Part shown: piece by piece, positions 1-64,000 of the stretch
Position numbering within the stretch: the stretch's first letter is position 1
How the letters are laid out: every line of letters starts with the position of its first letter
Assembly (NCBI GenBank): GCA_963422395.1
Contig: OY729431.1
Span: 44,449 to 108,448 of the forward strand
Source of the DNA: Vicinamibacteria bacterium
GTDB lineage: Bacteria > Acidobacteriota > Vicinamibacteria > Marinacidobacterales > Marinacidobacteraceae
DNA length: 64,000 nt
Direction: 5' to 3'
Translations under genes and position numbers: made by a program
The notes under the pieces: model-generated
Databases searched by the model: none
What the model was told of the DNA's origin: nothing
What the model saw: only the letters and a program-made list of their open reading frames with translations

Positions 1-36
1 AACGATCTTCCGGGGACGGGGACAAGGGAGCCTCCT

Positions 37-435
37 TCAGGGAGTCCTGGAGGGAGCCCTGGACGCCGGGGCTTCGTAGGCCGCCGCCATCGCGGGGTTT
101 TCGACCATCTCCACCCGCAAGACGCCGCGGAAGCCGCGGGGGAGCCGCGCCGTCAGCTCGCCGTGGACGAAGCGGCAGAGGAACTCGGTCGTGGTGTTCT
201 GGCCCGGAAACACTTCGTCGAGGTCGGCGTAGCGAAGCGGGTCGAGGGACTCGCCGAGCGCCTGTTTCGCCCAAGCGAGATCGAGCAGCACATTGTGTTC
301 GTCCAGCGCCGGGCCTCGGAACTCGGCAGTCACCGCGTAGGTCGCGCCGTGCCGATTCTGCGCCGGACCGAAGACCTCGCCCCGAAGTGCGTGGGAGCAC
401 ATCACATGGTCCCGGACGGAGATGCTGAACAGGAG
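37..435 (-). CDS. 6-pyruvoyl-tetrahydropterin synthase-like protein (QueD/PTPS family); start uncertain (ATG 402, GTG 405 or CTG 432)
   Basis: The minus-strand translation ...SISVRDHVMCSHALRGEVFGPAQNRHGATYAVTAEF...LDEHNVLLDLAWAKQALGESLDPLRYADLDEVFPGQNTTTEFLCRFVHGEL matches the QueD/PTPS fold pattern (AAHxL...HGHxY...DF..L...D..P.....T.E.LA..I...L). The HGH is degenerate (HGATY). Confidence 0.45.
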   Translation of the reverse strand, partial: LLFSISVRDHVMCSHALRGEVFGPAQNRHGATYAVTAEFRGPALDEHNVLLDLAWAKQALGESLDPLRYADLDEVFPGQNTTTEFLCRFVHGELTARLPRGFRGVLRVEMVENPAMAAAYEAPASRAPSRTP

Positions 436-598
436 ATCTGGCCCGCGGCGGGGCGGGGCCGATGCTAGCAGCCTCTCCCGCTGCTCGCCGAAGGCCGAGG
501 GCCGCGAAAGGCTGCTGCCAGACGTCCGCTCCAGGCACCCGAGAGAAGAACCGGCGGATTCGTACACTGCCGCCCGAGGAACTCTCCCGAGGAACCCC

Positions 599-1483
599 AT
601 GACCGAACCATTCACCGATCCCCCCTTCGACCCGACCGCCGCAGCCGACGAAATCGCCGCCGCGCGCGCCGGACGCCGGCAGCTCGCGCCCTTCAGCGGG
701 CGCATCCCCGAGTTCGGCCTCGACGAGGCGTACCGGGTCGCCGGCATCCTCGCCTGCCGGCGGGCCGCCCGTTCGCCGGTGGTGGGCCGCAAGATCGGCT
801 TCACGAATCCGGCGCTTTGGGAAAAGGCAGGACTCACCCGGCCGGTATGGGGTTCGATGTTCGCGGAGTCGGTGCACCACACCGGACCGGGAGGTGCACC
901 GCCGGAGATTCCGATGGAAGGCGCCGTGGAGCCGAAGATCGAATGCGAGGTGGTGGTCGTGCTCGGATCCGCGCCGAAGCCGGGCGATCGGGGTGCGGCG
1001 GCGGCGCGCCATGCGGCGAAGATCGGACTCGGCTTCGAGGTGGTGGACTCGCCCTATCCCGGGTGGAACATGCGCCCGGCCGATGCGGTCGCTGCCGGCG
1101 GCATCCATCACGGACTCGCGGTAGGGCCGCTGATCGCGGTCACCGACCCGGCGGCGGCCGCCGCCGCGATGGCGGCCCTGACCGTGTCCATGATCCGTTC
1201 CCCGACCTATTCCCCGACCCGCGGGAAGAGACAGGAACCGGTCGCGGAGGGGGCCGGCCGGATGGTGCTCGGCAATCCTTTCGACGCGGTGGGGGTGCTC
1301 GCCGAAATGACGGCTGCCCAGGGAATTCCGCTCCGGCCCGGCGAGATCCTCACGACGGGAACCCTCACTCCGCCGCTGGCGGCCGCCGCCGGCGAGCGGT
1401 ACCGGGCCGAAGCGGCCGGCGATGTTCTCCCCCCCGTGGAAGTCGAGCTGGTTCGGGCGTCTGCCGCGGCAGCAAAGCGATGA
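599..1483 (+). CDS. 2-keto-4-pentenoate hydratase / MhpD-like hydratase (fumarylacetoacetate hydrolase superfamily)
   Basis: Long ORF 422..1483. An internal ATG at 599 gives MTEPFTD... The sequence carries a GRKIGFTNPALWEKAGL..EPKIECEVVVVLG pattern typical of MhpD/HpaH-type hydratases. Confidence 0.55.
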   Translation: MTEPFTDPPFDPTAAADEIAAARAGRRQLAPFSGRIPEFGLDEAYRVAGILACRRAARSPVVGRKIGFTNPALWEKAGLTRPVWGSMFAESVHHTGPGGAPPEIPMEGAVEPKIECEVVVVLGSAPKPGDRGAAAARHAAKIGLGFEVVDSPYPGWNMRPADAVAAGGIHHGLAVGPLIAVTDPAAAAAAMAALTVSMIRSPTYSPTRGKRQEPVAEGAGRMVLGNPFDAVGVLAEMTAAQGIPLRPGEILTTGTLTPPLAAAAGERYRAEAAGDVLPPVEVELVRASAAAAKR

Positions 1484-1687
1484 CTCCTCATCGAGGATCA
1501 TCGGGACCCGGGGCGTCCCGACACCGCCGGCCTCCCGGCGTTCCGTCATCCGCCTCGGGTTTCGGCGGCGGTCTCGGCGGAGAGGCCGGGCGTTCGGATC
1601 TGCCGGCGAATCCGGGAGGCCGTGCTAGCATCGCTTGCCGCCTTCTGGAAATCGGGTTCCTCTCCACGATCCGCCGAGATTGCGGGG

Positions 1688-2866
1688 ATGCCAGATGACC
1701 GCGATCGCCGAGTGAACCCCGTGCCGAACGTACCTGGAAACTCCGCTCTTCGGCTGCCGAGTCTCTCGATAACCGCGTTCCGCGGCATTCGCGAACTCTC
1801 GATCCCGCGGTTGGGCCGCGTGACCCTGCTCGCCGGACGCAACGGATCCGGCAAGACCAGTGTTCTCGAAGCGGTACGCATCTTTGCCTCTCGCGGCAGC
1901 CACGGGGTATTGAGGGAGATTCTGGACGATCGTGACGAACTGATCGAAGCCGTGGACGAAGACGGCGACCAAATCTCGACGATCGACTGGCCCTCGCTCT
2001 TCCACGGCCGGCAGCTCGCGGACGGAGAGACCATCTCCATCGGGCCCGAAAACGCCAGCGAACAGCTCACCATCCGATACGGACGCCTCTCCGAGGGAGA
2101 GACCGATCGACTGCGGCGGGCAACGCGCCGGTATTCGCTCTCCGAAGTTACCGGGATACTCCGGGTACGGTACGGGGAAATGGAGCGAAAGCTGCCGCTG
2201 TTGCCCGTTCCCCCGTATTTCGACCCGCGTGGGCTGCGCGGATTGCGCGGACTGCGCGGACTACTGATGGACGATGACTCGGATCAGCTCTCGGCGATTC
2301 CGTGCGGTTCTGTCGGTCCGGGTTTGCCCGGCAAGCAGAGCGTTGCCCGAGGCTGGGACGAGATCGCTCTCACGGACGACGAGGCGCGCGCGGTCGAGGC
2401 ACTGAATTCCGTCTCCGTCAGGCCCATCGAACGCGTGACCGTCGTCGGCAGGGAAGGCCGTCGGGGTGCACCCCGCGTGGTCGTCCGACTCAAGGGAGAC
2501 AACCGCCCGGTTCCGCTGAAGAGTCTGGGGGACGGGGTTACCCGAATGCTCGGTGTGGCGCTCGGTCTCGCCAACAGCAGAGGAGGGTTCCTGCTGATCG
2601 ACGAGGCGGAAAACGGTATCCACCACTCCGTCCAGCGCGATTACTGGAAGATGATCATGACGACGGCGCGGGACAACGATGTGCAGGTGATCGCCACCAC
2701 CCACGGCTGGGACTGCGTGGTCGGATTCGCACGCGCCGCGAAAGAGCTGGACGATGTGGAAGGGGCCCTGTTCCGTCTGGAACAGCGCCGCGAAAGGGTC
2801 CGGGCGGTGCGCTACTCGGAAGAAGACCTGGAGACCGCAGCCGACCAGGGTGTCGAGGTCCGATAG
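1688..2866 (+). CDS. AAA15/AAA21-family ABC-type ATPase (OLD/AriA/PtuA/AbiLi-like)
   Basis: An N-terminal LSITAFRGIRELSIP motif is followed by Walker A GRNGSGKT. A signature-like KSLGDGVTRML, Walker B LLIDEAENGIHH and H-loop ATTHG are present. An internal RGLRGLRGL stretch comes from 9-bp tandem repeats. The start is taken at the ATG at 1688; the ORF itself begins at 1622. Confidence 0.7.
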   Translation: MPDDRDRRVNPVPNVPGNSALRLPSLSITAFRGIRELSIPRLGRVTLLAGRNGSGKTSVLEAVRIFASRGSHGVLREILDDRDELIEAVDEDGDQISTIDWPSLFHGRQLADGETISIGPENASEQLTIRYGRLSEGETDRLRRATRRYSLSEVTGILRVRYGEMERKLPLLPVPPYFDPRGLRGLRGLRGLLMDDDSDQLSAIPCGSVGPGLPGKQSVARGWDEIALTDDEARAVEALNSVSVRPIERVTVVGREGRRGAPRVVVRLKGDNRPVPLKSLGDGVTRMLGVALGLANSRGGFLLIDEAENGIHHSVQRDYWKMIMTTARDNDVQVIATTHGWDCVVGFARAAKELDDVEGALFRLEQRRERVRAVRYSEEDLETAADQGVEVR

Positions 2867-2872
2867 TAATTC

Positions 2873-3517
2873 GTGGCCAGACCGGGTTCCGGATGCTCGG
2901 ACTCGATCCTGATCGTCGAGGGACCAGACGACAAGCATGTGATCGGACACACACAGAAAAAATCGATGCTATGCCTCTCGTTCGAGATCGTGGACAAAGG
3001 CGGCGTCGAAGAAGTGTTGAAGTCCGTTACCGCGGAAATCCAGGTTCCCGGGAGGAAAGCGGTCGGATTCGTCGTGGATGCGAATGGTTGCTGGCGTTCG
3101 CAGTGGAAAAGGGTATGCGAACGGCTGGGGCGGGCGGGCATGGAGCCCCCGAAGGATCCCAACGGGGAAGGCACGATCATCGAGGGGCAGCCTCGTGTCG
3201 GAGTCTGGATGATGCCGGACAATCGATCCGCGGGAGAATTGGAAGACTTCGTGCGGCAGATGGTGCCTGCAGCGGATGCCGCATGGCCCCTCGCAAAGGA
3301 ATTCATCAGGAGGATTCCCAGGGAGCATCGCGAATTCACCGAGGGGAAGACTAGAAGGGCAGAGCTCTACGCATGGCTCGCAACGAAGGAAGAACCGAGG
3401 CTTATGGGGTCGGCGATCAGAACCGGTGATCTGAGAACCGATACGGAGCTGTGCCGGAGATTCGCTGGCTGGATCTCGAGACTCTTCGGGACAGGGCTGC
3501 CGGGGATAGCGGGGTGA
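2873..3517 (+). CDS. small TOPRIM-like partner protein of the ATPase (DUF4276/DUF4435/RloB-like, OLD-family nuclease-like)
   Basis: Starts 7 nt after the ATPase stop. The N-terminus ILIVEGPDDKHVIGH resembles the OLD-family TOPRIM 'hhhVEGxxD' motif, and a downstream acidic VGFVVDANG follows. It is 214 aa, the size of a DUF4276-like protein. Confidence 0.6.
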   Translation: MARPGSGCSDSILIVEGPDDKHVIGHTQKKSMLCLSFEIVDKGGVEEVLKSVTAEIQVPGRKAVGFVVDANGCWRSQWKRVCERLGRAGMEPPKDPNGEGTIIEGQPRVGVWMMPDNRSAGELEDFVRQMVPAADAAWPLAKEFIRRIPREHREFTEGKTRRAELYAWLATKEEPRLMGSAIRTGDLRTDTELCRRFAGWISRLFGTGLPGIAG

Positions 3518-4864
3518 GTGAACACTGTGGAAACGAGTGAGGAACGAAGAGACGCCGACCTCGGCAATGTCTTCATCTCCAACTACCCGCCCTACTCGCG
3601 CTGGAATTCGGAGCAGACGGCGGCGCTCCATCGGGTCCTCGCTTCTGGCGGTCCGGGCGCGGATTCGAATACCGGAGAAGCGGCGGCGCTCGGCCTCTAT
3701 CTCCACATTCCGTTCTGCCGGAAGCGTTGCAAGTTCTGCTACTTCCGCGTGTACACCGACAAGAACAGCCGAGAGGTGGGACGGTACCTGGACGGCCTCG
3801 CCCGTGAAGTGGAGCTATACGCCGCGCAGCCGGCGGTTGCGGGAAGACCGCTGCGTTTCGTCTATTTCGGCGGCGGCACTCCCTCGTTCCTCAGCCCGAA
3901 GCAGCTCCGCGGGCTGGTCGCGCGTCTCGAATCCGCGCTGCGTTGGAACCGCGTGGAGGAAGTGGCGTTCGAATGCGAGCCGGGAACGCTTACCGCAGCC
4001 AAAGTCGAAGCGATTCGGAAGATCGGAGTCACTCGGTTGAGCCTCGGCATCGAAAATCTGAACGACGAAATCTTGCGAGAAAACGGCCGCGCCCACACCA
4101 CGCGCGAGATCCGCGCCGTCATGCCCTGGGTCCGGGAAGCGGCATTCCCGCAGGTGAATATGGATCTGATCGCCGGCATGGTGGGCGAGACCTGGCCGCT
4201 CTGGCGGCGCACGGTGCAGGAGACGATCGATCTCGACCCCGACAGCATCACCGTGTATCAGATGGAACTGCCTTTCAACACCGTGTACGCCAGGGATGTC
4301 CTCGACGATGGCCGCGAGGCGCCGGCTTTCGCCGATTGGGAGACGCGGCGCGAATGGCACGCCTACGCTTTCGAGCAATTCGCGGCCGCGGGCTACGAAC
4401 CGTCGAGCGCGTACACGGTGAAGAAACCGGGGCGCGGGATTCGTTTCCTCTACCGCGATGCCTTGTGGCGCGGCACGGACATGCTGGGCTGCGGCGTTTC
4501 CTCGTTCGGTTATCTGCAGGGTGTGCATTACCAAAACAGCGCCTCTTGGGATACCTATCTCGAAGCAGTCGAGCGCAAGAATTTTCCGATCGACCGAGCT
4601 CTCGAGACGACACTCCGGGAACGGCTGATCCGCGAAACGATCCTGCAACTCAAGCTGGGCCGCCTCGATCCCGGATACTTCCGCGAAAAATTCGGCGTCG
4701 AACTGACCGACGAGTTCGCTCCCGCCCTGAGCAAACTGCAGCGCGAGAACATGATGACGCTCGACGGAGATGGCATTCGGCTGACTCCCGAAGGCCTGCT
4801 TCGGGTGGATTCGCTGCTGCCCGAGTTCTACGAGCCGGAGAACCGGAACATCGCGTATGTCTGA
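3518..4864 (+). CDS. radical SAM protein, HemN/HemW family (oxygen-independent coproporphyrinogen-III oxidase-like)
   Basis: Contains the CxxxCxxC radical SAM cluster motif in LYLHIPFCRKRCKFCYF, then GGGTPS. A C-terminal HemN_C-like region is present. The GTG start at 3518 directly abuts the TGA at 3515-3517 of the upstream gene. Confidence 0.7.
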   Translation: MNTVETSEERRDADLGNVFISNYPPYSRWNSEQTAALHRVLASGGPGADSNTGEAAALGLYLHIPFCRKRCKFCYFRVYTDKNSREVGRYLDGLAREVELYAAQPAVAGRPLRFVYFGGGTPSFLSPKQLRGLVARLESALRWNRVEEVAFECEPGTLTAAKVEAIRKIGVTRLSLGIENLNDEILRENGRAHTTREIRAVMPWVREAAFPQVNMDLIAGMVGETWPLWRRTVQETIDLDPDSITVYQMELPFNTVYARDVLDDGREAPAFADWETRREWHAYAFEQFAAAGYEPSSAYTVKKPGRGIRFLYRDALWRGTDMLGCGVSSFGYLQGVHYQNSASWDTYLEAVERKNFPIDRALETTLRERLIRETILQLKLGRLDPGYFREKFGVELTDEFAPALSKLQRENMMTLDGDGIRLTPEGLLRVDSLLPEFYEPENRNIAYV

Positions 4865-4909
4865 GGGCGCTCTCGGCTGAAGCAGGCCGCTGCCCCCTCC
4901 TGCGAATCC

Positions 4910-6166
4910 ATGACTCGGGACGGGATCGATGTAGTCGTCCTGGGCGGAGGGCCGGCTGGTTGCACGACGGCGACCCTGATCGCCCGACAGGGATTTCGAG
5001 TGGCGCTCCTCGAACGGGAGCCGACGCCCGCTTTCAAGGTGGGCGAATCGCTCGTCCCCCATACCTATGGAACCTTCGCCCGGCTCGGCTTGCTCGACGA
5101 GCTGAAGCGAAGTCACTTCCAGCGCAAGCACAGCGTGCAGTTCGTGAATGCCGCCGGCCGCGCGTCGGCGCCTTTCTATTTTTCGGAGACCGACCCCCAC
5201 GAGCGCTCGACGACCTGGCAGGTGCTGCGAAGCGAGTTCGACCAGTTGATGCTCGACAATGCCGCTAGAAGCGGCGTTCAGCTGCGGCAGGGCGTCCAGG
5301 TGCAGGAGATCCTGTTCGAGGGCGAGACCGCCGTTGGCGTCAGAGCACGAGAGCGCGGCGGCCCGGCTGCCGTGGATATCCCCGCCAGAGTGGTGGTGGA
5401 TGCCACCGGGCGGAACGCCCTCCTCGCCAGACAGCTGAACCTGCTGGTCAGAGAACCGAACCTCCGCAAAGTCTCGATCTTCACCCATTTTCGGGGTGCC
5501 CGGCGCGGCGCGGGCATCGACGAAGGCGCCACCCTGATCCTGCACACCCGGAACCGAAAGTCGTGGTTCTGGTTCATCCCGCTGGCAGGAGATCTGGCGA
5601 GCGTCGGCGTGGTCGGTGATCTCGAGGCGCTGCAGAGCCGCGGCGGCGAGAACGGAGCCTCAGCGAGGTTCGACGAGGAGGTTCGCAACTGCCCCGCGCT
5701 CGAAGCCCGGCTGCGGTCGGCCGATCGCGTGCAGCCCGTCCGGGTGGTGCAAGACTTTTCCTACTGCTCCGAGCGCATCTCCGGGAACGGTTGGGTCCTC
5801 GTCGGCGACGCTTTCGCGTTCCTCGACCCCATCTATTCCACCGGCGTGGTGCTGGCTCTCCAATCGGGAGAAATGGCCGCCGACACGATCTGTCGTTGCC
5901 TCGCCGAAAACGATCTTTCGGGCGAGGCTCTCGGACGGTTCGCCGACCGGTTTCTCACCGGAATGCGGAGCTTTCGCAAGCTGGTGTACGCCTTCTACGA
6001 TCCGGATTTCGGATTCTCGGAGTTCCTCCGCGCCCACCCGGAGTGCCGGCGGGGATTGATCGACATCCTCTCGGGCAATGTCTTCGGCTCGGGCGTCGAG
6101 AGCATCTTCGTTCCCATGGAACGGATGTGCGGACTGCCCGGGGATGCGAGCGTCGGAGCGGTCTGA
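4910..6166 (+). CDS. flavin-dependent halogenase (tryptophan-halogenase family FAD monooxygenase)
   Basis: N-terminal dinucleotide-binding motif DVVVLGGGPAGCTTA. The halogenase hallmark WxWxIP is present as KSWFWFIPL. FKVGESLVP and the GDAFAFLDP FAD site are also present. Confidence 0.6.
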   Translation: MTRDGIDVVVLGGGPAGCTTATLIARQGFRVALLEREPTPAFKVGESLVPHTYGTFARLGLLDELKRSHFQRKHSVQFVNAAGRASAPFYFSETDPHERSTTWQVLRSEFDQLMLDNAARSGVQLRQGVQVQEILFEGETAVGVRARERGGPAAVDIPARVVVDATGRNALLARQLNLLVREPNLRKVSIFTHFRGARRGAGIDEGATLILHTRNRKSWFWFIPLAGDLASVGVVGDLEALQSRGGENGASARFDEEVRNCPALEARLRSADRVQPVRVVQDFSYCSERISGNGWVLVGDAFAFLDPIYSTGVVLALQSGEMAADTICRCLAENDLSGEALGRFADRFLTGMRSFRKLVYAFYDPDFGFSEFLRAHPECRRGLIDILSGNVFGSGVESIFVPMERMCGLPGDASVGAV

Positions 6167-6189
6167 GACCCTGCGCCGGTGACGGACGG

Positions 6190-7785
6190 TTGCTCTTCGG
6201 CGAAATCCTGCGGCGGGCCGCAGCGCGCGCGCCGGAGAAAACGGCGATTCTCGCCGGCAGTCGGCGACTTTCCTTCGCTGAGTACGACCGCCTCGCCAAC
6301 CGTTTCGCACACCTGCTGATCGCGGCCGGAATCCGCCCGGGCGACCGAGTCGCCTGCTCGTTGTGGAACAGCCCGGAATACGGCGTGGTCCATTTCGGGA
6401 ACGCGCGGGCGGGCAGCATCCTGGTCCATATCCCGCCGCTCTACGCTCCCCGCGAGATCGCACAGATCGTCTCCCGTACCGAACCGCGCGCCCTGGTGGC
6501 GGACGCCGGCGTTTTGGACCGGGTTGCCCCGGAGACTCTTCGCGCGGTCGGGACGGTGATCGCCGCCGGCGCTTCCGGCTTTGACGGTGCTCTCGGATTC
6601 GACGAAGCGATCGGCGGACAGCCCGAGCACGCTCCGGATCTGGAACTCGACCCCGGCGCTCCCGCCGCCATGACCTTCACCGGCGGTACCACCGGCGAGC
6701 CCAGGGGAGCCGTCGTGAATCACCGGGCGCGTCATGTCTCTGCGGTCACCACTGCGCGGGAACACCGGGTGACGGACCAGGACATCGTCGCCGTGATCAC
6801 CCCGATGTGCCACGCCGTGGGCCTGATGATCTGGCACCAGGCCGCCGTCGTGGCAGGGGCGGCTTCCGTCGTGTTTCGAAAGTGGGATCCGGAAGAGTTT
6901 TTCGCCGAGACCGAACGGCGCCGGATCTCCTCGGCATTTCTGGTGCCGGTCCAGGTGCGCGACCTGTTGCGGGCGCCCGGCTTCGATCGGGACCGGTTGG
7001 CTTCCTTGAAGAACATCGGGGTGGGGGGCGCGCCGACGCCGCCGGGGCTGATCGCCGAGTGGCGGGCCGCCCTTCCCTGCTGCGGGTACACCGACCACTA
7101 CGGTCAATCGGAAACCGGCCCGCTCACCATCCTGAAACCCGAGGAGACGGCGGCGCACTCCGGAACTGTCGGCCGCGCCGCGGCCGGCGTGGAACTCCGG
7201 ATCGTGGACCCCGCCGGCGACCCGGTCGAACCGGAGGCCGTGGGCGAACTCATCGCGCGCGGGCCTTTCCTGATGGACGGCTACTTCGGGGACGAAGCGG
7301 AAACGGCTCGCTATTTCCGGAGCGCCGACGGCTGGGGTTGGACCGGGGACCTCGCCCGTGCCGACGAGCAGGGCTACCTCCGGCTGGTCGGCAGGACTCG
7401 CGACCTCATCATCTCCGGTGGGTGCAACATCTATCCGGGCGAGATCGAAACCGCGCTGCTGAGCCATCCGGGCGTCGAGGACTGCGCCGTTTTCGGAGCA
7501 CCGGACGAACGCTGGGGAGAGGCCCCCGTCGCCTGTGTGGTCCGCTCAGCCGGGGGGCAGGCCGCTGCCGGGGAACTCATCGCTCACTGCACCGATCAGC
7601 GGGCGCGCTACAAGCGCCCGCGGGAAATCGTCTTCGTCGAAGCGATCGCGCGAACCCCGACGGGCAAGGTTCCAAAGCAGCTCCTGCGCAACGCTTACCT
7701 GGCCGGCCGGCTCAGCGAAAAGGCACTCCCACCGCCCGAGACAGGAACTCGACGAACGGCGAGGCCCGGCGCACCAACTCCGTGA
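6190..7785 (+). CDS. AMP-dependent synthetase/ligase (acyl-CoA synthetase, ANL superfamily)
   Basis: Core motifs of the ANL superfamily: MTFTGGTTGEPRGAV, YGQSETGP, GWTGDLA...GYLRLVGRTRDLIISGG and ARTPTGKV. The start is probably the TTG at 6190 (LLFGEILRRAAARAPEKTAIL); there is no in-frame ATG after the upstream stop at 6166. Confidence 0.65.
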   Translation: MLFGEILRRAAARAPEKTAILAGSRRLSFAEYDRLANRFAHLLIAAGIRPGDRVACSLWNSPEYGVVHFGNARAGSILVHIPPLYAPREIAQIVSRTEPRALVADAGVLDRVAPETLRAVGTVIAAGASGFDGALGFDEAIGGQPEHAPDLELDPGAPAAMTFTGGTTGEPRGAVVNHRARHVSAVTTAREHRVTDQDIVAVITPMCHAVGLMIWHQAAVVAGAASVVFRKWDPEEFFAETERRRISSAFLVPVQVRDLLRAPGFDRDRLASLKNIGVGGAPTPPGLIAEWRAALPCCGYTDHYGQSETGPLTILKPEETAAHSGTVGRAAAGVELRIVDPAGDPVEPEAVGELIARGPFLMDGYFGDEAETARYFRSADGWGWTGDLARADEQGYLRLVGRTRDLIISGGCNIYPGEIETALLSHPGVEDCAVFGAPDERWGEAPVACVVRSAGGQAAAGELIAHCTDQRARYKRPREIVFVEAIARTPTGKVPKQLLRNAYLAGRLSEKALPPPETGTRRTARPGAPTP

Positions 7786-8398
7786 AGCGGTCTGGAAAGC
7801 CGGGCCTCACGACCTCGGCTTCCCGAACGCGGGCGACCGCCACGAAGTCCTTGCGCTTCAGATCCTCGACCAGCGGGTGATCGGGATCGAACCCTCGAGG
7901 CGGACGTTTCAGGGAATCGCCTTCGAGTGCGAACGTCTCGTCGAAGGCGGCGGCCGTGGTGATGCCGGTCCAGGCGTCCGGTCGGTCGACGATTTCCCCT
8001 CGAATCTTCGTGAGGGCGGCGCTGTCCGGGCGCCAGATGCCGCAGCCGACGAAGCAGGTCTCCGGCTCGAGGTGGAGATAGAAGCCGGGTGCGTGCGCGT
8101 CCTTCGCCGCCGCATGGCGGAAGTGCGCGCCGATGTTCGTCTTGTAGGGGGTCTTGTCCGGGGAGAACCGAATGTCGCGGTAGATGCGAAAGAGGGAGCC
8201 TCCGTTCGGCCTCGGGTCGGCGACGAAGTGCGGGCTGATCCGGGCGAGAGGCGCCGCGAACTCGCGGATGAATTCGAGCATGGGATCACGGACCACCGCG
8301 CGGTATCGCTCCTTGTTGGCCTCGAACCACGGGCGTTCGTTGTTGTCCTTCAGCTCACGCAGGAAATCGAATAGCGCCGGGGGAACCTTGGGGATCAC
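7712..8398 (-). CDS. DUF2461 / TIGR02453-family protein
   Basis: FDFLRELKDNNERPWFEANKERYRAVVRDPMLEF...YRDIRFSPDKTPYKTNIGAHF is the typical TIGR02453 pattern. The start is taken at the GTG at 8398 (VIPKVPP). The 3' end overlaps the convergent ligase by ~74 nt. Confidence 0.55.
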   Translation of the reverse strand: MIPKVPPALFDFLRELKDNNERPWFEANKERYRAVVRDPMLEFIREFAAPLARISPHFVADPRPNGGSLFRIYRDIRFSPDKTPYKTNIGAHFRHAAAKDAHAPGFYLHLEPETCFVGCGIWRPDSAALTKIRGEIVDRPDAWTGITTAAAFDETFALEGDSLKRPPRGFDPDHPLVEDLKRKDFVAVARVREAEVVRPGFPDRFTELVRRASPFVEFLSRAVGVPFR

Positions 8399-8486
8399 TT
8401 CGAGACTCCTTTCCAGAAAAATGGGCGGCGGAAGGCGAAATCCACGATAGCGTGAACGCTTACCCTCTCCGGCAGGAACGAGCTCG

Positions 8487-9605
8487 ATGCCCGCAGCCGC
8501 GAAACCAGGGGCACTCCCCGAGGTCCGCCGGGACTCGATCCGCCGGGCCGAAGTTCGCGTGCCCACGCCCGACCTCGACGGCGACCTGCGATTCCTGGTG
8601 GACACCCTCGGTTTTCGGCTCGAGCGCATCTGGCCCGCCGACGATCCCGCGTTCTGCTCGCTTACCGGCTACGGGGCGGGAATCCGCTTGGAGCGGAGCA
8701 CCGGCGCCGCGGCGGCGGAAATCACTCTCCATACCGAGGATCCGGCACGGTTCGCCGGCGGCGAGCAGATGCTCGTTACCCCCGGCGGTCTCCGGATCAC
8801 GGTAGCGGCAGCAACCCCGCAGGCCGCTATTCCGGAAACCGTCCACGAACTCGTGGTCCGTCGGCTGGCCGAACAGGAGTCCTGGGGCGTCGGCCGCGCG
8901 GGGATGCGCTACCGGGACCTGATCCCCGGCCGGCTGGGAGGCGCCATCATCGCTTCGCACATCCGGATCGCTGACGAGGGGCCGGTGGACGACCTGGTCC
9001 ACTACCACACGGTCGGCTTCCAGCTCATCTTCTGCCACCGCGGCTGGGTTCGGCTGGTCTACGAGGATCAGGGCCCGCCCTTCGTGCTGGAGGCCGGGGA
9101 CTGCGTGATCCAGCCCCCGGAGATTCGCCACCGGGTGCTCGCCTCCTCCGCCGGGATGGAGGTGATCGAAGTCGGCGTTCCCGCCGAGCACCTCACCACG
9201 ATAGACCACGCCATGGAGTTGCCGACTCCTCATTTCCGCCCCGAGCGCGCGTTCCAGGGCACCAGGTTCCTGCGGCATCGAGAGCGGGGGGCGCGTTGGG
9301 AGCCCTGGCGCATCCCCGGGTTCGAGATGCGCGACACCGGGGTCGCTCGGGCCACACGGGGGATCGCGGGAGTTCAGGTTGCTCGAAGGGTCCCCGGGCG
9401 GGCGGTTCCAGCCAGCAGCCACGATCGGGACATCCTGTTCGGTTTCGTGCGCAGGGGGACGATGTACTTGGAGGCCGAGGACCACCCCCGGCGGACACTC
9501 GCCGCCGGCGACACCTTCGTCCTGCCGCCGCACCTTCCGGTCGCTCTCGGAAGCCCCTCCGACGACCTCGAGATCCTCGAAGTGACGCTGCCGGCCGGCT
9601 GCTAG
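8487..9605 (+). CDS. bicupin (double cupin-fold) protein
   Basis: Two cupin-like segments are present: HYHTVGFQLIFCHRGWVRLVYEDQG and DILFGFVRRGTMYLEAEDH...GDTFVLPPH. The competing minus-strand ORF is low-complexity. Confidence 0.5.
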   Translation: MPAAAKPGALPEVRRDSIRRAEVRVPTPDLDGDLRFLVDTLGFRLERIWPADDPAFCSLTGYGAGIRLERSTGAAAAEITLHTEDPARFAGGEQMLVTPGGLRITVAAATPQAAIPETVHELVVRRLAEQESWGVGRAGMRYRDLIPGRLGGAIIASHIRIADEGPVDDLVHYHTVGFQLIFCHRGWVRLVYEDQGPPFVLEAGDCVIQPPEIRHRVLASSAGMEVIEVGVPAEHLTTIDHAMELPTPHFRPERAFQGTRFLRHRERGARWEPWRIPGFEMRDTGVARATRGIAGVQVARRVPGRAVPASSHDRDILFGFVRRGTMYLEAEDHPRRTLAAGDTFVLPPHLPVALGSPSDDLEILEVTLPAGC

Positions 9606-9640
9606 CTGTGACCTTGCGGTAGGTTGTTCAGGGGGAAATG

Positions 9641-9697
9641 AACACTACATATAGTGGTCGATCGCGTCTGGAATCGTTCTGCAGCGCAGGCTGCTAG
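9641..9697 (-). mobile_element. MITE-A family element (57-bp copy, reverse orientation; may extend to 9605 with a degenerate left end)
   Basis: Reverse complement tCTAGCAGCCTGCGCTGCAGAACGATTCCAGACGCGATCGACCACTATATGTAGTGT is ~93% identical to 11402-11457. It sits immediately after the TAG stop (9603-9605) of the cupin gene. Confidence 0.6.
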
Positions 9698-9771
9698 ACC
9701 GGACCCGTCTGACTGAAGCGCGCGCCGGGGGCTGCCTCGGCGTTTCTCCGGAGGGCGCTCGAAGGGGCGGC

Positions 9772-11400
9772 TCACTTCTCCCGGTATCCCGGGCCGCGCA
9801 GCACCCGTCCCGGCAGGGCACCCGTCGGTTCCCCGTCGGCGACGACCGCGATCCCGTTCACGAAGACCCATTCGATGCCTTCCGGGTAGCGTTCCGGCTC
9901 CTCGAAGGTGGCGGCGTCGCGCACCGTAGCCGGATCGAAGAGCACCAGATCGGCGCGCATTCCGGGGCGGAGGAGGCCGCGGTCGGTGAGACCGAGGCGG
10001 TTCGCCGGCGCCGAAGTCATCTTGCGGACCGCTTCTTCGAGGGAAAGAAGCCCTTCCTCGCGCACATAGCGGGCGAACACTCGCGGATGGGTCCCGAAGG
10101 AGCGGGGGTGAGGCTTCCCCATCGGAGTCCGCATCCCCCGAGCGAGGGCGCTGCCGTCCGAACCGATGTGGGTGAAAGGCAGCGAGAGCGCCTGGCGCAG
10201 GTTGGCTTCCGTGTTCCCGAACGAGATCTGGAATCCCTCTCCTTCCTGTTCCACGAGCAGGTCGAGGAGCGCCTCCGCCGGCGACAGTCCCCGCGCCTCG
10301 CCGAGGTCCAGGATCGAGAGGCCGTCGACCTCTTCGCGGAACGAGCTCACGAAAGTCCGCTCCCATCGCGGCCGCTCCCTTTCTCCGGCGCGCAGCTCCG
10401 AAAGCAGCAGCTGCCGCTCGCCGGGGTCGGTGAGCCGACGCAGCATCCGCCCAACGCCGCCCTCCTGGGCCCAGCGAGGGAGCAGAGAGCGCAGGTAGGT
10501 CCATCCGGCGATGTACGGATAGACATTGCCGGTGACATCCACTCCGGAAGCGCGGGCTTCGGCGATCACCGCCGCGTACTCCGCGATCCGCTCCCCCGAA
10601 GTGGAGTTGAGATGATGGATCTCGAGGGCGATTCCCGCCTCGCGGGCGATGCGGATTCCTTCGGACAACCCGGCGAGCCCGCCCCGCAGGTGGCTCACAT
10701 AGAAACCGCCGGAGGACGCCGCGACCCGCGCCAGGCGGATCAGTTCCTCGGTGCTTGCAAAGGCGTTCGGGATGTACGCCATCCCGCTCGAAAGCGCGAA
10801 CGCCCCCTCTTCCATCGCCTGGGACACGAGCGTCTCCATGGCCTGCAGCTCCGCTTCCGACGCGGCGCGCTCTTCGTATCCCATCACCGAGGCGCGCACC
10901 TGACCGGCGCCCACATAGGAGACGACATTGGGACCGACGCCGGCGAACTCGAGCCGATCGAGATAGCCGCCGAGCGTCGTCCAGTCGCGTTCGATCGGAG
11001 GAGCGACCATCATCGGGTCATCCACCGCAAGACCGAGAACCGGCCCGCCCGAGAGGTGCTCGCCGAGCACTTCGGTGGTGACCCCCTGCGCAACCTTGCT
11101 GAGCGCGCGCGGGTCCACGATGAGCCCGTATTCCGAGTGGGCGTGCATGTCGAGGAACCCGGGTGCGGCGACCAGCCCTTCGGCTTCGATCACGCGCAGG
11201 GCTTCCGGTTCCGCAGAGCCGACCTCGACGATGGTGTCTCCGGCGACGACGAGGTTCCCGCGGAACCAGGGACCGCCGGAACCGTCCACGACCCGCGCTC
11301 CCCGGAGGAGCAGGTCGGCAGTGGGCGAATCGCCCGGTGCCGGGCCGCAACCCGCAGCGAGTCCAAAGGCCCAAAGGACGAACGGAAGGGGTCGCGCCAC
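9772..11400 (-). CDS. N-acyl-D-amino-acid deacylase (D-aminoacylase) family amidohydrolase, probable lipoprotein
   Basis: LLLRGARVVDGSGGPWFRGNLVVAGDTIVEVG...FLDMHAHSE is the D-aminoacylase/metal-dependent amidohydrolase pattern. The N-terminus ARPLPFVLWAFGLAAGC has a lipobox. Alternative starts are GTG 11400, or ATG 11445 inside the MITE-A copy. Confidence 0.65.
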   Translation of the reverse strand: MARPLPFVLWAFGLAAGCGPAPGDSPTADLLLRGARVVDGSGGPWFRGNLVVAGDTIVEVGSAEPEALRVIEAEGLVAAPGFLDMHAHSEYGLIVDPRALSKVAQGVTTEVLGEHLSGGPVLGLAVDDPMMVAPPIERDWTTLGGYLDRLEFAGVGPNVVSYVGAGQVRASVMGYEERAASEAELQAMETLVSQAMEEGAFALSSGMAYIPNAFASTEELIRLARVAASSGGFYVSHLRGGLAGLSEGIRIAREAGIALEIHHLNSTSGERIAEYAAVIAEARASGVDVTGNVYPYIAGWTYLRSLLPRWAQEGGVGRMLRRLTDPGERQLLLSELRAGERERPRWERTFVSSFREEVDGLSILDLGEARGLSPAEALLDLLVEQEGEGFQISFGNTEANLRQALSLPFTHIGSDGSALARGMRTPMGKPHPRSFGTHPRVFARYVREEGLLSLEEAVRKMTSAPANRLGLTDRGLLRPGMRADLVLFDPATVRDAATFEEPERYPEGIEWVFVNGIAVVADGEPTGALPGRVLRGPGYREK

Positions 11401-11401
11401 G

Positions 11402-11519
11402 CTAGCAACCTGCGCCGCAGAACGATTCCAGACGCGATCGACCACTATATGTGATGTTCATCGACGAATCGATCTACTACATATAGTGGTCATTCTTTTC
11501 TGCGGCGCAGACTCCTAGA
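11402..11519 (+). mobile_element. MITE-A family element, full palindromic copy (~116 bp) with ~16-bp terminal inverted repeats and flanking TA
   Basis: TA|GCAACCTGCGCCGCAGAACGATTCCAGACGCGATCGACCACTATATGT...ACATATAGTGGTCATTCTTTTCTGCGGCGCAGACTCC|TA. Left and right ends are inverted repeats (GCAACCTGCGCCGCAG / CTGCGGCGCAGACTCC). Spurious ORFs through the copies translate to the recurring peptide CAAERFQTRST. Confidence 0.65.
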
Positions 11520-13938
11520 AGAACCGGAGCGAGTAGCTGATTCGGAACCCCCGGCCCCGCTGGGGAGCGAGATCCTTGATCAGCGAGGTGTGGTGACGGT
11601 AGTCGGTGTCTGTCAGGTTGTACGCCCGGACAGAAATGTTGGAGGTGGTGTGGTCGCTGAGGAAGACATAGGAAGCGGTGAAGTCGAGGACCGCGTACCC
11701 GTCGGTCGCGGTCTCGGTGCGGTACAGCCGATCCATCCGGGCTGCCCACCGCAGGCTGGGCGTCAGCTGGAGTCTGCCGACGGGGACATCGAGCCGCAGT
11801 TGGCCGCCGAGCGGGGGGATGCGCGGCAGGTATTCGTTCGAGGCGGTCAGCTGCGCATCCACGAAGGAAGCATTCGCCACCAGTTCCGCAGCGCCGATGT
11901 CCAGATGCCCTTCCACTTCGAAACCCTGGTACACGGCATCTGCTTGCAAGAATTCGAGGATCGGAAGCCCCCCTAGCTCTTCCCCGGCGGCGGCTCCGAA
12001 GATGAAATCGCCGATGTCGTAGCGAAACACGCTGAGACTACCGCTCGCATTCTCCGAGCCCTGCCGGAGGCTCAGATCGAGACCGAACGAGCGTTCCGTG
12101 CCGAGGTCGGGATTCCCGATCTCGAAGGCCAGGTTCCCGACATGGGGGCCGAAGTTGTAGAGCTCTTCCAGCGAAGGAGTGCGGGTCGAGTAGCTGGCTA
12201 CGGCCACCAGCGCGGACTGGTCGGTGAGAGAGAAACGGGCGCCTCCGCTCACCGAGCTCCCGAGAAAGTTCCGGTCTCTCACCGGCGCCGGCTCTTCGTG
12301 GTGCTCCTCCTCGTGGGGTTCTCCTTCCTCGTGCCCCTCTTCCTCATGCTCCTCTTCCTCATGCTCCTCTTCGTGGTGTTCCCCTTCCTCGGCGTCGTAC
12401 CGGTTTCGCTCGAGCCGGGCTCCCAGCATCCAGCTCAGGCGGTCGCTCATCCGAATTTCGTTGTAGGCGAACGCTGCCATCGAGTTTTGATGGGTCTGGG
12501 GAGCGAGAGCCTCCTCGCCCCTCGATTCGTAATCCCGGAAATGACCCCAGCCGCCTACTCGGCTCTGGACTCGGCCGGCCGACCGTTTCAGCTCCCCCCG
12601 GATCACCAGGGACCGATTGTCGAAGTGCGTCGCGATCTCGTCCGGCCCCCCAGCTGACAGTGTTTCGATTTCGTCCTGGTCGTAGTCGCTGTAGCGAAGG
12701 GTGAATTCGGCCTCCTGGAATACGGAACCCAGCTCCCGGATGCCGAAATCGGTCCGGACCTGCCGCCGCGCCATGGCGACATCCACCAACAGCTCCTCGT
12801 CTTCGTGAGCTTCTTCTTCCTCGTGGCCTTCCTCCTCCTCGTGTCCGTGGGCTCCGTGAAACTGCCCGGCGAACGGCACTCCGTAGCGCGAATCGTCCAA
12901 TTTCGCACTCGCGGCGAACCAACCGCGGTCGAAGGAGAGACCGAAGCCGGCTTCGCCCTGTTCCATCGAAGTCTCCGAGTTCTCCACCACACCGGCCGGG
13001 GATTCGTAGTCGCCGGTTCGATTCGCGTTGCCGCCGCCCCAGGCGAACCAGCCGGCACCGGAAGCCTGGACGCGGGCGCCGCCGCGGAGACCTTCATCGG
13101 CGGTCGAATAGTCGAGGTTCGCATGCCCCCGGAATCCGGCGGGAGGTCCATGGACCAGATGCGAGGCCATCGAGACCACATTCACCGCCCCGCCGATGGC
13201 GTTCGCTCCGTAGAGCAGAGTGGCCGGCCCGCGCACCACCTCGACCCGCTCCGCCTGTAGCGGGTCCAACGGGACGCCGTGGTCCGCAGATTGGCTGCCC
13301 AGGTCTCCCGTCCGCACTCCATCCTCCATCACCAGGACGCGGTCCCCATCGAAACCGCGCACCACCGGGCGGGCCGAACCCGGTCCGAAGCTGCGGACCG
13401 CCAAGCCTGGCGCGCCCTCGAGGAGCTCTGCCACCGTGCGCGCGGATTCGTTCTGCAGATCGAGCCCCTCGAAGGTCTGTACCGAATTGAATGCCTCGAT
13501 CGCGGTTTCGGGCCTGGCGGACGCCGTGACCGTGATGTGCTCGTGCGCCCGCGGCCGGAGTTCCAACAGGATCGGTGCGGGCAACTCGAAGGCGACTTCC
13601 TCGTCCTCGTCCACGACGACGGTTTCCACCGCGCTCAGGAAGCCCTGATCCACATGGAAAGTGAGGGCGCCGCGGTGCTCCACCGCCTCGAAGGAAAACC
13701 GTCCGTGCTCGTCGGTGTGGGTTACCCGGTTGGATTCCAGGAGGACGACTTCGGCGTCATGGGCGGGCTGACCGGTCTCGGCGATGAGCACGGCGCCCGA
13801 GACGGTGGGGTGGGCCCAAGCAGCGGGCGCGAGCCCGAGCCCGAGCCCGAACGACAAAGCGACCCGGGCCGCTGCCCTCGGAAACACCAGGGTCGGGAAA
13901 GAAGAATGGGGAAAACGGAAGGGGAATAGCCGCGGCAT
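11515..13938 (-). CDS. TonB-dependent outer-membrane receptor with N-terminal carboxypeptidase-regulatory-like domain and His/Glu-rich low-complexity inserts
   Basis: Signal peptide, then a plug region (LLEGAPGLAVRSFGPGSARPVVRGFDGDRVLVMEDGVR), a beta-barrel and a C-terminal aromatic YSLRFF. Two inserts, HGHEEEEGHEEEEAHEDEE and EEGEHHEEEHEEEEHEEEGHEEGEPHEEEHHEE, are present. Confidence 0.8.
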   Translation of the reverse strand: MPRLFPFRFPHSSFPTLVFPRAAARVALSFGLGLGLAPAAWAHPTVSGAVLIAETGQPAHDAEVVLLESNRVTHTDEHGRFSFEAVEHRGALTFHVDQGFLSAVETVVVDEDEEVAFELPAPILLELRPRAHEHITVTASARPETAIEAFNSVQTFEGLDLQNESARTVAELLEGAPGLAVRSFGPGSARPVVRGFDGDRVLVMEDGVRTGDLGSQSADHGVPLDPLQAERVEVVRGPATLLYGANAIGGAVNVVSMASHLVHGPPAGFRGHANLDYSTADEGLRGGARVQASGAGWFAWGGGNANRTGDYESPAGVVENSETSMEQGEAGFGLSFDRGWFAASAKLDDSRYGVPFAGQFHGAHGHEEEEGHEEEEAHEDEELLVDVAMARRQVRTDFGIRELGSVFQEAEFTLRYSDYDQDEIETLSAGGPDEIATHFDNRSLVIRGELKRSAGRVQSRVGGWGHFRDYESRGEEALAPQTHQNSMAAFAYNEIRMSDRLSWMLGARLERNRYDAEEGEHHEEEHEEEEHEEEGHEEGEPHEEEHHEEPAPVRDRNFLGSSVSGGARFSLTDQSALVAVASYSTRTPSLEELYNFGPHVGNLAFEIGNPDLGTERSFGLDLSLRQGSENASGSLSVFRYDIGDFIFGAAAGEELGGLPILEFLQADAVYQGFEVEGHLDIGAAELVANASFVDAQLTASNEYLPRIPPLGGQLRLDVPVGRLQLTPSLRWAARMDRLYRTETATDGYAVLDFTASYVFLSDHTTSNISVRAYNLTDTDYRHHTSLIKDLAPQRGRGFRISYSLRFF

Positions 13939-14046
13939 GGTGGAACCTCCTGTGCGCTGGGCATGGGAGGAACCGACCGAATAGAAGCCGGCCGACCAGG
14001 CCGGAAGGTTCCGAAAAAGGGGTATCCGCAGATACGCGCCGGCCGT

Positions 14047-14313
14047 TCAGGCCGGGGGTGCGCGGGGGATGCCGCCGGTCAGCTTGGGGGCATCCGCAAC
14101 GAAAAGTTGCGCTACGGCGCCCTCACCGACCCACTCGGAAGCGAGGGGCAGTTCCGGCCCGGCCGGCGGAGTAGCAACCCCCGCCCCGGAGCTTTCACAG
14201 ATCCGGCATTCCGAACCTGGTCGGTCAGGATGCTCATGGGCGAAAGCCCCGATCGACGCCGTCAGCAGCAACGCCGCCATCGCGACGGCGACGACGCGGG
14301 CGAAATTATTCAC
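14047..14313 (-). CDS. small secreted protein (signal peptide; HEH...CxxC motif), possible periplasmic metal-binding partner of the TonB-dependent receptor
   Basis: MNNFARVVAVAMAALLLTASIGAFA is a signal peptide, followed by HEHPDRPGSECRICE. The gene lies directly upstream of the TBDR gene on the same strand. Confidence 0.35.
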   Translation of the reverse strand: MNNFARVVAVAMAALLLTASIGAFAHEHPDRPGSECRICESSGAGVATPPAGPELPLASEWVGEGAVAQLFVADAPKLTGGIPRAPPA

Positions 14314-14340
14314 AGAGACGGACAGACCTTCTCTGTGATT

Positions 14341-14397
14341 CTAGCAATCTGTGCCGCAGAAGGATTCCAGACCCGATCGACCCCATCCATAGCACTC
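14341..14397 (+). mobile_element. MITE-A family remnant (5' half, diverged)
   Basis: TA|GCAATCTGTGCCGCAGAAGGATTCCAGACCCGATCGACC matches 11402-11443 at about 35 of 43 positions; the 3' part is lost. Confidence 0.45.
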
Positions 14398-14532
14398 GCA
14401 ACCGGGGTTCGCGCGCCCACGGAAGGCTGACCTTCGCGGAAACGGGTGCGGCTCGCCGAAGGCAGCGCCGACTACGATAGCGGCGCCTCGGGCCGGTGGG
14501 GTTCGATCGGAAAAGCGAACAGGAGCAGGCGA

Positions 14533-16776
14533 TTGCGGAGCGGAGTGCCCATCGGAATATCGGTCGTGCTGGCGGCGGTCGGACTGGCAGCGGTCGGACT
14601 GGCAGCGGGCTGGCTGGCGCCGGTGGAATCTGCGCCGGGCGGGCTCGCGCAGCGGCAGTCCCTCGGCCCGCTCGAACCGGTTCCGGCCGAAGGGGCTCCC
14701 GGTCTTTTTCGCCTGGCGATGTACCCCACCCCGGATCTCGCCCCGGCGACAGGAGCGGCCACCCTGCTCTGGGACCCCAGCCCCTTCGGCGTCTCGGTGA
14801 CCCGCGACGGAAACCAGCGCTACCGCATCGCTCTCGACATCACCGGGCTTCCTGAACCGGAGTCGCTCGGCGACTACCGGACTTATGTCGCCTGGGCGAC
14901 CACCCCGGTGTTCCAGCCGACGGTGCGCCTCGGCGAAGTCGGTAACGGATCGTTTCCGAATCTCGGAGTGGTGTCTTTCGACAAGTTCGTCCTCCTGGTG
15001 AGCGCCGAACCCTCCGGTGCGGTGGAAACGCGCACCGGCCGGCTGGTCCTGCGCGGCGCCTCCCCTTCGACCCGCATCCTTCCCGACAACCACCTGATGG
15101 TTCCGGTGAGCGGGAGCGGCGAGGCAGGAGCCGGCTCCGCGGCCCCGGACCACGCGGCGATGAGCCACGGGGCGGGGGAGGACGGGGAAGCCTCCGGGTG
15201 GCCGCATCCGCCGATGCTCGAGGAGACCCCGATGGTCCCCGGGCTCGGCCACCTGCGCCCGGAACCCCTGCCGTTCCTGCCGCGGGCGCCCGCCGACACC
15301 GCACTCCCCGATGCGGAGCCCTCGCAGATCGTCCGTCTGCGCGACGGGCAGACGCTCGATCTGATCGCCGGCCGGGTGAGGCGCCGCATCCACGGTCGAG
15401 ACTATGTGATGTACGGCTTCAACGGCCAGTACCCCGGACCGATGGTGCATGTGGATCGGGACGCCACCCTCTTCGTCGACTTCGAAAATCGGACCTCGTG
15501 GCCGACGGCGATCCACTGGCACGGAGTGCGGCTCGACAACGCCTTCGACGGCGTGCCCCATGTCACCCAGGATCCGGTGCCGCCGGGGGGCCGCTTCCAG
15601 TACCGGATCCACTTCCCGGACGCCGGCCTCTACTGGTATCACCCCCATCACCGCGAGGAGGTCCAGCAGGATCTCGGTCTCTACGGGAACCTGCTGGTCG
15701 AGGCTCCGGCGAACGAGTGGTACGCCCCGGTCCACCGCGAAGAGATCCTGATGCTCGACGATCTCCTGATCGCCGACGATGGCGGCCTTTTCCCCTGGGG
15801 AAGCAGCCGGGCGACCCATGCCCTCATGGGCCGGTTCGGCAACCTGCTGTTGGTCAACGGAGAGCCGGGGTACGAACTGGCTCTCGACCGGGGGGAAGTC
15901 GTGCGCTTCTTCCTCACGAATGTCTCGAACACCCGCACCTTCAACCTGGGGTTCGGAAAACCGGGCACCCACCGGATCAAGGTCGTCGGGTCCGACCTCT
16001 CCAAGTACGAGCGGGAGACCTGGGTGGATTCGGTCACGCTCGCCCCTGCCGAGCGTTACATCGTCGAGGTTCGCTACGAACAGTCCGGGGAGCACGCGCT
16101 GGAAAACCGCGTGCGCCCGCTGGAGCACGCCTTCGGCAGCTACTTCTCGAGGGTGAGCGCGCTGGGGACGGTTCGGGTCGGCGAGCGGGAGGCCGATCCG
16201 GCCGGCGCGCCCGGCTACGACTCACTGCGGGAGAACGCATCGGTGGTGGAGGAAGTGGACCGTTACCGGGCTCGTTTCGACGCGCCCCCGGACCGGGAAC
16301 TCGTTCTCAGCATGGAGGTTTCCGGCCTCGATCCGGCGATCATGCAGCGGATGCGCGCCGACCGGGTGTTCTTTCCCCCGGTGGAGTGGGCGCCGACCAT
16401 GCCCATGATGAATTCGGTCGCAACTCCAGACGAAGTGCGATGGATCGTGCGGGAACCGACGACCGGCCGAGAGAACATGGACATCGCCTGGCGTTTCCGG
16501 GTCGGCGATCTCGTCCACATCCGCATCGCGAACGACGCCGGCGCCCTCCACGCCATGCAGCACCCCTTCCACATCCACGGCCAGCGGTTCCTCGTGGTCC
16601 GCCGCAACGGCGCTCTCGTCGAGAACCAGGTGTTCAAGGACACCGTGCTGATCCCGGCCGGAGAAACCGTGGACATCCTGCTCGAAGTCACGAACCCCGG
16701 CAAGTGGATGGCCCATTGCCATATCGCCGAGCACCTCGAAGCCGGAATGCGCTTCGTCTTCGAAGTCGACCCCTGA
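14533..16776 (+). CDS. multicopper oxidase (laccase/CueO-like, extended form)
   Basis: Copper-site motifs HWHGVRL, WYHPHH and HCHIAEHLEAGM. The N-terminal TM/signal is VPIGISVVLAAVGLAAVGLAAGWLA. The start is a TTG at 14533 preceded by AGGAG at 14521; alternatives are ATG 14446 or GTG 14545. Confidence 0.75.
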   Translation: MRSGVPIGISVVLAAVGLAAVGLAAGWLAPVESAPGGLAQRQSLGPLEPVPAEGAPGLFRLAMYPTPDLAPATGAATLLWDPSPFGVSVTRDGNQRYRIALDITGLPEPESLGDYRTYVAWATTPVFQPTVRLGEVGNGSFPNLGVVSFDKFVLLVSAEPSGAVETRTGRLVLRGASPSTRILPDNHLMVPVSGSGEAGAGSAAPDHAAMSHGAGEDGEASGWPHPPMLEETPMVPGLGHLRPEPLPFLPRAPADTALPDAEPSQIVRLRDGQTLDLIAGRVRRRIHGRDYVMYGFNGQYPGPMVHVDRDATLFVDFENRTSWPTAIHWHGVRLDNAFDGVPHVTQDPVPPGGRFQYRIHFPDAGLYWYHPHHREEVQQDLGLYGNLLVEAPANEWYAPVHREEILMLDDLLIADDGGLFPWGSSRATHALMGRFGNLLLVNGEPGYELALDRGEVVRFFLTNVSNTRTFNLGFGKPGTHRIKVVGSDLSKYERETWVDSVTLAPAERYIVEVRYEQSGEHALENRVRPLEHAFGSYFSRVSALGTVRVGEREADPAGAPGYDSLRENASVVEEVDRYRARFDAPPDRELVLSMEVSGLDPAIMQRMRADRVFFPPVEWAPTMPMMNSVATPDEVRWIVREPTTGRENMDIAWRFRVGDLVHIRIANDAGALHAMQHPFHIHGQRFLVVRRNGALVENQVFKDTVLIPAGETVDILLEVTNPGKWMAHCHIAEHLEAGMRFVFEVDP

Positions 16777-16873
16777 TCCCGACCCGGAGGGGTCCGGCCG
16801 TCCCCGTTCGCTCGTTCGGCGGTTTCGATCGTCGCGCTCGACGGTTCTGCTCTCCCCCGAGGCCCGGAGGCGT

Positions 16874-18251
16874 TCAGGGCGCCTCGGGCTCGGAGACCGC
16901 CACCACCGCGGTCCGAACCCCGCCGTCCCGCCAGGCGACCAGGAGTCTCTCCCGACCATCGAAAAGCAGGTCGCTCGATTCCGCCTCCGCCGGCTCGCCG
17001 CCGCTCGCTTCGCTGCTTTCCGGATCGGCTTCCTCGCCTTCCGGCTCCTCCGGCGGTGGTCCCGCCAGGCGACCAGGAGTCGTCGGCGACCCGAACGAGT
17101 TGCAGCATGCCGGACTCGCGGCCCGCAGGGCTCTCGGCCACCCGCAGCGAGGGTCCGAGGCGGCCGTCGGGCCAAGCGCGCCGCAGGCGGATCTCCGCCC
17201 GCGGGCCGCTCGCGGATTCGAGCCAGACGAAGGCCGCGCTCCCGTCGTCGAGCGACGCGGCTGCCGCGAAGCCGCGCGGAGCCCCGCCGTCCAGGCGAAT
17301 CGGGGGATCGAAGTTCGCCCCCGCGTCATCGGAGAAGGCAGCCCGAACCTCCGGCTGACCGGCCGCCATGGTGAACCAGGCGACCGCGAGGGTGCCGCCG
17401 CCGGCCGAGATCGCCGGTCCGTTCACCGGACAAGCGTTGATGGCCCAGCCGTCTTCGTGAACCGAGCGGACGGGCGTCCAGCGGCCGCGGACCTTGCGGG
17501 TGACCGAGATGTCCCGGACATCGTCGTCCGGCGGGTTTCGTTGCCGGTCCCGGAACACCACGATCGGCTCGTTCCCGACGGCGGCCATCGCGGTCGCACA
17601 GCAGCTGCAGACATCGGGATCGAGACGCTGGTCTCCCAGCCGATACCCCTGTTCGTGAAACCGGACGAGCCGAAGCGTCATGTCCCCGGGGTCCTGCGAA
17701 CCGCCCGGCGGAGTCAGGTAGGCGGCGGAGAAGCCGCCCGGCTCCGGAGCGAAGGAGACGAATCCGGAGTAGCTCTCGATGTTGCCGAGCCCCTCGGAGA
17801 ACAGCTCGCGCCAGCTCGCACCCCGGTCGGTGGAATAGGCGATCTTCAAGCCGTATCCGTAGTGGCCCTCGGCGGCGGGATTCCTGACCAGCCAGTGAGC
17901 GGCGAGCCGGTCCTCCCCGAGGGCCGCCACGCTGGGGTGGTCCGCCCAGTTGACGAACCAACCGGCGCCTTCGGCGATCGGCCGCGCCGGACCCCAGGCG
18001 TCGGTCCCGGAGCCCTCTCCGGTTCCTCCCCGCTGGAGCTCCGAAAAACGCAGTCGGTGGCCTTCGGAAAGCGGTTCGACCCAGCTCAGGAAAGCGGCGC
18101 CCTCGGGAGTTGCGCTCAATGAATACATCCCGCTCTCCTCGGCGGCGGGCGGCTTCAGGGGCGTCACCGCCTCCTGGGCGTACCCCGAGGCGGCGGCGAA
18201 CAGGACCGGAATCAGCGGGAGGGTGGGGCGCGAAGACAGCAGGCCGTTCAT
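16874..18251 (-). CDS. BNR/Asp-box repeat (sialidase-like beta-propeller) exported protein; 3' end apparently frameshifted near 17040-17100
   Basis: ATG at 18251 gives the signal peptide MNGLLSSRPTLPLIPVLFAAASGYAQE. The BNR motif YSTDRGASW and a recurring xxLAxxW blade pattern follow. After LVRVADD the main frame degenerates into an R/G-rich tail overlapping the MCO gene antisense. The plausible final blade RLLVAWRDGGVRTAVVAVSEPEAP* is in another frame and ends at 16874. Confidence 0.45.
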
Positions 18252-18345
18252 CGAAAACCCCGCGATTCTCGCACGGAAGGCGGTGCGGAATCGAAAAGAC
18301 CCGCTGTTACCATCGCGTTTTTCCGTCTGGCGAGGAATCCCGGAG

Positions 18346-19800
18346 ATGATCGAATCACCGTCCCGATACGAGCTTGCGCAAGTGCTCGCCGGCATTCTCG
18401 GCCTCGGAGTACTCCTCGCCGCGCCGGTCTCCGCTTCCGGGCAATCGGCAGCCGAGCTGCAGCCGGGCGCCCGTGGATTCGTCCAGTACGACGACCCGGT
18501 CATCGCCATCACTGGCGTGCAGTTGGTGGACGGAACCGGAGCGCCGCCGCGCCGCGGCCAGACGGTGGTCCTCGAAGGGCGCCGCATCCGGAGCGTCGGT
18601 CCGGACGGCGAAATCGCGATTCCGGAAGGGGCGCGGCAGATCGACGGCACCGAACACACCCTGATCCCGGGCCTCGTCGGGGTCCACAACCACACCTTCT
18701 ACACCACCGCGGCGCGCCATTCGCAGATGAACACCACCTCGCCGCGGCTCTATCTGGCCGCCGGGGTCACCACGATCCGCACTACCGGCAGCTATTCGCC
18801 GTACAGCGAGATCAACATGCGCCGAGCCATCGAGGCCGGCGAGATCGTCGGGCCCCGGATGCATATCACCGGCCCCTACATCTCCGGTACCGGAGCCGCC
18901 ACCTACATGACCCAGGTGGCGAGCCCGGAGGACGCTCGCCGGGTGGTCGCCTACTGGGCCGAAGAAGGCGCGAGCTGGTTCAAGGCGTACACCCGGATCT
19001 CCCGTGCCGAACTCGGCGCGGCCATCGAAGAGGCCCATCGCCTCGGCCTGCGCTTCACCGGGCACCTCTGCTCGGTGACCTTCCGGGAAGCGGTGGACCT
19101 CGGGATCGATTCGCTCGAACACGGCTTCTTCACGAACACCGAGTACCACGAAGCCAAGCAGCCGGACGAGTGCCCGCCGGACTTCCGCAGCACCCTCCGG
19201 GACATCGAAGTGGACTCCGACGCCGTGAACGCCACGATCTCCCATCTGGTCGAGAACGAAGTCGCCCTGACTTCGACCCTCGCCGTCTATGAGCTCTCCG
19301 TCCCCGGCCGTCCACCGCTCGAAGACCGCAACCTGGAGGCGCTCTCTCCGGGCGCTCGGGACGAGTACCTCGCCCGCCGGGAAGAGATCGCGGAGGCGCG
19401 CGACGCCGTCTTCCTCGATCTGTTTCCGAAGGCCCAGGCGTTCGAGTACCGCTTCTTTCGGGCGGGGGGGTTGCTCGCCGCCGGGGTGGACCCCACCGGG
19501 AACGGCGGAGCCCTGCCCGGCTTCGGCGACCAGCGGAACTACGAGCTGCTGCTCGAAGCCGAGTTCACTCCCGCCGAGGCGCTTCAGGTGATGAGCCTCA
19601 ACGGCGCCCGGGTGCTCGGGGTGGACGAAGACCTCGGCAGCATCGAGGCCGGGAAGGTCGCCGACCTCGTGCTGATCGACGGCGATCCGGTTTTCGCCCC
19701 CTTCGAGATCCGGAAGGTGGTGACCGTCTTCAAGGACGGCGTCGGCTACGACTCTCGAAAGCTCATCGCCTCGGTGCGAGGCTTGGTCGGACTCGAATAA
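18346..19800 (+). CDS. secreted metal-dependent amidohydrolase (imidazolonepropionase/Xaa-Pro dipeptidase-like family)
   Basis: ATG at 18346 after a GGAG. Signal peptide MIESPSRYELAQVLAGILGLGVLLAAPVSASG. PGLVGVHNHTFY (HxH metal site)...GHLCSV...VLGVDEDLGSIEAGKVADLVLIDGDP is the amidohydrolase C-terminal pattern. Confidence 0.7.
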   Translation: MIESPSRYELAQVLAGILGLGVLLAAPVSASGQSAAELQPGARGFVQYDDPVIAITGVQLVDGTGAPPRRGQTVVLEGRRIRSVGPDGEIAIPEGARQIDGTEHTLIPGLVGVHNHTFYTTAARHSQMNTTSPRLYLAAGVTTIRTTGSYSPYSEINMRRAIEAGEIVGPRMHITGPYISGTGAATYMTQVASPEDARRVVAYWAEEGASWFKAYTRISRAELGAAIEEAHRLGLRFTGHLCSVTFREAVDLGIDSLEHGFFTNTEYHEAKQPDECPPDFRSTLRDIEVDSDAVNATISHLVENEVALTSTLAVYELSVPGRPPLEDRNLEALSPGARDEYLARREEIAEARDAVFLDLFPKAQAFEYRFFRAGGLLAAGVDPTGNGGALPGFGDQRNYELLLEAEFTPAEALQVMSLNGARVLGVDEDLGSIEAGKVADLVLIDGDPVFAPFEIRKVVTVFKDGVGYDSRKLIASVRGLVGLE

Positions 19801-19916
19801 CCGTCAGCCCCACCGGAAGTCCACGGCTTGCTCCAGCGCCGGGCTGTGGGGCTCCGGTTGCGGCAGGAGATCGGCCGGTCGCCAGAAAGCTCCGGGGAGT
19901 CGATCCCCAGCGAGAG

Positions 19917-20672
19917 CTATTCGACGAATGGTTCGAACTCTTCGCCACTCATCGGTTCGTGCTTGTCCCAACGGCTGTGCATCTCGATCAGCAGGCGCTG
20001 CGCCGTCGGATGGGGAGCCCGATTGACCCGCACCACACTGGCCCGATACTCCCCCTTCGACTCCACCATGCTCATCGTCAGATCGTGTACGAAGTACCGT
20101 GGCGCCCACCCGATCAGGAAATAGTCCCGAGTCTGAATCTGGACGGCAGGCTGCTTCGTCGGATTCGTGAGTTCCAGTGCGACATGCAGCTTATCGCCCG
20201 GCTGGAGAGAGTCCATCCGTTCCCGCGCTGACGGATTCGTGTGCCGGAAGCCGTGGAGAAAGAACCGACAGACGAAACTCCCGTCGCCCCGCTTGACGAG
20301 CTTCGGAAACACTTCGAAAAAGTCGGTCACCCGATACCCGCCGTCCACCCACAGGATCTCCGTGGGATCCACGGACGGGTCGAGACCGAGGCCTTTCAGG
20401 TAATCCTTGAAATCCGGACGGCGAGGCGACATGACCCGGTTCCGGAAAACCGGAAAAAGTTCGGACGACTCATAATCGCCGTGCAACTCGGCGAACCCGG
20501 GGACCAGATCGAATCCTCCGGTCTTCCGGGCGCGTTCCGCGCCTTTCACATGTCGAAATCGGTACCACGGCCTCGCCTCATCCGCATCCAGGCGCCCCAC
20601 GGGGAACCACTGCCGACTCGCCGCCCGATCCTGCCACCCCAAGTAGAGTGTTCTTTCGCTCACTTCATGCAA
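19917..20672 (-). CDS. hypothetical protein; N-terminus resembles the HipA N-terminal (Couple_hipA/HipS-like) domain
   Basis: A 251-aa ORF with a TTG start overlaps the HipA-like kinase gene end by 13 nt. The N-terminus LYLGWQDRAASRQWFPVGRLDADEARPWYRFRH follows the HipA-N pattern (LxVxLxGxxVGxLxxxxxxxxxFxY). Confidence 0.4.
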   Translation of the reverse strand: MHEVSERTLYLGWQDRAASRQWFPVGRLDADEARPWYRFRHVKGAERARKTGGFDLVPGFAELHGDYESSELFPVFRNRVMSPRRPDFKDYLKGLGLDPSVDPTEILWVDGGYRVTDFFEVFPKLVKRGDGSFVCRFFLHGFRHTNPSARERMDSLQPGDKLHVALELTNPTKQPAVQIQTRDYFLIGWAPRYFVHDLTMSMVESKGEYRASVVRVNRAPHPTAQRLLIEMHSRWDKHEPMSGEEFEPFVE

Positions 20673-21679
20673 TGCGCAATCTGTGCCGCATTGTAGTGCA
20701 TCAGCGCTACGGCGAAATCTTTCGCCGATTCCGACATCCAGTCATCAGGGACCCGCCGAACGACATCTCGAAGAGCATCGCGCTGCTCCCGGACTCTGGT
20801 GATCGGCTGGCGAAACAGATCTGGATACACCTCTGCAGCCCGACGCATCAACCCGATCGGGCTCGGGCCGTAACGACCGGAGTCGGACCAGAAGACGCCG
20901 CCGCGACCTTTCTCGGAATAGCAACCCACAGTCCCGTCCTGTAAGCCACGCCTTCGTTTTTCCTCGCTGAGCTCACGGCCGAGAGAGGAAGCGTGATCGA
21001 AAGTCGGCGCGAGAAATCCACAAAGGCCAGAAGCAGTTCGCTTCACGAGAAGCCCCCAATTTTCGTGATGACGATCGGTGTTCCCGATGAGCGCATCCAG
21101 GACGATGTACCCAGCGAACTGCCGTTTGGCAATAGCCGCCGCATTCCTCGTCTTGAATGACGCCTCCAGCGTGTGAAAGATATTGCTCAGCGTGTGGGCC
21201 GACTGTCCGAAACGCTTTTCTCGATCGTAACTTATGGTGGTTCTGGAGAGCACTTCGTTACCGTGGATCAGTATCCGTCCCCTGCGTGCGAAGGACTCCG
21301 TGACGGATCCGCGCACCCCCTGAAACATGGCCAGCTTCACGCCGGCATGGTGGACACCGAGACGACCTGCCGTCTCGGCGGCGATCTTTTCCGCCCAGTG
21401 TTCTCCGCTTCCTTCCCGTGGATACTTGAACAACCAACGGTCGTCCTCGTCAACGAGTCGGTACCAGAACTTGGGTTTGCTACCCATCGCCTCCGACCCG
21501 GTCCTCCACTCCCCTTCGACTGTGACGATCCGGTACGCAGCGGAACCGCGGCCCGCGGAGAGGCTCGACTTTCGAAAGGGCTCCGGCCGCGAAGCAGGGG
21601 GCCGGCCGCCGGCGGGTTCGCCGTTCGCGATGATCACGATGCCGTGCGCGAAGACCATTCGATTCCCACCGGGTCGCAC
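20660..21679 (-). CDS. HipA-like Ser/Thr protein kinase (HipA_C core, HipT-like size)
   Basis: Gly-rich loop AMGSKPKFWY and the catalytic motif LIGNTDRHHENWGLL (HipA DxHxxN) are present, with APTFDHASSLG downstream. The start is uncertain (ATG 21679, 21658 or 21487). Confidence 0.6.
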   Translation of the reverse strand: MRPGGNRMVFAHGIVIIANGEPAGGRPPASRPEPFRKSSLSAGRGSAAYRIVTVEGEWRTGSEAMGSKPKFWYRLVDEDDRWLFKYPREGSGEHWAEKIAAETAGRLGVHHAGVKLAMFQGVRGSVTESFARRGRILIHGNEVLSRTTISYDREKRFGQSAHTLSNIFHTLEASFKTRNAAAIAKRQFAGYIVLDALIGNTDRHHENWGLLVKRTASGLCGFLAPTFDHASSLGRELSEEKRRRGLQDGTVGCYSEKGRGGVFWSDSGRYGPSPIGLMRRAAEVYPDLFRQPITRVREQRDALRDVVRRVPDDWMSESAKDFAVALMHYNAAQIAHCMK

Positions 21680-24060
21680 GCAGACTCTTCGGAAGCCGGC
21701 CTCGTCGCGCGTAGGGCGGGTGCCCGCCGACCACAGGGCCGAAGCGGTTCGCCAAGGGCGAGGGCACCCTGCGGATCGCAGTCTTCGAGGGATTTTCTCC
21801 CGACCAGATGCGGCGAACGCTCATGATCCCTTTCCGGAGGAACGAGCGAGCGGGTTTCCCATCGGGATCCGAGCACCGGCGGAACCCGCTGGGTGTATGG
21901 GCTTGCTCCGGCGCCGGGCGTCCGGTAGAGATTTCGGATTTCGGTTTCCAAGACCTGCGGGAAGCTGGCGTCTCCGATTGCGAGCAGGGTAGCGAGCGCC
22001 GCGTCGCGGTCCCCCTGCGCCTTGGCGACCAGGGCCAGGTCGAAGCGAACGGCGGCGTCGTCGAGGACCGAACCCGGCCCGATCGCGGCGGCGGCACGCA
22101 AAAAGGCCGCCTCCGCGCGGTCCAACTCGCCGGCGGCGAAGGCGGCGAGACCTTCGGTCAACGCGGTCACTTCGGGCGGCTCGGGTCCGCCGTCGATTCG
22201 CAGTCGGTACTGCGGTCCTTCGGAACCGCCGCCAGCGCCCCCGGTGCGGACGAGCTGGTTTTTGGATACGACGACGGTCCCTCCGTGCACTTCCGCGGAG
22301 CAGTCCTCCCGCAGCGGGCCCTCCGGCGGACCCCAGGAAACACAGGTTTCTCTCTCGATTTCCTCATCGATTCCTCCACTTCTTCCTTCACCCGGCTGCT
22401 CCCGGACGAACGCGAACCCCCCTTCACGGGCGGCGACCGCCGCCGCCCGTCCGGGAACGACCGAGAGCGCGCGAAGTTCGCCCGGGTCCTCGGGCCCCCG
22501 CCCGGCGGCCACGGCAGCCACGGCGGACAGGACCAGAGGCGTTCCCCCTTCGGCTTCGTAGTCCCGCTGGATCGCGAACCGGTTGCCGGCGTTCGGCGCC
22601 AGCCCGGCAGCCACCCGGAGGCGTCCGCCGGGGACCGCTCGCACCACGCGCCGGTCGAGTCGCTGCGCCTCCTCGAGCAGCCGCTCGCCGAAGCGGGGCA
22701 CGAGCTGGTCGAGCAGAGCGAGCCGCGCCGCATCCCCGGCCTGTAGGGCAGCCGCCGCGCGCAGCAGCGAAATCGCCCGAGACACTGCCCGGGGCGGCGA
22801 TTCCGCCGTGTCGCGCAGCGTGGTGCGGACCGCGTCCAACAGGCGATCCTCGATGTCCCCGAGCGGTTCGGTTCCGGCCTCGAGCCGGAGGAGGATCTCG
22901 ATCAGCTCCGCCGCGCCGCGGGGAATGTCCACGAGCGGCTGGGGACCACCGGCAACGGGAGAATCGTCCAGGAAACGGAAGAGCGAAAGCAGGCGGCGGC
23001 GCACCGAATCGTCGGCGACGATGGGAAGGCGCCAGACGGACATTCCGGCGCGAGCCGCCAGCCAGAGCGTTTCCTCCGCGGAGTCCGATCCCGGAGGGAA
23101 GGGAATCGCAGCCCGGCGCGCCACATGTCCGATCGGGCGCGGCCGGAGCGCGGACCGCGCCGAAGCCGTCTGCGGCTCGGGCTGGAACAGACCGGCGCCG
23201 GTGAGCTGGGCGATCCTCGCCATGAGGGCCAGGTCGGCATCGGGGACCGCCGCGATCAGGTCCACCGCACGGCCCCGGAGCCCGATCTGGAGATCGCCGA
23301 TCACTTCTCCGCAGCGCGGGCACCCGGGCGCTGGGAAATACAGCAACAGCGAACGCCCTTCGGCAAACGAGCGGGCGCTCGACCAGGCGCCGCCGGAAAC
23401 GGCGAGGGTGAGCGCGGGAAAGGGGGCCTCCTGAGGGATCGCCCCTTCCGGGACCCTGTTCCGGGAAGCAGCGGGAGCCCGGAAACGGAAGCGGTCCAGC
23501 GCTGCGGCCAGTCCGTTTTCGGTCCGAAAAGCACCCGACCCGCGAAGCAGGTCGAGGACTTCCACGCGGTCCGGGTCCGGCGCCGCGGCCCAGGACCGAA
23601 GCAGCAAGGCGACGCGCTCCCCGAGATCGAGCTGCGGCAGGTCGGCCAGACGCCGCCAGGTCTCCGCCCGGGGGAGGAGGACCACTGCACGGCGGTACTC
23701 CCTTTCGGCACCGACAGGATCGCCGGCGGCGGCCAGCGCGTCGCCGAGGGTCTGCCGGTAGCGGGCCCGCTCTCGCCGATACGAGGCGCGGGCCGCACCC
23801 GTGAATTCGTCGAGCAGGATGCCCGCCTCGGGCGCCTCTTCTCGCCAGCGCTCCGAAGCGAAGCGTTCCGACTGTTGCAGGGCAGCGAAAGCGCTCTCGA
23901 CCGCCGCGGCGGCGTCAGCGGCTCCGTCACTCGCATCGAGCAGCCGCCTCGCTTCGGCGTGCTCGGCCGATCCCGGCAGCTGCCCCGCGGCCCCTCCGGC
24001 AGAATGCCCGATGGGAACGAAGACCAACGCCGCGAGCGCCGCCGGCCGGAGACCGCTCAA
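21634..24060 (-). CDS. exported protein with thioredoxin-like CxxC motif and TPR-like repeats
   Basis: TTG at 24060 overlaps the TGA of the upstream aminotransferase (TTGA). The signal-like N-terminus is LSGLRPAALAALVFVPIG. LLLYFPAPGCPRCGE resembles a redoxin WCxxC site. The long Ala/Leu/Arg-rich region is helical-repeat-like. Confidence 0.45.
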   Translation of the reverse strand: MSGLRPAALAALVFVPIGHSAGGAAGQLPGSAEHAEARRLLDASDGAADAAAAVESAFAALQQSERFASERWREEAPEAGILLDEFTGAARASYRRERARYRQTLGDALAAAGDPVGAEREYRRAVVLLPRAETWRRLADLPQLDLGERVALLLRSWAAAPDPDRVEVLDLLRGSGAFRTENGLAAALDRFRFRAPAASRNRVPEGAIPQEAPFPALTLAVSGGAWSSARSFAEGRSLLLYFPAPGCPRCGEVIGDLQIGLRGRAVDLIAAVPDADLALMARIAQLTGAGLFQPEPQTASARSALRPRPIGHVARRAAIPFPPGSDSAEETLWLAARAGMSVWRLPIVADDSVRRRLLSLFRFLDDSPVAGGPQPLVDIPRGAAELIEILLRLEAGTEPLGDIEDRLLDAVRTTLRDTAESPPRAVSRAISLLRAAAALQAGDAARLALLDQLVPRFGERLLEEAQRLDRRVVRAVPGGRLRVAAGLAPNAGNRFAIQRDYEAEGGTPLVLSAVAAVAAGRGPEDPGELRALSVVPGRAAAVAAREGGFAFVREQPGEGRSGGIDEEIERETCVSWGPPEGPLREDCSAEVHGGTVVVSKNQLVRTGGAGGGSEGPQYRLRIDGGPEPPEVTALTEGLAAFAAGELDRAEAAFLRAAAAIGPGSVLDDAAVRFDLALVAKAQGDRDAALATLLAIGDASFPQVLETEIRNLYRTPGAGASPYTQRVPPVLGSRWETRSLVPPERDHERSPHLVGRKSLEDCDPQGALALGEPLRPCGRRAPALRATRPASEESACDPVGIEWSSRTAS

Positions 24061-25238
24061 CGGAGGCGCTGCAATCGTTCGACCGCCGCGTGAAGCGTCG
24101 CCGGCGTCTTGCAGAAAGCGAACCGGAGACGCTGGCGGCCCGCGGCAGGATCCGCATAGAAGCTCGAACCGGGGACCGCGGCGACACCCACGGTTTCGAC
24201 CAGGTGACGGGCGAAAGCCGCATCGTCTTCGAACCCGAACTCCGAAATGTCGGTCATCAGGTAATAGGCCCCGGCGGGCGGAAAGCAGCGAAATCCGATC
24301 TCGCTGAGTCCGGCGATGAGGAGGTCCCGGCGCTCTTCGTATCCCGACCGCAGCTCCTCGTAGTAGGAAGGGGGCAGGCGCAGCGCCGCGGCGCCCGCTT
24401 CCTGGAGCGGAGCGGCGGCGCCCACCGTCAGGAAGTCGTGGACCTTGCGGATGGCGGCGGTGATGTCCGCGGGCGCCACCGTCCAGCCGACCCTCCACCC
24501 GGTCACCGAGTACGACTTCGACAGCCCGCTGATGGTGATGGTCCGTTCCGCCATTCCCGGCAGGGTGGCGAGCGGGATGTGACGAGCGCCGTCGTAGGTG
24601 ATGAACTCGTAGATCTCGTCGGTGATCGCGACGAGATCGTGTTCCTGCGAGAGCGCCGCGATCCGGGAGAGCTCCTCCCGGCCGAACACCTTGCCGCTCG
24701 GATTCTGGGGGGAGTTGACCACGATGGCCCGGGTGCGGTCCGACACTGCCGCCCGCAGCGCGTCCTCATCGAGCGACCATTCGGGCTCCGTGAGCCGCAC
24801 ATACCGGGGAACCGCTCCGGAGAGGACGGTGTCCGGCCCGTAGTTCTCGTAGAACGGTTCGAAGACGATCACTTCGTCGCCGGGATCCACCACCGCGAGC
24901 ATGGCGGCCATCATCGCTTCGGTGGAGCCGCAAGTGACGGTGAGGTGTTCCTCGGGGTCCACCGCCATTCCGTAGATCCGGCGGTAGCGGGCGGCGAGCT
25001 CCGCCCGGAGCGAGCTGGCACCCCAGGTGATGGCGTACTGGTTGAGATCGGCGCGGATCGCGCGGACGGCCGCTTCCTTGACCGCCTCGGGAGCCGGAAA
25101 GTCGGGGAAGCCTTGGGCGAGGTTCACCGCATCGTGGGCGAGCGCGAGCCGGGTCATTTCGCGGATGACCGATTCCCCGAACTGCGCCGCCTTCGCGCTC
25201 TCCCGGTAACGGCGGGGGCGGGACGGCACAGAGATCAT
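24057..25238 (-). CDS. pyridoxal-phosphate-dependent aminotransferase, class I/II
   Basis: ATG at 25238 overlaps the upstream stop (ATGA). VNLAQGFPDFPAP...NSPQNPSGKVF...SGLSKSYSVTGWRVGW is the PLP-lysine region. Confidence 0.75.
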   Translation of the reverse strand: MISVPSRPRRYRESAKAAQFGESVIREMTRLALAHDAVNLAQGFPDFPAPEAVKEAAVRAIRADLNQYAITWGASSLRAELAARYRRIYGMAVDPEEHLTVTCGSTEAMMAAMLAVVDPGDEVIVFEPFYENYGPDTVLSGAVPRYVRLTEPEWSLDEDALRAAVSDRTRAIVVNSPQNPSGKVFGREELSRIAALSQEHDLVAITDEIYEFITYDGARHIPLATLPGMAERTITISGLSKSYSVTGWRVGWTVAPADITAAIRKVHDFLTVGAAAPLQEAGAAALRLPPSYYEELRSGYEERRDLLIAGLSEIGFRCFPPAGAYYLMTDISEFGFEDDAAFARHLVETVGVAAVPGSSFYADPAAGRQRLRFAFCKTPATLHAAVERLQRLR

Positions 25239-27559
25239 TCCGCGAGTGCCGGATACAGGCGGCGGTAGAGCATCTCGTTGCGCAGCACGAGCTTCACATA
25301 GTTGCGGGTCTCGGTGAACGGGATCTCCTCGATGAACCGTTCCGCGGAGACCTCCGGATCCGCTTTCGTCCAGGCGCGGACCCGGTGCGGGCCGGCGTTG
25401 TATCCGGCCAGCGCCCGCTCGGGGCGATCCTCGAATTCGTCGAGGAGTTGCCGCAGGTACCGGGTCCCGAAACGGATGTTCACCACCGGGTCGTAGAGGC
25501 GGGAAAGCCGGTAGGTCAGCCCTTCGAGCCGGGCGAGCGCCCTGCCGGTGGCGGGCATGATCTGCATGAGCCCGCGGGCGCCGACCGGAGACCGGGTACG
25601 GGGCGCAAAGGCAGATTCCTGACGGATCAGACCAGCCACCTGGAAAGGATCGAGGTTCCAGTGCGCTGCCTGGGCCTTGAGACGGTCCCGGTAGCGCAAC
25701 GGGTACAGGAGACGCCACCAGACGGCGGGGAGCGCCTCCCCCGCCGCCGAGGTGTGGAAGGGAGCGGCCCGCCGCAGCGCCTGGATGGCCGGGACCTGCC
25801 GGTCCATTTCCGCGAGCAGCCATCCCGCGATCGCCTGGAACGCCGCATCGTCGGGCCGCCCGGCGCGGGCTGCCGCGCGCGCCGCGGCGAGGGCGCGGTC
25901 GGGGAATCCGGCCGCATGGAGCTGGGTGATGCGATCCGCCTCTCCAGTCCGCCGGATGCGGAATCGCTCGAGCAGCAGTTCCGGTTCGGCGAGCGGGCTC
26001 TTCCGCGCCTCCGGGCCGGCGATCTGCTGCAGGCGTTCGGCGGCGCGGCGCCCGTAGAACGAATTCTGGTAGCCGAGGAAAACCTCGCGGTAGAGCTGCA
26101 CGGCGGCAGCCGAATCTTCTGTCCGTTCCCGGGATCGAGCGCTGAAGTAGAGGAACTGGCCGGCCATGAAGTCGCCCGGGTGCTCGCGGGCGGCTCGTTC
26201 GAACGCCGCTGCCGTCCCTTCGAACTCCCCGCTGCGGTAGCGGTCCCAGAGCACATGCCAGCGGGCGAAGAGCGACCGCGGTTCCTTCGGGTGTCGTTCG
26301 GCCAGCCGCTGCAGGTAGGGAAGGGCCGCCTCCCGATCGTTCTGCGCCAGCCGGCCGCGGGCGAGGCTATAGAGCGCCCGGGCGCCGAAATCGTGCTCCT
26401 GTTCGAGGGCGAGCAACTCCTCGAGAACCCGGCTCTGGGTCGTCAGCCGCCCGAGCCGGCGCAGCGATTCGCCACGGTAGTAGAGCGCTGCGGGCCGGAG
26501 GTCCGCCCGCTGGACCCGGCGCAGCGTGCGAAGCGAGGCGCTGAGGCGCCCCCGATGGAATTCCTCGATTCCGATGCGGAGCCGCACCCGTTCCGGGTCT
26601 CCCGCCGACGCGAACCGGCGGGCGACTTCAAGGTAGTTCTGATGCGCCTTCGGGTGGTTCCCCGCCCGGGCGAAGCCTTCCGCCCGGCGCATCGCCCGGG
26701 GATAACGCTCTGCCGGGGAGGGCGCGACGACTCCCGGCCGGCGGTAGAGCCGGGACAGCGAACGCCCTGCGGCCAACGACTCGCCGTGGGTAGGAAGGTC
26801 GTAATACAAGCGCTCGAGCCGCCGCGCCGCTTCCTCCAGGCGTCCGAGACGCTCCAGCACCCGAGCGGATTCGGCGAGCGCACCGCCTTCGAGTTGGAGC
26901 GGAGCCGATCCCGCGGCAGCGTTCCCAGCCGCGGCACTTCTCGCCGCGGTGCTGACCGCTTCGAAGCGGGCCAGAGCGGCTTCGCGGTCTCCGCGGCGGT
27001 TCAGACGGCGTCCGAGCTCGAGCGCCGCCGGCAGCACCCCCGCATGGTCCGGAAACCCGGCGAGCAACCGCTCGAGCGCGGCGATCGCTTCCCGGTCCCG
27101 CGCCCGGGGGAGCCTCTCGCCGAGGAGGTGCAACGCATCGGCAGCGAGCACGCCGGCTTCGACCTCGGGAGCCGTGAGCCGGGCGATAGCGTCCGACCAG
27201 CGCTGCTGCTGCAGCGCTTCGAAGCCGAGTCGGAACGACGCCGCGCTCTGGCTCCGGCTTTCGCTAGCGGGATCCTCGACGATCGCTTCGAGAGCGGCGC
27301 GCTGCGCCGCAGCAGATTCGATCATGCGGGCGCGATGGACCGCGGCGAGGTCGGGCGGCCGGGCTTCGAGCGCGGACCAGGGCAGGGGCGGCGGCTCGCC
27401 CGGGGGGCGGTTTCCTGCCCCGGATTCCGCTTGCCCGAGTCCCCCTCGTCCGCCGCTTCCGGTGAGAGGAACCGCAACCGCCGCTACGCAGAGCCCCGCC
27501 ATCACGGGGCGGTGGAGACGACCGGCCGGCTGCCGCCGACCGGAGAGAATCCGTGTCAT
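25235..27559 (-). CDS. soluble lytic murein transglycosylase (Slt family) with superhelical repeat domain
   Basis: The C-terminal SLT domain reads GLIRQESAFAPRTRSPVGARGLMQIMPATG...AGYNAGPHRV. An N-terminal TM/signal and a long TPR-like region are present. Confidence 0.75.
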   Translation of the reverse strand: MTRILSGRRQPAGRLHRPVMAGLCVAAVAVPLTGSGGRGGLGQAESGAGNRPPGEPPPLPWSALEARPPDLAAVHRARMIESAAAQRAALEAIVEDPASESRSQSAASFRLGFEALQQQRWSDAIARLTAPEVEAGVLAADALHLLGERLPRARDREAIAALERLLAGFPDHAGVLPAALELGRRLNRRGDREAALARFEAVSTAARSAAAGNAAAGSAPLQLEGGALAESARVLERLGRLEEAARRLERLYYDLPTHGESLAAGRSLSRLYRRPGVVAPSPAERYPRAMRRAEGFARAGNHPKAHQNYLEVARRFASAGDPERVRLRIGIEEFHRGRLSASLRTLRRVQRADLRPAALYYRGESLRRLGRLTTQSRVLEELLALEQEHDFGARALYSLARGRLAQNDREAALPYLQRLAERHPKEPRSLFARWHVLWDRYRSGEFEGTAAAFERAAREHPGDFMAGQFLYFSARSRERTEDSAAAVQLYREVFLGYQNSFYGRRAAERLQQIAGPEARKSPLAEPELLLERFRIRRTGEADRITQLHAAGFPDRALAAARAAARAGRPDDAAFQAIAGWLLAEMDRQVPAIQALRRAAPFHTSAAGEALPAVWWRLLYPLRYRDRLKAQAAHWNLDPFQVAGLIRQESAFAPRTRSPVGARGLMQIMPATGRALARLEGLTYRLSRLYDPVVNIRFGTRYLRQLLDEFEDRPERALAGYNAGPHRVRAWTKADPEVSAERFIEEIPFTETRNYVKLVLRNEMLYRRLYPALAE

Positions 27560-27647
27560 GTGGTACCATGCTACCTACTCCGGTGTGCGCGTAGCGAAGG
27601 GTTGTTTCCCTCGCTCGCGGAAGCGCCGGATGTTTCACGATAGAGGA

Positions 27648-28029
27648 GGGGGCGCACTGGGTTCGACGAAGGTACATGAGGCTGCGACTGCATGTCGGGG
27701 GTCCACCTCTCGTAAACGGTGGAAACAAAACACACACGCCAACACTGAACTGGCTCTGGCTGCTTAAGCCACGTCCTTCCTGACCTCGCCTGCCGGGCGG
27801 GAAAGGGCGTCGACTAGGTGGGCTTTGCCGGCGGTTCTCCCGGATCGTCGGTGAGCCTCAGGGATAGTTTCCGCAGCGCGACTCGCCGGGTCGATGCGGT
27901 GCGGAAGCGAACCGGGAAGGGCACCCTCGGGTGCGGATTCCCGAAACGACCTGGATATGCATGTAGAAGTCGCCGCGGAAGGCTTTCGGACGCGGGTTCG
28001 ATTCCCGCCGCCTCCACCATATTTTCCGC
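27648..28029 (+). ncRNA. ssrA: tmRNA (ssrA), tag peptide ANTELALAA
   Basis: The 5' GGGGGCGCACTGGGTTCGACG pairs with the 3' ...GGACGCGGGTTCGATTCCCGCCGCCTCCACCA, giving a T-arm and an acceptor stem with a G-U at position 3. The internal reading frame GCC AAC ACT GAA CTG GCT CTG GCT GCT TAA encodes the tag. Confidence 0.8.
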
Positions 28030-28075
28030 TGCGGGCGTTGTCCGCGCCCTCCTGATTTTTACGAGAGCTCTTCGA
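28030..28075 (+). terminator. possible intrinsic terminator after ssrA
   Basis: Short GC stem GGGCG...CGCCC followed by TCCTGATTTTT. The stem is weak. Confidence 0.3.
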
Positions 28076-28136
28076 TGGAATTCTCAACCTGCCCTATAGT
28101 CCTAGTCCGCCCGCTCGCGCGGGGGGGAGCTCATCG

Positions 28137-29465
28137 ATGCTGATACGGATTCGGCAGACCGGGCTGGCGGTGATCGCGGCGGCGGTGCTCCCGGCTGAAC
28201 CCGCCTTCGCTCAGGAGTCGATAGGGGCGAGCGCCGCCGGCCTGGACACGATGTTCGTCCTGGTGTCGGCTTTCCTGGTGTTCCTGATGCAAGCAGGGTT
28301 CGGGATGCTCGAAGCGGGGTTCATCCGGGCGAAGAACGCCTCGAACATCCTCACGAAGAACTTCCTCGACTATTGCCTCGCATCCCTCGGCTTCTTCATC
28401 TTCGGATACGCCATCATGTTCTCGGAAGGGAATTCGCTGTTCGGAACCAGCGGCTTCCTGATGGTGGGGGCCGAATCTCCCGTCGATGTTCCGCTCTGGG
28501 CGTTCTGGCTGTTCCAGGCGGCCTTTTGCAGCGCGGCGGCGACGATCGTGGCCGGCGGCATGGCGGAGAGGATGAAGTTCAACGCGTATCTCGCGTATTC
28601 GTTCATCATCTCTTCCTTCGTGTACCCGGTGGTGGGGCACTGGACCTGGGGCGGCGGCTGGCTCTCCCAGATCGGCTTCTTCGACTTCGCCGGCTCCACC
28701 GTGGTCCATCTGACCGGCGGCGCCACAGCGCTGGTGGGGGCGTGGCTCCTGGGCCCGCGCCTCGGCCGTTTCAACGCTGACGGCACGGCGAACTTCATCG
28801 CCGGCCACTCGGTGCCCCTGGCCTCGCTGGGCGTGTTCATCCTCTGGTTCGGCTGGTTCGGGTTCAACGTCGGGTCGAACCTGACGGTGGGTTCCGGCGA
28901 GACGATCTCGCTGATCGCCATCAACACGAATCTGGCAGCGGCCTCCGGTGCGGTAACCACCACTTTCCTGGCGTGGATCGTCCACGGCAAGCCGGACCTG
29001 TTCTTCACGATGAACGGCGCCCTGGCCGGATTGGTCTCGATCACCGCCCCTTGCGCCGCGGTGAGTCCTTCAGCCTCCATCTGGATCGGTGCGATCGGCG
29101 GTTTCGTCGTCCTCTTCGCAGTTTCGATACTGACCAAATTGCGCATCGACGACCCCTGCGGTGCATTTCCGGTTCACGGAGCGTGCGGACTCTGGGGTAC
29201 CCTTTGCGTCGGACTCTGGGGTCGCGAGTCGTTCGGGGTGGCGAATAACGGTCTCTTCTACGGTGGCGGATTCGAGCAGTTGGGAATCCAGGCGCTCGGC
29301 GGTCTCTCCACCGCCGTCTTCATCGCGGTTTCGATGGGAGCTGTGTTTCTGGCGATCAAATCTCTCTTCGGCCTCCGGGTCTCCCGGATCGAAGAGATTC
29401 GCGGTCTCGACGAAAACGAACACGGCATGGAGTCCTACACCGGGTTCCAGATCCTGGGTTCCTGA
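28137..29465 (+). CDS. amtB: ammonium transporter
   Basis: Signal peptide plus 11 TM segments. Amt signature regions DFAGSTVVHLTGG and GLWGTLCVGLW are present. Confidence 0.85.
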   Translation: MLIRIRQTGLAVIAAAVLPAEPAFAQESIGASAAGLDTMFVLVSAFLVFLMQAGFGMLEAGFIRAKNASNILTKNFLDYCLASLGFFIFGYAIMFSEGNSLFGTSGFLMVGAESPVDVPLWAFWLFQAAFCSAAATIVAGGMAERMKFNAYLAYSFIISSFVYPVVGHWTWGGGWLSQIGFFDFAGSTVVHLTGGATALVGAWLLGPRLGRFNADGTANFIAGHSVPLASLGVFILWFGWFGFNVGSNLTVGSGETISLIAINTNLAAASGAVTTTFLAWIVHGKPDLFFTMNGALAGLVSITAPCAAVSPSASIWIGAIGGFVVLFAVSILTKLRIDDPCGAFPVHGACGLWGTLCVGLWGRESFGVANNGLFYGGGFEQLGIQALGGLSTAVFIAVSMGAVFLAIKSLFGLRVSRIEEIRGLDENEHGMESYTGFQILGS

Positions 29466-29517
29466 GGAAATCTCCTTCGAGAGCATCCGCGACCACCCAG
29501 ACTATGAGCACGACACC

Positions 29518-29859
29518 ATGAAAATGATCACCGCGATGATCCAGCCCGAAGTCCTTCCCATGGTGGAAGAAGAGCTCTTTTCCGCCCAGATCAAGAGGTT
29601 CTCGGTGACCGCTGCCGTCGGCCACGGGACGCGGAAGGGCTATACCGCGACTTTCGGCGGCGTGCAGATGCAGGTGGATGTGCTGAAGCACGCCCGGGTC
29701 GATGTCGCGGTGAACGAGGACTATGTGGATCGGGCGGTGGCCGCGATCCTTCGAGGCGCCCGGGTCAGCGGTGAGGGCGAGGGGAAGATCTTCATCACCG
29801 ACCTCCACGACTGCATCCGCATCCGCACCGGCCAGCGCGGCGCACAGGCAGTCGGCTGA
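29518..29859 (+). CDS. glnK: nitrogen regulatory protein P-II
   Basis: MKMITAMIQPEVLP...GHGTRKGYTA...GDGKIFITDLHDCIRIRTGQRG is the P-II T-loop/C-loop pattern. It lies adjacent to amtB and glnA. Confidence 0.85.
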   Translation: MKMITAMIQPEVLPMVEEELFSAQIKRFSVTAAVGHGTRKGYTATFGGVQMQVDVLKHARVDVAVNEDYVDRAVAAILRGARVSGEGEGKIFITDLHDCIRIRTGQRGAQAVG

Positions 29860-29870
29860 AGGCATTCCGG

Positions 29871-31286
<1,416 letters not shown>

Positions 31287-31373
31287 CAGCACGGCCGGGG
31301 CGTAAGTCGGGAGAGTTGGTACGATGAAAATCTCGTCGCCGATCCAGGAGACGCCTTTCAGGGAGACGATCTG

Positions 31374-32627
31374 ATGACTCCAGGAACTATCGGGATCGCC
31401 ATGGCCTTGGGAATGGCCGGGGTCCTCGCGCTCCTCGCCTTCATCAAGACCCATGTCGTGGTCTGCGCACCGAACGAAGCGGTGATCTTTTCCGGTCGGA
31501 AGAAAGGGTTCCGCGTCATTCGCGGCGGCCGCGGGTTCCGCCGGCCCCTCATCGAAACCGTCTCCCGAATCTCTCTGAACACGATTCCCATCGATGTGAA
31601 AGTCCAGAAGGCGCTCTCCGCCGGCATGATCTCGCTCGATGTCGAGGGCATCGCCACCGTCAAGATCTCGGGGAAGACCGGCAGCGGCCTCGAAAATGCG
31701 GTGGAGCGTTTCTTGGGGAAGAGCTCTCACGAGATCCAGACCGTCGCTCGGCAGACCCTGGAGGGAAGCCTGCGCGGCGTCCTCGCCACCCGGACCCCGG
31801 AAGACGCGAACGCCGGCCGCTTGGCGGTCTCCGAGGAGACTTCCGAGGCCGTCCGTGCCGACTTCGACCGCCTCGGGCTCGTGCTCGATACCTTCAAGAT
31901 CCAGAACCTGTCCGACAGCGAGGGATACCTCGACGCCATCGGCCGCAAGCGGAGCGCCCTGGTGCAGCGGGACGCGAAGGTCGCCGAGGCGCGCGCCGAA
32001 TCCGAGGCGCGGGATGTGGCGGCGACCTCCAAGCGAGACGCCGTAGTCGCCGAAACCAGTGCGGAAGGGGCGATCGTGGACGCCGAACACGGCGTGCGGA
32101 TCCGCCGCGCCGAACGGTCCGCCGAAGCGAATCGTGCCGAGGAAATCGCCGAGATCGCAAGGGCCATCGCGCGCGCCGAGGAGGGGCGCCGTCTGGAGGA
32201 GATTCGTGGGGAGCGCAACAAATTGCGCGAGCTCGCGAACACCATCGTCCCCGCCGAAGCGGCCAGCAAGGCCAAGGCGCTCGCCGCCGAAGGCGATGCC
32301 GCCCGCATCCGGGAAAACGGCAAGGCGACCGCCGACGCCTTGGGTCGGATCAAGCAGCAGTGGACCGACGAAGAGACCCGGGAGATCATGCTGCTGCAGA
32401 TGCTCCCGCAGATCCTCGACAAGGTCACCCGGGTTCTGCAAGAAAACCTCCATGTCGAGCGCCTCACGGTGGTGGACACCGGAGACGGCGAGGGGCTGGG
32501 GAACCATGTGCGCGGTCTGACCGGCTCCATCGCCGCCTTCCTCGAAGAGCTGAAGACCTCGACCGGAGTCGATGTCCCCGCGCTGCTCTCGGGCGACCGG
32601 AAGAACAACCTGAAAACATCCGCCTGA
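31374..32627 (+). CDS. SPFH/band-7 (flotillin-like, YqiK family) membrane protein
   Basis: N-terminal TM helix, then an SPFH domain (AVIFSGRKKGFRVIRGG...ISLDVEGIATVKI) and a long Ala/Glu/Arg coiled-coil region. Confidence 0.75.
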   Translation: MTPGTIGIAMALGMAGVLALLAFIKTHVVVCAPNEAVIFSGRKKGFRVIRGGRGFRRPLIETVSRISLNTIPIDVKVQKALSAGMISLDVEGIATVKISGKTGSGLENAVERFLGKSSHEIQTVARQTLEGSLRGVLATRTPEDANAGRLAVSEETSEAVRADFDRLGLVLDTFKIQNLSDSEGYLDAIGRKRSALVQRDAKVAEARAESEARDVAATSKRDAVVAETSAEGAIVDAEHGVRIRRAERSAEANRAEEIAEIARAIARAEEGRRLEEIRGERNKLRELANTIVPAEAASKAKALAAEGDAARIRENGKATADALGRIKQQWTDEETREIMLLQMLPQILDKVTRVLQENLHVERLTVVDTGDGEGLGNHVRGLTGSIAAFLEELKTSTGVDVPALLSGDRKNNLKTSA

Positions 32628-32651
32628 AGCTCTGCGCCGCGAGGCGCGCCT

Positions 32652-33083
32652 TCAAGCGGCCGACGGTTTCGCGGCGGGCCGGTCCCGGGCGGATTCCAAA
32701 ATGGATTCAAGGTCTTCGGGCTTCGTACAGACCGCCGAGGCCCACCTTCCGAACCCCCGGTCCTGGTTGACGGCTTTCACCCATTCCCGGAGAGCGTCGT
32801 TCTTCTCTTTCGCCGCCTCGGTGACTCGGCCCTTGATCTCGAGGATCAGCGTGAGGCCGGTCTGGAACCGAACCAGGAAGTCGGGCCGGTACTTCCGCAC
32901 GACACCGCGCCAGACATAGAAGATCTCGAACCCGAGATGGTCGTTCTTGACCCAGGCATCCACTCCCGAATGGGCATCGAGTGCTCGGGCCGCCTGCTCT
33001 TCCCAGCTGCTGTCGCAGACTGCAACAGCGATGTGGCTCTTCCGGGTCGGTCGGCAAGGGCGCAGGGTCTCCCAGACTCTCAT
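32652..33083 (-). CDS. PD-(D/E)xK nuclease-domain protein (resembles the C-terminal endonuclease region of type III restriction Res subunits); possibly a remnant
   Basis: SHIAVAVCDSSWEEQAARALDAHSGVDAWVKNDHLGFEIFYVWRGVVRKYRPDFLVRFQTGLTLILEIKG contains a PD...E-I-K motif. The ORF runs to 33341; the start is chosen at ATG 33083. Confidence 0.4.
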   Translation of the reverse strand: MRVWETLRPCRPTRKSHIAVAVCDSSWEEQAARALDAHSGVDAWVKNDHLGFEIFYVWRGVVRKYRPDFLVRFQTGLTLILEIKGRVTEAAKEKNDALREWVKAVNQDRGFGRWASAVCTKPEDLESILESARDRPAAKPSAA

Positions 33084-33371
33084 GTCGGAAGTGGAGGAGA
33101 TCGGGCGTTCGGAATCGAAGATCGGGATCGATCGGGTGGAGCTGTTGCGGCGGATCGCCTTCTTCAGGTGGAGGACCACCTCCCGACCGGCGGGTTGTTG
33201 AGCCGCGCGGCGCCGGGATGCCGATAGCTGTCGATCGACGGCCGCGGTTTCTTCATCGCCGGCGCTCTGGCCGGGAGCCTTCTTCCCGCGATTCCGGCCG
33301 GCGCCCGACCGCAACCGGCAGCACTTCCACCATTTTTCCAATACCTTCTTTTTCCAACCCGCCTCGGGGGC

Positions 33372-34061
33372 TCAGCCCTCCCGGAGGAGGCGGCAGGCGC
33401 GGGTGGTGTTGAAGACCCCGCAGGAACAGAAACGGGCCATCGCCTCGGCACAGTCTTCGGGCGAGCGCCGCCCGGTGCGCACCCGGTCCAGCATCTTGCG
33501 AGCGAAGCCGAAGGACAGCATCCCGTGGCCGCACATCGTGGAGAGCGACAGGGCGGCGCGGTCGGGAAGCCGGTCGAGGTTTCCGAAGAACCCGAGGGAG
33601 TACTCGACGCTGTGCCGGACGATGCCGGCGCGGCGGGCGAGCTCGGCGGCGCGCTCGGTCAGGCCGCTCACATTGACGGAGATGCCGAGGTCGGCTTCCC
33701 GGAGATCGGCGAGGAACGCGATCAGCGGCTCTTCGGCGTCGAAGACCGCCGAGACCACCGTCGGAGCCCGGATCCCCTGCCGGACCGCCTCCCCCCGGAG
33801 GCGCTTGCGCCGCCGCCAGTGGGCGAGCGGATTCAGCCGCGAAGCACGGAAGATCCCTCCCCGGGTGGCGTCGCCGAGGTTGACGGGTCGGTGCCGGAGG
33901 GCGATTTCGGTGAACCGGCGCAGCTTCTCCACCGAGCCTTTCTCGTTGATACCGCGCGCGGCCATCGCGAAGACGATGTAGTCGTCGGCGAGCGTTTCCG
34001 GCGCACCGTAGCGATGGAGGGTGTTCGTCATGCGTCTTCGCCACTCGTTTGCGTCATGCAC
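33372..34061 (-). CDS. hypothetical protein
   Basis: Non-low-complexity 229-aa ORF with a Cys-rich C-terminus (CGHGMLSFGF...CAEAMARFCSCGVF). No family was recognised. Confidence 0.4.
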   Translation of the reverse strand: MHDANEWRRRMTNTLHRYGAPETLADDYIVFAMAARGINEKGSVEKLRRFTEIALRHRPVNLGDATRGGIFRASRLNPLAHWRRRKRLRGEAVRQGIRAPTVVSAVFDAEEPLIAFLADLREADLGISVNVSGLTERAAELARRAGIVRHSVEYSLGFFGNLDRLPDRAALSLSTMCGHGMLSFGFARKMLDRVRTGRRSPEDCAEAMARFCSCGVFNTTRACRLLREG

Positions 34062-34251
34062 CTTCCGGGGGCTGGGGCAGCTCGCGGACGGCCAGCATCT
34101 CGCCGCCGGTCACGGTGATGATAAGGACCGCGATGCGGCCGGCGTAAAGGCGCGGAATTCCGCAGCCGAGTGCCGGTCCCGGTATCCCCGCGGGAGGCAC
34201 CGAGGGGACGCGGACCGCCAACGGGACGAAAAGGAACGATAGAGTGGGGGA

Positions 34252-34695
34252 GTGACCCCGGAACTCATCGCTATCCTCGCGGTAGGGGTCGGGCTCGCGG
34301 GCCTGCTCATCAGCGGCCAGCGCTCGGCCGCAGGAGACCGCCAGGCCATCCGAGAGGAGCTTCGCTCCGGTTTCCAGGCCGCCGCAGGAGACCGCCAGGC
34401 CATCCGAGAGGAGCTTCGCTCCGGTTTCCAGGCCGCCGCAGGAGACCGCCAGGCCATCCGAGAGGAGCTTCGCTCCGATTTCCAGGCCGCCGCAGGAGAC
34501 CGCCAGGCCATCCGAGAGGAGCTTCGCTCCGGTTTCCAGGCCGCCGCCGAAGACCGCCAGGCCATCCGGCAGGAACTCGCCGCGATTCAGGCCGATCTCC
34601 ACACTCTGGGGGAACGCATCGCCCGGCTCGAAGGGGCTTTCCCGTTCCTCGCCGCCCGGTCGGCTCCGCCGGACAGTCAGCAGCGCCCCACCTGA
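34252..34695 (+). CDS. small membrane-anchored coiled-coil protein built from 18-aa tandem repeats (AAGDRQAIREELRSGFQA)
   Basis: GTG start after GGGGGA. An N-terminal TM helix (LIAILAVGVGLAGLLI) is followed by 5 tandem 18-aa units. Confidence 0.45.
   Translation: MTPELIAILAVGVGLAGLLISGQRSAAGDRQAIREELRSGFQAAAGDRQAIREELRSGFQAAAGDRQAIREELRSDFQAAAGDRQAIREELRSGFQAAAEDRQAIRQELAAIQADLHTLGERIARLEGAFPFLAARSAPPDSQQRPT
34327..34596 (+). repeat. 54-bp tandem repeat x5 (4 near-perfect plus 1 degenerate) inside the 34252..34695 CDS
   Basis: Unit GCCGCAGGAGACCGCCAGGCCATCCGAGAGGAGCTTCGCTCCGGTTTCCAGGCC repeats head-to-tail at 34327, 34381, 34435 and 34489, with a diverged copy at 34543. Confidence 0.85.
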
Positions 34696-35001
34696 TCGGA
34701 CCCCATACCGGCGAACCGCACCAGAAGCCGCCCCTTCCCGGAATCGTCCCCGGGCGGGCGCCCACCAAGCGCCGCAGCAGCGCCCGGCGGGCCCCATAGA
34801 ATCTTCCGAACGATGGGCCTCCGCAGCTGGATTTCGGTTCCTGTTCCGCCGCCGGGGGACACCGAGGGGCCGACAGATGGCCTGACGGGCGGTTGGCCGG
34901 CGCACCGCGACCCCCCGGGAGGCCGGCCCTGGAGGCTCTTCCTGAGCGCCGATGGGCGCGCCGCTGCCGGGAATGTGCCCGCGGCGGTCGCGCCGCCCGC
35001 G

Positions 35002-36198
35002 ATGGAGGACCTGCCGCTCGACCTCGAAGAGCTCGGCCCCTTGCCCGAAGACGCCGCGGTTCTAGTGCTCGAGGACTTCCATCGGGCGTTCCCCTGCCGC
35101 GCGCCGCTGCCGGGGAGGCGTGCCGGCGGGCCGCCGCCGGTCCCCGCACTCGCCACCCCCGCGTATGTGCTCGCTCGCCTGACCCGCCTCGGCGCCGGCG
35201 AGCGGGAACTGATCGCCTCCGCACGAGAAGACGAATTGGTGCTGCGGGCGTCCGACCTGCTCGCCGGACGCGGGGCCGCCTGCCAGCTCGAAGTGCGTCG
35301 GGAGCCCTCGCCGCCCGCCGCGGCGGCGGCGGTCTCGGGGCCCGGGCCGGCGGCCCTCGCGCAAGCGGCCGATGCGGCGGCCCTGCGGCGGATCGCAATC
35401 CACGCGCCCGAGGCGGCGGTGCGGGCTCGAGCGGCCGAAGCCGCGGCCGCGGCCGACGACGCGAACGCCGTCGGCCAGCTGCTCGCCGGGTGTTCGCTCG
35501 TCGAGCGAAAGCGGCCGGCGGAAGCAGCAGACGCCTTCCGCCGCGCCCTCGAACGAGACCCGGAGTTCGCCGCCGCGCATTTCGAACTCGGCAAGACGAT
35601 GATCGTGCTCGACGACCTGGAGGCGGCGCTGGCGTCCTTTCGCCGCACCAGCGAAACCCTCCCGGAGTTCGCCCCCGGCTGGGCGAATGCGGGGGCGGCG
35701 CTCGGCGAACTCGAGCGTCCCGGGGAAGCGCTCCCCGACCTGGAACAGGCCGCCGGCCTCGACCCGCTCAGCCACTCGCTGGCCTCGAACCTCGGCGTCA
35801 CCCTCCGGGACCTGGGGCGGCTCGAGGAAGCGGAGACCGCCTTCCGGCGGGCGCTGGAATTGGCGCCCGACTTCGTGTTCGGTCACTACAACCTGGCGAA
35901 CGCGGTCTATCTGCGAGGCCGCCACCGGGAAGCGGTGGAGCTCTTCGAGAAGGCGCGCTCCTTGGACCCGTCGGGGTCCGCCCGCCAGCATCTCCTGCTG
36001 GCTGCCGCTCGGCTCGCCGCCGGGGACGAGCTCGGCGCGTTTCGGGACTACCGCGCGGTCTTCGAGGGGCTCGAGGGGCAGATGCGGCTCGACATGCGGA
36101 CCGTCGCGCAGTGGGACCTGCGGCGCCTCGCCGAGCGCACCGGAATCAGCCCGGCGCTCCGCCGCACCGCTGCCTTCCTCCGCACGCTGCGGGCCTGA
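35002..36198 (+). CDS. TPR-repeat protein
   Basis: Multiple TPR-like units: AEAADAFRRALERDPEFAAAHFELG, LEEAETAFRRALELAPDFVFGHYNLANAVYLRGRHREAVELFEKARSLDP. The start is uncertain (ORF from 34813; ATG 35002). Confidence 0.5.
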   Translation: MEDLPLDLEELGPLPEDAAVLVLEDFHRAFPCRAPLPGRRAGGPPPVPALATPAYVLARLTRLGAGERELIASAREDELVLRASDLLAGRGAACQLEVRREPSPPAAAAAVSGPGPAALAQAADAAALRRIAIHAPEAAVRARAAEAAAAADDANAVGQLLAGCSLVERKRPAEAADAFRRALERDPEFAAAHFELGKTMIVLDDLEAALASFRRTSETLPEFAPGWANAGAALGELERPGEALPDLEQAAGLDPLSHSLASNLGVTLRDLGRLEEAETAFRRALELAPDFVFGHYNLANAVYLRGRHREAVELFEKARSLDPSGSARQHLLLAAARLAAGDELGAFRDYRAVFEGLEGQMRLDMRTVAQWDLRRLAERTGISPALRRTAAFLRTLRA

Positions 36199-36335
36199 TT
36201 CCCGTTCGACTTCCCTCCGTTCGGCTTCCCTCCCATTTGACTTCCTATCGGCCAGTCCGTATAAGGACGAGCTCCGCTGTCGATGCTCCGACCGGGCACT
36301 CGGCGGCCACTCCCGGAGCCACGGAGATCCTCCCG

Positions 36336-37856
36336 ATGCAATCCCCGACCAAATCCTTTTCCGCCCCACCGAAGCAAAACCCCGAAGGGTTCGGAGTTCG
36401 CCCGCTCCTCGCCGGCGCCGCCGCGCTCCTGCTGCTCGCCGGACTCGCTCCTGCACAAGAAGAAACCGCACGAGAAGAACAGGAGGCAGCGGCGAAGCCC
36501 ACGGAGGGCAAGACCCATCCGCTGCTCCCCGCGCACGATGTGCTGAACGAGTTCGGGGTCATCAGCTCGAGCGGCCACGACGACGGCGGCTGGAATCTGC
36601 CCCCGGAACTGCGGGTCCCGGAGCAGTACCAGTACCGGCGGCGCGATCAGCAGCTGAAGGAAGTGGATCTCACCGGCAACCAATTGCCTCCGGTATTGAC
36701 CGAGATGCGGGTGCTCAGCAAGGAAGTGGCGCCCGGCGGTGAAGTGCGCGCTATCGCCCGGGTGGTGTCCCCGTACAACAAGGCGCAGTCGTTCGTGTCG
36801 CTGTTCTACAACCGAGAGCTCGGGCGGGCAGCCACCATGTATGTGAACTTCAAGCCGAACGAGAAGGACGACACCCTCTTCCTCGGCCGCGGCAAGCTTT
36901 CGCGCTTCGCCGCCCCGGGGCGATATGTGGTCGGCACCACGATCATCGCCGACGAGGTGGGCGACCGAAAGGCCTACTGGGCAGACTTCCATGAGCCGAT
37001 GCAGGAGGAGGACGGCCAGCCGATCGGGTTCCTGGTGAGCCAAGGGGACAGCGTGGACATCACCGCGCCGGTGCTCCAGTCGGTCGAGATCCAGACCGAA
37101 CGGGTGCGCGCCGGAGGCGGACTGATCCAGTACAGCGTGCTGGCCGAGGACGATGTGTCGGGGCCGACCGAGGCGGAGACCGTGTGGGTGTCTCCGAGCG
37201 GCTACCACCAGATCCGCTCCACCATGGTCATGGTCGGCGGTCAGCCGGGGCTCTTCCGGGGCGCGCTCCAGATCCCCCAGTGGTACGAAGGCGGCGAGTG
37301 GCAGCTGATGCGGGTGTCGCTCAAGGACAACGCGACGAACATCCGTTACTACTTCAACCGCACCGAGCCGCTGATGGAGGGCGCCACCGTCCAGGTGGAA
37401 CAGGAGGAAGAAATGGTGGATCAGACGGCGGCGAGAGTTCTCGCGGTCCAGTTCACCAAGAACGAGGCCAAGCTGGGCGAACAGGTGGGGATCACCGTGC
37501 TCGCCGAGGACGACCTGTCCGGCGTCCACGGCATCGAGGGGTACGTCCGGTCGCCGAACGGCGCCGACGCGGTGAAGGTGAAGCTCAAGAGCATGACCCC
37601 CGAGATGGGCGGCTATGTGGCGCTGAACCGACCCTCGAAGCTGCCGGAGCCCCACATCTGGACCGGCTCCTTCACCGTGACCGACACGATGGAGTGGGGC
37701 GAGTGGGAGCTGGTGCGGCTCGGCATCTCCGACGCCGCGCGGAATTTCTACACCTATTACGAGGGCCGGGACCCCGAGATCGACGGGATCCGGGTCCGGT
37801 TCTACGATGAAGACACCGAGACCGCCGAAGAAGGCGGCGAGGAGGGTCCACGATGA
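36336..37856 (+). CDS. secreted protein with internal duplicated beta-rich domains
   Basis: The ATG at 36336 gives the signal peptide VRPLLAGAAALLLLAGLAPAQEE. Repeated motifs ...YSVLAEDDVSGP... and ...ITVLAEDDLSGVHG... are present, and the C-terminus is acidic. Confidence 0.6.
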   Translation: MQSPTKSFSAPPKQNPEGFGVRPLLAGAAALLLLAGLAPAQEETAREEQEAAAKPTEGKTHPLLPAHDVLNEFGVISSSGHDDGGWNLPPELRVPEQYQYRRRDQQLKEVDLTGNQLPPVLTEMRVLSKEVAPGGEVRAIARVVSPYNKAQSFVSLFYNRELGRAATMYVNFKPNEKDDTLFLGRGKLSRFAAPGRYVVGTTIIADEVGDRKAYWADFHEPMQEEDGQPIGFLVSQGDSVDITAPVLQSVEIQTERVRAGGGLIQYSVLAEDDVSGPTEAETVWVSPSGYHQIRSTMVMVGGQPGLFRGALQIPQWYEGGEWQLMRVSLKDNATNIRYYFNRTEPLMEGATVQVEQEEEMVDQTAARVLAVQFTKNEAKLGEQVGITVLAEDDLSGVHGIEGYVRSPNGADAVKVKLKSMTPEMGGYVALNRPSKLPEPHIWTGSFTVTDTMEWGEWELVRLGISDAARNFYTYYEGRDPEIDGIRVRFYDEDTETAEEGGEEGPR

Positions 37857-39205
37857 AGGCCAACACCCCCCCGGGCCGGTTGGACCGGCGCGATTTCTTC
37901 AAATTGGGCGCTGCAGCGAGCGCCGGGGCGGTGCTTTCCACCCGGAACGCCGCCGGGAGCCCGATCTTCGAGGCGGGCGCCGGGATCCCGCAGGGCGGAA
38001 TGATCCTGCCGGAGAACCCCGGCTTCCAGACGAAGCACCTGGTGACGGTCATCCTGGGCAATGGCGCCCGGAAGATCGATGTCATCGACAACCCGGAGCA
38101 CTCGCCCTTCCAGACGAAGATGGCGGCCGAAGGCACCGTCTTCACCGAGGACTACGGCGAGACCGCGAACCTCCACGGCTACATGTACACCGAGGTGCTG
38201 AGTGGACGCGACGCTCCGGCGCAGCGGCCCCGCTATCCCACCTGGGCCGAGTACATCCGCAAGAAGGCGGGCGGCAGGGCGACCGACTTCTGGACCCTGC
38301 AGAGTGCGTCCTACTACCGCGCCTGGACCTGGGATGTGAAGCATTTCAGCCAGCATCCCGAGTACGGGGTGCAGCACGGCTCCACGAGCCTCACGATGAA
38401 CCGGATCTTCTATCCGGAACAGCAGCTCGATGCGGCGCAGATCGTGGATCTCAATGTGGAGAAGGGCCTGGGACACACCCCCGGGGAACGCAAACAGGTC
38501 GAGGACTTCATCGCCGGAGTGCTCGAGCGGAAGTCCTACACGCCGCCCTCGACGCGGGAGCCGGTCATCGACCGGGAGATTCCGTACGGGGACGCGCAGG
38601 TGCTCACTCTGGTGCCCCAAATCCTCAAGGAGTTCAAGCCGCGGTCCATCACAGCGCAGATCCTCGCTCTCGACGACGCGCACGCCGACTTCGGGTTCTG
38701 GGACTACAACACGGACTACTGGGAGTACATCAAGCACATCAAGACCACCGATGAGCTGATCGGCAATCTCTGGAGCGAGATCCAGTCCGATCCGTATCTC
38801 CGGGACACCACCGCGCTGGTGATCCGCCCCGAGTGCGGCCGCGACGACGAAGTGAACATCTACGGGCAGCTGGGCCACAGTCCGGGCAATTACTACGCCC
38901 ACTATGTATGGCTCATGGCGCTCGGCCCCGACTTCAAGAAGGGACACACCGTGACCGAGCGGGTGCAGCGGCGGGATGTGGTTCCGACGCTGACCTACCT
39001 CATGTCCGGGGAGAACGCCGAGTACGCCACCGGCCATGTCCGGACCCAGATGTTCCGAGACGAGTACCAGCTGCCTCCATACATCCTCCCGCCCACCGCC
39101 GAGGTGAAGGAACCAGCAGTGGATTGGGAGAAAATCGTCGAAGAGCGCCGGACCGCCGAGAAGATCAAAGAGTTCGCACGTTCCACGGTGGGCTACGGCG
39201 GCTGA
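37853..39205 (+). CDS. Tat-signal exported protein of unknown function
   Basis: Twin-arginine motif RRDFFKLGAAASAGAVL. The start ATG overlaps the upstream stop (ATGA at 37853-37856). Confidence 0.6.
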   Translation: MKANTPPGRLDRRDFFKLGAAASAGAVLSTRNAAGSPIFEAGAGIPQGGMILPENPGFQTKHLVTVILGNGARKIDVIDNPEHSPFQTKMAAEGTVFTEDYGETANLHGYMYTEVLSGRDAPAQRPRYPTWAEYIRKKAGGRATDFWTLQSASYYRAWTWDVKHFSQHPEYGVQHGSTSLTMNRIFYPEQQLDAAQIVDLNVEKGLGHTPGERKQVEDFIAGVLERKSYTPPSTREPVIDREIPYGDAQVLTLVPQILKEFKPRSITAQILALDDAHADFGFWDYNTDYWEYIKHIKTTDELIGNLWSEIQSDPYLRDTTALVIRPECGRDDEVNIYGQLGHSPGNYYAHYVWLMALGPDFKKGHTVTERVQRRDVVPTLTYLMSGENAEYATGHVRTQMFRDEYQLPPYILPPTAEVKEPAVDWEKIVEERRTAEKIKEFARSTVGYGG

Positions 39206-39252
39206 CCCGGAGCCTCACGATTCCTGACCGATCACCAAGGAGATCATCGAAA

Positions 39253-39534
39253 ATGGACGACTTGAACCGTCGCGCTTTCCTCAAGAGTGCCGGATTGGCT
39301 TTCGCCGGAGTGGTGGGCGCCGCATCCTTCGCCGCTGCCCGCCAGCAGGAGGAGGAAGAAGAGGCCCGGAAGGACGAAGAGGAGAAGGAGGAGGAGCTGG
39401 ACTACGACGCGCTGTTCAGCGAGGACTCCGGGGGAGATGAGGACACCCGGGCCTGCCCGCAGTGCGGCGCCCTCATGTATCGGCAGGGCCGGACCTGGAC
39501 CTGCGAGAACTGCGGCTACAGCTATGTGGAGTAG
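39253..39534 (+). CDS. small Tat-signal protein with acidic linker and C-terminal C4 zinc ribbon
   Basis: MDDLNRRAFLKSAGLAFAGVV, then an E/K-rich stretch, then CPQCGALMYRQGRTWTCENCGYSY. Confidence 0.45.
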   Translation: MDDLNRRAFLKSAGLAFAGVVGAASFAAARQQEEEEEARKDEEEKEEELDYDALFSEDSGGDEDTRACPQCGALMYRQGRTWTCENCGYSYVE

Positions 39535-39915
39535 TGCCCGGCGGCGCTGAGGTCTGAAGGTTCTCCGAGTCGGCGGCGCTGCGGACCCCGCAGTCTTGGC
39601 CGCCGGCCGGTTCGCCGTCCCGCGGCTCGGTGTTCGGCCGCGGGGCGGTTTTTTCGTGTGCGCGCCCGTCGGACCGGGTGCTGCAGGCCGAGCCCGTAGG
39701 TCAGACGGACACCGAGTGCTTCCTGAATCGTCCTCTCTCCCTGCTCTTCGTGAGAGGATTCGCGGAGCCCTCGAATCCTGGCCCTACGACGGCGACTCCG
39801 ATCCAGAAATGCGCCGGGCGATCCGGAAGCAGCCCCCCCGCTCCTCTGATGACGAACCCCGAATACCGCCAGGAGAGACTGAGGAATGCCCGCCGACTAC
39901 CCAGTCGAAGGCGCT

Positions 39916-40647
39916 TCAGATCGGGCGCGGAATGATCCAGTGGCCGAAAATGAGGAACAGGATCAGAAAGGCAGACTGCATGGCGTGTTCCGCGCTCCCC
40001 CGCCGGTAGCTCCAGTAGAGCACGCCGGAACGGGTGTTCCGGCCGTCCAGCACCGCCCGGGTATAGGCGATCCGCTGCACCGCGATCAGGTTGCCCCAAA
40101 TGGCGAGCACGACGAGGGAGATGTGGACATTTCCGGACAGCAGTCCCAGGATGACGGTCACGGCGCGTTCCGGCCGCTCCAGGAAGCCGATCGCACAGCT
40201 CGGAATCGTCTTTTCCGCCCGCGCCCGCGCGTAAGAGGTTCCGACGGTTCCCAAGGCACTGACGCACCAGAGCGCAAGCCAGATCGGGCGAGTCGAATCG
40301 TCGAAAAAATCGAGCAGGTAGAGGAGCAGCCCGAAGAGCAACAGCATGTCGGCGTACCGATCCACCACCGAGTCCAGGTATGCGCCGAACCGGGTCTCCC
40401 CTCCCGAGGCCCGAGCCACCGCGCCGTCGAGCGAGTCGAACGCCACCGCGAGCAGAACCACCCAGCCCGCGGTCCAGTGGTCGCCGCGGGCGAGCGGCCA
40501 GAACACGAACGCCATCGCCGCCGGGCCGGCGAGCGTCAGCGCATTCGGCGGCACCCGCGCCCGTATGATCCCGCGCGCCATGCCGTCGCGGATCGAAGCG
40601 AGAACGGTTGCGGCGTGGCGGCCCACCGGCCGAAAGAACCGCTTCAC
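39916..40647 (-). CDS. CDP-alcohol phosphatidyltransferase family protein
   Basis: Signature DSLDGAVARASGGETRFGAYLDSVVDRYAD (D..DG..AR...G...D...D). PNALTLAG lies near the N-terminus. The start is GTG 40647 (preceded by GAGGGAAG) or ATG 40581. Confidence 0.65.
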   Translation of the reverse strand: MKRFFRPVGRHAATVLASIRDGMARGIIRARVPPNALTLAGPAAMAFVFWPLARGDHWTAGWVVLLAVAFDSLDGAVARASGGETRFGAYLDSVVDRYADMLLLFGLLLYLLDFFDDSTRPIWLALWCVSALGTVGTSYARARAEKTIPSCAIGFLERPERAVTVILGLLSGNVHISLVVLAIWGNLIAVQRIAYTRAVLDGRNTRSGVLYWSYRRGSAEHAMQSAFLILFLIFGHWIIPRPI

Positions 40648-40815
40648 TGCGCTTCCCTCGCTGCGGCTGCAGCACCCGAAGACGAAAGGTAGGCGGCTTC
40701 TCCTGAAATGTCGGTCACGGGCCGCTCCAGCGGACCAGTCGGGAATGACACCCTGCCGCGCCGGCTCGATGGATAGCATACGCTCGAAGCGGCCGCCCGC
40801 TCCTCTCCGCGTCCG

Positions 40816-41772
40816 ATGAGCGGGCGGCCGCTGGTCATCGCCAACCCTGCGGCCCAGGGCGGCCGCGGCAAGGACCGCTGGCGCGCCGCCGCGGGAATGG
40901 TGGCCGATCGGCTCGGCGCGCACGATCTCGCTTGGACGAGCGCCCCCGGAGACGCTACCCGGATCGCCCGCCGCGAGGGTTCTTCGCGTCCGCTGCTCAT
41001 CGCCTTCGGCGGCGACGGGACCGCTTCCGAAGTGGCACGGGGCCTCCATCTCTCCGGCGGCGCCGCGGAGCTCGGATTGCTTCCCTGCGGCACCGGAAAC
41101 GACTTCGCTGGCGATGCTGGCATTCCATCGCGACTGCCGGAGGCTGTCCGCTTCTTGTGCGGCACCCGCGGCCGGGCCACCGATCTGGGGCGGGTCGCGG
41201 GCGCAGGCGGCCTCTCCCGCACCTTTCTCAACAGTTTTTCGCTCGGCCTGGCCGCCTCGGTCGTCGCTCGGGTAGCGGAGAACGGGAGCCGGCTGGGGCG
41301 GGCCGCCTACGCCGCCGCCGCCGCCCGCGAGATCATCACCTTCACTCCGAGCACTCTCCGGGTGGGTCTCGATGGGGCTCCAGCGCGGCCTCAGGTGCTG
41401 CTGAACCTCACCGTGCTGAACTCACGGCGTTTCGGGGGCGGAATCCGGCTCGCGCCGCCCGCGGACCCCGGCGACGGACGCCTCGACGCGGTTCTGATCG
41501 GGCCGCTCGGCCCGCTGGCGCTTTTCGATGCGATCCTCCGGCTCCCCCGGGGCGATCTCTTCGGACGAAGGGAGATCGAGCACCGGCAGATCCAGCGCGC
41601 GGTCCTCGAGCCGCTCCGCGAATCCGGCGCCGAGGCGCCACCCGCCCCGATGGAACTCGACGGCGAAACCTTCCGCTGCCGGGGTGCGATCGAAGTTTCG
41701 GTGGTTCCCGACGCGATCCTCGTCAGAAGAGCCCCCGGTCCCGGAGCCAGCGCACCGTCTCGAGCAGGGTGA
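40816..41772 (+). CDS. diacylglycerol-kinase-catalytic-domain lipid kinase (YegS/BmrU-like)
   Basis: LLIAFGGDGTASEV is the GGDG lipid-kinase motif, followed by LPCGTGNDFA. The 3' end overlaps the convergent SDR gene by ~50 nt. Confidence 0.65.
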   Translation: MSGRPLVIANPAAQGGRGKDRWRAAAGMVADRLGAHDLAWTSAPGDATRIARREGSSRPLLIAFGGDGTASEVARGLHLSGGAAELGLLPCGTGNDFAGDAGIPSRLPEAVRFLCGTRGRATDLGRVAGAGGLSRTFLNSFSLGLAASVVARVAENGSRLGRAAYAAAAAREIITFTPSTLRVGLDGAPARPQVLLNLTVLNSRRFGGGIRLAPPADPGDGRLDAVLIGPLGPLALFDAILRLPRGDLFGRREIEHRQIQRAVLEPLRESGAEAPPAPMELDGETFRCRGAIEVSVVPDAILVRRAPGPGASAPSRAG

Positions 41773-42769
41773 CCCGCGCCTCGCGGGGTGCGTGCCCCAG
41801 TTCGCGGGCCGCCTTGTCGGAACGGAAATACCAATAGCAGCCCGCCATCTCGCGACTGATTCGGTCCACCGCGGGCTCGCGCCCGAGCTGGCGCGCCAGC
41901 TCCTCACCGAACAGCGCGCCCGCGGTGTAGAGCCCCCGCGGGAGGCGAAACCGAGACGGCCGGACGCCGGAGATCTCGCCGAGCTGGGCGAAGAACTCGG
42001 CGAAGCTCCAGTTGTGGCCGCCGAGCAGGTAACGCTCACCGGCACGGCCCCGGGACATCGCCGCCGAGGTACCGGCGGCGGCATCCCGCACATCCACGAA
42101 GTTGAGCCCTCCGGGAGGGATCACCTGGACCTGGCCGGAGAGGAAACGGAGCACATCGCCGGTCGAGGACAACCGCTCGTCGCCCGGTCCGAGAAGCAGG
42201 GAGGGGTTCACGATCACGACCTCGAAATCGCTGGCAGCTTCCAGCAGCGCCGCTTCCTGGAGCCACTTGCTGCGGTAGTAGGGCCAGCCGCCGATCCGCT
42301 CGATGGGCGTCCCCGCGGTCTCGTCGCAATCCGGCTCCGGCTCGGAGCTGACCGCGATCGTCCCGCTCGTGGAAACCAGCACGATCCGCTCGACTCCCTC
42401 TCGCCGGGCTACCGCCGCGAGCCGCCGGGTTCCCTCCCCATGGAGGCGCTGGAGCTCCGAGGCCGCTTCCGGATCGCGGGAGACCCGCCCGGCGAGGTGG
42501 AAGACCCGGCGGACGCCGGAAAGGGCCTCACGAAGCGCGCCCTCCGATTCGACCTCTCCTCGCACCAGTTCCACCCCCTGCTCCGCGAGAGCGGGAGCCT
42601 CTCGGCGCACCAGCGCCCGGACCGGAGTCCCGGCGGCGAGAAGCAGCGGAAGGAGGTGGCCGCCCAGGAAGCCGGTCGCCCCGGTCACCAGCACCGGGGC
42701 GGCAGCGGAGTCCCCTGTCGGGAGATCTTCTGCCGGGGAGCCGGTTTCGGGGGGATTCGCTTCGGACAC
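41723..42769 (-). CDS. NAD-dependent epimerase/dehydratase (SDR-family reductase)
   Basis: VLVTGATGFLGGHLLPLLL is a Rossmann GxxGxxG motif, with the extended-SDR YYRSK active-site motif. Confidence 0.7.
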   Translation of the reverse strand: MSEANPPETGSPAEDLPTGDSAAAPVLVTGATGFLGGHLLPLLLAAGTPVRALVRREAPALAEQGVELVRGEVESEGALREALSGVRRVFHLAGRVSRDPEAASELQRLHGEGTRRLAAVARREGVERIVLVSTSGTIAVSSEPEPDCDETAGTPIERIGGWPYYRSKWLQEAALLEAASDFEVVIVNPSLLLGPGDERLSSTGDVLRFLSGQVQVIPPGGLNFVDVRDAAAGTSAAMSRGRAGERYLLGGHNWSFAEFFAQLGEISGVRPSRFRLPRGLYTAGALFGEELARQLGREPAVDRISREMAGCYWYFRSDKAARELGHAPREARVTLLETVRWLRDRGLF

Positions 42770-42803
42770 CGGGAGAACCTTGCCAGTTTCGATTCGGGGG
42801 AGA

Positions 42804-45800
42804 TCAGCCCGCGGGTGCGCCCACCGGAGCCTCGTCCGCGTCCGGAGTCGCGCCGGGAGTTTCCGCCGCGTCAGCCGCCCGAACGGCGCCCCGCGCGAGG
42901 CGGGCCGCTTCCTCTTCGAGATGGATCGGCTCCTGCCGGCCCAGCTTCGTCACGATCCGCTGCACGAGCGTCGCCACCCCCCGCTCGCGCGCCGCGCCCC
43001 CGAGTTCCCTGCCGGCGCAGCGGGTCAGGAACTCGTGCGGCAGGAAGGGGCCGATCCGCGCCGCCACCGAGCGCGAGCGAAGGCCCACCGCCCCCGGCGG
43101 AAAGGCCTGCCAGGTGTCCAGGTGCATCGGCAGTACGCCGACCCGGCAGCGGAACGCGAGATGCGCGAAGCCGCGCCGGAATTCCTGGATCCGGCCGCTG
43201 CGCGAGCGCGTTCCTTCGGGAAAGACGAGCACGCTGTAGCCGCGCTCGAGGTGCCCCGCAGCCAGATCCAGCGATTCGCGGAGAGAACCGCGGCGCTGCA
43301 TGGGAACGACATTCGTGAAGTTGCCGAAGAAAGTGCGCTTGATCCGGTTGTCGAAGAAGTAGTCCGCCGCGGCCAGCACCACCAGGTTCGACCCGGCGTC
43401 GCCGAGCGCCATCTTCGCAAGCCCCATGTCGAGGTGGGAAGCGTGGTTCGCCACCACCAGGTAATGGGTATGCGTCGGGATGTAGGCCCGGCCGGTGAAG
43501 GTGGACTGGAGAAAGTGGTGGTAGAACCAGCGCTGAACCTCGGTGAGCCCGAGGCGGCCCATCCGGGCCACGACCGACGGAATCGGAATCTCGTCTTCCG
43601 GAGATTTCCTGCGCGCTGCCCGCGCCGCGCCGGGCCGACGCGGAGGAGACCGTCCCGGCGTCGGCCGACCGGCGGTTCCGAGCGCCAGCGCCAGTTCCTC
43701 GAGCTTCGTCATCCGGGCGAGTGCATCGGCACCCACCGCCTCACCGAACTCGCTGCCGAACTCGCTCTCGAGCACCGCCGCCAGTTCGTTGTACATCAGG
43801 CTGTCGAAACCGAGTTCGGCGAACGAGGAAGCGAGGGTGACCCCGGACGCCGGGCGTTCGCAGATGGAGGCGACGATCTCGACGATCCGGCTGCCGGAGA
43901 CCGCATCCGCGGCCGCGGCGGCGGCCGCGGTCCGGCGACGATCGACCAGCCAGCGCGCGACCTCGGCGCGCTTCACTTTGCGGGTCGCGGTTCGGGGCAG
44001 CGGTTCGGTGCGGAAATCCACCGTCTTGACCCGTTTGTGGAGCGGGAGGTCTCGGGCGACGGAGTGGAAATGAGCCTCGATCTCCTGCCGACCCGGCCCG
44101 TCGTTCTCCTTGGGCACCACGACTGCGGCCACCTGTTCCGCTGCCCCGTCGGGGAGGCCCACCACACAGAACTCGGCGATCCGCTCGGGCGCGGCGTAGA
44201 TCTCCTCGACTTCGTCGGGGTAGATGTTCTTGCCGCCGCTGTCCACGATCACATCCTTGCGGCGGCCGACCAGGAAAAGATGGCCGCCTTCGTCGAGCCG
44301 GCCGAGGTCGCCGGTGCAGAGCCAGCCGGCTCGCAGCGACTCGGTGGTGGCCTCCTCGTTGCCGTAGTAGCCGGCCATGATGTTCGCCCCCTTCGCCACG
44401 ACCTCGCCGACCCCGGAGGCGTCCGGATCGGCGATGCGCAACTCGACCCCGGGCAGGGCCTTGCCGACGCTCCCGATCGGCACCCGGCCCTCGGGCGGAG
44501 TCACGGTGAGCACCGGGGCGGCTTCGGTCAGGCCGTATCCCTGCGCGATGTGGAATCCGAGACCGCGGAAGGTCTTCCAGGTGGTTTCGGACAACGCCGA
44601 GGCGCCGCTGATCAGATAGCGGATTTTGCCGCCCAGGGCGGTATGTACCGGAAGAAACACCGCGGGACCGATATTCACTCCGGTGTCCTCGCGCAGCAGG
44701 TAGGCCGCATCGATCAGCGCGGTCACCAGATCCTCGATGCGGGACGAACGCTCGGCGAAGGGGGCGAGGATCCGCCGCCGGAGCAGATCCCAGAGCGCGG
44801 GAACCCCGACGATGCAGGTCGTGTTCCCCTTGCGCAGCTCCCGGTTCAGGGAATCGGGGCTGATCTCGTCCAGATAGGCGATCTGCGCGCCCCGCGACAG
44901 CGGCAGCAGGAAGCCGGTGGTGAACTCGAAGGAATGGTGGAGCGGGAGAACACTGAGCGCTCCGTCCTTTTCGGTGATGTCGTAGATCGAGAGCAGCTTG
45001 GCCACCAGGCTGGTGAAGTTCCGCTGGGTGAGCATCACGCCCTTCGGGGCGCCGGTGGTGCCCGAGGTGAACAGGATCGAGGCCAGCGCGCCGGGGGCCG
45101 GAGGGCTCGGGAGCGCGCGGACCCGGCGCGCTTCTTCCGCCTCGTCGCCCACCCGAAACACTTCCCGGAAAGGATGGAGCGAAAACGGAAGCGGCTCCCC
45201 GCCTCCCTCATCGGCGAGCCCTCGGCGATGGCGCTCGTCGAGCGAATCGTCCAGCAGCAGCGCCTTCGCATCTCCGAGCCGCAGCAGGCGCGCGATTTCC
45301 GGAGGGCGCAGATCGCGTTCGAGCGGGATCGCGACAGCGCCGATCCGCTGGATGGCGAAATAGGCCATCCCCCATTCCGGCGCGTTGTCCCCGATCAGCC
45401 CCAGATGGTCTCCGGGGCCGAAACCCTGCGCCGTCAGATAGGCCGCCCCGCGCAGCACGCACTCGCGCAGGTCGGCGTAGGTGTAGCGCTCCTCCCTGCC
45501 GCCGCGGGTGATTCGGAGCGCTATCCGTCCGGCGTGGTTCTTGGTGCAAGCCTCGAACATCTCGACGAGATTTCGATGGATGTAGGTCCGGCGCGGCCGT
45601 TGCCGCTCCTGATCGTCGAGGGTCGGGAACACCCAGCGCTCGAGGCCGGGCAGATGCACATGCAGCCAGTAGTCGTACCAGTCGATTTCCTCGGGATCGA
45701 AGAAGAGCTTGCCGTCGTTGCCGTCGAGCCTCTGGAAGAGATCCCGCGTGTGGTCAGCGCGAAAGAGGAACTTCTCGCCGGCGATGAACGGTTTGAAGGT

Positions 45801-47255
45801 GTGGTACTGCCGCTCGCCCTGCAGCACGAACCCCTCGAACGACTCGATGTTCCGGCGCAGGCTCTCCACCACCCCGACCAGCGGCCCGAGGGGTTCTTCC
45901 TCCGCACGGCGCAGAATTTCCGAGAGCCCGGTCGTCGAGCGCCGCATCCACGGCAGGGTGTACTTCTCGAAACGGTCGGCTCGCACCGACTGCGTCTCCA
46001 TCCGCCCGAGCGCCTCGTTCCAGAGCTTCATCCCGGTCGGCTTGTCGCGGAAGTGCCGGCGCTTGTAGATCCCCACCAGGTCCACCAACCGTCCTACCCG
46101 CACCGGATTCCGATCGCCTCCCGCCACCTGATAGACCAACCGCGGCTCGGAGACGATGGTCTCGGCCGCGACGGCGAGGGTGGCCGAAGCGACCATGTCC
46201 ACCGGAACCACATCGAGGATCACCTCCGGGTCCACCGGGAACAGGTTCTGACCTCGGAGCGCCATCCGCACCAGCGGCGCGCTGGTGGTGAATCCTTCGT
46301 TCCAGCCGGGATGAGGAAACGAAATCGCGCTCTCCACGACCGCAGGCCGGACGATGGCACGCGCCATGCCCTCTTCGCGGGCGACGAGCTGGTCGCCGAG
46401 GCTCTTCGTATAGGTGTAGATGTTGGGCCAGCCCCATCCCTGGGCCTTCTCGATTCCGAGGTCGCGGAGGCGGCTGCGGATCCACTCCTTCCGCTCGCGG
46501 GCGATGGCGAGCGAAAGCTGGCGCTCGTCGTCGGGATCGCGGCCCTCGGCAGTGAAGCGCCGCCGCGCCGCCTCTCGGAACCCGTCCACCCGCGATTTGT
46601 CCTCGGCCTCGTCGCGGACCCGCGCCGCCAGCCGGTCGCAGTCTTCGATCTCCCGATCCACTCGGAATTCCTGATCCTCGCGGCCGCGGCGCGGGAAGTA
46701 GCCGAGGAGCGGTTCGTCCTCGCGGATCTCTCCCGAGCGGTTCCCGGCGACGAAACAGGTGCTGATGTGCACGAGCGCCGGGCGCCGCATCCGGCGGGCG
46801 AAGGCGATGGTGTTCCGGGTGCCGTACACATTCGTGGCGATGGCGGCTTCGAGGGGCGGATTGAAGGTCACCCGGCCGGAACAGTTGAGAACGAGGTCGA
46901 TATCCGCGGCCACCCGCGCCGCCAGCTCTTCGCGATAGCCGAGGTCGTCGCTCGTGATGTCGCCGCCGAGCACGACGATCTTCTCCTCGAGGAACGCGTC
47001 GAGGCAGCCCCCGTGACGCTCCCGGAGCGGCCCGAAGGCCGGAGAGTTCTCCATCAGATCGTCGAAGCGGGCGCGGCTCTCCGCCTCGCCGGCGGCGCGG
47101 ACCATCAGGTACACCCGGCGGATGTCGGGGAAATGTTCCAGCAGCATCCCGAGACAGACCTTGCCCAGAAAACCAGTGCCGCCGAGCAGGAGGATTCCTC
47201 GCCCGGCGAACGCCTCGTCGAGGGGAATCCGCGGCCGCGGCGCCTCGCTAGCCAC
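42804..47255 (-). CDS. four-domain lipid biosynthesis enzyme: fatty-acyl reductase (NAD_binding_4/FAR) - fatty-acyl-AMP/CoA ligase - acyl carrier protein - 1-acyl-glycerol-3-phosphate acyltransferase (PlsC); ElbD-like
   Basis: FAR domain: [33 protein letters not shown]...[12 protein letters not shown]. Adenylation domain: [60 protein letters not shown]. Carrier: [19 protein letters not shown]. PlsC: [12 protein letters not shown]...[10 protein letters not shown]. The start is taken at GTG 47255, 5 nt after the upstream stop; the ORF itself extends to 47975 as R-rich junk. Confidence 0.75.
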   Translation of the reverse strand: [1483 protein letters not shown]

Positions 47256-47260
47256 CGGAA

Positions 47261-48859
47261 TCAGAAGACCTCGGGAATCATGATCGGCGGCACATGGAGC
47301 ATGGTGATCTCCGCTGCCGGACCGAGCCCGCTCCGGGCCATGGAGATCGCCTCGGTGACCGTCTCGGCCGACTCCCATCCCAGGATCTCGGGCACATGCT
47401 GGTTCTTCGCGCCGGCCACGATGATCCGGCCCGCATGCTGTCTCCCGTTCTCTCCCCAGTACCACATGAAGAACGGATGGGCTCCGTGGTACGCGTTGCC
47501 GTCCCGGTACATCTGGACATAGGAAGGATTCGCCGCGAACTCTTCCTCGTACTTCGTCCGCAGCACGAACGGATCGCGGCTCTCGGGGAGCAGCCGGTGG
47601 AAGAACTCGATGTAGCTCGGGTGGAAGCGCGCGTCGAACTCGTCCCGACAGGGATGCGCGAGAACCAGCGTGCCGCCCTTCCGCAGAAGCGGCTTGCCCC
47701 GATACAGGTTGAACAGGTAGCCGGGCCCCATCACCTGCACCAGCAGCGGGTTCAGGATCGAGTTCACATTGTAGGGAGAGATGTAGGGGATCCCGCAGAG
47801 CAGGATGTCGCACTGCCCCTTCACCGGGACCGAGTACTGTTCGAAGGAGCGCTTCAGAGTGCGTTCGTGGACGGGTTCGGTGCGGCCCGCGTAACAGCCG
47901 ATCAGCTCGAAGGCGCCGGGGATCCGGTGGAGGAATTTGCGCTTGGCGGCACCCGGCAGCCGGCCGAGCGACCACCGCGTCGCAGACATCTTGATCCGGT
48001 CGAGTTCGCTGAACTCGTCCTCGTTCCGGGCGAGGAAAGAGAGCGGATCGGCGTACATGCGGTTGTTGAGGACGGTCTCCACATGGAACACCTTCAGGTG
48101 CTGGTCCACGATCTTGCCCATCCGGTCCACCTTGTGGCTCAGCGCGGAACGGGCGGGGTCCATGTACCCGTCGGAGTCGCGGATCGTCTGCGGCTCATGG
48201 TGGGGCCGGAGGCTCTGGTAGTCGCAAAGACCCACGGTCACCGACTTGTGGCCGCCGTCCATAGGTACGAGGTTGATGTTCAGGTAGATGACGAGGTCGC
48301 TTTCCGCCGCCCGGCGGTTCACTCGGACCGGCTCCTGGTGGCGGGTCTCCCCGAGCGCCACGATTCCGTGGGGGTCTTCGGCGTCGTGGTTGTAATAGCG
48401 CGCGGGGTAGAACGCCCGGTGGATTTCGGCGCCGACCATGCGCCGCATCTCCGGCTCGGTCATCTTCCGGTGGAGAGAGTTCGCGATCACGAGGTGGACA
48501 TCGTCCACTCCGTGGTCGCCGAGCATCTCCAGCACCACCTCGAGGGCGGTCTGCCGGATGTCGGGAGTCGCCATGGGGGGGAGCGGCAGGCTGATGTCGT
48601 CGAGGGCGATGGTCACCCGCATCCCGGAGCGCAGCTGGGCGTGGAGCGGATCACAGCCGAACGGATGGTTCAGCGCGTGCCGGATCGCACCGCGCGGGTT
48701 CGGCAGGCCCCGGATCGGCGGGGGGGGATAGATCACTCGGGTGCCGACCGGGAGGTGTTCTTCGAGAAAGTCTTCCCCGAAGTGCAGGACCCTCGCCGCC
48801 GAATCCTTCTCGATGAAGACGATGTCGGGATCGGTCTTGTAGCGTAGGGAGGGAGTCAT
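47261..48859 (-). CDS. LarA-like (lactate racemase N-terminal domain / DUF2088) protein
   Basis: [38 protein letters not shown]...[26 protein letters not shown] follows the LarA_N pattern (AIxxAL.nPiGs.pL..l...k.v.iv.sDiTRP...IatGtHR.mteeE). The ATG at 48859 overlaps the upstream stop (ATGA). Confidence 0.55.
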
Positions 48860-49611
48860 CCGGGGAGTTCCTTCGGTAAAGGCGGCCGAGCCGCCGGCGA
48901 GGGGGCCTGCCGGTCGAGGCCCCGGCTCAGATCGATGACCGGCCAGTCGTTGCGCCGGGCAGTGCTCTTGAGGCGGAGCTCGGGATTCGCGGCGGTCGGA
49001 TGACCGACGACGCTGAGCATGGGGAGATCCGACATGCTGTCGGCATAGGCATAACTGTCGTTCAGGGACAGCCCTTCGCGCTCGGCGTACTCCCGGATCC
49101 AGAGTGCCTTGCTCGCGCTGGCCAGCACCGGGGGAGACAGCCGCCCCGTCGCCCGCCCCTCGACGAATTCCAGCCGGTTCGCGGCGTACTCGGTGATCCC
49201 GAGTTCTTCGAGAAGGGGGCGGATGGACACCTCCAGGGCGCCGGTGACCACCACTTGGCGCAGGCCGCTCCGCCGGGACTGCTCGATGAGCGCCCGGGTT
49301 CCCGGAAAGATCCCCGGACGGATCACCGTCCGATGCAGCTCGTCGGCGAGAAAGCGAAGCCGGTCGTACGACTGGCCACGGTACCACTTGAAGAAGAGGT
49401 CGTTGAACAGCTTCCGATTGTAGAAGTCCGTCGCCAGAAAGAGCGGAATCCCGGCCACGGTGGCCGCCATCGACTGGAAGCTGCGGAAGAGGCCCTGGTC
49501 GTTCCGGGCGTAATACCCCAGGACATGGACGAGATTCGTGCGGATCAGCGTTCCGTCGAGATCGTAGAACGCCGCCGCCTTTCGGCCGGCAGCGGGTTCA
49601 TCCGGGGCCAT
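48856..49611 (-). CDS. HAD-superfamily hydrolase, subfamily IB (phosphoserine-phosphatase-like)
   Basis: [14 protein letters not shown] is the DxDGT motif I; VVVTGALE and [11 protein letters not shown] are motifs II-IV. The ATG is at 49611. Confidence 0.6.
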
Positions 49612-49786
49612 CCGGTGATTATCCCCGCTGGACGGCGGGGACCGGGGTCCGGCGCGGCGGGGACGGCCTCCCCCGGCGATGCCGGGGTCCGGCGGCGCGC
49701 TTCCTGATCTACCATCCACGCCTCCCCGGCGGCCGAATCGGAGAGACCCTCCCGGACTCCAGGCGCCAGCAGCGAACCATCCCTCC

Positions 49787-50842
49787 GTGATCCAGCCACC
49801 GCTCCCCGCCGCCGCCGCGGTCCGCCGGGTCGCGATCACCTCGGTCGGGGCCGCACTCCCCGACCGGGTCCTCTCGAACGCCGACTTCGAACGGATGGTG
49901 GACACCTCGGACCGCTGGATCGTCGATCGCACCGGCATCCACGAGCGGCGGGTGGTGGAGAGCGGGACCGGCTGCTCCTTCCTCGCCGCGCGCGCCGCCC
50001 GGGACGCGCTTGCCCGGCGCGGCATCGAGGCGGACGACCTGGATCTGATCGTAGTGGCCACCGTGACCCCGGACATGAGCTTTCCGGCGACCGCGTGTCT
50101 GGTCCAGGACGAAATCGGTGCCCGGAACGCCTGGGGCTTCGACCTGTCGGCGGCCTGCAGCGGCTTCAACTTCGCGCTCGCCACCGCCACCCAGTTCGTC
50201 GCGAGCGGCGCCGCCGACAAGGTGATGGTGATCGGCGCCGATGTGATGAGTTCCATCACCGACTACGAGGACCGCACCACCTGCATTCTCTTCGGCGACG
50301 CCGCCGGTGCGGTGCTGCTCGAAGCCGCCGCCGGCGATGAGGGAATTCTCGGTTTTCGGAATCTGGTGGACGGCTCCGGGCGGGATCTGCTCAACATGCC
50401 CGCCGGGGGGAGTCTGCGGCCGCCGTCGCACGAGACGGTGGACCGACGGGAGCATTTCGTCAGACAGCAGGGGCAGGCGGTCTTCCGCTTCGCCGTGCGG
50501 AGCTCCACCGACGCGGCGGTGGATTTGCTGGCCGAGCTCGGAATTCCGCGTGAAGAGGTCGCCTTCCTGATCTGCCACCAGGCGAACGCCCGGATCATCG
50601 ACGCGATCGCCAAACGGCTCCGGATGCCTCCCGAGCGGGTGGTGAAGACGATCCACAAGTACGGCAACACCACCGCAGCCTCCATCCCCACCGCGCTGCG
50701 CGACGCTCTCGACCGCTCGCTCGTCGCGCCCGGCGATGTGCTGCTGTTCAGTTCCGTGGGAGCCGGGCTGACGGTGGGCACTGCCGTGGTCCGTTGGGGA
50801 GGGGAGCGGCTCGCCCGACCGGCGGAGGCCGACTCCGCCTGA
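49787..50842 (+). CDS. fabH: 3-oxoacyl-[ACP] synthase III
   Basis: [43 protein letters not shown]; active-site Cys in DLSAACSGF; HQAN; GNTTAASIP. The start is GTG 49787 or ATG 49679. Confidence 0.7.
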
Positions 50843-50895
50843 CGGCCCTGACCGAAACGGTCCCGACCGGCGGGCCGCGGGGCGGCGACCCGACG

Positions 50896-53007
<2,112 letters not shown>

Positions 53008-53043
53008 GACGCCGCCGGCTTCCCTCCCGCCCGCCGGCTGTGG

Positions 53044-53502
53044 TCAGCTGCCGTCGTCGTCGTCCGTGTCCCCGCCCTCCCGCAGGTGGCGGACGAGATA
53101 GAACACGGACACGAGTTCGAGGCCGACCCCGGCGCCGAGCAGCCACTTCGTCGGGGTGTCCAAGCCCAGTCGATTGCCGTCCGCGTCATAGCACTTGTTG
53201 TAGCCGCTGATCGCTACTCCGCCGACCTTCTGGGGGTCACCGGGTCCGGTTTCTCGGCACGGCAACCAGCGCCAGAGGCCGGCCCCGACGAAGGCCATGG
53301 CACCGCTCAGCGCGAAGGCGATCGCGCTGCGCCGGGCGTCGTCCTCACGGAGGATCCCGGTGGTGATCGTGCTCGTGTTCTGGACGGAATACGCCCCGCT
53401 GGCAGCAGCAACTCCGACGGCCTCCAGGAGCGACTGGGGATGAGCGTAGAGGGGAGCCCCGCCCAAGCTGAAGACCAGGAGAAATGCGGCGAACTTCCTC
53501 AT
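53044..53502 (-). CDS. small exported/membrane protein
   Basis: The ATG at 53502 gives the signal peptide MRKFAAFLLVFSLGGAPLYAHP. There is a C-terminal TM helix and an acidic tail DTDDDDGS. Confidence 0.35.
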   Translation of the reverse strand: MRKFAAFLLVFSLGGAPLYAHPQSLLEAVGVAAASGAYSVQNTSTITTGILREDDARRSAIAFALSGAMAFVGAGLWRWLPCRETGPGDPQKVGGVAISGYNKCYDADGNRLGLDTPTKWLLGAGVGLELVSVFYLVRHLREGGDTDDDDGS

Positions 53503-53515
53503 TCGAAAAGCCTTT

Positions 53516-54019
53516 TCAGTTGCGTACCCGGATGGATACGTTCCCGGCGACCACCGTCTCGCCGCTGCGCTGGAGCCGAAGCCAGACCCGATAGGTCCCG
53601 GGCAGCGAAAAACGGTGGCTCGAAGAGAAGAAGGTCTCGACTTCCGCACCTTCTTCGTAGGGGTCGCAGTCCGGCTCGTACACCGATTCGGTGTCGTCGT
53701 CCCAGTCCCAGACCTCTTCGAGACAGTAGTAGTCCTCGAGTTCTTCCGCGGTGTCGAGATCCTCGAGGCGCGCCGAAACCCGGACATCGAGCGAGGGGCG
53801 GCGCGCCTCTCCCGGCATCCGGGGACGAAGGAACAGCTGGCGGGGAGCCCTCAGGACCAGTTTCGGCTCCAGCCGCGGCAGAGTCGGCGCCGAGAAAGCG
53901 GAAGCCTCTTCCTCTCCGCTGGCGATCGGGGCCGCCGCAGGGTCGCCGGAGAAGCCGGCTGCCGGGCCGGCGAACAGGAACCCGACGAATAGAAGCCCCG
54001 CTGGCAGGAGGCGCCTCAC
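53516..54019 (-). CDS. exported hypothetical protein
   Basis: The GTG at 54019 gives VRRLLPAGLLFVGFLFAGPAAG (signal-like). An acidic DYYCLEEVWDWDDDTESVYEPDCDPYEEG region follows. Weak call. Confidence 0.3.
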   Translation of the reverse strand: MRRLLPAGLLFVGFLFAGPAAGFSGDPAAAPIASGEEEASAFSAPTLPRLEPKLVLRAPRQLFLRPRMPGEARRPSLDVRVSARLEDLDTAEELEDYYCLEEVWDWDDDTESVYEPDCDPYEEGAEVETFFSSSHRFSLPGTYRVWLRLQRSGETVVAGNVSIRVRN

Positions 54020-54143
54020 AGCGAAGGTGCGGGGAGAGAGAAAACCGGGAGGCGCACAGGAAGGCGATTCTATCGCCGCGCGGCGTCGTCGAAATTCAGG
54101 TGCCGGGCCGGGCTCAGCCGGGCCGAGTTCCGCTAGACCGGAT

Positions 54144-54599
54144 TCAGATGGGCTGGGCGGGCGCTTTCGCTTCGGCTTCCGCAACCCGAAGACGCGCCTC
54201 GGCGCGGGCGACCGCCTGCTGGGCGCGGTCCACATCGTAGGCTGCGCCGAACTCCTCGAGGCGCTCCCGCGCCCGGGTCAGAGCGCTCTCGGCGCGCGAG
54301 AGATCGATGTCCTGGGGCCGTTCGGCGGTCTCGGCGAGCACGATGACCGCGTCGTCGAAGACCTCCAAAAACCCCCAGTGGACGGCGAGGAAGTGGGCTT
54401 CCTCTCCCTGGCGGTACTGGAGCCGCCCGCTGCGTATCTGGCTCAGGAGCGGTGCGTGCCCGGGCAGAACGCCGAAATAGCCGAGCACTCCCGGGGCTTC
54501 CACATAGTCCACCTGGTCGCGGAAGACCACTCCGCCCGGAGTGATGACCTCGAGCCGGAGCCTTTTTTCGGCACGCACCACGGCAGCGTCGCCCTCCAC
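54144..54599 (-). CDS. atpC: F1 ATP synthase subunit epsilon
   Basis: LRLEVITPGGVVFRDQVDYVEAPGVLGYFGVLPGHAPLLS. The gene is 9 nt downstream of atpD. Confidence 0.8.
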   Translation of the reverse strand: MEGDAAVVRAEKRLRLEVITPGGVVFRDQVDYVEAPGVLGYFGVLPGHAPLLSQIRSGRLQYRQGEEAHFLAVHWGFLEVFDDAVIVLAETAERPQDIDLSRAESALTRARERLEEFGAAYDVDRAQQAVARAEARLRVAEAEAKAPAQPI

Positions 54600-54608
54600 G
54601 GAGCGGCC

Positions 54609-56962
<2,354 letters not shown>

Positions 56963-56987
56963 GAAGCGGGTCTATTCCTGTCTATTC

Positions 56988-57174
56988 CCTAGCAGCCTGT
57001 GGATGAAGTGGCGCGAGCCCAAAGAGCGGTGAGGCGCCCGGCTGGCAAGGCGCGTGAGGGAGGAATACCGAGTGTATTTCGACCGAAACGCAACGATGAG
57101 CGCCGTGAAACGGCGCGGTTCAGCCGGGATGCATCGCCGCTCGACGGCCGTGTGACTTTGTCCACAGGCTGCTA
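56988..57174 (+). mobile_element. MITE-B family element, copy 1 (~187 bp, 15-bp terminal inverted repeats CTAGCAGCCTGTGGA/TCCACAGGCTGCTAG, flanking TA)
   Basis: Near-identical copies are at 62607-62786 (reverse) and 63531-63729. It sits in the atpA-atpG intergenic space, and its terminal CTAG supplies the atpA TAG stop. Confidence 0.7.
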
Positions 57175-58692
57175 GGACGCGCGGGCGCGGAAGACCTCGC
57201 GCTCGAACTCGGAGATCGCCTCCCGGAGCGCTGCGGTGAGCGAATCGTCGAGTTTCTTCTCTTCGCGGATCCGCAGGAGCGTGCCCGGATGGCGGGCCGC
57301 GAGAAATTCGTGGAGTTCCGCCTCGAAGCCGCGGCAATCGCGCGGCGCGAGATCATCCAGGAATCCCTCGTTCGCGGCGAAGATGGCCGCCACCTGTTTC
57401 TCCACTGGCAGCGGCTGGTACTGGTCCTGTTTCAACACTTCGGTGAGGCGCTCTCCCTTCGCCAGTTGCGCCTGGGTGGCCTTGTCGAGATCCGAGCCGA
57501 ACTGGGCGAATGCCGCCATCTCCCGGTACTGAGCCAGCTGGAGGCGCATCGTGCCGGCCACTTGCCGCATGGCCCGGATCTGCGCCGAACCCCCGACTCG
57601 GCTCACCGAGTTGCCCACATTGATCGCCGGTCGGATTCCGGCGTTGAACAAGTCGCTTTCGAGATAGATCTGCCCGTCGGTGATCGAGATGACATTCGTG
57701 GGCACATAGGCCGAAAGGTCGCCGGCCTGGGTCTCGATGAAGGGGAAGGCGGTGAGAGAGCCGCCGCCCCGTTCGTCGGAAAGCTTGGACGCCCGCTCGA
57801 GCAGCCGCGAGTGGAGATAGAAGACATCCCCAGGGTAGGCCTCGCGCCCGGGGGGCCGCCGAAGCAGGAGCGAGATCTCCCGATAGGCGGCCGCGTGTTT
57901 CGAGAGGTCGTCGTAGATGCACAGCGCGTGGCCGCCGCGGTCCATGAAGTACTCGCCCATGGCGCAGCCGGAGTAGGGAGCGAGGTACTGGAGAGGTGCT
58001 GGCTCCGAAGCGGAGGCCGAGACCACGATCGTGTGGTCGAGAGCGCCATGGTCCTCGAGGGTGCGGACCACCTGCGCCACCGTGGAGAGCTTTTGTCCCA
58101 CGGCGACATAGACCGCGACCACGCCGGTGTCCCGCTGGTTGATGATCGCGTCCACGGCAATCGCCGTCTTGCCGGTCTGGCGGTCGCCGATGATGAGTTC
58201 ACGCTGCCCCCTGCCGATGGGGATCATGGCGTCCACCGCCTTCACCCCGGTCTGGAGCGGCTCCTTGACCGGCTGCCGGGCCACGATGCCCGGGGCGATC
58301 CGTTCCACCGGGTTCGCCTCGGAGGTCTCGATGGGGCCCTTGCCGTCGAGGGGCCGCCCGAGGGCGTCCACCACCCGGCCCTTCATCGCCTCGCCCACCG
58401 GCACCTGGAGGATCCGATGGGTGCGCCGCGCCGTGTCTCCCTCGCGGATACGGGCGACTTCGCCGAAGAGCACGAGTCCCACGGCGCTCTCTTCGAGGTT
58501 CAGCGCCAGCCCGAAGACCTCGTGGGGCAACTCCACGAGCTCCCCGTACATGACGCCTTCGAGGCCGTGCACTCGGGCGATCCCGTCTCCCGAAGAGACC
58601 ACGGTGCCGATCTCGGCGACATCCACCCCCGGCTGGTGGCCGGCGATCTGTTCCCGCAGCAAAGCGGCGATTTCATCGGCTCGAATGGTCAT
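57172..58692 (-). CDS. atpA: F1 ATP synthase subunit alpha
   Basis: P-loop GDRQTGKTA and the full alpha-subunit sequence. The ATG at 58692 gives [16 protein letters not shown]. Confidence 0.85.
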
Positions 58693-58723
58693 GGACTTAC
58701 CTGTAATTCGTTGACTTTGCTGT

Positions 58724-59275
58724 TTATTGAGGGACAAACCCGTATCGGCCAGAAAATCGGCGCAACTCGCCGCTGACGCTCGCGTCGTAGATCCGGTTCC
58801 CGGTGCGCACGAGCAAGCCGCCCAGCAGCGAAGGATCTCTGCGGAAGCGAAGCCGCGGCTTTCCCCCGAGCATCTCCGCGAGGGCGCCGCGGACTGCCAT
58901 GCGGCTTCGTTCGTCGAGTGGACGGGCGGAGACGACTTCCGCCTCGACGATTCCGCGGTGGTTGTCGAGGGCTTCGCGGAAGGCAGCGGCGGTCTGCGGC
59001 AGCTCGCGGCCGCGCTCGTGCTCCACCATCACCGCAGCGAAGCGGCCCAGCCTCGACCCCGGGGCCAGCCGGTCTCCGACTGCATTCGCCAGCCGGGCCC
59101 GGCGGGCGCGCGGAATCGCCGGCGAGACCAAGGCGGCGGCGAGGTCCGGGGAGCCCTGAAGCAGCTCCGCCAGCTGGTCGAGCGCCTCTGCCAGAACTTC
59201 CGATTCGTCCCCGGAGGAGACTGCGGTTTCGAGCAGCACCCGGGCGTAGTGCCGAGAGACTTCGCTCGACCGCAC
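58724..59275 (-). CDS. atpH: F1 ATP synthase subunit delta (OSCP)
   Basis: [15 protein letters not shown]...[20 protein letters not shown]. Confidence 0.75.
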
Positions 59276-59291
59276 GAAGACGCCTCCAGGT

Positions 59292-59846
59292 TCAGCTCGA
59301 TCGGATCGCGGCGATCCCGGCGTTCAGGAGCCGCTCGTGATCTTCGTCGGACAGAGAGTTCTCGACGCGCGAGCGTGCGAGCCGGGCCGCAAGCCGCGCA
59401 GCGTCGGCGGCCAGCCGGCGTTCGGCTCGGCGCACTTCCTGCTGGAGTTCCGCTTCGGCCGCCGCGGTGATCTTCCGGGCCTGCGTCTCGGCAGCGGCCA
59501 CGATGCGGCGGCCTTCTTCTGCAGCGGACTCGGCGATCCGCCGACGGGCCGCTTCCACTTCGTCGTCAAGCGATGCCGTGCGGCTCCTGGCCAGCTCCCG
59601 GGCACGCGCCGCCTCTTCCCGGTCGGCGCGGGCGTCGGCAAGCTGTTCCCGGATCTGCTGTGCCCGGGCCCCGAGCCAGGCGGCGAGCGGTTTCCGGAGC
59701 GCGAGAACCAGAATGGCGGCGAGGATCGTGAAATTGACGATCTTGGGAAGCTCGGATCCTCCGCCGGCCTCGGCAGCGCCCGCAAGCGTCGGCACCGCGA
59801 GGATCGATCCCCCGACGAGCGCCGAGCAGCCGAGCCGATGGATCAT
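59292..59846 (-). CDS. atpF: Fo ATP synthase subunit b
   Basis: N-terminal TM helix, then a long Ala/Arg/Glu coiled coil, located within the atp operon. Confidence 0.7.
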   Translation of the reverse strand: MIHRLGCSALVGGSILAVPTLAGAAEAGGGSELPKIVNFTILAAILVLALRKPLAAWLGARAQQIREQLADARADREEAARARELARSRTASLDDEVEAARRRIAESAAEEGRRIVAAAETQARKITAAAEAELQQEVRRAERRLAADAARLAARLARSRVENSLSDEDHERLLNAGIAAIRSS

Positions 59847-60271
59847 GAGGCGCGGCGCAATACCCGAGCAGCGAGTTCGGACGCGAGGCTCTCGGCGTCA
59901 GCTTCCAATTCGACAGCGGCGTGGGCGGATTCCTCGCGGAGCGAGCGCTTCCCTGCCTCGAGTGCTCTCGAAGCGCGTTCCCGGGATTCCGCCAGCGAAC
60001 GTTCGGCCCGCTCGCCGGCTTCCTGACGGACCCGGTCCATTTCCCGGTAACCGACCCGTCGGACTTCGGCGAGAGCTTCGGAAAGGCGAGCCTCGGTGCG
60101 GGCCGCTTCCGCCTCGGCGCCTTGCCGGCGCCGCCGGGCTTCGGCCCGATTTTCCTCCCGCGCCTCCATCGTGCGTGCGAGCGGCTCGAAAAATTGGGAT
60201 TTCAGCACCAGGACCAGCAGCACCACGAGCGCGGACACCACGAGCGCGGAGAGGTCGGGAATGATCGTCAC
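59843..60271 (-). CDS. Fo ATP synthase subunit b' (second b-type subunit)
   Basis: TM helix MTIIPDLSALVVSALVVLLVLVL plus a coiled coil. It overlaps the atpF start by 4 nt. Confidence 0.6.
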   Translation of the reverse strand: MTIIPDLSALVVSALVVLLVLVLKSQFFEPLARTMEAREENRAEARRRRQGAEAEAARTEARLSEALAEVRRVGYREMDRVRQEAGERAERSLAESRERASRALEAGKRSLREESAHAAVELEADAESLASELAARVLRRAS

Positions 60272-60486
60272 GAAACGAGCCGGGCAACAGGTCGGGCGGG
60301 GGGAAGGGGCCGCGCGTGGAGAAGAGGAGGAACGCCGGTCCGCAGACCGGTGCGCGGCTGCCTGAGGGGAGCCCCTGGAGGGTCCGCCACGGGCGTCGGA
60401 AGGCTATCACCGCACCCTGGGGTTGCCAAGAGTTACCCGGGAGTCCGGAAGAGCCTGGGGCGCAGTGCCGGTCGATTTCGGGCTGG

Positions 60487-60966
60487 CTATTCGCCGCCGC
60501 GGAGCGTCTGGTTTTGGGCAGGATTCGAGGGTTCGCCGACTGGCTCCACCCCGGATTCCACGACACCGGCAGGATTCGGCGCGGGAGGATTCGAGGCCTC
60601 TGGGCGGGAGCGCTGGTAGTCGGGGTGGATGTGGAACCGGGCGCCATCCGTATTGCTTTCGATTTCGAGTCGCAGGCTGGCTGCCTGAACGGTCACGCCG
60701 ACGATGACGCCGCCGGAGCGGATTTCGACCTCGTGGGCGTCTATCTTTCCCGAGACTCGTCCTCCATCTTCAACGACCACCCTCTCGGCGAAGATGCTTC
60801 CGTCGAAGGATCCGTCGGTCCCCACCGAGACCACCCCCTGCGAGTGGATCTCACCGGAGAAGTCGCCGTTCACGCTGAACGGGCCGGGGGCAGTGAGCCG
60901 ACCGGTGAGTCGCGATCCGGCGCCCACGAAACCGCTGTATGCCTCCTGCGAGACTTCTCTGGCCAT
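60487..60966 (-). CDS. bactofilin (CcmA/BacP-like cytoskeletal protein)
   Basis: Bactofilin beta-helical repeats GRLTAPGPFSVNGDFSGEIHSQGVVSVGTDGSFDGSIFAERVVVEDGGRVSGKIDAHEVEIRSGGVIVG, with a Pro-rich tail. Confidence 0.65.
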   Translation of the reverse strand: MAREVSQEAYSGFVGAGSRLTGRLTAPGPFSVNGDFSGEIHSQGVVSVGTDGSFDGSIFAERVVVEDGGRVSGKIDAHEVEIRSGGVIVGVTVQAASLRLEIESNTDGARFHIHPDYQRSRPEASNPPAPNPAGVVESGVEPVGEPSNPAQNQTLRGGE

Positions 60967-60968
60967 GA

Positions 60969-61814
60969 CTATTTCTCTCCTCTGGCGGTGAAGAGGACGA
61001 AAACGCGCTGCAGGTCGTCTTCGGAAAAGAACCGGATGTGCACCGAACCGCCCTTGCCGCGACGATGGATCTTCACCGGCAGCCCCACTCCCTGCTGCAT
61101 CCGCTCCTCCGCGTCGCGGCTGTTGGGGTCGAGAGTCTTTGGGGAGCTTCCACGAGCGGCCCCGCCGTCCTGAAGCGCGCGCACTCGCCGTTCCACTTCG
61201 CGCACCGACAGGTCCTGCCGCATGATCTCCCTTGCGAGACGGCGTTGATCGTCACGGGCGAGCCCGAGCAGCGCCCGGCCGGCAGCAGCCCGGAGGCGGC
61301 CGCTCTCGACGAACCCGCGCACTTCGGGATCCAGATCGAGCAGGCGAAGGGCGTTCGTGACCGCGGTACGGCTTCGCCCGACCTCGGCGGCGATTTCTTC
61401 GTGGGTCAGACCGGTCTCGTCGGCGAGGCGGCGGAAGGCGAGCGATTCCTCGATGGGATTCAGGTTCTCTCGTTGCAAGTTCTCGATGAGCGCCAGAAGT
61501 CCGAGATCGTCATCCGCCACCTCACGGACCACCACCGGCACCCGCTCAAGGCCTGCCTGCCTGGCAGCACGCCAGCGACGCTCACCGGCGATGATCTGGA
61601 AGCGCTCGGCGCGCTCCCGGATGACGATCGGCTCGATCAGCCCATGAGTTTCGATGGAGGCCGCCAATCCGGCGAGATTCTCGGGGGATATCTCCGATCG
61701 CGGCTGTTGCGGGTTGGGCTCCAATTGGTCCACCGGCAACTCTCGATACCCCGCAGCCGGCGCCGCTGCGGGCAGCAGGGCATCGAGGCCGCGCCCGAGT
61801 CTTCGGCGTTTCAT
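60969..61814 (-). CDS. parB: chromosome partitioning protein ParB
   Basis: ParB box GLIEPIVIR...IIAGERRWRAA and an HTH (LTHEEIAAEVGRSRTAVTNALRLL). Confidence 0.85.
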   Translation of the reverse strand: MKRRRLGRGLDALLPAAAPAAGYRELPVDQLEPNPQQPRSEISPENLAGLAASIETHGLIEPIVIRERAERFQIIAGERRWRAARQAGLERVPVVVREVADDDLGLLALIENLQRENLNPIEESLAFRRLADETGLTHEEIAAEVGRSRTAVTNALRLLDLDPEVRGFVESGRLRAAAGRALLGLARDDQRRLAREIMRQDLSVREVERRVRALQDGGAARGSSPKTLDPNSRDAEERMQQGVGLPVKIHRRGKGGSVHIRFFSEDDLQRVFVLFTARGEK

Positions 61815-62590
61815 CGGGAGAGCACTTCCCTCGCGAGTTTCGAATACGCAGCGACCGCTTTCGACCCTGGATCGTAGAGCTGGACAGGGAGTCCAAAGGA
61901 AGGAGCTTCAGCGAGACGAACGGATCGCGGCACTTCCGCCTCGAGCACTTGCCTGCCGAGTCCACGCCGGACTTCGGCGATGACTTGCCGGGACAGATTC
62001 ATCCGGCGGTCCACCATGGTGAAGAACACTCCGAACAACTGGAGGTCGGGATTCCAGGATTCCCCGATGCGCGCCACGGTATCCAGCAGCCGGGAAAGGC
62101 CCTGCATGGCGAAGAATTCGCACTGCATCGGCACCAGCACGGAATCGGCCGCCACCAGCGCGTTCACCGTCAACAGGCCGAGCGAGGGGGGGCAATCCAG
62201 CAGAACGAATTCCGTCGTCGCGGAGTCGGAGCGGGAGAAGGCGGCCAAGCTCTCCCGCAGACGGGAAGCCCGGCGCTTCGGGTCGCGAAACTCCGCGGCG
62301 AGTTCGAGATCGACACCGGCGAGGGAAGGATCCGAAGGACAGGCGCTCAAGTTCTCCACTCCCGTGGGAAGCACTGTCCGGGCGAGAGGCTCTCCGTCCA
62401 CGATCGCGTCATAGGTGCTGTAGCCGTCTTCGGCGATCCGGAGATCGAGGCTGGCGGTAAGGCTTCCCTGGGGATCGAGGTCCACCACCAGAGATCGTCG
62501 GCCCGCCTCGGCGAGCGCCGCGCCGAGGTTGACCGTGGTGGTGGTTTTCCCCACCCCACCTTTCTGATTGGCGACCGCCAGAACGCGCAT
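61811..62590 (-). CDS. parA: chromosome partitioning ATPase ParA (Soj)
   Basis: The ATG at 62590 gives MRVLAVANQKGGVGKTTTTVNLGAALA (deviant Walker A). The gene overlaps parB by 4 nt. Confidence 0.85.
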   Translation of the reverse strand: MRVLAVANQKGGVGKTTTTVNLGAALAEAGRRSLVVDLDPQGSLTASLDLRIAEDGYSTYDAIVDGEPLARTVLPTGVENLSACPSDPSLAGVDLELAAEFRDPKRRASRLRESLAAFSRSDSATTEFVLLDCPPSLGLLTVNALVAADSVLVPMQCEFFAMQGLSRLLDTVARIGESWNPDLQLFGVFFTMVDRRMNLSRQVIAEVRRGLGRQVLEAEVPRSVRLAEAPSFGLPVQLYDPGSKAVAAYSKLAREVLSR

Positions 62591-62606
62591 GACGACGGGT
62601 CGAAGG

Positions 62607-62850
62607 CTAGCAGCCTGTGGACGAAGTCGCACGGCCGTCGACCAGCGATGCATCACGGCGGAAACACTCCGCTCGGCGTTGTTGCGATTCGGTCGGAATA
62701 CTCCCGGTATGCCTCCCGAATCGCGCCTTGTCCGCCGCGCGCCTCGCCACTCTTTGGGCTCGCGCTACTTCATCCACAGACTGCTAGAAGCCACATGGAC
62801 GAAGTCACCCGGCCGTCGACCGGCGATGTTTCCCGTGAAACATCTTCCAT
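62607..62850 (-). mobile_element. MITE-B family element, copy 2 (reverse orientation, 62607-62786) plus an abutting partial half-copy (62787-62850)
   Basis: CTAGCAGCCTGTGGACGAAGTCGCACGGCCGTCGACCAGCGATGCATC...CTTCATCCACAGACTGCTAG. It lies 17 nt upstream of the parA start. A truncated repeat of the same end follows. Confidence 0.7.
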
Positions 62851-62863
62851 CGGCTTCTCCGTT

Positions 62864-63526
62864 TCACTGGGTTCGTCGGGGACAGCCGATCCATACGATG
62901 CCCCGCTCCACCGGGACCGATCGCTCTTCGTAGAGACCGGACGGGAGGTCGGCTCGCTCCCGGGCGGCCTGGCTGGTCGGCCAGATCACCCGCGCTTCGG
63001 GCCGAAGCGCCTGCGCCAGTCCCTTCCATTCCTGCTTGCGCAGACGCACTGCGCGCAGCGTGACCGCCGTCGCTTTCCGCATTCGATTCCACTCTTCCGG
63101 TTGGCTCAGGAAGTTCTTGAGGCGGCACCGGACGACACGCACCCGGTCGGTGATCCCCAGGTTTTCGATCGCGAGTTCGAGAAAGCCGACCGCCGTCCGT
63201 CGGGGTTCGAGCAGCGTCCACTCGCTGGCTCCGGAGACGACCGCCAGCGGCAACGCTGGCGTTCCTCCGCCGCTGCCCACATCCAGGTACGGGCCTCGCG
63301 GCGGGAGGAAGGCCCGGAGCGCCAAGGCCTCTTCGAAGTAACCGCGAACCAGAGCTTCGGAAGAAGCGAAGCCGGTAATTCCCGCTTCCCGCCATTCGAG
63401 CAGCAGCGCGAGGAGCCGGGCCAGGGAAGCTTGCGCCGCCTCTTCGACCGGCGGCACCGCACCGGCGAGTGCCGATTCCAGCGCGCTCAGCGCGCCCCCG
63501 CTCGAGGCAGGGTTCGGAGAGTCCAC
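62864..63526 (-). CDS. rsmG: 16S rRNA (guanine527-N7)-methyltransferase RsmG (GidB)
   Basis: YLDVGSGGGTPALPLA is the SAM motif, with the overall GidB sequence. GTG start. Confidence 0.8.
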   Translation of the reverse strand: MDSPNPASSGGALSALESALAGAVPPVEEAAQASLARLLALLLEWREAGITGFASSEALVRGYFEEALALRAFLPPRGPYLDVGSGGGTPALPLAVVSGASEWTLLEPRRTAVGFLELAIENLGITDRVRVVRCRLKNFLSQPEEWNRMRKATAVTLRAVRLRKQEWKGLAQALRPEARVIWPTSQAARERADLPSGLYEERSVPVERGIVWIGCPRRTQ

Positions 63527-63530
63527 GGAC

Positions 63531-63731
63531 TGCTAACAGCCTGTGGATGAAGTGGCGCGAGCCCAAAGAGTGGTGAGGCGCGCGGCGGACAAGGCGCGAT
63601 TCGGGAGGCATACCGGGAGTATTCCGACCGAATCGCAACAATGCCGAGCGAAGCGGTTCAGGCGGGGCCCCCACCGGGAGAACTGGGCATCGCCGACCTT
63701 TGGCCGGGTGACTTTGTCCACAGGCTGCTAA
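63531..63731 (+). mobile_element. MITE-B family element, copy 3 (~199 bp; left end variant CTAACAGCCTGTGGA), preceded by a solo TIR-like fragment TCCACGGACTGCTA
   Basis: It lies between the yidC stop and the rsmG start. The terminal CTA supplies the yidC stop codon, and the upstream TIR-like fragment overlaps the rsmG start region. Confidence 0.7.
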
Positions 63732-64000
63732 GCCCTGGTGGTCGGCGCTGCCCGCTTTCTCGATCGTTTCCCTTTCGCCGCCGGCATGAGCGCCTTCGCG
63801 GCCTCTTCCCGCCGGTTCATGATCCGAATCGTCACCGCCTGCTGCCCCATCGAGATCAGATTGTTGGCGAACCAGTAGAGCACGAGTCCCGAGGGTGCCC
63901 ACGCGAGGATCAGGGTGAAGACCACCGGCAGGAACATCATGATCTTCGCCTGGACGCCTTCCGCCTGGGTGGTGGTCATCTTCTGCATGACCAACTGGCT
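63728..64000 (-). CDS. yidC: membrane protein insertase YidC, C-terminal part (gene continues beyond the window end)
   Basis: ...FLPVVFTLILAWAPSGLVLYWFANNLISMGQQ is the conserved YidC C-terminal TM5/6 region, followed by a basic tail. The ORF is open at 64000. Confidence 0.6.
   Translation of the reverse strand, partial: SQLVMQKMTTTQAEGVQAKIMMFLPVVFTLILAWAPSGLVLYWFANNLISMGQQAVTIRIMNRREEAAKALMPAAKGKRSRKRAAPTTRA

Follow-up and report, generated by a model that had tools for sequence, protein, structure and literature searches.

A predicted flavin-dependent halogenase encoded between a HemN-like radical-SAM enzyme and an acyl-CoA synthetase in a Vicinamibacteria operon

Flavin-dependent halogenases (FDHs) are sought as regioselective biocatalysts, and to our knowledge almost all characterised members come from Actinobacteria, Proteobacteria, cyanobacteria and fungi. 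CndH, PltA, Bmp2 and Mpy16 are variant B FDHs, acting on a phenol or pyrrole bound to a carrier. FasV (412 aa) is known from PDB entry 8zop, the title of which reads only 'FasV in complex with FAD'; we take it to be a fasamycin/formicamycin-type halogenase that tailors a type II polyketide. The ambigol enzymes Ab5/Ab6/Ab10 presumably represent a route of chorismate lyase plus FDH (plus P450). The Bmp5/6/7-type 4-BP cluster belongs to such routes, and phenol-coupling P450s occur in chorismate lyase/FDH/P450 clusters (PMC10579414). In chloramphenicol biosynthesis, the FDH CmlS adjoins CmlK, an AMP-ligase/acyl-CoA synthetase proposed to adenylate the acid before its halogenation (PMC4249514). The GxGxxG motif, the WxWxIP motif, the catalytic lysine and the Fx.Px.Sx.G motif are features contributing to halogenase activity (PMC10377541).

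We analysed a stretch of 64,000 nucleotides from a Vicinamibacteria bacterium (the window). The genes at 3518-4864, 4910-6166 and 6190-7785 are predicted to form a three-gene operon. The features are listed below, where A1 and A3 are FDH alignments of 16 sequences (32-79% identity) and 40 sequences, respectively.

422-1483, plus strand: FAA-hydrolase / 2-oxopent-4-enoate hydratase-like gene (FAA_hydrolase 29.6 bits; NCBIfam MhpD-like 82 bits)
3518-4864, plus strand: HemN-like radical-SAM enzyme, 448 aa, first operon gene (Pfam Radical_SAM 78 bits, HemN_C 36 bits)
4910-6166, plus strand: FDH-family protein of the CndH/PltA/FasV structural class, ATG start, 418 aa
4943-4960, plus strand: GxGxxG FAD-binding motif, G12-G13-G14-P15-A16-G17 (GGGPAG); G12, G14, P15 and G17 invariant in A1 and A3
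5126-5128, plus strand: codon of K73, the predicted catalytic lysine (FQRKHSVQF); invariant in the 16 and the 40 sequences
5564-5581, plus strand: WxWxIP motif, WFWFIP, W219-F-W221-F-I223-P224; W219, W221, I223 and P224 invariant in A1 and A3
5819-5845, plus strand: Fx.Px.Sx.G motif, F304-L-D306-P307-I-Y-S310-T-G312; F304, D306, P307, S310 and G312 invariant in A1 and A3
6190-7785, plus strand: ANL-superfamily acyl-CoA synthetase, 531 aa, TTG start, last operon gene (AMP-binding 262 bits, AMP-binding_C 79 bits)
42804-47975, minus strand: NRPS-like multidomain protein (reductase, A domain, PCP, acyltransferase), 1723 aa, within a lipid locus

The sequence-only reading had described a 418-aa FAD enzyme with GxGxxG and WFWFIP motifs, and this was confirmed: the open reading frame at 4910-6166 exists, with the motifs at residues 12-17 and 219-224. 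The protein matched Pfam Trp_halogenase (PF04820) with an E-value of 5.7e-27 and 95 bits (cutoff 21). Against the sequences of solved halogenases, the best match was FasV (226 bits, E 7e-66), and CndH (7e-60) and PltA (5e-53) were matched likewise far outside chance. Halogenases in the PDB scored 130-226 bits versus 51 bits for geranylgeranyl reductase, and among the NCBIfam models CmlS ranked top at 203 bits versus 119 for the geranylgeranyl-reductase family and 47 for the Ubi hydroxylases, so that the proposed grouping with halogenases rather than with geranylgeranyl-reductase/UbiH enzymes was borne out. An AlphaFold model, built from an alignment of database proteins only, had a pLDDT of 87.5 and a pTM of 0.90. 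In Foldseek it matched FasV, ChlB4, PltA, CndH, Bmp2, Mpy16 and RadH with TM values of 0.81-0.89 (FasV 0.85, PltA 0.89, CndH 0.81, Bmp2 0.84), and the best E-value, 1e-39, was that of FasV at 33% identity. The first 20 matches were halogenases or the uncharacterised 3nix, and the first non-halogenase in the list, a Bacillus niacini flavin monooxygenase, appeared at rank 24 with a TM of 0.71.

A catalytic lysine, as in PrnA (K79), CndH (K76) and RadH (K74), was found at K73, which HMMER placed opposite CndH K76 (FPIKRGGTF) and in line with FasV FQRKYGG and 3nix FQQKFGA. The lysine for which the earlier reading had called is thus present and invariant, but its candidate, K43 of FKVGES, was the wrong residue. 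The Fx.Px.Sx.G region aligned with FVDPVFSSG of CndH and FIDPLLSTG of FasV. The active-site glutamate, which had also been named as a check, is missing: Y309 occupies the column of PrnA Glu346. This refutes nothing, because CndH (Phe) and FasV (Leu) lack a glutamate there as well. An assignment to the tryptophan-type FDHs (PrnA/RebH) was rejected, since the E346-type glutamate is missing and the protein has only 418 aa versus about 530 aa with a large C-terminal lid over the substrate. No tryptophan halogenase was present among the 49 PDB sequence matches or the 50 best fold matches. The protein is therefore not a tryptophan halogenase, notwithstanding the Pfam name. It carries every sequence hallmark of the FDHs, from which halogenating activity is predicted.

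The window FDH resembles CndH, PltA, Bmp2 and Mpy16 in fold (TM 0.81-0.89, 28-32% identity), in the equivalent lysine, WxWxIP and Fx.Px.Sx.G motifs and in having no PrnA-type glutamate, and it is similarly short (418 aa versus 409 aa for Bmp2). It differs from these enzymes by its place in a separate, uncharacterised clade: in a neighbour-joining tree, the known halogenases FasV and CndH were found only as outgroups, and FasV grouped with Streptomyces sequences outside the clade. The resemblance to CmlS is also limited, as the score of 203 bits stands against an equivalog cutoff of 900, and the match ends at position 357 of the 570 in the model, so the extra C-terminal part of CmlS is without a counterpart in the window protein. 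More than 100 database clusters have at least 55% identity to the window FDH, and its closest taxon-named relatives are Vicinamibacteria MAGs at 70%. No characterised member of the clade was found.

The protein could instead be a non-halogenating flavin monooxygenase of the same operon, adding a hydroxyl group to an aryl acid or an aryl-CoA, for instance on the way to a catechol-type metal chelator. The fold family does include non-halogenating relatives (the NCBIfam models of the QhpG monooxygenase and LodB gave 152 and 100 bits), the clade has no tested member, relatives' clusters contain a receptor that passes a TonB-dependent siderophore-receptor model (234 bits, cutoff 223.5), and strong conservation across phyla suits physiology more than secondary metabolism. 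However, K73, WxWxIP and Fx.Px.Sx.G, which are among the halogenase-contributing features (PMC10377541), are invariant, and halogenases scored 203-226 bits whereas QhpG stayed below its own cutoff of 240. We therefore consider a hydroxylase unlikely. If the protein is not a halogenase, it would be a useful counter-example to motif-based annotation of halogenases.

The sequence-only reading had presented the FDH and ligase genes as an orphan two-gene module, overlooking the HemN-like radical-SAM gene, which ends 45 nt 5' of the FDH gene and co-occurs with it across phyla with co-varying identity. The radical-SAM protein has the CxxxCxxC motif at C67/C71/C74 (nt 3716-3739) and GGGTP at residues 118-122. 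These motifs and the HemN_C domain are common to the HemN-like (class C) enzymes HemN, ChuW/HutW, NocN/NosN and C10P. Against PDB sequences, it scored 131 bits for HemN (1olt) and 113 bits for NocN. The protein reads CKFCYF at the cluster motif and is missing the extra cysteine that E. coli HemN has after this motif. NCBIfam scores were 182 bits for ChuW/HutW, 181 for HemN, 178 for STM4012 and 153 for HemW, all under the equivalog cutoffs (ChuW 400, HemN 325, HemW 205). From its sequence, the protein is placed in the HemN-like superfamily and in no named subfamily. Any role given to it is a guess, the ChuW, HemN, STM4012 and HemW scores being nearly equal and below their cutoffs.

ChuW/HutW was the nominal top NCBIfam match both in the window and in locus L013 (188 bits), and TonB receptors lie within relatives' clusters. 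Both would fit an operon for anaerobic breakdown of haem or another tetrapyrrole, in which a ChuW/HutW-like enzyme opens the ring and the flavoprotein serves as a reductase or redox partner. However, the ChuW score is far under its cutoff of 400 and equal to those of HemN and STM4012, and the receptor that passes the siderophore model reached only 75 bits with the haem model. This explanation would also leave the invariant halogenase residues and the CoA ligase, thioesterase and chorismate-lyase-like partners unaccounted for, and we regard it as very improbable.

Directly after the FDH gene lies a complete adenylating enzyme of the ANL superfamily, as had been read from the sequence. The mechanical open reading frame 5791-7785 runs too far 5' of the TTG start at 6190, which is backed by homologues, and the gap to the FDH gene is 23 nt (6167-6189) rather than the 24 nt given before. 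The 3' end overlaps a convergent DUF2461 gene. The ANL core motifs were read as a TGGTTGEPRG P-loop, YGQSE, TGD, GRTRD and a C-terminal PTGK lysine. The closest structures were malonyl-CoA, feruloyl-CoA, FadD5/13 and 4-coumarate ligases, and the best models were fatty-acid or generic CoA-ligase families (NCBIfam PRK06187 420 bits, cutoff 476). Because the window ligase favours such models, an aromatic substrate is extrapolated from the relatives described below.

The annotated genes near the operon encode hydrolases, a TonB receptor, a multicopper oxidase, and nitrogen-metabolism and lipid functions. The earlier statement that no PKS/NRPS lies nearby is correct for about 35 kb 3' of the FDH-ligase pair and for the 4.9 kb covered on the 5' side, but the NRPS-like lipid enzyme lies beyond, at 42804-47975. 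Of the open reading frames of at least 900 aa before 42,000, those at 21634-24498 and 34893-37856 had no Pfam match, and the one at 15198-18122, which was not scanned, overlaps the multicopper-oxidase gene. A flavin reductase gene was seen neither in the operon nor elsewhere among the roughly 38 window open reading frames scanned, a set that left out about 20 smaller ones, mostly at 48-64 kb. Neither the operon nor any of the annotated loci of relatives contains a PP-binding gene for a carrier protein, and the sole PP-binding domain found in the window is that of the lipid enzyme. Thus, the ACP or PCP tether expected of a variant B FDH is not seen in the window operon. Unlike the surroundings of CndH, PltA, Bmp2 and Mpy16, the operon and its relatives are without carrier, PKS or NRPS, and have a CoA ligase (in relatives also a thioesterase) instead. 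Polyketide genes, as would fit a FasV-type enzyme, are likewise missing at the window operon. CmlS and CmlK are a parallel in that an FDH gene lies beside that of an acyl-CoA synthetase, but the cml operon includes an ACP (CmlM) and lacks a radical-SAM enzyme.

Comparison of relatives' loci supported the linkage of the three genes. The radical-SAM gene adjoined the FDH gene in 17 of 51 FDH-centred loci and was its most conserved neighbour; about two-thirds of these loci, mostly from Planctomycetota and Verrucomicrobiota, were without it within 8 kb. Where both were present, their identities to the window proteins tracked each other (76/79, 74/73, 66/66, 61/59, 55/56, 52/51 and 47/41%), and the identity distributions of the two families in the protein database were parallel. 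Reciprocal look-ups from radical-SAM homologues recovered the radical-SAM gene, a PaaK-like ligase and the FDH in both cases (2/2). An adenylating enzyme lay beside the FDH in the window and in 20 of 57 fetched loci (14 PaaK-like and 6 FadD-like, a count in which L003/L004 and L041/L056 are each one place fetched twice). The two forms are non-orthologous, and their recurrence lends support to the earlier proposal that a small acid is activated and halogenated by one module. The FadD-like ligase occurred only in the window's clade, 16-26 nt after the FDH gene in L001, L002, L041/L056 and L057, and the sequences indicate that this Vicinamibacteria-like clade swapped in the FadD-type ligase. Radical-SAM, FDH and adenylating enzyme occurred together in Acidobacteriota, Latescibacterota, Poribacteria and one Planctomycetales MAG; the Gemmatimonadota relative is one cut contig, with the radical-SAM position lost at its end.

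It might still be argued that the adjacency is incidental, with an ordinary fatty-acid CoA ligase beside a halogenase that serves an unlinked pathway outside the window, such as PKS/NRPS tailoring. The models that fit the ligase best are fatty-acid CoA-ligase families, the surroundings contain no other biosynthetic genes, and CndH/PltA-type FDHs normally use carrier-bound substrates (PMC10377541). Against this, five related genomes with differing flanks retain the trio with spacers of 16-26 nt, and in 14 more distant loci another ligase family holds the equivalent place. Coincidence is accordingly an improbable explanation.

The relatives in Acidobacteriota, Latescibacterota, Poribacteria, the Planctomycetales MAG and Gemmatimonadota that lie outside the window's clade have a PaaK-type ligase, often with a chorismate pyruvate-lyase-like protein (9 loci), a 4HBT thioesterase (9 loci) and a TonB receptor of the siderophore type. 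The window locus itself has none of the genes for chorismate-lyase-like, 4HBT or PaaK-like proteins. The Latescibacterota chorismate-lyase-like protein matched PF01947 with 37 bits (cutoff 22). A small protein encoded between the radical-SAM and FDH genes in Bryobacterales and Planctomycetales loci had no match with Pfam alone and gave a profile match to structure 2nwi (E 8e-6), presumably a DUF98 protein. It holds a position equivalent to that of the Latescibacterota protein, with which it did not cluster by BLASTP; its putative link to the chorismate-lyase fold comes through the 2nwi match and this shared position. The combination of chorismate pyruvate-lyase-like protein, adenylating enzyme and FDH in relatives resembles the Bmp5/6/7-type logic (PMC10579414), and two P450 genes inside the operon in L002 and L057 extend the likeness, recalling the phenol-coupling P450s of those clusters. 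On the other hand, Bmp5 is a single-component decarboxylating brominase, an FDH type other than the window's; the Bmp5/6/7-type and ambigol clusters are without a HemN-like radical-SAM enzyme, and the window is without the lyase and the P450s.

In the neighbour-joining tree, the partner genes were spread over many branches of the FDH clade, which suggests that the association is ancestral. In the full-text literature searched, which covered halogenases together with HemN-type, radical-SAM, CoA-ligase and chorismate partners as well as structures 8ZOP and 3NIX, there was no paper on the operon and no description of a HemN-like enzyme paired with an FDH, and an FDH genomics paper (PMC8269204) mentions neither the relatives' phyla nor the partner genes.

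Taken together, we favour the reading, with a probability of roughly 0.55, that the operon represents, in trimmed form and with its ligase swapped, an uncharacterised cross-phylum cluster that activates, halogenates and radically modifies a small acid as its CoA thioester. The operon probably halogenates a small acid, and this acid is possibly aromatic. The ligase would adenylate a small carboxylic acid and pass it to CoA, which would stand in for the carrier protein on which CndH, PltA and Bmp2 rely. An unlinked flavin reductase would supply reduced flavin, which the FDH would react with O2 and a halide (chloride or bromide) to form hypohalous acid, and K73 would steer the latter to an electron-rich carbon in the acyl-CoA or in the free acid. 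The radical-SAM enzyme may then carry out a radical C-methylation or other radical step on the same scaffold. The PaaK-type aryl-acid ligase, chorismate pyruvate-lyase-like protein and 4HBT thioesterase of relatives point to a 4-hydroxybenzoate-like phenolic acid, with halogenation ortho to its hydroxyl group. The analysis showed the domain identities, the catalytic residues, the fold, the structure of the operon and the linkage of the genes across phyla, while the substrate, halide, step order, radical-SAM chemistry and product are inferred.

FDH identities of 55-79% across phyla are unusual for natural-product tailoring enzymes and count against the favoured reading, as do the clade's want of a characterised member, the flavin reductase and carrier not seen, the chorismate-lyase-like, 4HBT and PaaK-like genes missing from the window, the fit of its ligase to fatty-acid or generic models, the guessed role of the radical-SAM enzyme, and the many loci without a radical-SAM gene. 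A bolder and doubtful extension is that the three enzymes are the core of an ancient pathway in Acidobacteriota, Latescibacterota, Gemmatimonadota, Poribacteria and Planctomycetota, which uses a CoA handle to make a halogenated, radically alkylated hydroxy-aromatic acid as a physiological product. If so, the acid would come from chorismate or import, the product, imported through the cluster's siderophore-type TonB receptor, could serve as a metallophore, a signal or a precursor of a cofactor, and halogenation would be conserved metabolism, not strain-specific secondary chemistry.

The clade is abundant in poorly studied, mostly uncultured phyla. With no carrier protein and a tie to a CoA ligase, its members may work on soluble CoA thioesters or on free acids, a practical trait for biocatalysis. 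The pairing with a HemN-like enzyme suggests two-enzyme decoration of one aromatic scaffold by halogenation and radical alkylation, and the operon, with its three genes, is compact enough for direct expression in a heterologous host.

The FAA-hydrolase-like gene at 422-1483 was also followed in the relatives. It was rejected as an obligatory operon member, being missing in L056. In L001, its stop overlaps the radical-SAM start. L002 has a gene of the same position and length upstream of the operon with a weak FAA_hydrolase match, and the gene at this position in L057 (278 aa, no Pfam match on record) is related to 422-1483 by position and length only. Possibly, the window gene is an upstream operon member now split from the radical-SAM gene by a 2-kb insertion.

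The operon comprises three genes, in a window whose GC content ranges from 0.62 to 0.73:

3518-4864 (+), HemN-like radical-SAM enzyme, 448 aa, with Radical_SAM and HemN_C domains, 45 nt upstream of the next gene
4910-6166 (+), flavin-dependent halogenase-family protein (FDH), ORF of 418 aa with its stop codon at 6164-6166
6190-7785 (+), FadD-type ANL ligase

The sequence-only reading was partly supported. Its core, a halogenase-like FAD protein adjoining an adenylating enzyme, was confirmed by the ORFs, the motifs and the Pfam, NCBIfam and PDB matches. In the FDH, GGGPAG occupies residues 12-17 and WFWFIP residues 219-224, and Pfam Trp_halogenase matched the protein with an E value of 5.7e-27. 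Among NCBIfam models, the CmlS halogenase scored 203 bits, against 152 for the QhpG monooxygenase, 119 for the geranylgeranyl-reductase family and 47 for the Ubi hydroxylases. The ten best PDB sequence matches were all halogenases or 3nix, an uncharacterised structural-genomics protein, and included 8zop (226 bits), CndH (206), PltA (183), Mpy16, ChlB4, Bmp2, CmlS and RadH; digeranylgeranylglycerophospholipid reductase, the highest match of a clearly different kind, scored 51 bits. By both comparisons the protein groups, as initially proposed, with halogenases and not with the geranylgeranyl-reductase/UbiH enzymes. The AlphaFold model (pLDDT 87.5, pTM 0.90) was superposed on PltA (TM 0.89), ChlB4 (0.87), Mpy16 (0.86), FasV (0.85), Bmp2 (0.84), 3nix (0.84), RadH (0.81-0.83), CndH (0.81) and CmlS (0.76), and the predicted structure belongs with the CndH/PltA/Bmp2/FasV class. 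The FDH adds a member to a known halogenase family.

In a HMMER alignment, K73 of the FDH (FQRKHSVQF) fell on CndH K76 (FPIKRGGTF), and lysines of FasV (FQRKYGG) and 3nix (FQQKFGA) align there as well. The anticipated catalytic lysine is thus present, and it was invariant in two family alignments: A1, with 16 members of 32-79% identity from sources including Acidobacteriota, Latescibacterota, Planctomycetota, Verrucomicrobiota, Poribacteria and Streptomyces, and A3, with 40 closer FDH sequences. The residue first nominated, K43 in FKVGES, was the wrong one; it lies within the PRxxIGES region and is not catalytic, because that site holds Gln in CndH and His in FasV. G12, G14, P15, G17, W219, W221, I223, P224, F304, D306, P307, S310 and G312 were also invariant in both alignments. 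The invariant residues cover GxGxxG, the catalytic Lys, WxWxIP and Fx.Px.Sx.G, the features described for FDHs (PMC10377541). The PrnA-type Glu, suggested as a second marker, is absent. Its column holds Y309 in the FDH, Phe in CndH and Leu in FasV, and therefore the absence separates the FDH from Trp halogenases only. A non-halogenating monooxygenase, to which the QhpG score might point, seems an unlikely identity for the protein beside this lysine and the PDB matches.

The gene after the FDH encodes a complete ANL adenylating enzyme, as judged from its Pfam domains, nearest to generic or fatty-acid CoA-ligase models. The adjacency of the two genes stands, and the 24-nt spacing reported for them does not: the start backed by homologues is an in-frame TTG at 6190, 23 nt past the FDH stop codon. 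The 3' end of the ligase gene overlaps a convergent DUF2461 gene, which makes the ligase the last gene of the transcription unit. The description of an orphan FDH-ligase pair had overlooked the radical-SAM gene upstream. Its product has the cluster motif C67-x3-C71-x2-C74 and GGGTP at residues 118-122. The NCBIfam scores were nearly equal (ChuW/HutW 182 bits, HemN 181, STM4012 family 178, HemW 153), all under the curated cutoffs, and against solved structures HemN scored 131 bits and the methyltransferase NocN 113 bits.

More than 100 database clusters were at least 55% identical to the FDH, and the closest named genomes were Vicinamibacteria MAGs (70% identity). Among the fetched loci of relatives (L001-L057), the order radical-SAM, FDH, FadD-type ligase was kept in L001, L002, L041/L056 and L057 (FDH identities of 79%, 73%, 70% and 72%), with FDH-ligase spacers of 16-26 nt and varying flanks; L056 lacks the FAA-hydrolase gene, and its ligase is followed by a mobile-element-like insertion. 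By tBLASTN with the window proteins, the radical-SAM gene was found in 17 of the 51 FDH-centred loci, from Vicinamibacteria and other Acidobacteriota, Bryobacterales, Latescibacterota and Planctomycetales. Identity to the window co-varied between the two proteins, from 76/79% (radical-SAM/FDH) down to 47/41%, and when the radical-SAM protein was used as the query, the distribution of identities mirrored that of the FDH. When the locus ORFs were clustered all against all, without bias, the radical-SAM enzyme was the commonest genuine FDH neighbour. After it came, in order, a PaaK-like ligase (in 10 loci), a small protein without a family assignment, a TonB receptor, a 4HBT thioesterase, an SSF transporter and a GT4 glycosyltransferase. 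Reciprocal look-ups of two radical-SAM matches of 58-59% identity, one in a Poribacteria-labelled cluster and one in an 8-Mb chromosome, both gave the context Fe-ADH, beta-propeller, radical-SAM, (TonB receptor), PaaK-like ligase, FDH. Besides the window, 20 of the 57 loci fetched have an adenylating enzyme adjoining the FDH, in two non-orthologous forms (14 PaaK-like, 6 FadD-like), where L003/L004 and L041/L056 are each one place fetched twice. In a neighbour-joining tree the partner genes occurred on many branches of the window's FDH clade, and FasV, CndH and the Streptomyces sequences fell outside it. The gene association around the FDH spans several phyla and is uncharacterised. That the adjacency is incidental, or that the FDH tailors a product encoded elsewhere, is quite improbable; the conserved trio with short spacers amid varying flanks, and the second ligase family at the equivalent place in 14 more distant loci, argue against it.

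Beta-propellers of the BamB/PQQ_2 type recur, singly or in pairs, in the extended clusters of L013, L003, L008, L054 and L055; with the ACSF4 (adenylating enzyme) beta-propeller model, one of them scored 203 bits. These clusters also encode an Fe-dependent alcohol dehydrogenase, a GT4 glycosyltransferase, an SSF or TRAP transporter and, in some cases, an aldehyde dehydrogenase. In a Planctomycetota sub-clade including a Kuenenia MAG (L009, L020, L021, L023, L026, L036), neither a radical-SAM gene nor a ligase lay within 8 kb of the FDH. A small conserved gene precedes the FDH there; the L021 member, the sole one scanned, is a MarR-family regulator.

Substrate clues came from the relatives. In L013 and L006, a 203-aa protein, whose gene is flanked by those for the TonB receptor and the PaaK-like ligase, matched PF01947 ('chorismate pyruvate-lyase Rv2949c-like') with 37 bits (cutoff 22), and a profile built from the small proteins of Bryobacterales and Planctomycetales matched structure 2nwi (E 8e-6), presumably a member of the same DUF98 family. 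The chorismate pyruvate-lyase-like protein and the 4HBT thioesterase each occurred in 9 loci. The PaaK-like ligase scored 233 bits with PaaK and 154 with the flexirubin ligase FlxY, and the TonB receptor passed the siderophore-receptor model (234 bits, cutoff 223.5), with just 75 bits for the haem-receptor model. A role of the operon in haem or tetrapyrrole catabolism, which the ChuW/HutW match might recall, is highly improbable beside this receptor. Together, the lyase-like protein, the thioesterase, the PaaK-like ligase and the siderophore-type receptor suggest a hydroxy-aromatic acid, chorismate-derived or imported, that is CoA-activated and decorated before its release. No such accessory gene was detectable in the 64-kb window and the ligase is near generic or fatty-acid models, and therefore an aromatic substrate for the window locus is an extrapolation from relatives.

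Domain assignments, catalytic residues and the linkage of the genes were observed here; from these we infer the most likely chemistry, with a probability of about 0.55. The ligase would convert an acid to its acyl-CoA, the FDH with FADH2, O2 and halide would halogenate an activated carbon through K73, and the radical-SAM enzyme would contribute a radical modification, for which class C methylation is the leading guess.

Among known pairings of an FDH with a ligase, CmlS/CmlK of chloramphenicol biosynthesis (PMC4249514) is the closest, and in cluster logic the window family comes nearest to the route that makes brominated phenols with a chorismate lyase, an FDH and a P450 (PMC10579414). Unlike the operon here, both systems lack a HemN-like radical-SAM enzyme. 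The ambigol biosynthetic cluster presumably follows a logic similar to the latter route. No annotated cluster contained a PP-binding gene, and the window FDH therefore falls outside the 'variant B' FDHs by their carrier-protein criterion. In the full-text literature searched, a limited collection, no description of a HemN-like radical-SAM and FDH pairing was found.

Between the FAA-hydrolase gene (422-1483, +) and the radical-SAM gene lies a two-gene pair:

1622-3517 (+), AAA_15 ATPase (414 aa) and DUF3226 protein (214 aa)

The pair matches the PADLOC candidate defence system PDC-M38 (PDC-M38A 260 bits, PDC-M38B 111 bits), has a lower GC content (0.63 vs 0.69), and is accompanied by an imperfect 14-nt direct repeat, GAGTGAACnCnGTG, at 1710-1723 and 3516-3529. 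It looks like an insertion, because the flanking FAA-hydrolase and radical-SAM genes are translationally coupled in L001. An AAA_15, DUF4276 and MT-A70 set lies nearby in L001. The same slot, after the gene at the FAA-hydrolase position, holds two P450 genes in L002 (1486-6525) and L057 (3704-6519), in the direction of the operon genes; by analogy with Bmp- or ambigol-type clusters, these could be phenol-coupling enzymes.

The following features were found in the rest of the window:

about 7712-8380 (-), DUF2461 gene, following the operon
8487-9605 (+), bicupin gene, following the operon
9772-11445 (-), amidohydrolase
11515-13938 (-), TonB-dependent receptor with a CarboxypepD_reg N-terminal domain
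14446-16776 (+), multicopper oxidase, 776 aa
17950-19800 (+), amidohydrolase
39916-41049 (-), CDP-alcohol phosphatidyltransferase, lipid-type locus
41723-42769 (-), NAD-dependent epimerase, lipid-type locus
42804-47975 (-), NRPS-like multidomain protein, 1723 aa, with NAD_binding_4 reductase, AMP-binding, PP-binding and Acyltransferase domains

The DUF2461 gene is also downstream of the operon in L001, L002, L056 and L057, behind differing inserted genes, and the bicupin gene is found in L001, L002 and L057 and not in L041/L056; this synteny probably reflects vertical inheritance only. The receptor at 11515-13938 was rejected as an orthologue of the relatives' siderophore-type receptor, as the tBLASTN match covered just 38 aa. 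The sole NRPS-like protein of the window adjoins the phosphatidyltransferase and the epimerase, and is therefore part of the lipid-type locus (39916-47975, -). Its domain set resembles, as we take it, the myxobacterial ElbD-type ether-lipid enzymes, a likeness that would bear on Acidobacteriota ether lipids.

Follow-up and report, generated by a model that had tools for sequence, protein, structure and literature searches.

Probable MITE copies at CTAG sites beside a D-aminoacylase-like amidohydrolase gene in a Vicinamibacteria bacterium

Introduction

The Correia elements of Neisseria and other bacterial MITEs are hairpin-forming sequences of ~100-150 bp that occupy TA-containing targets between genes and are co-transcribed, and promoter, terminator or RNase III roles are known for the Correia elements. 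REPIN/REP elements are likewise extragenic and palindromic, measure ~100 bp, reach high copy number and are associated with RAYT transposases. Among the closest described systems is also MITEPsy1 of Pseudomonas syringae pv. phaseolicola, which is 100 nt long, is related to IS5 and duplicates CTAG or YTAA (PMC3189936); the target duplications of IS5 obey YTAR (PMC5009759). For IS630, a preference for the TA in CTAG is attributed to Tenzen and Ohtsubo (1991) in the entry listed in PMC2170065.

Here we analyse a 64 kb stretch of DNA (the window) from a Vicinamibacteria bacterium, in which repeats of two sister families, A and B, lie between genes. Like MITEPsy1, these repeats are non-coding, on the order of 100 nt, multi-copy and inserted at CTAG, and MITEPsy1 too has short TIRs (~18 nt). 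The host belongs to another phylum, and the two were compared by description and not by sequence; moreover, MITEPsy1 duplicates 4 nt, whereas a 4-bp duplication is deduced here from one family-B copy (flanked by CTAA/CTAA) and not from family A. With the Correia elements they share hairpin formation, a similar size and a TA-containing target between genes, while family and host are unrelated. We conclude that the family-A repeats are very probably three separate copies of a non-autonomous TIR element (MITE) that inserted at CTAG beside an amidohydrolase gene already in place.

Results

The features discussed below are as follows; no strand is assigned to the elements.

8487-9605, plus strand: bicupin gene, its TAG stop (9603-9605) lying within CTAG 9602-9605
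9638-9697: one-armed family-A copy, consisting of the long arm and its terminal repeat, with an outer CTAG at 9694-9697
9772-11400, minus strand: D-aminoacylase-like amidohydrolase gene, predicted lipoprotein (Pfam Amidohydro_3), probable start GTG 11400
11402-11518: complete family-A MITE of 117 bp, separating the stop codon of the TonB receptor gene from the start codon of the amidohydrolase gene
11515-13938, minus strand: TonB-dependent receptor gene (Plug, beta-barrel and CarboxypepD_reg domains)
14341-14382: family-A arm remnant, CTAGCAATCTGTGCCGCAGAAGGATTCCAGACCCGATCGACC, 90.5% identity over 42 nt
14446-16776, plus strand: multicopper oxidase gene, a synteny anchor common to the relative L008
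56989-57175: family-B MITE, ~187 bp, with CTAG bordering the end CAGCCTGTGGA..., inserted at the atpA stop between atpA and atpG
62607-62787 and 63530-63731: further family-B copies

The amidohydrolase and its start codon

The initial annotation had described the bracketed gene as that of a D-aminoacylase-like lipoprotein, and our analysis agrees. The best PDB matches of the protein are the D-aminoacylases 1M7J and 1RJP (E ~1e-65) and its DMHAHSE motif is conserved in an alignment of homologues, so that it combines the amidohydrolase fold, the HxH metal motif and the similarity to characterised enzymes that mark the D-aminoacylase family. Its homologues are named N-acyl-D-amino-acid deacylase by JGI, it misses the NCBIfam subfamily cut-off (229 vs 340 bits), and its N-terminus (...AFGLAAGC) is of the lipoprotein type.

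The reading frame is open back to position 11445, within the complete element, and protein versions of 542 and 557 aa were considered. The codon there had been reported as the first in-frame ATG, with 15 codons of the gene inside the element; the codon is in fact GTG. In an N-terminal alignment 11 homologues have only ~20 residues ahead of the lipobox cysteine, which argues for GTG 11400, 1 nt outside the element, rather than GTG 11445 as the likely start, and with the start outside the element the MITE probably gives the amidohydrolase no codons. In public annotation the identical protein measures 505 aa and is without a signal peptide.

A complete element and two one-armed copies

The complete element has TIRs of ~21 bp (CTAGCAACCTGCGCCGCAGAA and CTAGGAGTCTGCGCCGCAGAA) and a nearly palindromic interior. 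An inverted-repeat search found outer arms (11402-11422 and 11498-11518) that are 86% complementary and inner arms (11429-11452 and 11479-11502) that are 79% complementary. CTAG stands at each end, hence TA does as well, and the description of this copy as a full palindromic element with TIRs and TA flanks thus held. It contains no ORF of at least 60 aa, and is small (< ~500 bp) and non-coding as MITEs are. As DNA it is predicted to form a hairpin of -31.6 kcal/mol (z -8.7), and as RNA one of -68 kcal/mol (z -5.4) that extends to the start region of the amidohydrolase. The CTAG at its right end includes the TAG stop of the TonB receptor gene (11515-11517, minus strand), whose encoded C-terminus, ...SYSLRFF followed by the stop, is the same as in orthologues. 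The TIR core, CTGCGCCGCAG, is itself a near-palindrome, and the interior holds short palindromes such as CACTAnnnnTAGTG.

The second copy is located between the cupin and amidohydrolase genes, which converge with a 166-bp spacer. Its 60-nt arm is an inverted match to 11402-11461, complementary at 56 of 60 positions (93%), in agreement with the inverted copies first noticed around the gene. That the copies face each other means little, since the complete element is nearly symmetric. The two copies are both real, but the downstream one consists of a single arm: positions 9602-9637 (36 nt), which lead back to the CTAG with the cupin stop, have no recognisable relation to the element sequence. RNA structure at 9638-9697 is nothing unusual (z +0.9).

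A third copy had been missed. It sits where the multicopper oxidase gene diverges from the unit of a small ORF and the TonB receptor, in the spacer that parts them, and its presence means that the TonB receptor gene is bracketed as well. A 13-mer core of family A has 3 occurrences in the window where shuffles predict 0.09, and the copy number in the source, three, refers to these 64 kb. Each copy has its own outer-end CTAG, while CTAG at both ends is demonstrable for the complete copy alone; because the second end of the two remnants is missing, we infer their boundaries.

Family B and its empty site

At the atpA/atpG junction relatives whose AtpA is 94% identical have the empty site GCCTAGGGAA, whereas the window reads TCCTAG[CAGCC...GGCTG]CTAGGGAA; filled and empty site together give the footprint of an insertion with target duplication. 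The copy at 63530-63731 is flanked by CTAA on both sides. The copy at 56989-57175 is tolerated within the atp operon, which must there depend on read-through or internal initiation.

Occurrence of family A in other DNA

In six 8-kb stretches (48 kb) of the Vicinamibacterales genome OY282382.1 we found nine family-A copies and one 37-nt fragment. All seven intact copies have CTAG on both flanks and the TIRs are near-perfect; the complete window copy aligns with the OY282382.1 copies over its full length at 72-74% identity. They adjoin different, unrelated genes, so that window and OY282382.1 together show the several dispersed copies at unrelated sites that characterise MITEs. Tandem pile-ups of elements also occur in OY282382.1. 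The MITE label with TA/CTAG flanks given earlier is thus well founded, for the elements are short, non-coding, TIR-bounded, multi-copy and present in a second genome, and a filled and an empty site are at hand for family B.

A scan of a genome collection that was without the source genome returned the family in OY282382.1 only, together with one chance match in an Ottowia gene. In a metagenome scan with the pattern CTGCGCYGCAG...CTGCRGCGCAG, which is frequent by chance in GC-rich DNA, all matches listed were without the family flanks and interior. Scans of viral contigs with either terminal repeat gave chance 15-mers or nothing, plasmid BLAST with families A and B gave nothing useful, and a literature search for MITEs with IS630 in Acidobacteria gave nothing relevant. 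The family pair is apparently undescribed.

An autonomous element with matching TIRs was found neither among the 29 window ORFs scanned nor in the fetched loci or plasmids. No transposase, IS630-type or other, was present among these ORFs or seen in the fetched loci. A possible full-length IS between the CTAGs at 465 and 1625 (~1.16 kb apart) was rejected, as they enclose an FAA-hydrolase-like gene and no transposase.

A structured-RNA reading was rejected. The Rfam 15 covariance models had no match at E<=1 in 9550-9800, 11350-11570 or 56950-57220, the sole Rfam match in the window being the tmRNA, and across the family-A alignment consistent pairing is limited to the terminal repeats, with a covariation term of ~0.

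Orthologous loci

In the relative L008 the multicopper oxidase gene, small ORF, TonB receptor gene and amidohydrolase gene stand in the same order, with none of the three family-A copies, and a TonB receptor gene lies upstream of the amidohydrolase gene in every relative examined. The receptor orthologues of L008, L009/L010 and L012 end in TGA and have no element. The L013 orthologue has a TAG stop with a family-B MITE after it, as the window gene has a TAG stop with family A after it. In OY282382.1 a PQQ-repeat gene similarly has a TAG stop and then family A, while its orthologues in L205 and L206 have TGA and no element. With TGA as their stop codon, the relatives free of family A are also without CTAG, so the absence of family A from orthologous loci is seen at sites that carry TGA and not CTAG.

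CTAG is scarce in the window: base composition predicts 193 sites and a Markov model 55, whereas 21 are present, a nearly 10-fold depletion relative to composition. Family-A or family-B ends account for nine of them, and at the cupin, TonB receptor and atpA genes an element-associated CTAG coincides with the stop codon. Several of the sites examined are TAG stops after a codon ending in C, and elements sit there.

Discussion

Origin of the elements

In the reading that we favour, separate CTAG insertions beside a resident gene, each of the three family-A copies would derive from its own insertion, one having stayed complete and two having become one-armed remnants. A transposase encoded elsewhere would insert the element at the tetranucleotide CTAG and duplicate either the whole of it or its central TA. 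Since CTAG is scarce and several sites are C-TAG stops, elements would arrive at the ends of genes, re-form the stop codon there, and could then sit between cistrons while leaving the genes unbroken. At the amidohydrolase, the complete copy would have put 113 bp into a compact junction (TTC TAG C GTG) of TonB receptor stop and amidohydrolase start. Such an ancestral junction, with its 1-nt spacer, is a reconstruction from which L008 differs, its spacer being 105 bp; the empty-junction sequence expected from it is ...TTCTAGCGTG... / ...TTCTAGCGTGGCG....

As to the transposition mechanism, which for family A we infer, an IS5-like duplication of 4 bp (YTAR) fits the flanks at least as well as an IS630/Tc1 mechanism. 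CTAG on every two-ended copy and CTAA/CTAA at 63530-63731, the one non-CTAG case and a family-B copy, all match YTAR. The flanks are also compatible with the TA duplication of IS630/Tc1-mariner, and MITEs derived from that group resemble the present ones in the CTAG target, TA at both ends, short TIR-bounded form and tolerated intergenic sites. A TA duplication would, however, make the element ends G...C, and the CTAA/CTAA copy, which fits 4 bp better, would call for an additional, coincidental mutation.

Alternative readings

The earlier proposal that the gene was mobilised as a composite unit, two inverted copies having carried the amidohydrolase in as cargo, has some appeal: two related inverted copies bracket exactly one gene, CTAG marks both outer ends (9602 and 11518), and a single ancestral CTAG is in principle possible as an overlapping stop of convergent cupin and TonB receptor genes. 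We nevertheless regard it as extremely improbable. L008 keeps the adjacency of multicopper oxidase, TonB receptor and amidohydrolase genes without any copy, and the same gene in the same place without the repeats is what the initial annotation had itself named as evidence to the contrary; the linkage to the TonB receptor gene is kept in all other relatives examined. The G+C of the amidohydrolase gene equals that of its neighbours, so the cargo does not look foreign, and gain or loss of cargo and copies as a unit is not what the relatives show. The one-armed state of the downstream copy, the outer-end CTAG of each copy, with a two-ended CTAG demonstrable in the complete copy only, and the third copy beyond the TonB receptor gene also speak against it. 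It is about as hard to believe that the repeats are host regulatory elements (an operator array, a terminator or a structured RNA) repeated for their function in controlling the TonB receptor and amidohydrolase genes. A cluster of three copies in 5 kb around two genes of linked function, with short interior palindromes, might suggest as much, but the same family stands beside unrelated genes in OY282382.1, there is neither an Rfam match nor covariation nor a U-tract terminator, and orthologous loci do without the element. A REP/REPIN-type palindrome spread by a RAYT (Y1 HUH) rather than a DDE transposase would account for the many intergenic copies, the extragenic hairpin-forming doublet of ~117 bp and the near-palindromic TIR core. 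This too is very unlikely, given palindromic CTAG on both ends of every intact copy and the duplication footprint at the family-B site; we know of no HUH transposition that gives such a footprint. REP/REPIN elements would be expected to show no target duplication and an association with RAYT, and no RAYT/Y1 transposase gene was present among the window ORFs scanned.

A further possibility, unlikely but compatible with a MITE origin, is that the complete copy has been put to use by the amidohydrolase gene, as promoter, RBS or start, or through a hairpin that modulates expression. The claim that the element supplies promoter and start is weak. All 113 bp 5' of the likely start, any RBS included, are element sequence, which may therefore affect expression; the terminal repeat contains a weak AGG 8 nt before GTG 11400, the frame stays open into the element, the predicted RNA hairpin reaches the start region, and a family-B copy is tolerated in the atp operon. 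Against this, the element has no ATG, no sigma-70-like promoter match occurs anywhere in 9400-14600, homologue N-termini favour a start outside the element, and the sequence is no more conserved than a mobile element would be. Promoter and terminator readings of the elements were set aside as no consensus sites were found. On the reading of separate insertions, a read-through transcript could fold into a long hairpin at the element, which would also supply the sequence just 5' of the start codon.

Significance

The analysis removes the tempting reading of a gene carried in by flanking repeats, corrects the amidohydrolase start and warns annotators of ORFs falsely extended into such elements. 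It also documents an apparently new pair of MITE families, from Vicinamibacteria (Acidobacteriota), in a poorly studied soil phylum. Very tentatively, and as a conjecture that we think improbable, several Vicinamibacteria MITE families with CTAG-adjacent ends may be 'stop-codon-homing' elements. If so, insertion would fall exactly between cistrons, those of the atp operon included, with the stop restored; each insertion would create a second CTAG open to further insertion, which could explain the tandem pile-ups in OY282382.1; and, with orthologues ending in TGA empty and several ending in TAG occupied, stop-codon choice and CTAG avoidance would co-evolve with the elements. The precise association with TAG stops in this CTAG-poor genome illustrates how target specificity and oligonucleotide bias can together steer mobile DNA to harmless intergenic sites.

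The repeat around the amidohydrolase gene

The repeat around the D-aminoacylase-like amidohydrolase gene is real: a repeat search, with which local BLAST agreed, found two inverted arms of 60 nt each (9638-9697 and 11402-11461) that are 93% complementary and separated by 1704 nt. The window has three occurrences of a 13-nt core, ACATATAGTGGTC, where shuffled sequence would be expected to give 0.09.

Genes and family-A copies at the locus
8487-9605, bicupin gene, downstream of the amidohydrolase gene and convergent with it
9638-9697, family-A copy
9772-11400, minus strand, D-aminoacylase-like amidohydrolase gene (Pfam Amidohydro_3), between the family-A copies
11402-11518, complete family-A copy
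11515-13938, minus strand, TonB-dependent receptor gene, upstream of the amidohydrolase gene
14341-14382, third family-A copy
14446-16776, multicopper oxidase gene, beyond the receptor gene and divergent from it

The initial annotation, in which facing copies bracket the gene and the upstream one contains an in-frame ATG at 11445, described this arrangement largely correctly, but the codon at 11445 reads GTG, and the extent of the downstream copy and the copy number needed correction. The upstream copy is indeed a whole palindromic element, consisting in order of CTAG, terminal inverted repeats of ~21 nt, a second internal inverted pair and CTAG; its single-stranded DNA has a folding energy of -31.6 kcal/mol (z -8.7). 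The downstream copy is a single arm only, 9602-9637 being unrelated sequence in the alignment, and the third copy, which matches at 90% across 42 nt, is found beyond the receptor gene.

The best PDB matches of the amidohydrolase are 1M7J and 1RJP (E ~1e-65), and its homologues carry the JGI name N-acyl-D-amino-acid deacylase. In an alignment with 11 homologues there are ~20 residues ahead of the lipobox cysteine, and the probable start is GTG 11400 (MARPLPFVLWAFGLAAGC), which fits the homologue N-termini as GTG 11445 does not; a start at the latter would append 15 element-encoded residues. The public gene call for an identical protein (P0001, 505 aa) begins at an internal codon (MDGSGGPW...) and is therefore without the lipoprotein signal peptide; contrary to it, the mechanical ORF over-extends into the MITE.

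On the minus strand the receptor gene ends ...TTC TAG, this TAG belonging to the right CTAG of the complete copy, and after the left CTAG come a C and the GTG start. If the element were removed, a single base would separate the stop codon from the start codon (TTCTAGCGTG). The bicupin gene, too, has its stop codon within a CTAG (9602-9605).

Family A in a related chromosome

When one genome per species was scanned by pattern, family A turned up in six stretches of OY282382.1, a Vicinamibacterales chromosome, with nine copies of ~117 bp each and one 37-nt fragment. The best named matches of the window AtpA, ~80% identical, come from Vicinamibacteria and Vicinamibacterales, which places the organism of the window close to the Vicinamibacteria as well. 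All intact OY282382.1 copies have the form CTAG-GAGTCTGCGCCGCAG...CTGCGGCGCAGACTC-CTAG and align end to end with the complete window copy at 72-74% identity. Consistent pairing is limited to the terminal repeats, the covariation term is zero, and an Rfam search of the element gave no match. Family A is small, lacks an ORF, is bounded by terminal inverted repeats with constant flanks, and has many copies next to genes that are unrelated to one another; it is most likely a MITE, and the window repeats are an ordinary mobile-element situation.

In OY282382.1, copies also form head-to-tail stacks together with two or more other repeats that have CTAG flanks, among them CTAGCCCGGAGAGCGTCGCCTGCGGCTCC...GGCGCAGACTCCTAG as well as CTAGTGGTCCGTCACGTCAT...GACTTGAGTCGAACG...; such stacks suggest that the CTAG restored by one insertion is hit again by the next.

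Stacked family-A copies in OY282382.1
L002 7195-7627
L007 6384-6584
L003 7230-7360
L004 480-548

Family B and its probable target duplication

The sister repeat, family B (~187 bp), has ends of the form CTAG-CAGCCTGTGGA.

Family-B copies in the window
56989-57175
62607-62787
62796-62835, solo arm
63530-63731

These occupy the atpA stop codon within the atp operon, a site next to the parA start, and the interval between the TAG stop of an upstream gene and the rsmG start; relatives carry copies at L011 8920-9123 and L013 429-633. In seven contigs with 94%-identical AtpA the atpA/atpG junction reads GCCTAGGGAA, and in the same place the window has TCCTAG[CAGCC...GGCTG]CTAGGGAA, a comparison that is direct evidence of insertion for family B. 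Directly beside the copy upstream of atpG is a 10-nt tandem duplication (56960-56988, GGAATAGACA GGAATAGACC), where relatives have GGAACCCCG only.

Because the copy at 63530-63731 is flanked by CTAA on both sides, a 4-bp YTAR duplication appears favoured, this one case not settling between IS5-like and IS630-like origins. IS5 duplicates a 4-bp YTAR target (PMC5009759), and the IS5-derived MITEPsy1 duplicates CTAG or YTAA (PMC3189936), which matches the CTAG and CTAA/CTAA flanks seen here; the alternative is a TA duplication of the IS630 type, IS630 likewise having a preference for CTAG (Tenzen and Ohtsubo 1991, as listed in PMC2170065). No transposase was found among the 29 window ORFs scanned, in the fetched loci, or in plasmids searched by BLAST with both families.

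The segment at 465-520 (CTAGCAGCCTctcccgctgctcgccgaaggccgagggccgcgaaAGGCTGCTG), with CAGCCT ends as in families A and B, resembles a derivative that is either very short or decayed; CTAG 1625 was rejected as the partner of its CTAG at 465 because an FAA-hydrolase-like protein is encoded between them. An AAA_15/AAA_21 (AbiEii-like) ATPase gene at 1622-2866 is a possible defence or toxin-antitoxin component. Elsewhere, the window holds a tmRNA gene (27648-28019, tag peptide ANTELALAA) and five 54-bp units repeated in tandem (34273-34596, middle units 99% identical) within a short GC-rich ORF (34252-34695) that immediately precedes a TPR-protein gene.

The amidohydrolase gene and the arrival of the elements

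The initial annotation's main interpretation, that two facing copies carried the amidohydrolase into the site as a composite unit, was wrong, or at best exceedingly improbable. The window is colinear at the DNA level with a relative's locus (L008, on a 2.88-Mb contig) through the multicopper oxidase, a small HEHP...GIPRAPPA ORF, the TonB receptor and an 83% identical amidohydrolase, yet the L008 junctions hold no copy of family A or B. All five further relatives that were examined retain a TonB receptor gene upstream, separated from the amidohydrolase gene by one additional gene for an outer-membrane protein, and G+C across the amidohydrolase gene is that of its neighbours. Shared synteny, receptor linkage and uniform G+C thus indicate that the gene preceded the elements, and that each of the two facing copies inserted independently, the element itself being nearly symmetric.

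The colinear stretch shared with L008 breaks off precisely at the amidohydrolase 3' end (9698-9771), the site of the one-armed copy, and we infer only that this break may be the scar of a rearrangement. The downstream genes are cupin/DUF2461 in the window, OEP/cation efflux in L008 and HipA/HIRAN in the other relatives; the window has a HIRAN-domain gene (19917-20672) on the other side of the conserved block.

Possible effects on expression

The complete copy has no sigma-70-like site and is followed by no U-tract. Read-through of the elements is plausible because a family-B copy is tolerated within the atp operon. With its flanks, the complete copy folds as RNA at -68 kcal/mol (z -5.4). Given that it replaces everything immediately 5' of the amidohydrolase start codon, and that the predicted hairpin pairs part of the start region, the element may influence translation or the stability of the mRNA.

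CTAG sites and stop codons

The 64-kb window contains 21 CTAG sites versus 193 expected from base composition, a nearly 10-fold depletion, and 55 under a Markov model. Family A and family B ends account for nine of these 21 sites. The window TonB receptor gene has a TAG stop and then family A, its orthologue in L013 a TAG stop and then a family-B copy, and those in L008, L009/L010 and L012 a TGA stop and no element. A PQQ-repeat gene of OY282382.1 ends CCC TAG and runs into family A; its orthologues in L205 and L206 end in TGA without it. In L205, the contig of a relative, a large HTH_29/Transposase_29 gene (1-1915) lies directly upstream of this orthologue. C-TAG stop codons without any element are also present.

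MITEs specific to CTAG thus gather at the TAG stop codons of a genome in which CTAG is depleted, each insertion apparently restoring a target, and it is this behaviour of the family at TAG stop codons that makes the case mildly interesting.

Follow-up and report, generated by a model that had tools for sequence, protein, structure and literature searches.

The minus strand of the window, as the whole 64-kb stretch of DNA analysed is called here, carries two overlapping genes, at 20660..21679 and 19917..20672, that encode a kinase of the HipA superfamily and a protein recalling the N-terminal part of HipA. The initial annotation located both ORFs correctly and took them for a split HipA-type module with the HipS-like domain encoded downstream, a reading that is borne out by a kinase without N-subdomain-1 and by the coupling of the two genes. 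It also suggested that the pair represents an undescribed gene order or family. The locus raises the question of whether this organization is new, and of what the two proteins might do together.

The kinase gene hipI

The longest ORF of hipI (20660..21679, minus strand) starts with a GTG codon and encodes a 339-aa core Ser/Thr kinase of the HipA superfamily; in public records the product has 332 aa and starts from an ATG at 21658. Residues 1-45 constitute an extra N-terminal stretch that is not conserved, is disordered in the structure model and is absent from the homologues, which at 274-306 aa start around residue 50 of the window ORF. The conserved core starts at approximately residues 48-50 (~21535), leaving ~290 aa, and it is owing to the N-terminal extension that the annotated ORF, with 332-339 aa, slightly exceeds the 279-321 aa of published HipI proteins (Gerdes, Bærentsen and Brodersen, mBio 2021). 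HipA N-subdomain-1 is absent and the Gly-rich loop is positioned near the N-terminus of the core, as defined for the short kinases of hipIN modules, and the early description of the kinase as HipT-sized was right.

Translation confirmed the two motifs originally reported, the Gly-rich (P-) loop MGSKPKFW (residues 65-72; 21464..21487, minus strand) and the catalytic motif DRHHEN (residues 202-207; 21059..21076, minus strand), together with a Mg-binding motif, FDHASS (residues 227-232; 20984..21001, minus strand). All three are near-invariant in an alignment of 20 homologues: M65, G66, K70, F71 and W72 of the P-loop are invariant, and there is no variation in G199-N200-T201-D202-R203-H204-H205 or in N207, a stretch that aligns with the catalytic loop of CtkA. 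D228, H229, A230 and S231 of the Mg-binding motif are also invariant. Position 67 is occupied by Ser, Thr and Gly in 15, 3 and 2, respectively, of the 20 sequences. [quoted passage not shown] When HipA-related families were searched, as had been proposed with the annotation, Pfam HipA_C matched the kinase at 3.2e-13, past the curated cut-off; an NCBIfam search matched neither the kinase nor its partner.

The partner gene hipN and the gene junction

The second gene, hipN (19917..20672, minus strand), encodes a two-domain protein, a putative antitoxin or sensor, of 251 aa if translation starts from a TTG codon or of 248 aa if it starts from a GTG at 20663, the latter being the product held in public records. 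The TGA stop codon of the kinase gene overlaps the start of hipN (20660..20672, minus strand). The overlap of 13 nt given initially is correct for the TTG start and becomes 4 nt (GTGA) with the GTG start. This overlap of stop and start indicates translational coupling of two genes within one operon. Promoter and terminator scans of the minus strand outside the CDSs revealed nothing convincing.

HipN has 1444 homologues (1244 cluster representatives at 50% identity) and matches PHROG 8026 at 7.3e-43. In the AF2 model (pLDDT 89.2, pTM 0.85), a HipS-like domain that resembles HipA N-subdomain-1 (residues ~5-112; 20337..20660, minus strand) is followed by a HIRAN domain (residues ~118-235; 19968..20321, minus strand) that includes an NP motif, NPTKQPAV (20142-20165, minus strand). 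This is the two-domain architecture by which HipN proteins are defined, and within the family, HIRAN is matched in the C-terminal half of 75 of 88 members and Couple_hipA in the N-terminal half of 32 of the 88. The HipA N-subdomain pattern that had been read directly from the sequence of the partner was not significant when its N-domain was aligned by hhalign with 13 HipA N-termini, and HipS was not among the structures listed by a Foldseek search with HipN. The HipS-like domain is nevertheless the structural equivalent of part of full-length HipA, and the likeness is backed by the fold; the sequence pattern alone is without statistical support.

A PDB sequence search with one HipN profile, A1, returned no match; 3k2y and HLTF were matched only when a more diverse profile, A3, was used. 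The pocket in the HIRAN domain of HLTF that accommodates a DNA 3′-end is formed by R71, Y72, Y93 and D94. Aligned via 3k2y and HLTF, R143/H144 of HipN correspond to R71/Y72 and so are retained or similar, whereas T172/K173 occupy the positions of Y93/D94 and the canonical residues are lost. An Asp at the D94-equivalent position is frequent in the wider family (51 of 88 members) and rare among close relatives (3 of 32). HipN of the window lacks the full set of HLTF-type 3′-end pocket residues and, with Y93/D94 so replaced, sensing of DNA ends by this copy is doubtful.

Relationship to known systems

With a kinase gene that precedes one for a HipS-like/HIRAN protein, and without HipB, the window pair has the organization designated hipIN, for which 14 modules have been listed (Gerdes, Bærentsen and Brodersen, mBio 2021). 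The published modules and the window pair have in common a short HipA-core kinase with conserved Gly-rich, catalytic and Mg-binding motifs and no N-subdomain-1, a Ser/Thr at the Gly-rich loop, the absence of HipB and a putative antitoxin gene downstream, which in the window is located immediately 3′ of the kinase gene in the same operon. Published HipI proteins fall into subclades of main clade XI from Actinobacteria, Firmicutes, Proteobacteria and Cyanobacteria (Gerdes 2021). The window copy differs in host lineage, its closest relatives being in Acidobacteriota and other metagenome-assembled genomes, in the ~45-aa N-terminal extension of the kinase ORF, and in the replaced HIRAN pocket residues. 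The pair also has full-length matches to both PADLOC models of PDC-M03, in which the genes are similarly adjacent and co-oriented, the kinase to PDC-M03A (1.1e-80, residues 49-333) and the partner to PDC-M03B (2.5e-73, residues 6-249). PDC-M03 is a phage-defence candidate of PADLOC-DB, and the 145 PDC candidates were picked for embedding in BREX, DISARM or type I restriction-modification systems (Payne et al., bioRxiv 10.1101/2024.01.29.577857). This discovery criterion fits relatives located in type I restriction-modification systems, whereas the window copy adjoins no recognisable defence system. Operons of HipA and HIRAN genes have since been tied both to HipI and to the PADLOC prediction, with a diDNase as third gene in some Actinobacteria (2025 NAR paper); no diDNase gene is evident among the window neighbours. 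A literature search found no experimental paper on hipIN or PDC-M03, and the entry for clade XI in Table 1 of Gerdes 2021 is 'None'. Judged by architecture, gene order and the PADLOC models against the published definition, the window pair is assigned to hipIN/PDC-M03. It reveals neither a new gene order nor a new family, and on this point the initial annotation is not supported.

HipBST of E. coli O127:H6 is tripartite, with an antitoxin (HipS), a kinase (HipT) that targets TrpS and a regulator (HipB). The window pair is not such a tricistron, headed by HipB and with HipS upstream of the kinase: the order is reversed with the kinase first, HipB is missing, the HipS-like domain forms one protein with HIRAN, and the kinase, for which a PDB search gave no sequence-level match to HipT, belongs to another branch. 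With hipBA of E. coli K-12, the window kinase shares the superfamily, the catalytic and Mg-binding motifs and the P-loop Ser, but HipA (~440 aa) has its N-subdomain in cis and its antitoxin is the HTH protein HipB encoded upstream, neither of which holds for the window pair. HipL is a single chain of kinase, HipS-like and HIRAN domains (Gerdes 2021); the same three modules, in the same N-to-C order, are split in the window over two overlapping genes. The best PDB match of the window kinase, by both fold and sequence, is CtkA (JHP0940) of Helicobacter pylori (3AKJ). Since CtkA is a closer relative of the kinase than either HipA or HipT is, the targets of the latter two may not transfer to it. 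A search for literature linking CtkA and HipA found nothing useful.

The window locus and its probable horizontal acquisition

The 10 ORFs around the cassette have no PADLOC match and are housekeeping in appearance; this hipIN copy lies outside any defence island. The GC content is 0.61-0.63 at 20-22 kb versus 0.67-0.73 around, and GC3 is 0.68 and 0.74 for the cassette genes versus 0.77-0.88 for their neighbours. The flanks have no synteny in common with 80 related loci. The lower-GC3 segment falls between two copies of a 20-nt direct repeat, 19 of 20 positions being identical, with the downstream copy GGCTTGCTCCAGCGCCGGGC at 19825..19844 and the upstream copy GGCTTGCTCCGGCGCCGGGC at 21900..21919 (both plus strand). 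There are just these two copies across the 64-kb window, and the longest flank repeat in null sequences was 18 nt (1000 Markov) or 17 nt (~984 real-sequence). Upstream, a 954-aa ORF loses its coding signal near 21950. The dip in GC and GC3, the unshared flanks and the bracketing repeat are together consistent with horizontal acquisition of the cassette. In the 80 related loci, flanking direct repeats do not exceed chance (max 15 nt) except in L027, so the 20-nt repeat is not a family-wide feature.

An empty site would be expected to carry the repeat once, as GGCTTGCTCCRGCGCCGGGC, with an amidohydrolase gene on one side and the upstream gene on the other. A search of metagenome contigs for an empty site, by means of the 20-nt repeat, gave 40 matches, and none of them shares synteny with the flanks of the cassette. 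The tmRNA gene (27648-28019) was also considered as the integration site of a genomic island, an idea that was rejected because the lower-GC stretch beyond it codes for glutamine synthetase and an ammonium transporter.

Pairing of kinase and partner in relatives

hipN is located directly 3′ of the kinase gene in all 11 loci found via the kinase (all 7 genomic loci, all 3 viral contigs and one Vibrio prophage), and a kinase gene lies directly upstream of hipN, on the same strand, in 62 of 80 loci found via the partner. The gap between the two genes in relatives is from -9 to +30 nt, and in called genes it is -4 or +1 nt. No conserved third gene was seen beside hipIN in these relatives and no HTH or HipB-like ORF flanks the window pair, in agreement with the absence of such a gene noted at the outset. 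With only two peptide patterns used for the search, hipN-like genes were found in 530 of ~186,000 species-representative genomes.

In ~18 of the 80 partner-found loci, hipN is intact and the kinase gene is absent or reduced to its last 30-40 codons. Clean kinase deletions were recognized through synteny when L035/L065 were compared with L053/L067/L078, L030 with L028/L056, and L040/L057 with L050. Sequence masking does not account for the missing kinases, as N runs are confined to 1 of the 80 loci, which is not among the 33 whose kinase is absent or partial. Frameshift errors of metagenome assemblies, rather than decay, could account for some of the 'split' kinases seen in relatives. The kinase is thus lost alone and is never found without hipN, a toxin-like asymmetry which suggests that the kinase is the toxin. 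In L024, hipN has a start/stop overlap with a Fic/DOC gene instead of a kinase gene. Regular pairing of HipN with other toxins was considered and mostly rejected; in L021 the Fic gene of L024 is also present, 3 kb from an intact kinase gene and upstream of it, so that a deletion is the simpler reading of L024.

Proposed function of the module

The window probably carries a hipIN-type (PDC-M03) two-gene module, horizontally acquired by a high-GC genome that is probably acidobacterial, in which a kinase toxin is held by HipN and which functions in defence or DNA stabilisation. HipI is a HipA-superfamily Ser/Thr kinase cut down to its catalytic core, and HipN provides in trans the HipS-like fold, the counterpart of HipA N-subdomain-1, fused to a HIRAN fold. 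Through coupled translation of hipI and hipN, both proteins would be made together. By analogy with HipBST, in which HipS is the antitoxin of HipT, we infer that HipI is toxic and is neutralised by HipN. HIRAN would be the input or regulatory domain and bind nucleic acid, possibly the DNA ends of phage or of replication intermediates; alternatively, it may take over from the absent HipB and autoregulate the operon. Were HipN titrated, degraded or conformationally switched, HipI would be freed to phosphorylate an essential protein of the host. Going by HipA and HipT, this would most plausibly be a translation factor, for instance an aminoacyl-tRNA synthetase, and the growth stop that follows would result in abortive infection or in stabilisation of mobile DNA.

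Such toxin-antitoxin logic would be identical in a plain addiction or persistence pair that has no anti-phage role, stabilises its carrier DNA or yields dormant cells, and uses HIRAN as a DNA-binding autoregulator in place of HipB. In line with either reading, hipIN copies are present on plasmids and, adjoining an integrase, in a Vinavirales prophage. The solitary position of the window copy among housekeeping genes and the loss, in its subfamily, of the canonical HIRAN 3′-end pocket are also consistent with simple addiction. Close relatives, however, are found repeatedly inside type I restriction-modification operons with Abi-type genes, the context for which PDC-M03 was nominated. The pair is set between hsdM/hsdS and hsdR in L126, L127, L132, L133 and a Rhodococcus plasmid, with AbiTii, Schlafen-AlbA_2 or zeta-like genes alongside in the chromosomal loci of this set, and hsdR is located downstream of the pair (~30 nt to 3 kb) in 11 of the 80 loci. 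Copies are also represented in PHROG families. In addition, an operator-like palindrome, as might serve an autoregulator, was sought upstream of the window pair, where the inverted repeats are all weak and imperfect. We regard plain addiction as rather unlikely.

It is distinctly unlikely that the pair is a split, non-toxic signalling kinase, with HipN as an activating or targeting subunit and HIRAN recruiting it to DNA lesions or replication intermediates in a DNA-damage response. N-subdomain-1, the part of HipA to which the HipS-like domain is structurally equivalent, is integral to active HipA, HIRAN domains in eukaryotes participate in replication-fork remodelling (Gerdes 2021), and the housekeeping surroundings of the window copy, and the persistence of intact hipN without a kinase, which could mean that HipN has a function of its own, would be in accord with such a role. 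Against this, HipS acts as an inhibitor of the kinase in HipBST, the only characterised split system (Gerdes 2021), and the recurrent loss of the kinase, never present without HipN (11 of 11), is as expected if an unopposed kinase is harmful. The family distribution, patchy, horizontally transferred and partly embedded in restriction-modification systems, is also unlike that of a core repair pathway. That HipI is a CtkA-like secreted or translocated effector that acts on the cells of another organism, with a chaperone or an unrelated protein encoded downstream, is scarcely credible given a disordered, unconserved N-terminal extension that homologues lack, a strictly conserved and translationally coupled partner with HipS-like and HIRAN folds, and a family found in free-living phyla, plasmids, phage and restriction-modification operons.

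The loss of canonical HIRAN pocket residues, the survival of hipN after kinase deletions and the Fic/DOC overlap in L024 raise the prospect that HipN may exceed the role of antidote. In the subfamily from Acidobacteriota and other metagenome-assembled genomes it might be a portable sensor or regulator with a non-canonical ligand and different effectors, a conjecture that we consider very unlikely to hold. Similarly speculative, and separate from it, is the idea, hinted at by the 20-nt repeat around the window copy, of a 2-kb hipIN unit capable of autonomous insertion.

As a kinase module hipIN/PDC-M03 is widespread, and the window copy is a clean, intact representative of it from a high-GC lineage that has been little studied. 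The obligate pairing of kinase and partner, the recurrent loss of the kinase only and the embedding of relatives in type I restriction-modification systems provide testable support for a toxin-antitoxin and defence role of this family.

Identity of the gene pair

The pair belongs to a known, although uncharacterised, kind of module. The kinase gene hipI (20660..21679, minus strand, 339 aa, GTG start) is followed by hipN (19917..20672, minus strand, 251 aa, TTG start). The 13-nt overlap of the two ORFs noted in the initial annotation is present with hipN starting at TTG, and becomes 4 nt (GTGA) with the GTG start that gives the 248-aa HipN of public records, which indicates translational coupling under either start. 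Also as noted there, no HTH gene resembling hipB was found among the neighbouring ORFs flanking the pair. That annotation, however, considered the gene order or family to be undescribed, whereas the order, in which hipN follows the gene for a short core kinase, HipI, was published as hipIN by Gerdes, Bærentsen and Brodersen (mBio 2021) and the same pair is catalogued in PADLOC-DB as PDC-M03, models A and B of which match the window HipI and HipN at 1.1e-80 and 2.5e-73, respectively. The 2021 study counts 14 hipIN modules and names no member of clade XI that had been analysed by experiment, and later papers treat HipA plus HIRAN operons only descriptively. PDCs are 145 untested phage-defence candidates, nominated by their embedding in BREX, DISARM or type I restriction-modification systems (Payne et al., bioRxiv 10.1101/2024.01.29.577857).

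The HipI kinase

At 3.2e-13, the match of HipI to Pfam HipA_C clears the curated cut-off. Two motifs recognised originally, MGSKPKFW in the Gly-rich loop (residues 65-72) and the catalytic DRHHEN (residues 202-207), vary little or not at all across 20 homologues, as does a Mg-binding motif, FDHASS (residues 227-232), and the sequence identifies HipI as a predicted HipA-superfamily core kinase with its catalytic residues intact. Of the 20 sequences, 18 have Ser or Thr at loop position 67, in agreement with the remark of Gerdes et al. (mBio 2021) that Ser/Thr near the loop is usual in HipI kinases. As the homologues are 274-306 aa long and start near residue 50 of the window ORF, and residues 1-45 are disordered in the model (pLDDT <50), the functional HipI is presumably a core kinase of ~290 aa that lacks HipA N-subdomain-1. 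CtkA of H. pylori (PDB 3akj) is the closest solved structure to the kinase family, ahead of HipA and HipT, and the only meaningful PDB sequence relative of the family profile (3.9e-9); the tRNA-synthetase targets of HipA and HipT may therefore not transfer to HipI.

The HipN partner

The AlphaFold model of HipN, a confident one (pLDDT 89.2, pTM 0.85), has two domains, one predicted from this model to have the fold of HipS and the other that of HIRAN. Foldseek with the model confirms HIRAN; HipS is absent from the matches listed. Pfam HIRAN slightly misses its cut-off of 24.7 in the window protein (22.5 bits, residues 134-229), and matches 75 of 88 diverse family members. Couple_hipA, the HipA N-terminal domain, matches 32 of the 88, and every other family at most one; in individual members, Couple_hipA lies at residues ~17-112 and HIRAN at ~126-235. 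When the N-domain was compared, profile against profile, with 13 HipA N-termini, no significant similarity was detected. The likeness of this N-terminus to HipA-N, as first proposed, is therefore upheld by the fold and by weak family-wide matches but not by pairwise sequence statistics.

Through alignment with 3k2y and HLTF, the HIRAN motif NPTKQPAV (HipN residues 170-177; 20142-20165, minus strand) corresponds to HLTF NPYDKNAI, with T172/K173 equivalent to HLTF Y93/D94, which we take to be the DNA 3′-end pocket residues of HIRAN. Both the pocket Tyr and Asp are lost in the window HipN and most close relatives, the Asp being kept in 3 of 32 close relatives versus 51 of 88 wider-family members, and this replacement makes canonical 3′-end binding doubtful for the window copy. 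The HipN query also matches 21 separate stretches of a 5455-aa protein (P0287) and 17 of a 1645-aa protein (P0313), in both cases best within the HIRAN half (HipN residues 156-207 and 168-202, respectively), which suggests that these are proteins of many HIRAN-like repeats.

Distribution and asymmetric loss

The HipN family is large (1444 matches; 1244 cluster representatives at 50% identity), and two peptide patterns alone locate it in 530 species-representative genomes. It matches best in metagenome-assembled genomes (MAGs) of Acidobacteriota (up to 80% identity), Latescibacterota, Dehalococcoidia, Binatia, Gemmatimonadota and Proteobacteria. No flanking gene is common to the window and the 80 loci retrieved through the partner, which argues that the hipIN cassette moves horizontally.

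A kinase gene lies directly upstream of hipN, on the same strand, in 62 of the 80 loci, and the two genes are -9 to +30 nt apart in the ~45 that have a full-length kinase match. At about 18, hipN is intact and the kinase is absent or reduced to its last 30-40 codons, and comparison of syntenic relatives that have the kinase with ones that lack it shows a clean deletion of the kinase alone. Every locus found through the kinase (7 genomic, 3 IMG/VR and 1 Vibrio Vinavirales prophage) has the partner directly downstream. In the loci compared, pairing of hipI with hipN is therefore obligate and loss affects only the kinase; a kinase that is dispensable, yet never found without its partner, is the pattern predicted by a toxin-antitoxin pair.

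Examples of kinase-less hipN include L007 (5873-6747), L008, L013, L040, L030, L035 and L065, and sequence masking was ruled out as the cause when related loci were checked. About 15 further loci have a split or partial kinase match, possibly through decay or metagenome-assembly frameshifts. Other genes lie just upstream of some kinase-less hipN: one for a DUF7002 protein (L026, 5296-6744), one for a ResIII/RE_endonuc protein (L025, 2925-6774) and, in L024 (5240-6744), a Fic/DOC gene, its stop codon overlapping the start codon of hipN (ATGA). Effector swapping at hipN might account for the L024 arrangement, but L021 has the same Fic gene together with an intact kinase 3 kb further downstream, making kinase deletion in L024 the simpler reading. 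An orphan hipN in a Candidatus Multivorans MAG (L027) is flanked by a perfect 102-nt direct repeat (5873-5974 and 6801-6902), which might mark the boundary of a cassette or have arisen by duplication or as an artefact of assembly.

Association with restriction-modification and mobile elements

In relatives, the pair is associated with mobile elements and restriction-modification islands. Among the seven genomic loci retrieved by way of the kinase, four (L126, L127, L132 and L133) have the pair embedded between hsdM/hsdS and hsdR, within type I restriction-modification loci that span 3731-12940 in L126 and 3415-12948 in L127, and AbiTii, Schlafen-AlbA_2 or zeta-toxin-like genes lie beside it in these four, which are chromosomal. 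A type I restriction-modification operon on a Rhodococcus plasmid (NZ_CP088976) likewise has the pair within it, and 11 of the 80 partner-found loci have hsdR ~30 nt to 3 kb downstream of the pair. Copies are present on cyanobacterial and actinobacterial plasmids, and both HipI and HipN give full-length matches to PHROG families.

Vibrio phage 10N.222.46.E12_PE001 (PQ189286.1), a PM2-like (Vinavirales) temperate element of ~14.6 kb, has HipA_C and HIRAN genes (6015-7729, 4-nt overlap) that adjoin an integrase. There are four such records, and three IMG/VR contigs with the pair. On an Oscillatoria nigro-viridis plasmid (NC_019730.1), a 1.4-kb stretch with no CDS listed (3604-4995), upstream of the annotated HIRAN gene, may hold a kinase pseudogene omitted from the gene table.

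The window copy and its bracketing repeat

The window pair has neighbours that look housekeeping (multicopper oxidase, amidohydrolases, TonB-dependent receptor, aminotransferase, lytic transglycosylase, tmRNA gene, amtB and glnA), and none of ten nearby ORFs matched in a PADLOC search. The segment stands out in base composition, with a GC of 0.61-0.63 at 20-22 kb versus 0.67-0.73 on both sides, and a GC3 of 0.68 and 0.74 in the pair itself versus 0.77-0.88 in neighbouring genes. This lower-GC cassette is bracketed by a 20-nt direct repeat, GGCTTGCTCC[A/G]GCGCCGGGC, with only two copies in the 64-kb window (19825-19844 and 21900-21919; 19/20 identical). The longest flank repeats in nulls of matching geometry were 18 nt (1000 simulated) and 17 nt (~984 real-sequence).

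Directly upstream of the kinase, a 954-aa ORF (21634-24498, minus strand), with no match in Pfam or PADLOC, has coding-like GC3 from ~24100 to ~21950. Its coding signal fades near 21950, at the direct repeat, and over its last ~90 codons the ORF may run on into inserted DNA. The repeat and the fading signal fit insertion of a ~2.06-kb segment, and the repeat might have arisen by target-site duplication or be the remnant of an att-like site. As no empty site for the cassette and no equivalent flanking repeat in related loci were found, the repeat stays a locus-specific observation. The lower-GC stretch that follows the tmRNA gene (27648-28019, tag ANTELALAA) was rejected as an integrated island, as its genes are those for an ammonium transporter and glutamine synthetase.

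Possible function of hipIN

[quoted passage not shown] That the pair is a plain addiction or persistence toxin-antitoxin system with no role in defence seems unlikely. We consider a non-toxic split signalling kinase, brought to DNA by HIRAN, less probable again, as loss is asymmetric, removing only the kinase, and the distribution is patchy and mobile. A CtkA-like exported effector kinase is highly improbable, with the HipS-like partner conserved and the contexts wide-ranging. For the split HipA-type toxin-antitoxin candidate originally put forward, the observation itself is confirmed and the interpretation partly supported, its novelty being lost. The window adds one example rather than a new principle, and the hipIN family still deserves experiments.

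Follow-up and report, generated by a model that had tools for sequence, protein, structure and literature searches.

The window analysed here is a 64-kb stretch of DNA from a genome of ~68% G+C. It carries an atp operon and a yidC-rsmG-parAB cluster beside a parS site, and Pfam searches confirmed AtpA, AtpG, ParA, GidB/RsmG, the C-terminus of YidC, and ParB around three short inverted-repeat elements called MITE-B. A scan of the window with a profile built from 32 foreign copies returned exactly these three copies (E-values 5e-55, 2e-35, and 3e-32) and one partial match adjoining copy 2. All three copies proposed in an earlier sequence-only reading are there, with coordinates off by no more than 1 nt. 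The features are as follows.

56989..57175, plus strand: MITE-B copy 1, 187 bp with its two CTAG tetramers counted, at the junction of the atpA stop and the atpG start
56989-56992: left tetramer of copy 1, CTAG, matching the right one
57172..57175, unstranded: right tetramer of copy 1, CTAG, whose CTA is the atpA TAG stop on the minus strand
62607..62787, minus strand: MITE-B copy 2, 181 bp, reverse orientation, CTAG on either side
62784..62826, minus strand: MITE-B remnant, right arm (~43 nt) of an older copy, sharing CTAG 62784-62787 with copy 2 and ending at parS
62827-62842: parS site, TGTTTCCCGTGAAACA
63522..63536, minus strand: TIR-like stretch outside copy 3, TTAG CAGTCC GTG GA, containing the predicted rsmG GTG start
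63533..63731, plus strand: MITE-B copy 3, 199 bp, at the junction of the yidC stop and the rsmG start, with CTAA...CTAA as a direct repeat
63669..63686, plus strand: 18-nt module CCCCACCGGGAGAACTGG within copy 3, which explains the extra length of that copy
9602-9697: second copy of MITE-A, partly degenerate
11402..11518, plus strand: MITE-A, a related family, 117 bp, with terminal CTAGCARCCTG in common with MITE-B

Structure of the copies and their position among genes

The canonical element consists of a 179-nt body and one flanking tetramer per side. The three copies in the window (181-199 bp) fall within the size range of a MITE (<~500 bp) and lack a transposase gene; the only ORFs within them are element-spanning ones of 56-62 aa. 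The identity of >85% originally given for the copies holds when ungapped columns are compared (86%, 87%, and 93% for the three pairs) but not when indels are counted (82%, 76%, and 81%). Likewise, perfect 15-bp terminal inverted repeats (TIRs) that include CTAG are found in copy 1 but not in copies 2 and 3. Copies 1 and 3 carry an 11-nt core, CAGCCTGTGGA, as a perfect inverted repeat; in copy 2 this core has a single mismatch (CAGTCTG). The outer tetramers of copy 3 are a direct rather than an inverted repeat. Imperfect TIR similarity reaches ~24 nt inward. The motif CTARCAGCCTG is present at 10 places in the window, compared with an expectation of 0.75.

Two element ends supply the stop codon of the upstream gene, as had been suspected. 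The atpA stop TAG (57174-57172, minus strand) lies within the right CTAG of copy 1 (the atp mRNA carries the reverse strand of this copy), and the yidC stop TAG (63730-63728) lies within the right tetramer CTAA of copy 3. The other end of copy 3 abuts the start of rsmG, 6 nt from its GTG (63526), a start codon that the public protein P0001 also uses. The TIR-like stretch around this codon may be a remnant, or the likeness may be due to chance. Copy 2 lies upstream of parA, its end 16 nt from the ATG (62590), where 17 nt had been counted. A half-copy next to it, thought to extend to 62850, exists only as the ~43-nt remnant; the parS site, of which 0 are expected by chance, follows directly.

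Dispersal and empty sites

MITE-B is a real mobile element, and a non-autonomous one. Evidence for this comes from copy number: a 21-nt end motif matches more than 104 stretches in MAGs, and 84 of 91 short TIR-bounded elements share internal sequence with copy 1, with more than 84 related copies present in other Acidobacteriota MAGs. Further evidence comes from orthologous loci, four of which were found in a filled and an empty state (L057/L046, L021/L011, L047/L049, and L097/L005). The window sites themselves are empty elsewhere. MITE-B is absent at every window site covered by the syntenic relative L105, and likewise by L011 and L021. L105 has a 4-nt overlap of yidC and rsmG and 30 nt between rsmG and parA; its atpA and atpG are 6 nt apart, as they are in L011 and L021. 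This junction comparison is one between distant relatives, the nearest RsmG in the databases after the window's own being 63% identical. The dispersal in other genomes and the comparison of the same loci in relatives, the latter called for by the sequence-only reading, both support a MITE over an operon-specific leader.

Target sites and stop codons

Where does MITE-B insert? The flanking tetramers are YTAR, with CTAG far commoner than CTAA, TTAG, or TTAA. In 47 of 91 elements the left and right tetramers agree fully, and in no case does the agreement run to 5 nt. Eight independent identical pairs are other than CTAG (the non-palindromic CTAA five times and TTAG once, and TTAA twice), and CTAA/CTAA also flanks two ISs. 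A few insertions depart from a clean 4-bp duplication, namely two filled/empty pairs (TTAG to TTAG...CTAG, and TCAG to TCAG...CTAG) and one fresh IS copy that reads ATAG...CTAG. TA is always present in the flanks, the positions beside it are correlated between both flanks, and the outer bases of the tetramer vary more than the inner ones (13 versus 2). Duplication of TA had been proposed at the outset. TA does lie within the tetramer of every flank. The two tetramers are most often identical, including the non-palindromic CTAA/CTAA of copy 3, which fits an IS5-like 4-bp duplication better, but several cases fit duplication of TA or TAG. The duplication would thus most often be 4 bp, though its length may be anything from 2 to 4 bp.

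The target motif is linked to gene ends. As TAG or TAA is part of YTAR, 42 of 91 family members abut the stop codon of a gene, which extends the suspected stop-codon bias from the atpA and yidC cases to the family as a whole. The placement is precise: of 182 element ends, 43 coincide exactly with the stop codon of a coding ORF, and any other given distance is shared by at most 2 ends. The window holds 21 CTAG tetramers versus 72 expected, a three-fold depletion, and a MITE sits at three of its four stop codons of the CTAG type. Stop codons make up 27% of occupied CTAG tetramers versus 20% of free ones (46% per element, each having two tetramers). However, compared with free CTAG sites the enrichment is a mere two-fold or so, and the pile-up may therefore reflect the survival of harmless insertions rather than active targeting.

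A conserved hairpin and a nested 18-nt module

The whole of MITE-B folds as a rod whose pairing is conserved in the family. The fold comprises 61 predicted pairs, with 99.2% of cells paired and compensatory changes at 19 of the 61; all 500 shuffles fell short of the observed values, and pairing in slid controls was ~35%. For copy 1 the predicted folding energy is -122.5 kcal/mol on the plus strand and -96.3 kcal/mol on the minus strand, with z scores for stability of -12 and -9. No promoter-like or terminator-like consensus sites were found in the copies. Transcription would therefore presumably run through MITE-B, which as part of the operon mRNA would adopt a highly stable hairpin.

Is the fold retained by the host? 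One possibility is that MITE-B is a structured RNA or regulatory module kept for its fold, mobility being delivery only, and that it acts as an intercistronic mRNA stabiliser or processing site setting the AtpA:AtpG or RsmG:ParA ratio. The stability of the fold and the compensatory changes across the whole element, far past the TIRs, would suit such a role, as would the 91.6% identity that copy 1 shares with copies from other genera, against only 75-83% for the atp genes of those genera. However, arm-to-arm templated repair in a palindrome could yield compensatory changes too, and relatives lack the element at these junctions. It occurs in both orientations relative to the upstream gene (28 versus 15), and the predicted strand asymmetry of -98 versus -57 kcal/mol rests on only ~5-7 versus 3-4 wobble columns. 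Nor did Rfam 15 give a match at gathering score in the window, a match with E <= 1 in 56500-64000, or one with E <= 0.1 in eight loci. A host-retained module is therefore unlikely.

The 18-nt module of copy 3 recurs hundreds of times in related genomes. Its orientation is fixed at each MITE-B site, so its pattern could stem from a handful of ancient insertions and subsequent recombination. The module resembles the cyanobacterial SDRs, which are reportedly very short dispersed units nested in other repeats. Both are very short, lie at varied positions and in both orientations inside other repeats, and lack a flanking duplication; they differ in phylum and sequence. To our knowledge, a mechanism is known for neither. 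A bolder reading joins fold and module: MITE-B would be selected as a single-stranded fold, a portable intercistronic hairpin tuning essential operons from their stop codons, and the 18-nt unit would be an independently propagating ultra-small element of Acidobacteriota, a counterpart of the SDRs. This reading is doubtful.

The partner transposase

The partner of MITE-B is a DDE transposase of the IS5/IS1182 superfamily. Full-length ISs of 1.49-1.52 kb that carry the ends of MITE-B, CAGCCTGTGGATAAAG, encode a transposase of 414-480 aa with DUF772 and DDE_Tnp_1 domains. A 1485-bp IS (L126) located in a genome with the window's gene order, the closest syntenic relative, has a perfect 16-nt TIR, CAGCCTGTGGATAAAG, identical to the MITE-B consensus at 16 of 16 positions, which answers the earlier call for an autonomous partner. 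The same ends are found on L087, L036, L038, and L095, and the IS copies encoding P0124 and P0142 are multi-copy and identical. DUF772 and DDE_Tnp_1 scored 60 and 42 bits, both above their cut-offs, and precomputed Pfam domains agree in more than 100 homologues. Among the NCBIfam models, IS1182 scored highest (149-204 bits; cut-off 270), with IS5 next (IS5_4, 75-94 bits; cut-off 140); no cut-off for strict membership of either family was reached. MITE-B and the ISs found have only 16-17 terminal nucleotides in common, so MITE-B is not a simple deletion derivative of these ISs. The sequence-only reading had noted no transposase in the window, and tblastn with the partner family across the 64 kb recovered no homologue; the enzyme would act in trans in this particular genome. 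MITE-A is probably served by the same transposase family.

These results argue against the IS630/Tc1-mariner origin that had been proposed. An IS630-derived MITE would duplicate TA within CTAG, as IS630 does. The central TA of every flank and the more variable outer bases would accord with this, and the TTAG to TTAG...CTAG pair and the fresh ATAG...CTAG copy fit a TA duplication by an element with ends G...C. However, every full-length element found with these ends (L087, L095, L126, the P0124 and P0142 copies, and one on plasmid pLB1) encodes DUF772 and DDE_Tnp_1(_6), and no IS630 model was among the NCBIfam matches of their transposases. Moreover, to account for CTAA...CTAA in five independent MITEs and in two ISs, a TA duplication would have to be combined with mismatched termini A...C and a coincident flank base. 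An IS630 origin is thus very improbable.

Comparison with known elements

IS5 targets YTAR with a 4-bp duplication, and its ends start GGAAGG. The elements described here resemble IS5 and its derived MITEs in having a DDE_Tnp_1 transposase, insertion at CTAG/CTAA (YTAR), and usually identical flanking tetramers. They differ in the length of the transposase and its N-terminal DUF772 domain, in having IS1182 as best model, in ends that start CAGCC, and in some insertions that lack a clean 4-bp repeat.

Correia (Neisseria), ERIC, and RUP-type MITEs are ~100-200 bp long, have TIRs, form long hairpins, lie between genes or within operons, and are co-transcribed. MITE-B shares their size, TIRs, long hairpin, and intergenic and intra-operon placement, but differs in host phylum, TIRs, and partner family. 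We know of no near-exact stop-codon placement and no nested 18-nt module in these families. REP/REPIN elements, which are 20-40-nt palindromes or doublets of these, lack a target duplication, and go with a RAYT gene, were also considered and rejected, because MITE-B is 179 nt long, has TIRs and flanking repeats, and is paired with a DDE IS.

An element on plasmid pLB1 (AB244976) and Sphingobium plasmids encodes a transposase 49% identical to P0124 and annotated 'IS5 family transposase'. Its ends, CAGGCCGTTGACGAAGTCGG, resemble the end of copy 2, CAGCCTGTGGACGAAGTCGC, and its flanks are CTAA...CTAA. Unlike MITE-B, it is an autonomous IS on plasmids of Alphaproteobacteria, and its terminal sequence matches only in part. 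The IS1182 family (e.g., IS1272) provides the top NCBIfam model and has the same DUF772/DDE architecture. IS1272 reportedly uses inverted repeats as targets and makes no target duplication (PMC5678879), whereas in the ISs described here, all scoring below the 270 cut-off, the ends are fixed and each copy is flanked by YTAR.

A model for MITE-B and its implications

The findings converge on a model, to which we assign a probability of about 85%, that MITE-B is a non-autonomous transposon moved in trans by an IS5/IS1182-superfamily transposase, inserting at YTAR and piling up on stop codons. The transposase would recognise the 16-24-nt TIRs (CAGCCTGTGGAYRAAGT) and integrate MITE-B at YTAR, with part or all of the tetramer duplicated. 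CTAG is depleted, and much of what remains would be gene ends, since YTAR contains TAG or TAA. Surviving insertions would therefore pile up on stop codons, and the gene would survive because the duplication preserves a stop codon on the upstream side. Copies would thus have reached atpA/atpG, yidC/rsmG, and the region upstream of parA, where relatives have the 6-nt, overlapping, and 30-nt junctions. Each insertion makes two new YTAR sites, so later copies can land end-to-end on earlier ones, as in copy 2 and its neighbouring remnant. The remaining alternative, a leader or attenuator specific to the operons and kept by all relatives, which the sequence-only reading had named as its refuting case, has nothing beyond the intergenic position of the copies in its favour and is ruled out for practical purposes by more than 100 dispersed copies in unrelated contexts and the compact, element-free junctions of L105, L011, and L021.

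A scarce, stop-containing target motif in a GC-rich genome can thus funnel a transposon onto gene ends, and essential, tightly coupled operons (atp, and yidC-rsmG-parAB by parS) are colonised without killing the host. For the annotation of uncultured Acidobacteriota MAGs, these repeats create spurious ORFs and shift predicted gene ends and starts, and they probably break assemblies. The conserved fold and the nested 18-nt unit pose small questions that are experimentally testable. The same terminal repeats occur on ISs in MAGs assigned to three phyla, so the family might serve to trace horizontal exchange.

MITE-B copies and their flanking genes

MITE-B is present in the window as three copies, located by repeat finding and alignment, and one remnant:

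56989-57175: MITE-B copy 1
62607-62787: MITE-B copy 2, reverse orientation
62784-62826: MITE-B remnant beside copy 2
62827-62842: parS, TGTTTCCCGTGAAACA, one mismatch to the consensus, 0 expected by chance
63533-63731: MITE-B copy 3
63669-63686: 18-nt module CCCCACCGGGAGAACTGG, inside copy 3

Searching the window with a profile of 32 copies from other genomes returned exactly copies 1-3, with E between 5e-55 and 3e-32, plus a single partial hit beside copy 2. Pairwise, the three copies are 86-93% identical over ungapped columns, or 76-82% when indels are counted, and the inverted-repeat core of the family is CAGCCTGTGGA. The sequence-only reading had assigned perfect 15-bp terminal inverted repeats (TIRs) to all of them. 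This holds for copy 1, in which the core is extended by the outer tetramer, but copy 2 has one mismatch and the outer tetramers of copy 3 form a direct repeat (CTAA...CTAA). An extra half-copy had also been described beside copy 2; a remnant is present there, but it comprises only a right arm of ~43 nt. The remnant and copy 2 have one CTAG in common, and the other side of the remnant directly abuts parS. This parS site lies 21 nt past the rsmG stop, wedged against the remnant. In L105, a locus from a relative, the 3' end of rsmG contains the equivalent parS.

The minus strand carries all the flanking genes, whose identities were confirmed by Pfam: AtpA, AtpG, ParA, ParB, RsmG (GidB), and the C-terminus of YidC. 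As had been proposed, the element supplies the stop codon of the upstream gene: the TAG codons of atpA (57174-57172) and yidC (63730-63728) fall within the right-hand tetramer of copy 1 and of copy 3, respectively. The GTG start of rsmG is 6 nt from the end of copy 3, and the ATG of parA is 16 nt from the end of copy 2. At some junctions a stop codon is followed, after 6 nt, by a GTG start, and the sequence resembles a MITE end without a MITE:

window 63522-63536: TTAG CAGTCC GTG, the GTG being the predicted rsmG start codon
L105 16418-16429: TAG CAGCCT GTG
L082 (a locus from another genome) near 716: TTAA CAGTCT GTG

These stretches may be remnants, preferred targets, or chance resemblances.

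Mobility and spread of MITE-B

Is MITE-B a mobile element or a leader of the operons in which it lies? A scan of the end motif CTARCAGCCTGTGGAYRAAGT against 185,579 species-representative genomes matched at least 104 stretches. The matches listed come from MAGs labelled Vicinamibacteria, Ca. Marinacidobacterium, other Acidobacteriota, Rhodothermales, and Planctomycetota, and contain 91 distinct short core-bounded elements, 84 of which have internal sequence in common with copy 1. Nearly all of these 84 are in Acidobacteriota loci; the short elements of the Rhodothermales and Planctomycetota loci have little beyond the ends in common with copy 1. The canonical MITE-B body is 179 nt long. Four pairs of orthologous sites were found at which one genome has the element and the other does not. 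They are the only clean pairs that could be used, as nested repeats swamped the automated empty-site search.

Further evidence comes from the junctions themselves. L105 belongs to a 4.19-Mb assembly, and its RsmG is 57% identical to that of the window. Its gene order is exactly that of the window (dnaA-rnpA-yidC-rsmG-parA-parB-bactofilin-atpFFHAGDC), and there is little space at its junctions, with an overlap of yidC and rsmG (GTGA), 30 nt between rsmG and parA, and 6 nt between atpA and atpG. The atpA-atpG spacer is also 6 nt in L011 and L021, loci from two other relatives. Because the same junctions are compact in these relatives, copies 1-3 are all insertions. The dispersed stretches, the four filled and empty pairs, and the element-free junctions in syntenic relatives thus bear out the initial view of MITE-B as a mobile element. 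The alternative of an operon-specific leader, found only at three loci and conserved in all relatives, is excluded by the dispersed copies and by the compact, element-free junctions of L105, L011, and L021.

The C-terminus of the window AtpA is ~14 residues shorter than in L105, L011, and L021, and therefore the end of the atpA gene has been remodelled. No sister genome closer to the window was present in the collections searched, in which the next best RsmG was 63% identical, and a metagenome scan with RsmG confirmed no relatives. At 91.6%, the identity of copy 1 to copies in other genera exceeds that of the atp genes of those genera (75-83%), a sign of horizontal spread, of constraint, or of both.

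Target site and duplication length

MITE-B is flanked by YTAR tetramers, among which CTAG is dominant. Both tetramers are identical in 47 of the 91 elements among the matches listed, and the match never reaches the fifth base. Eight identical pairs at unrelated loci are not CTAG (CTAA five times, including copy 3; TTAA twice; TTAG once), and two further CTAA pairs flank the insertion sequences (ISs) of L126, a locus in the L105 genome, and of plasmid pLB1. An IS5-like duplication of 4 bp is favored because identical non-CTAG pairs occur in the MITEs and in these two ISs. However, two of the filled and empty pairs read TTAG -> TTAG...CTAG and TCAG -> TCAG...CTAG, an otherwise identical IS has one copy with ATAG...CTAG, and tetramer mismatches number 13 at the outer bases versus 2 at the inner bases, all of which run counter to a clean 4-bp duplication. 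The G and C adjoining the element ends seem at times to move with the element, and the duplication length is left as 2-4 bp.

The partner transposase

A tblastn search within the fetched loci identified full-length elements with MITE-B ends (L087, L095, L036, and L038), and L126 adds a further one:

L087: 1523 bp, Rhodothermales, flanks CTAG/CTAG, end CAGCCYGTGGRTAAAGT
L095: 1516 bp, Marinacidobacterium
L036 and L038: truncated views of further copies of the full-length type
L126: 1485-bp IS, CTAA CAGCCTGTGGATAAAGTCG ... CTTTATCCACAGGCTG CTAA

L126 is the decisive case. It sits in the genome of L105, i.e., in the relative with the gene order of the window; its product is a transposase of 477 aa, and its TIR matches the MITE-B consensus at all 16 nt. 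Two other transposases, P0124 and P0142, belong to ISs present as sequence-identical copies. The P0124 IS has four copies in different contexts, all reading CTAG CAGCCCGTGGAA ... CCACGGTCTG CTAG, and the P0142 IS has seven intact copies in the same arrangement. A relative on plasmid pLB1, 49% identical to P0124, is annotated "IS5 family transposase"; its IS has the flanks CTAA...CTAA and termini similar to the copy-2 end.

The transposases with matching ends carry the domains DUF772 and DDE_Tnp_1 (with DDE_Tnp_1_6). Their top NCBIfam model is IS1182 (149-204 bits, below the cut-off of 270), followed by IS5_4 (75-94 bits, below the cut-off of 140), and no IS630 model was among their NCBIfam hits. 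The IS630/Tc1-mariner origin given to MITE-B in the sequence-only reading is unsupported, because the ISs with the same ends encode DUF772/DDE_Tnp_1 proteins whose best models are IS1182 and then IS5_4. The transposase clade is very large (~8000 homologues at E < 1e-30), and none of the best 120 homologues of two transposases, out of these ~8000, traced to the contig of the window. MITE-B and the ISs have only the terminal 16-17 nt in common, and by this comparison MITE-B is no simple internal-deletion derivative of any IS found here. MITE-B is a genuine MITE family, and it has as its partner an IS5/IS1182-superfamily IS that targets CTAG/YTAR. Literature searches covering IS1182 and CTAG, MITEs located at stop codons, MITEs of sponge symbionts, and Marinacidobacterium brought up no direct precedent.

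CTAG scarcity and stop codons

CTAG is strongly depleted in the window, with 21 observed versus 72 expected from dinucleotide-preserving shuffles, and 8 of the 21 are flanks of MITE-B or of a second family, MITE-A:

9602-9697 and 11402-11518: MITE-A, two copies; terminal CTAGCARCCTG common to MITE-A and MITE-B

As in a composite transposon, the MITE-A copies are mutually inverted, with 60-nt arms that are 93% complementary, and enclose one gene on the minus strand. The outer CTAGs of the pair are the stop codons of the neighboring genes. CTAG is also followed by TIR-like sequence at 465 (CTAGCAGCCTCTCC) and 14341 (CTAGCAATCTGTGCC). Other features of the window include a tandem repeat at 34273-34596 (54-nt period, ~six units, up to 99% identity) and a tmRNA gene at 27648-28019 (Rfam RF00023, 158 bits), the only Rfam match in the window at gathering score.

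Stop codons were assigned by a coding-frame test (80 open codons, GC3 > GC1 > GC2, GC3 >= 0.75). Among the matches listed, 43 of 182 element ends fall exactly where a gene that reads into the element has its stop codon, any other single distance accounting for at most 2 of 182, and 42 of the 91 elements have a gene that ends exactly on them. The window has four stop codons of the CTAG type, and a MITE sits on three of them. At unoccupied CTAG sites of the same loci, 20% are stop codons, and the enrichment is ~two-fold per insertion. Since this is explicable by the motif itself together with the loss of gene-disrupting insertions, there is no need to invoke active targeting of stop codons. With respect to the upstream gene, one orientation is mildly favored (28 versus 15).

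With one tetramer added, the element measures 183 nt (61 codons). In 67 of 84 copies this length is divisible by three, and in 83 of 84 no stop interrupts the minus-strand frame that is in phase with the flanking TAG. Were the upstream stop lost, the protein would thus gain ~61 residues, up to the duplicated stop. A coding role is not proposed, as frame and length are explicable by common descent and G+C content.

Fold and the nested 18-nt module

The consensus of 32 canonical copies folds as a rod with two apical hairpins and 61 pairs, in which 99.2% of cells are paired. Compensatory double changes occur at 19 of the 61 pairs; pair 34-149, for example, is AU, GC, CG, GU, or UG. The observed values were not attained in any of 500 shuffles, and pairing in slid controls was ~35%. 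The predicted folding energy of copy 1 is -122.5 kcal/mol (z = -12), and that of its reverse strand, the strand in the atp mRNA, is -96.3 kcal/mol (z = -9). By strand, the consensus gives -98 versus -57 kcal/mol. Strand-specific selection was considered and withdrawn, since this gap rests on ~5-7 versus 3-4 wobble columns. Scans of the elements for Rfam families, promoters, and terminators gave no match.

Copy 3 is longer because the 18-nt module is nested in it. In other genomes the module occupies six or more recurrent MITE-B positions, with its orientation fixed at each position and both orientations seen across positions. Its insertions produce the MITE-B size classes of 179, 197, 215, 233, 269, and 287 nt, and the cleanest site shows an insertion of exactly 18 nt and no duplication. 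The module occurs in the window, in L011, L023, L031, and L068, and in about 50 other loci. Marinacidobacterium and Vicinamibacteria loci contain 215 module copies with at most one mismatch, whereas the Rhodothermales and Planctomycetota loci examined showed none. Forty of the 215 are outside MITE-B, where the module is the core of ~45-nt units (GTGCCGG-module-GGCGTTCC) that in some cases form inverted doublets. The nearest known precedent is the small dispersed repeats of cyanobacteria (cited in PMC3116915). Tandem arrays with a period of ~71 nt, in which a fragment of the MITE-B right arm carries the 18-nt unit, occur at L068 1103-1402 and L023 6495-6653.

Implications

The placement of MITE-B on stop codons, even inside essential operons, is accounted for by its YTAR target in a CTAG-poor genome. 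Beyond the identity of MITE-B as a MITE, the points of interest are its whole-length compensatory fold, its ambiguous duplication length, and the 18-nt module.
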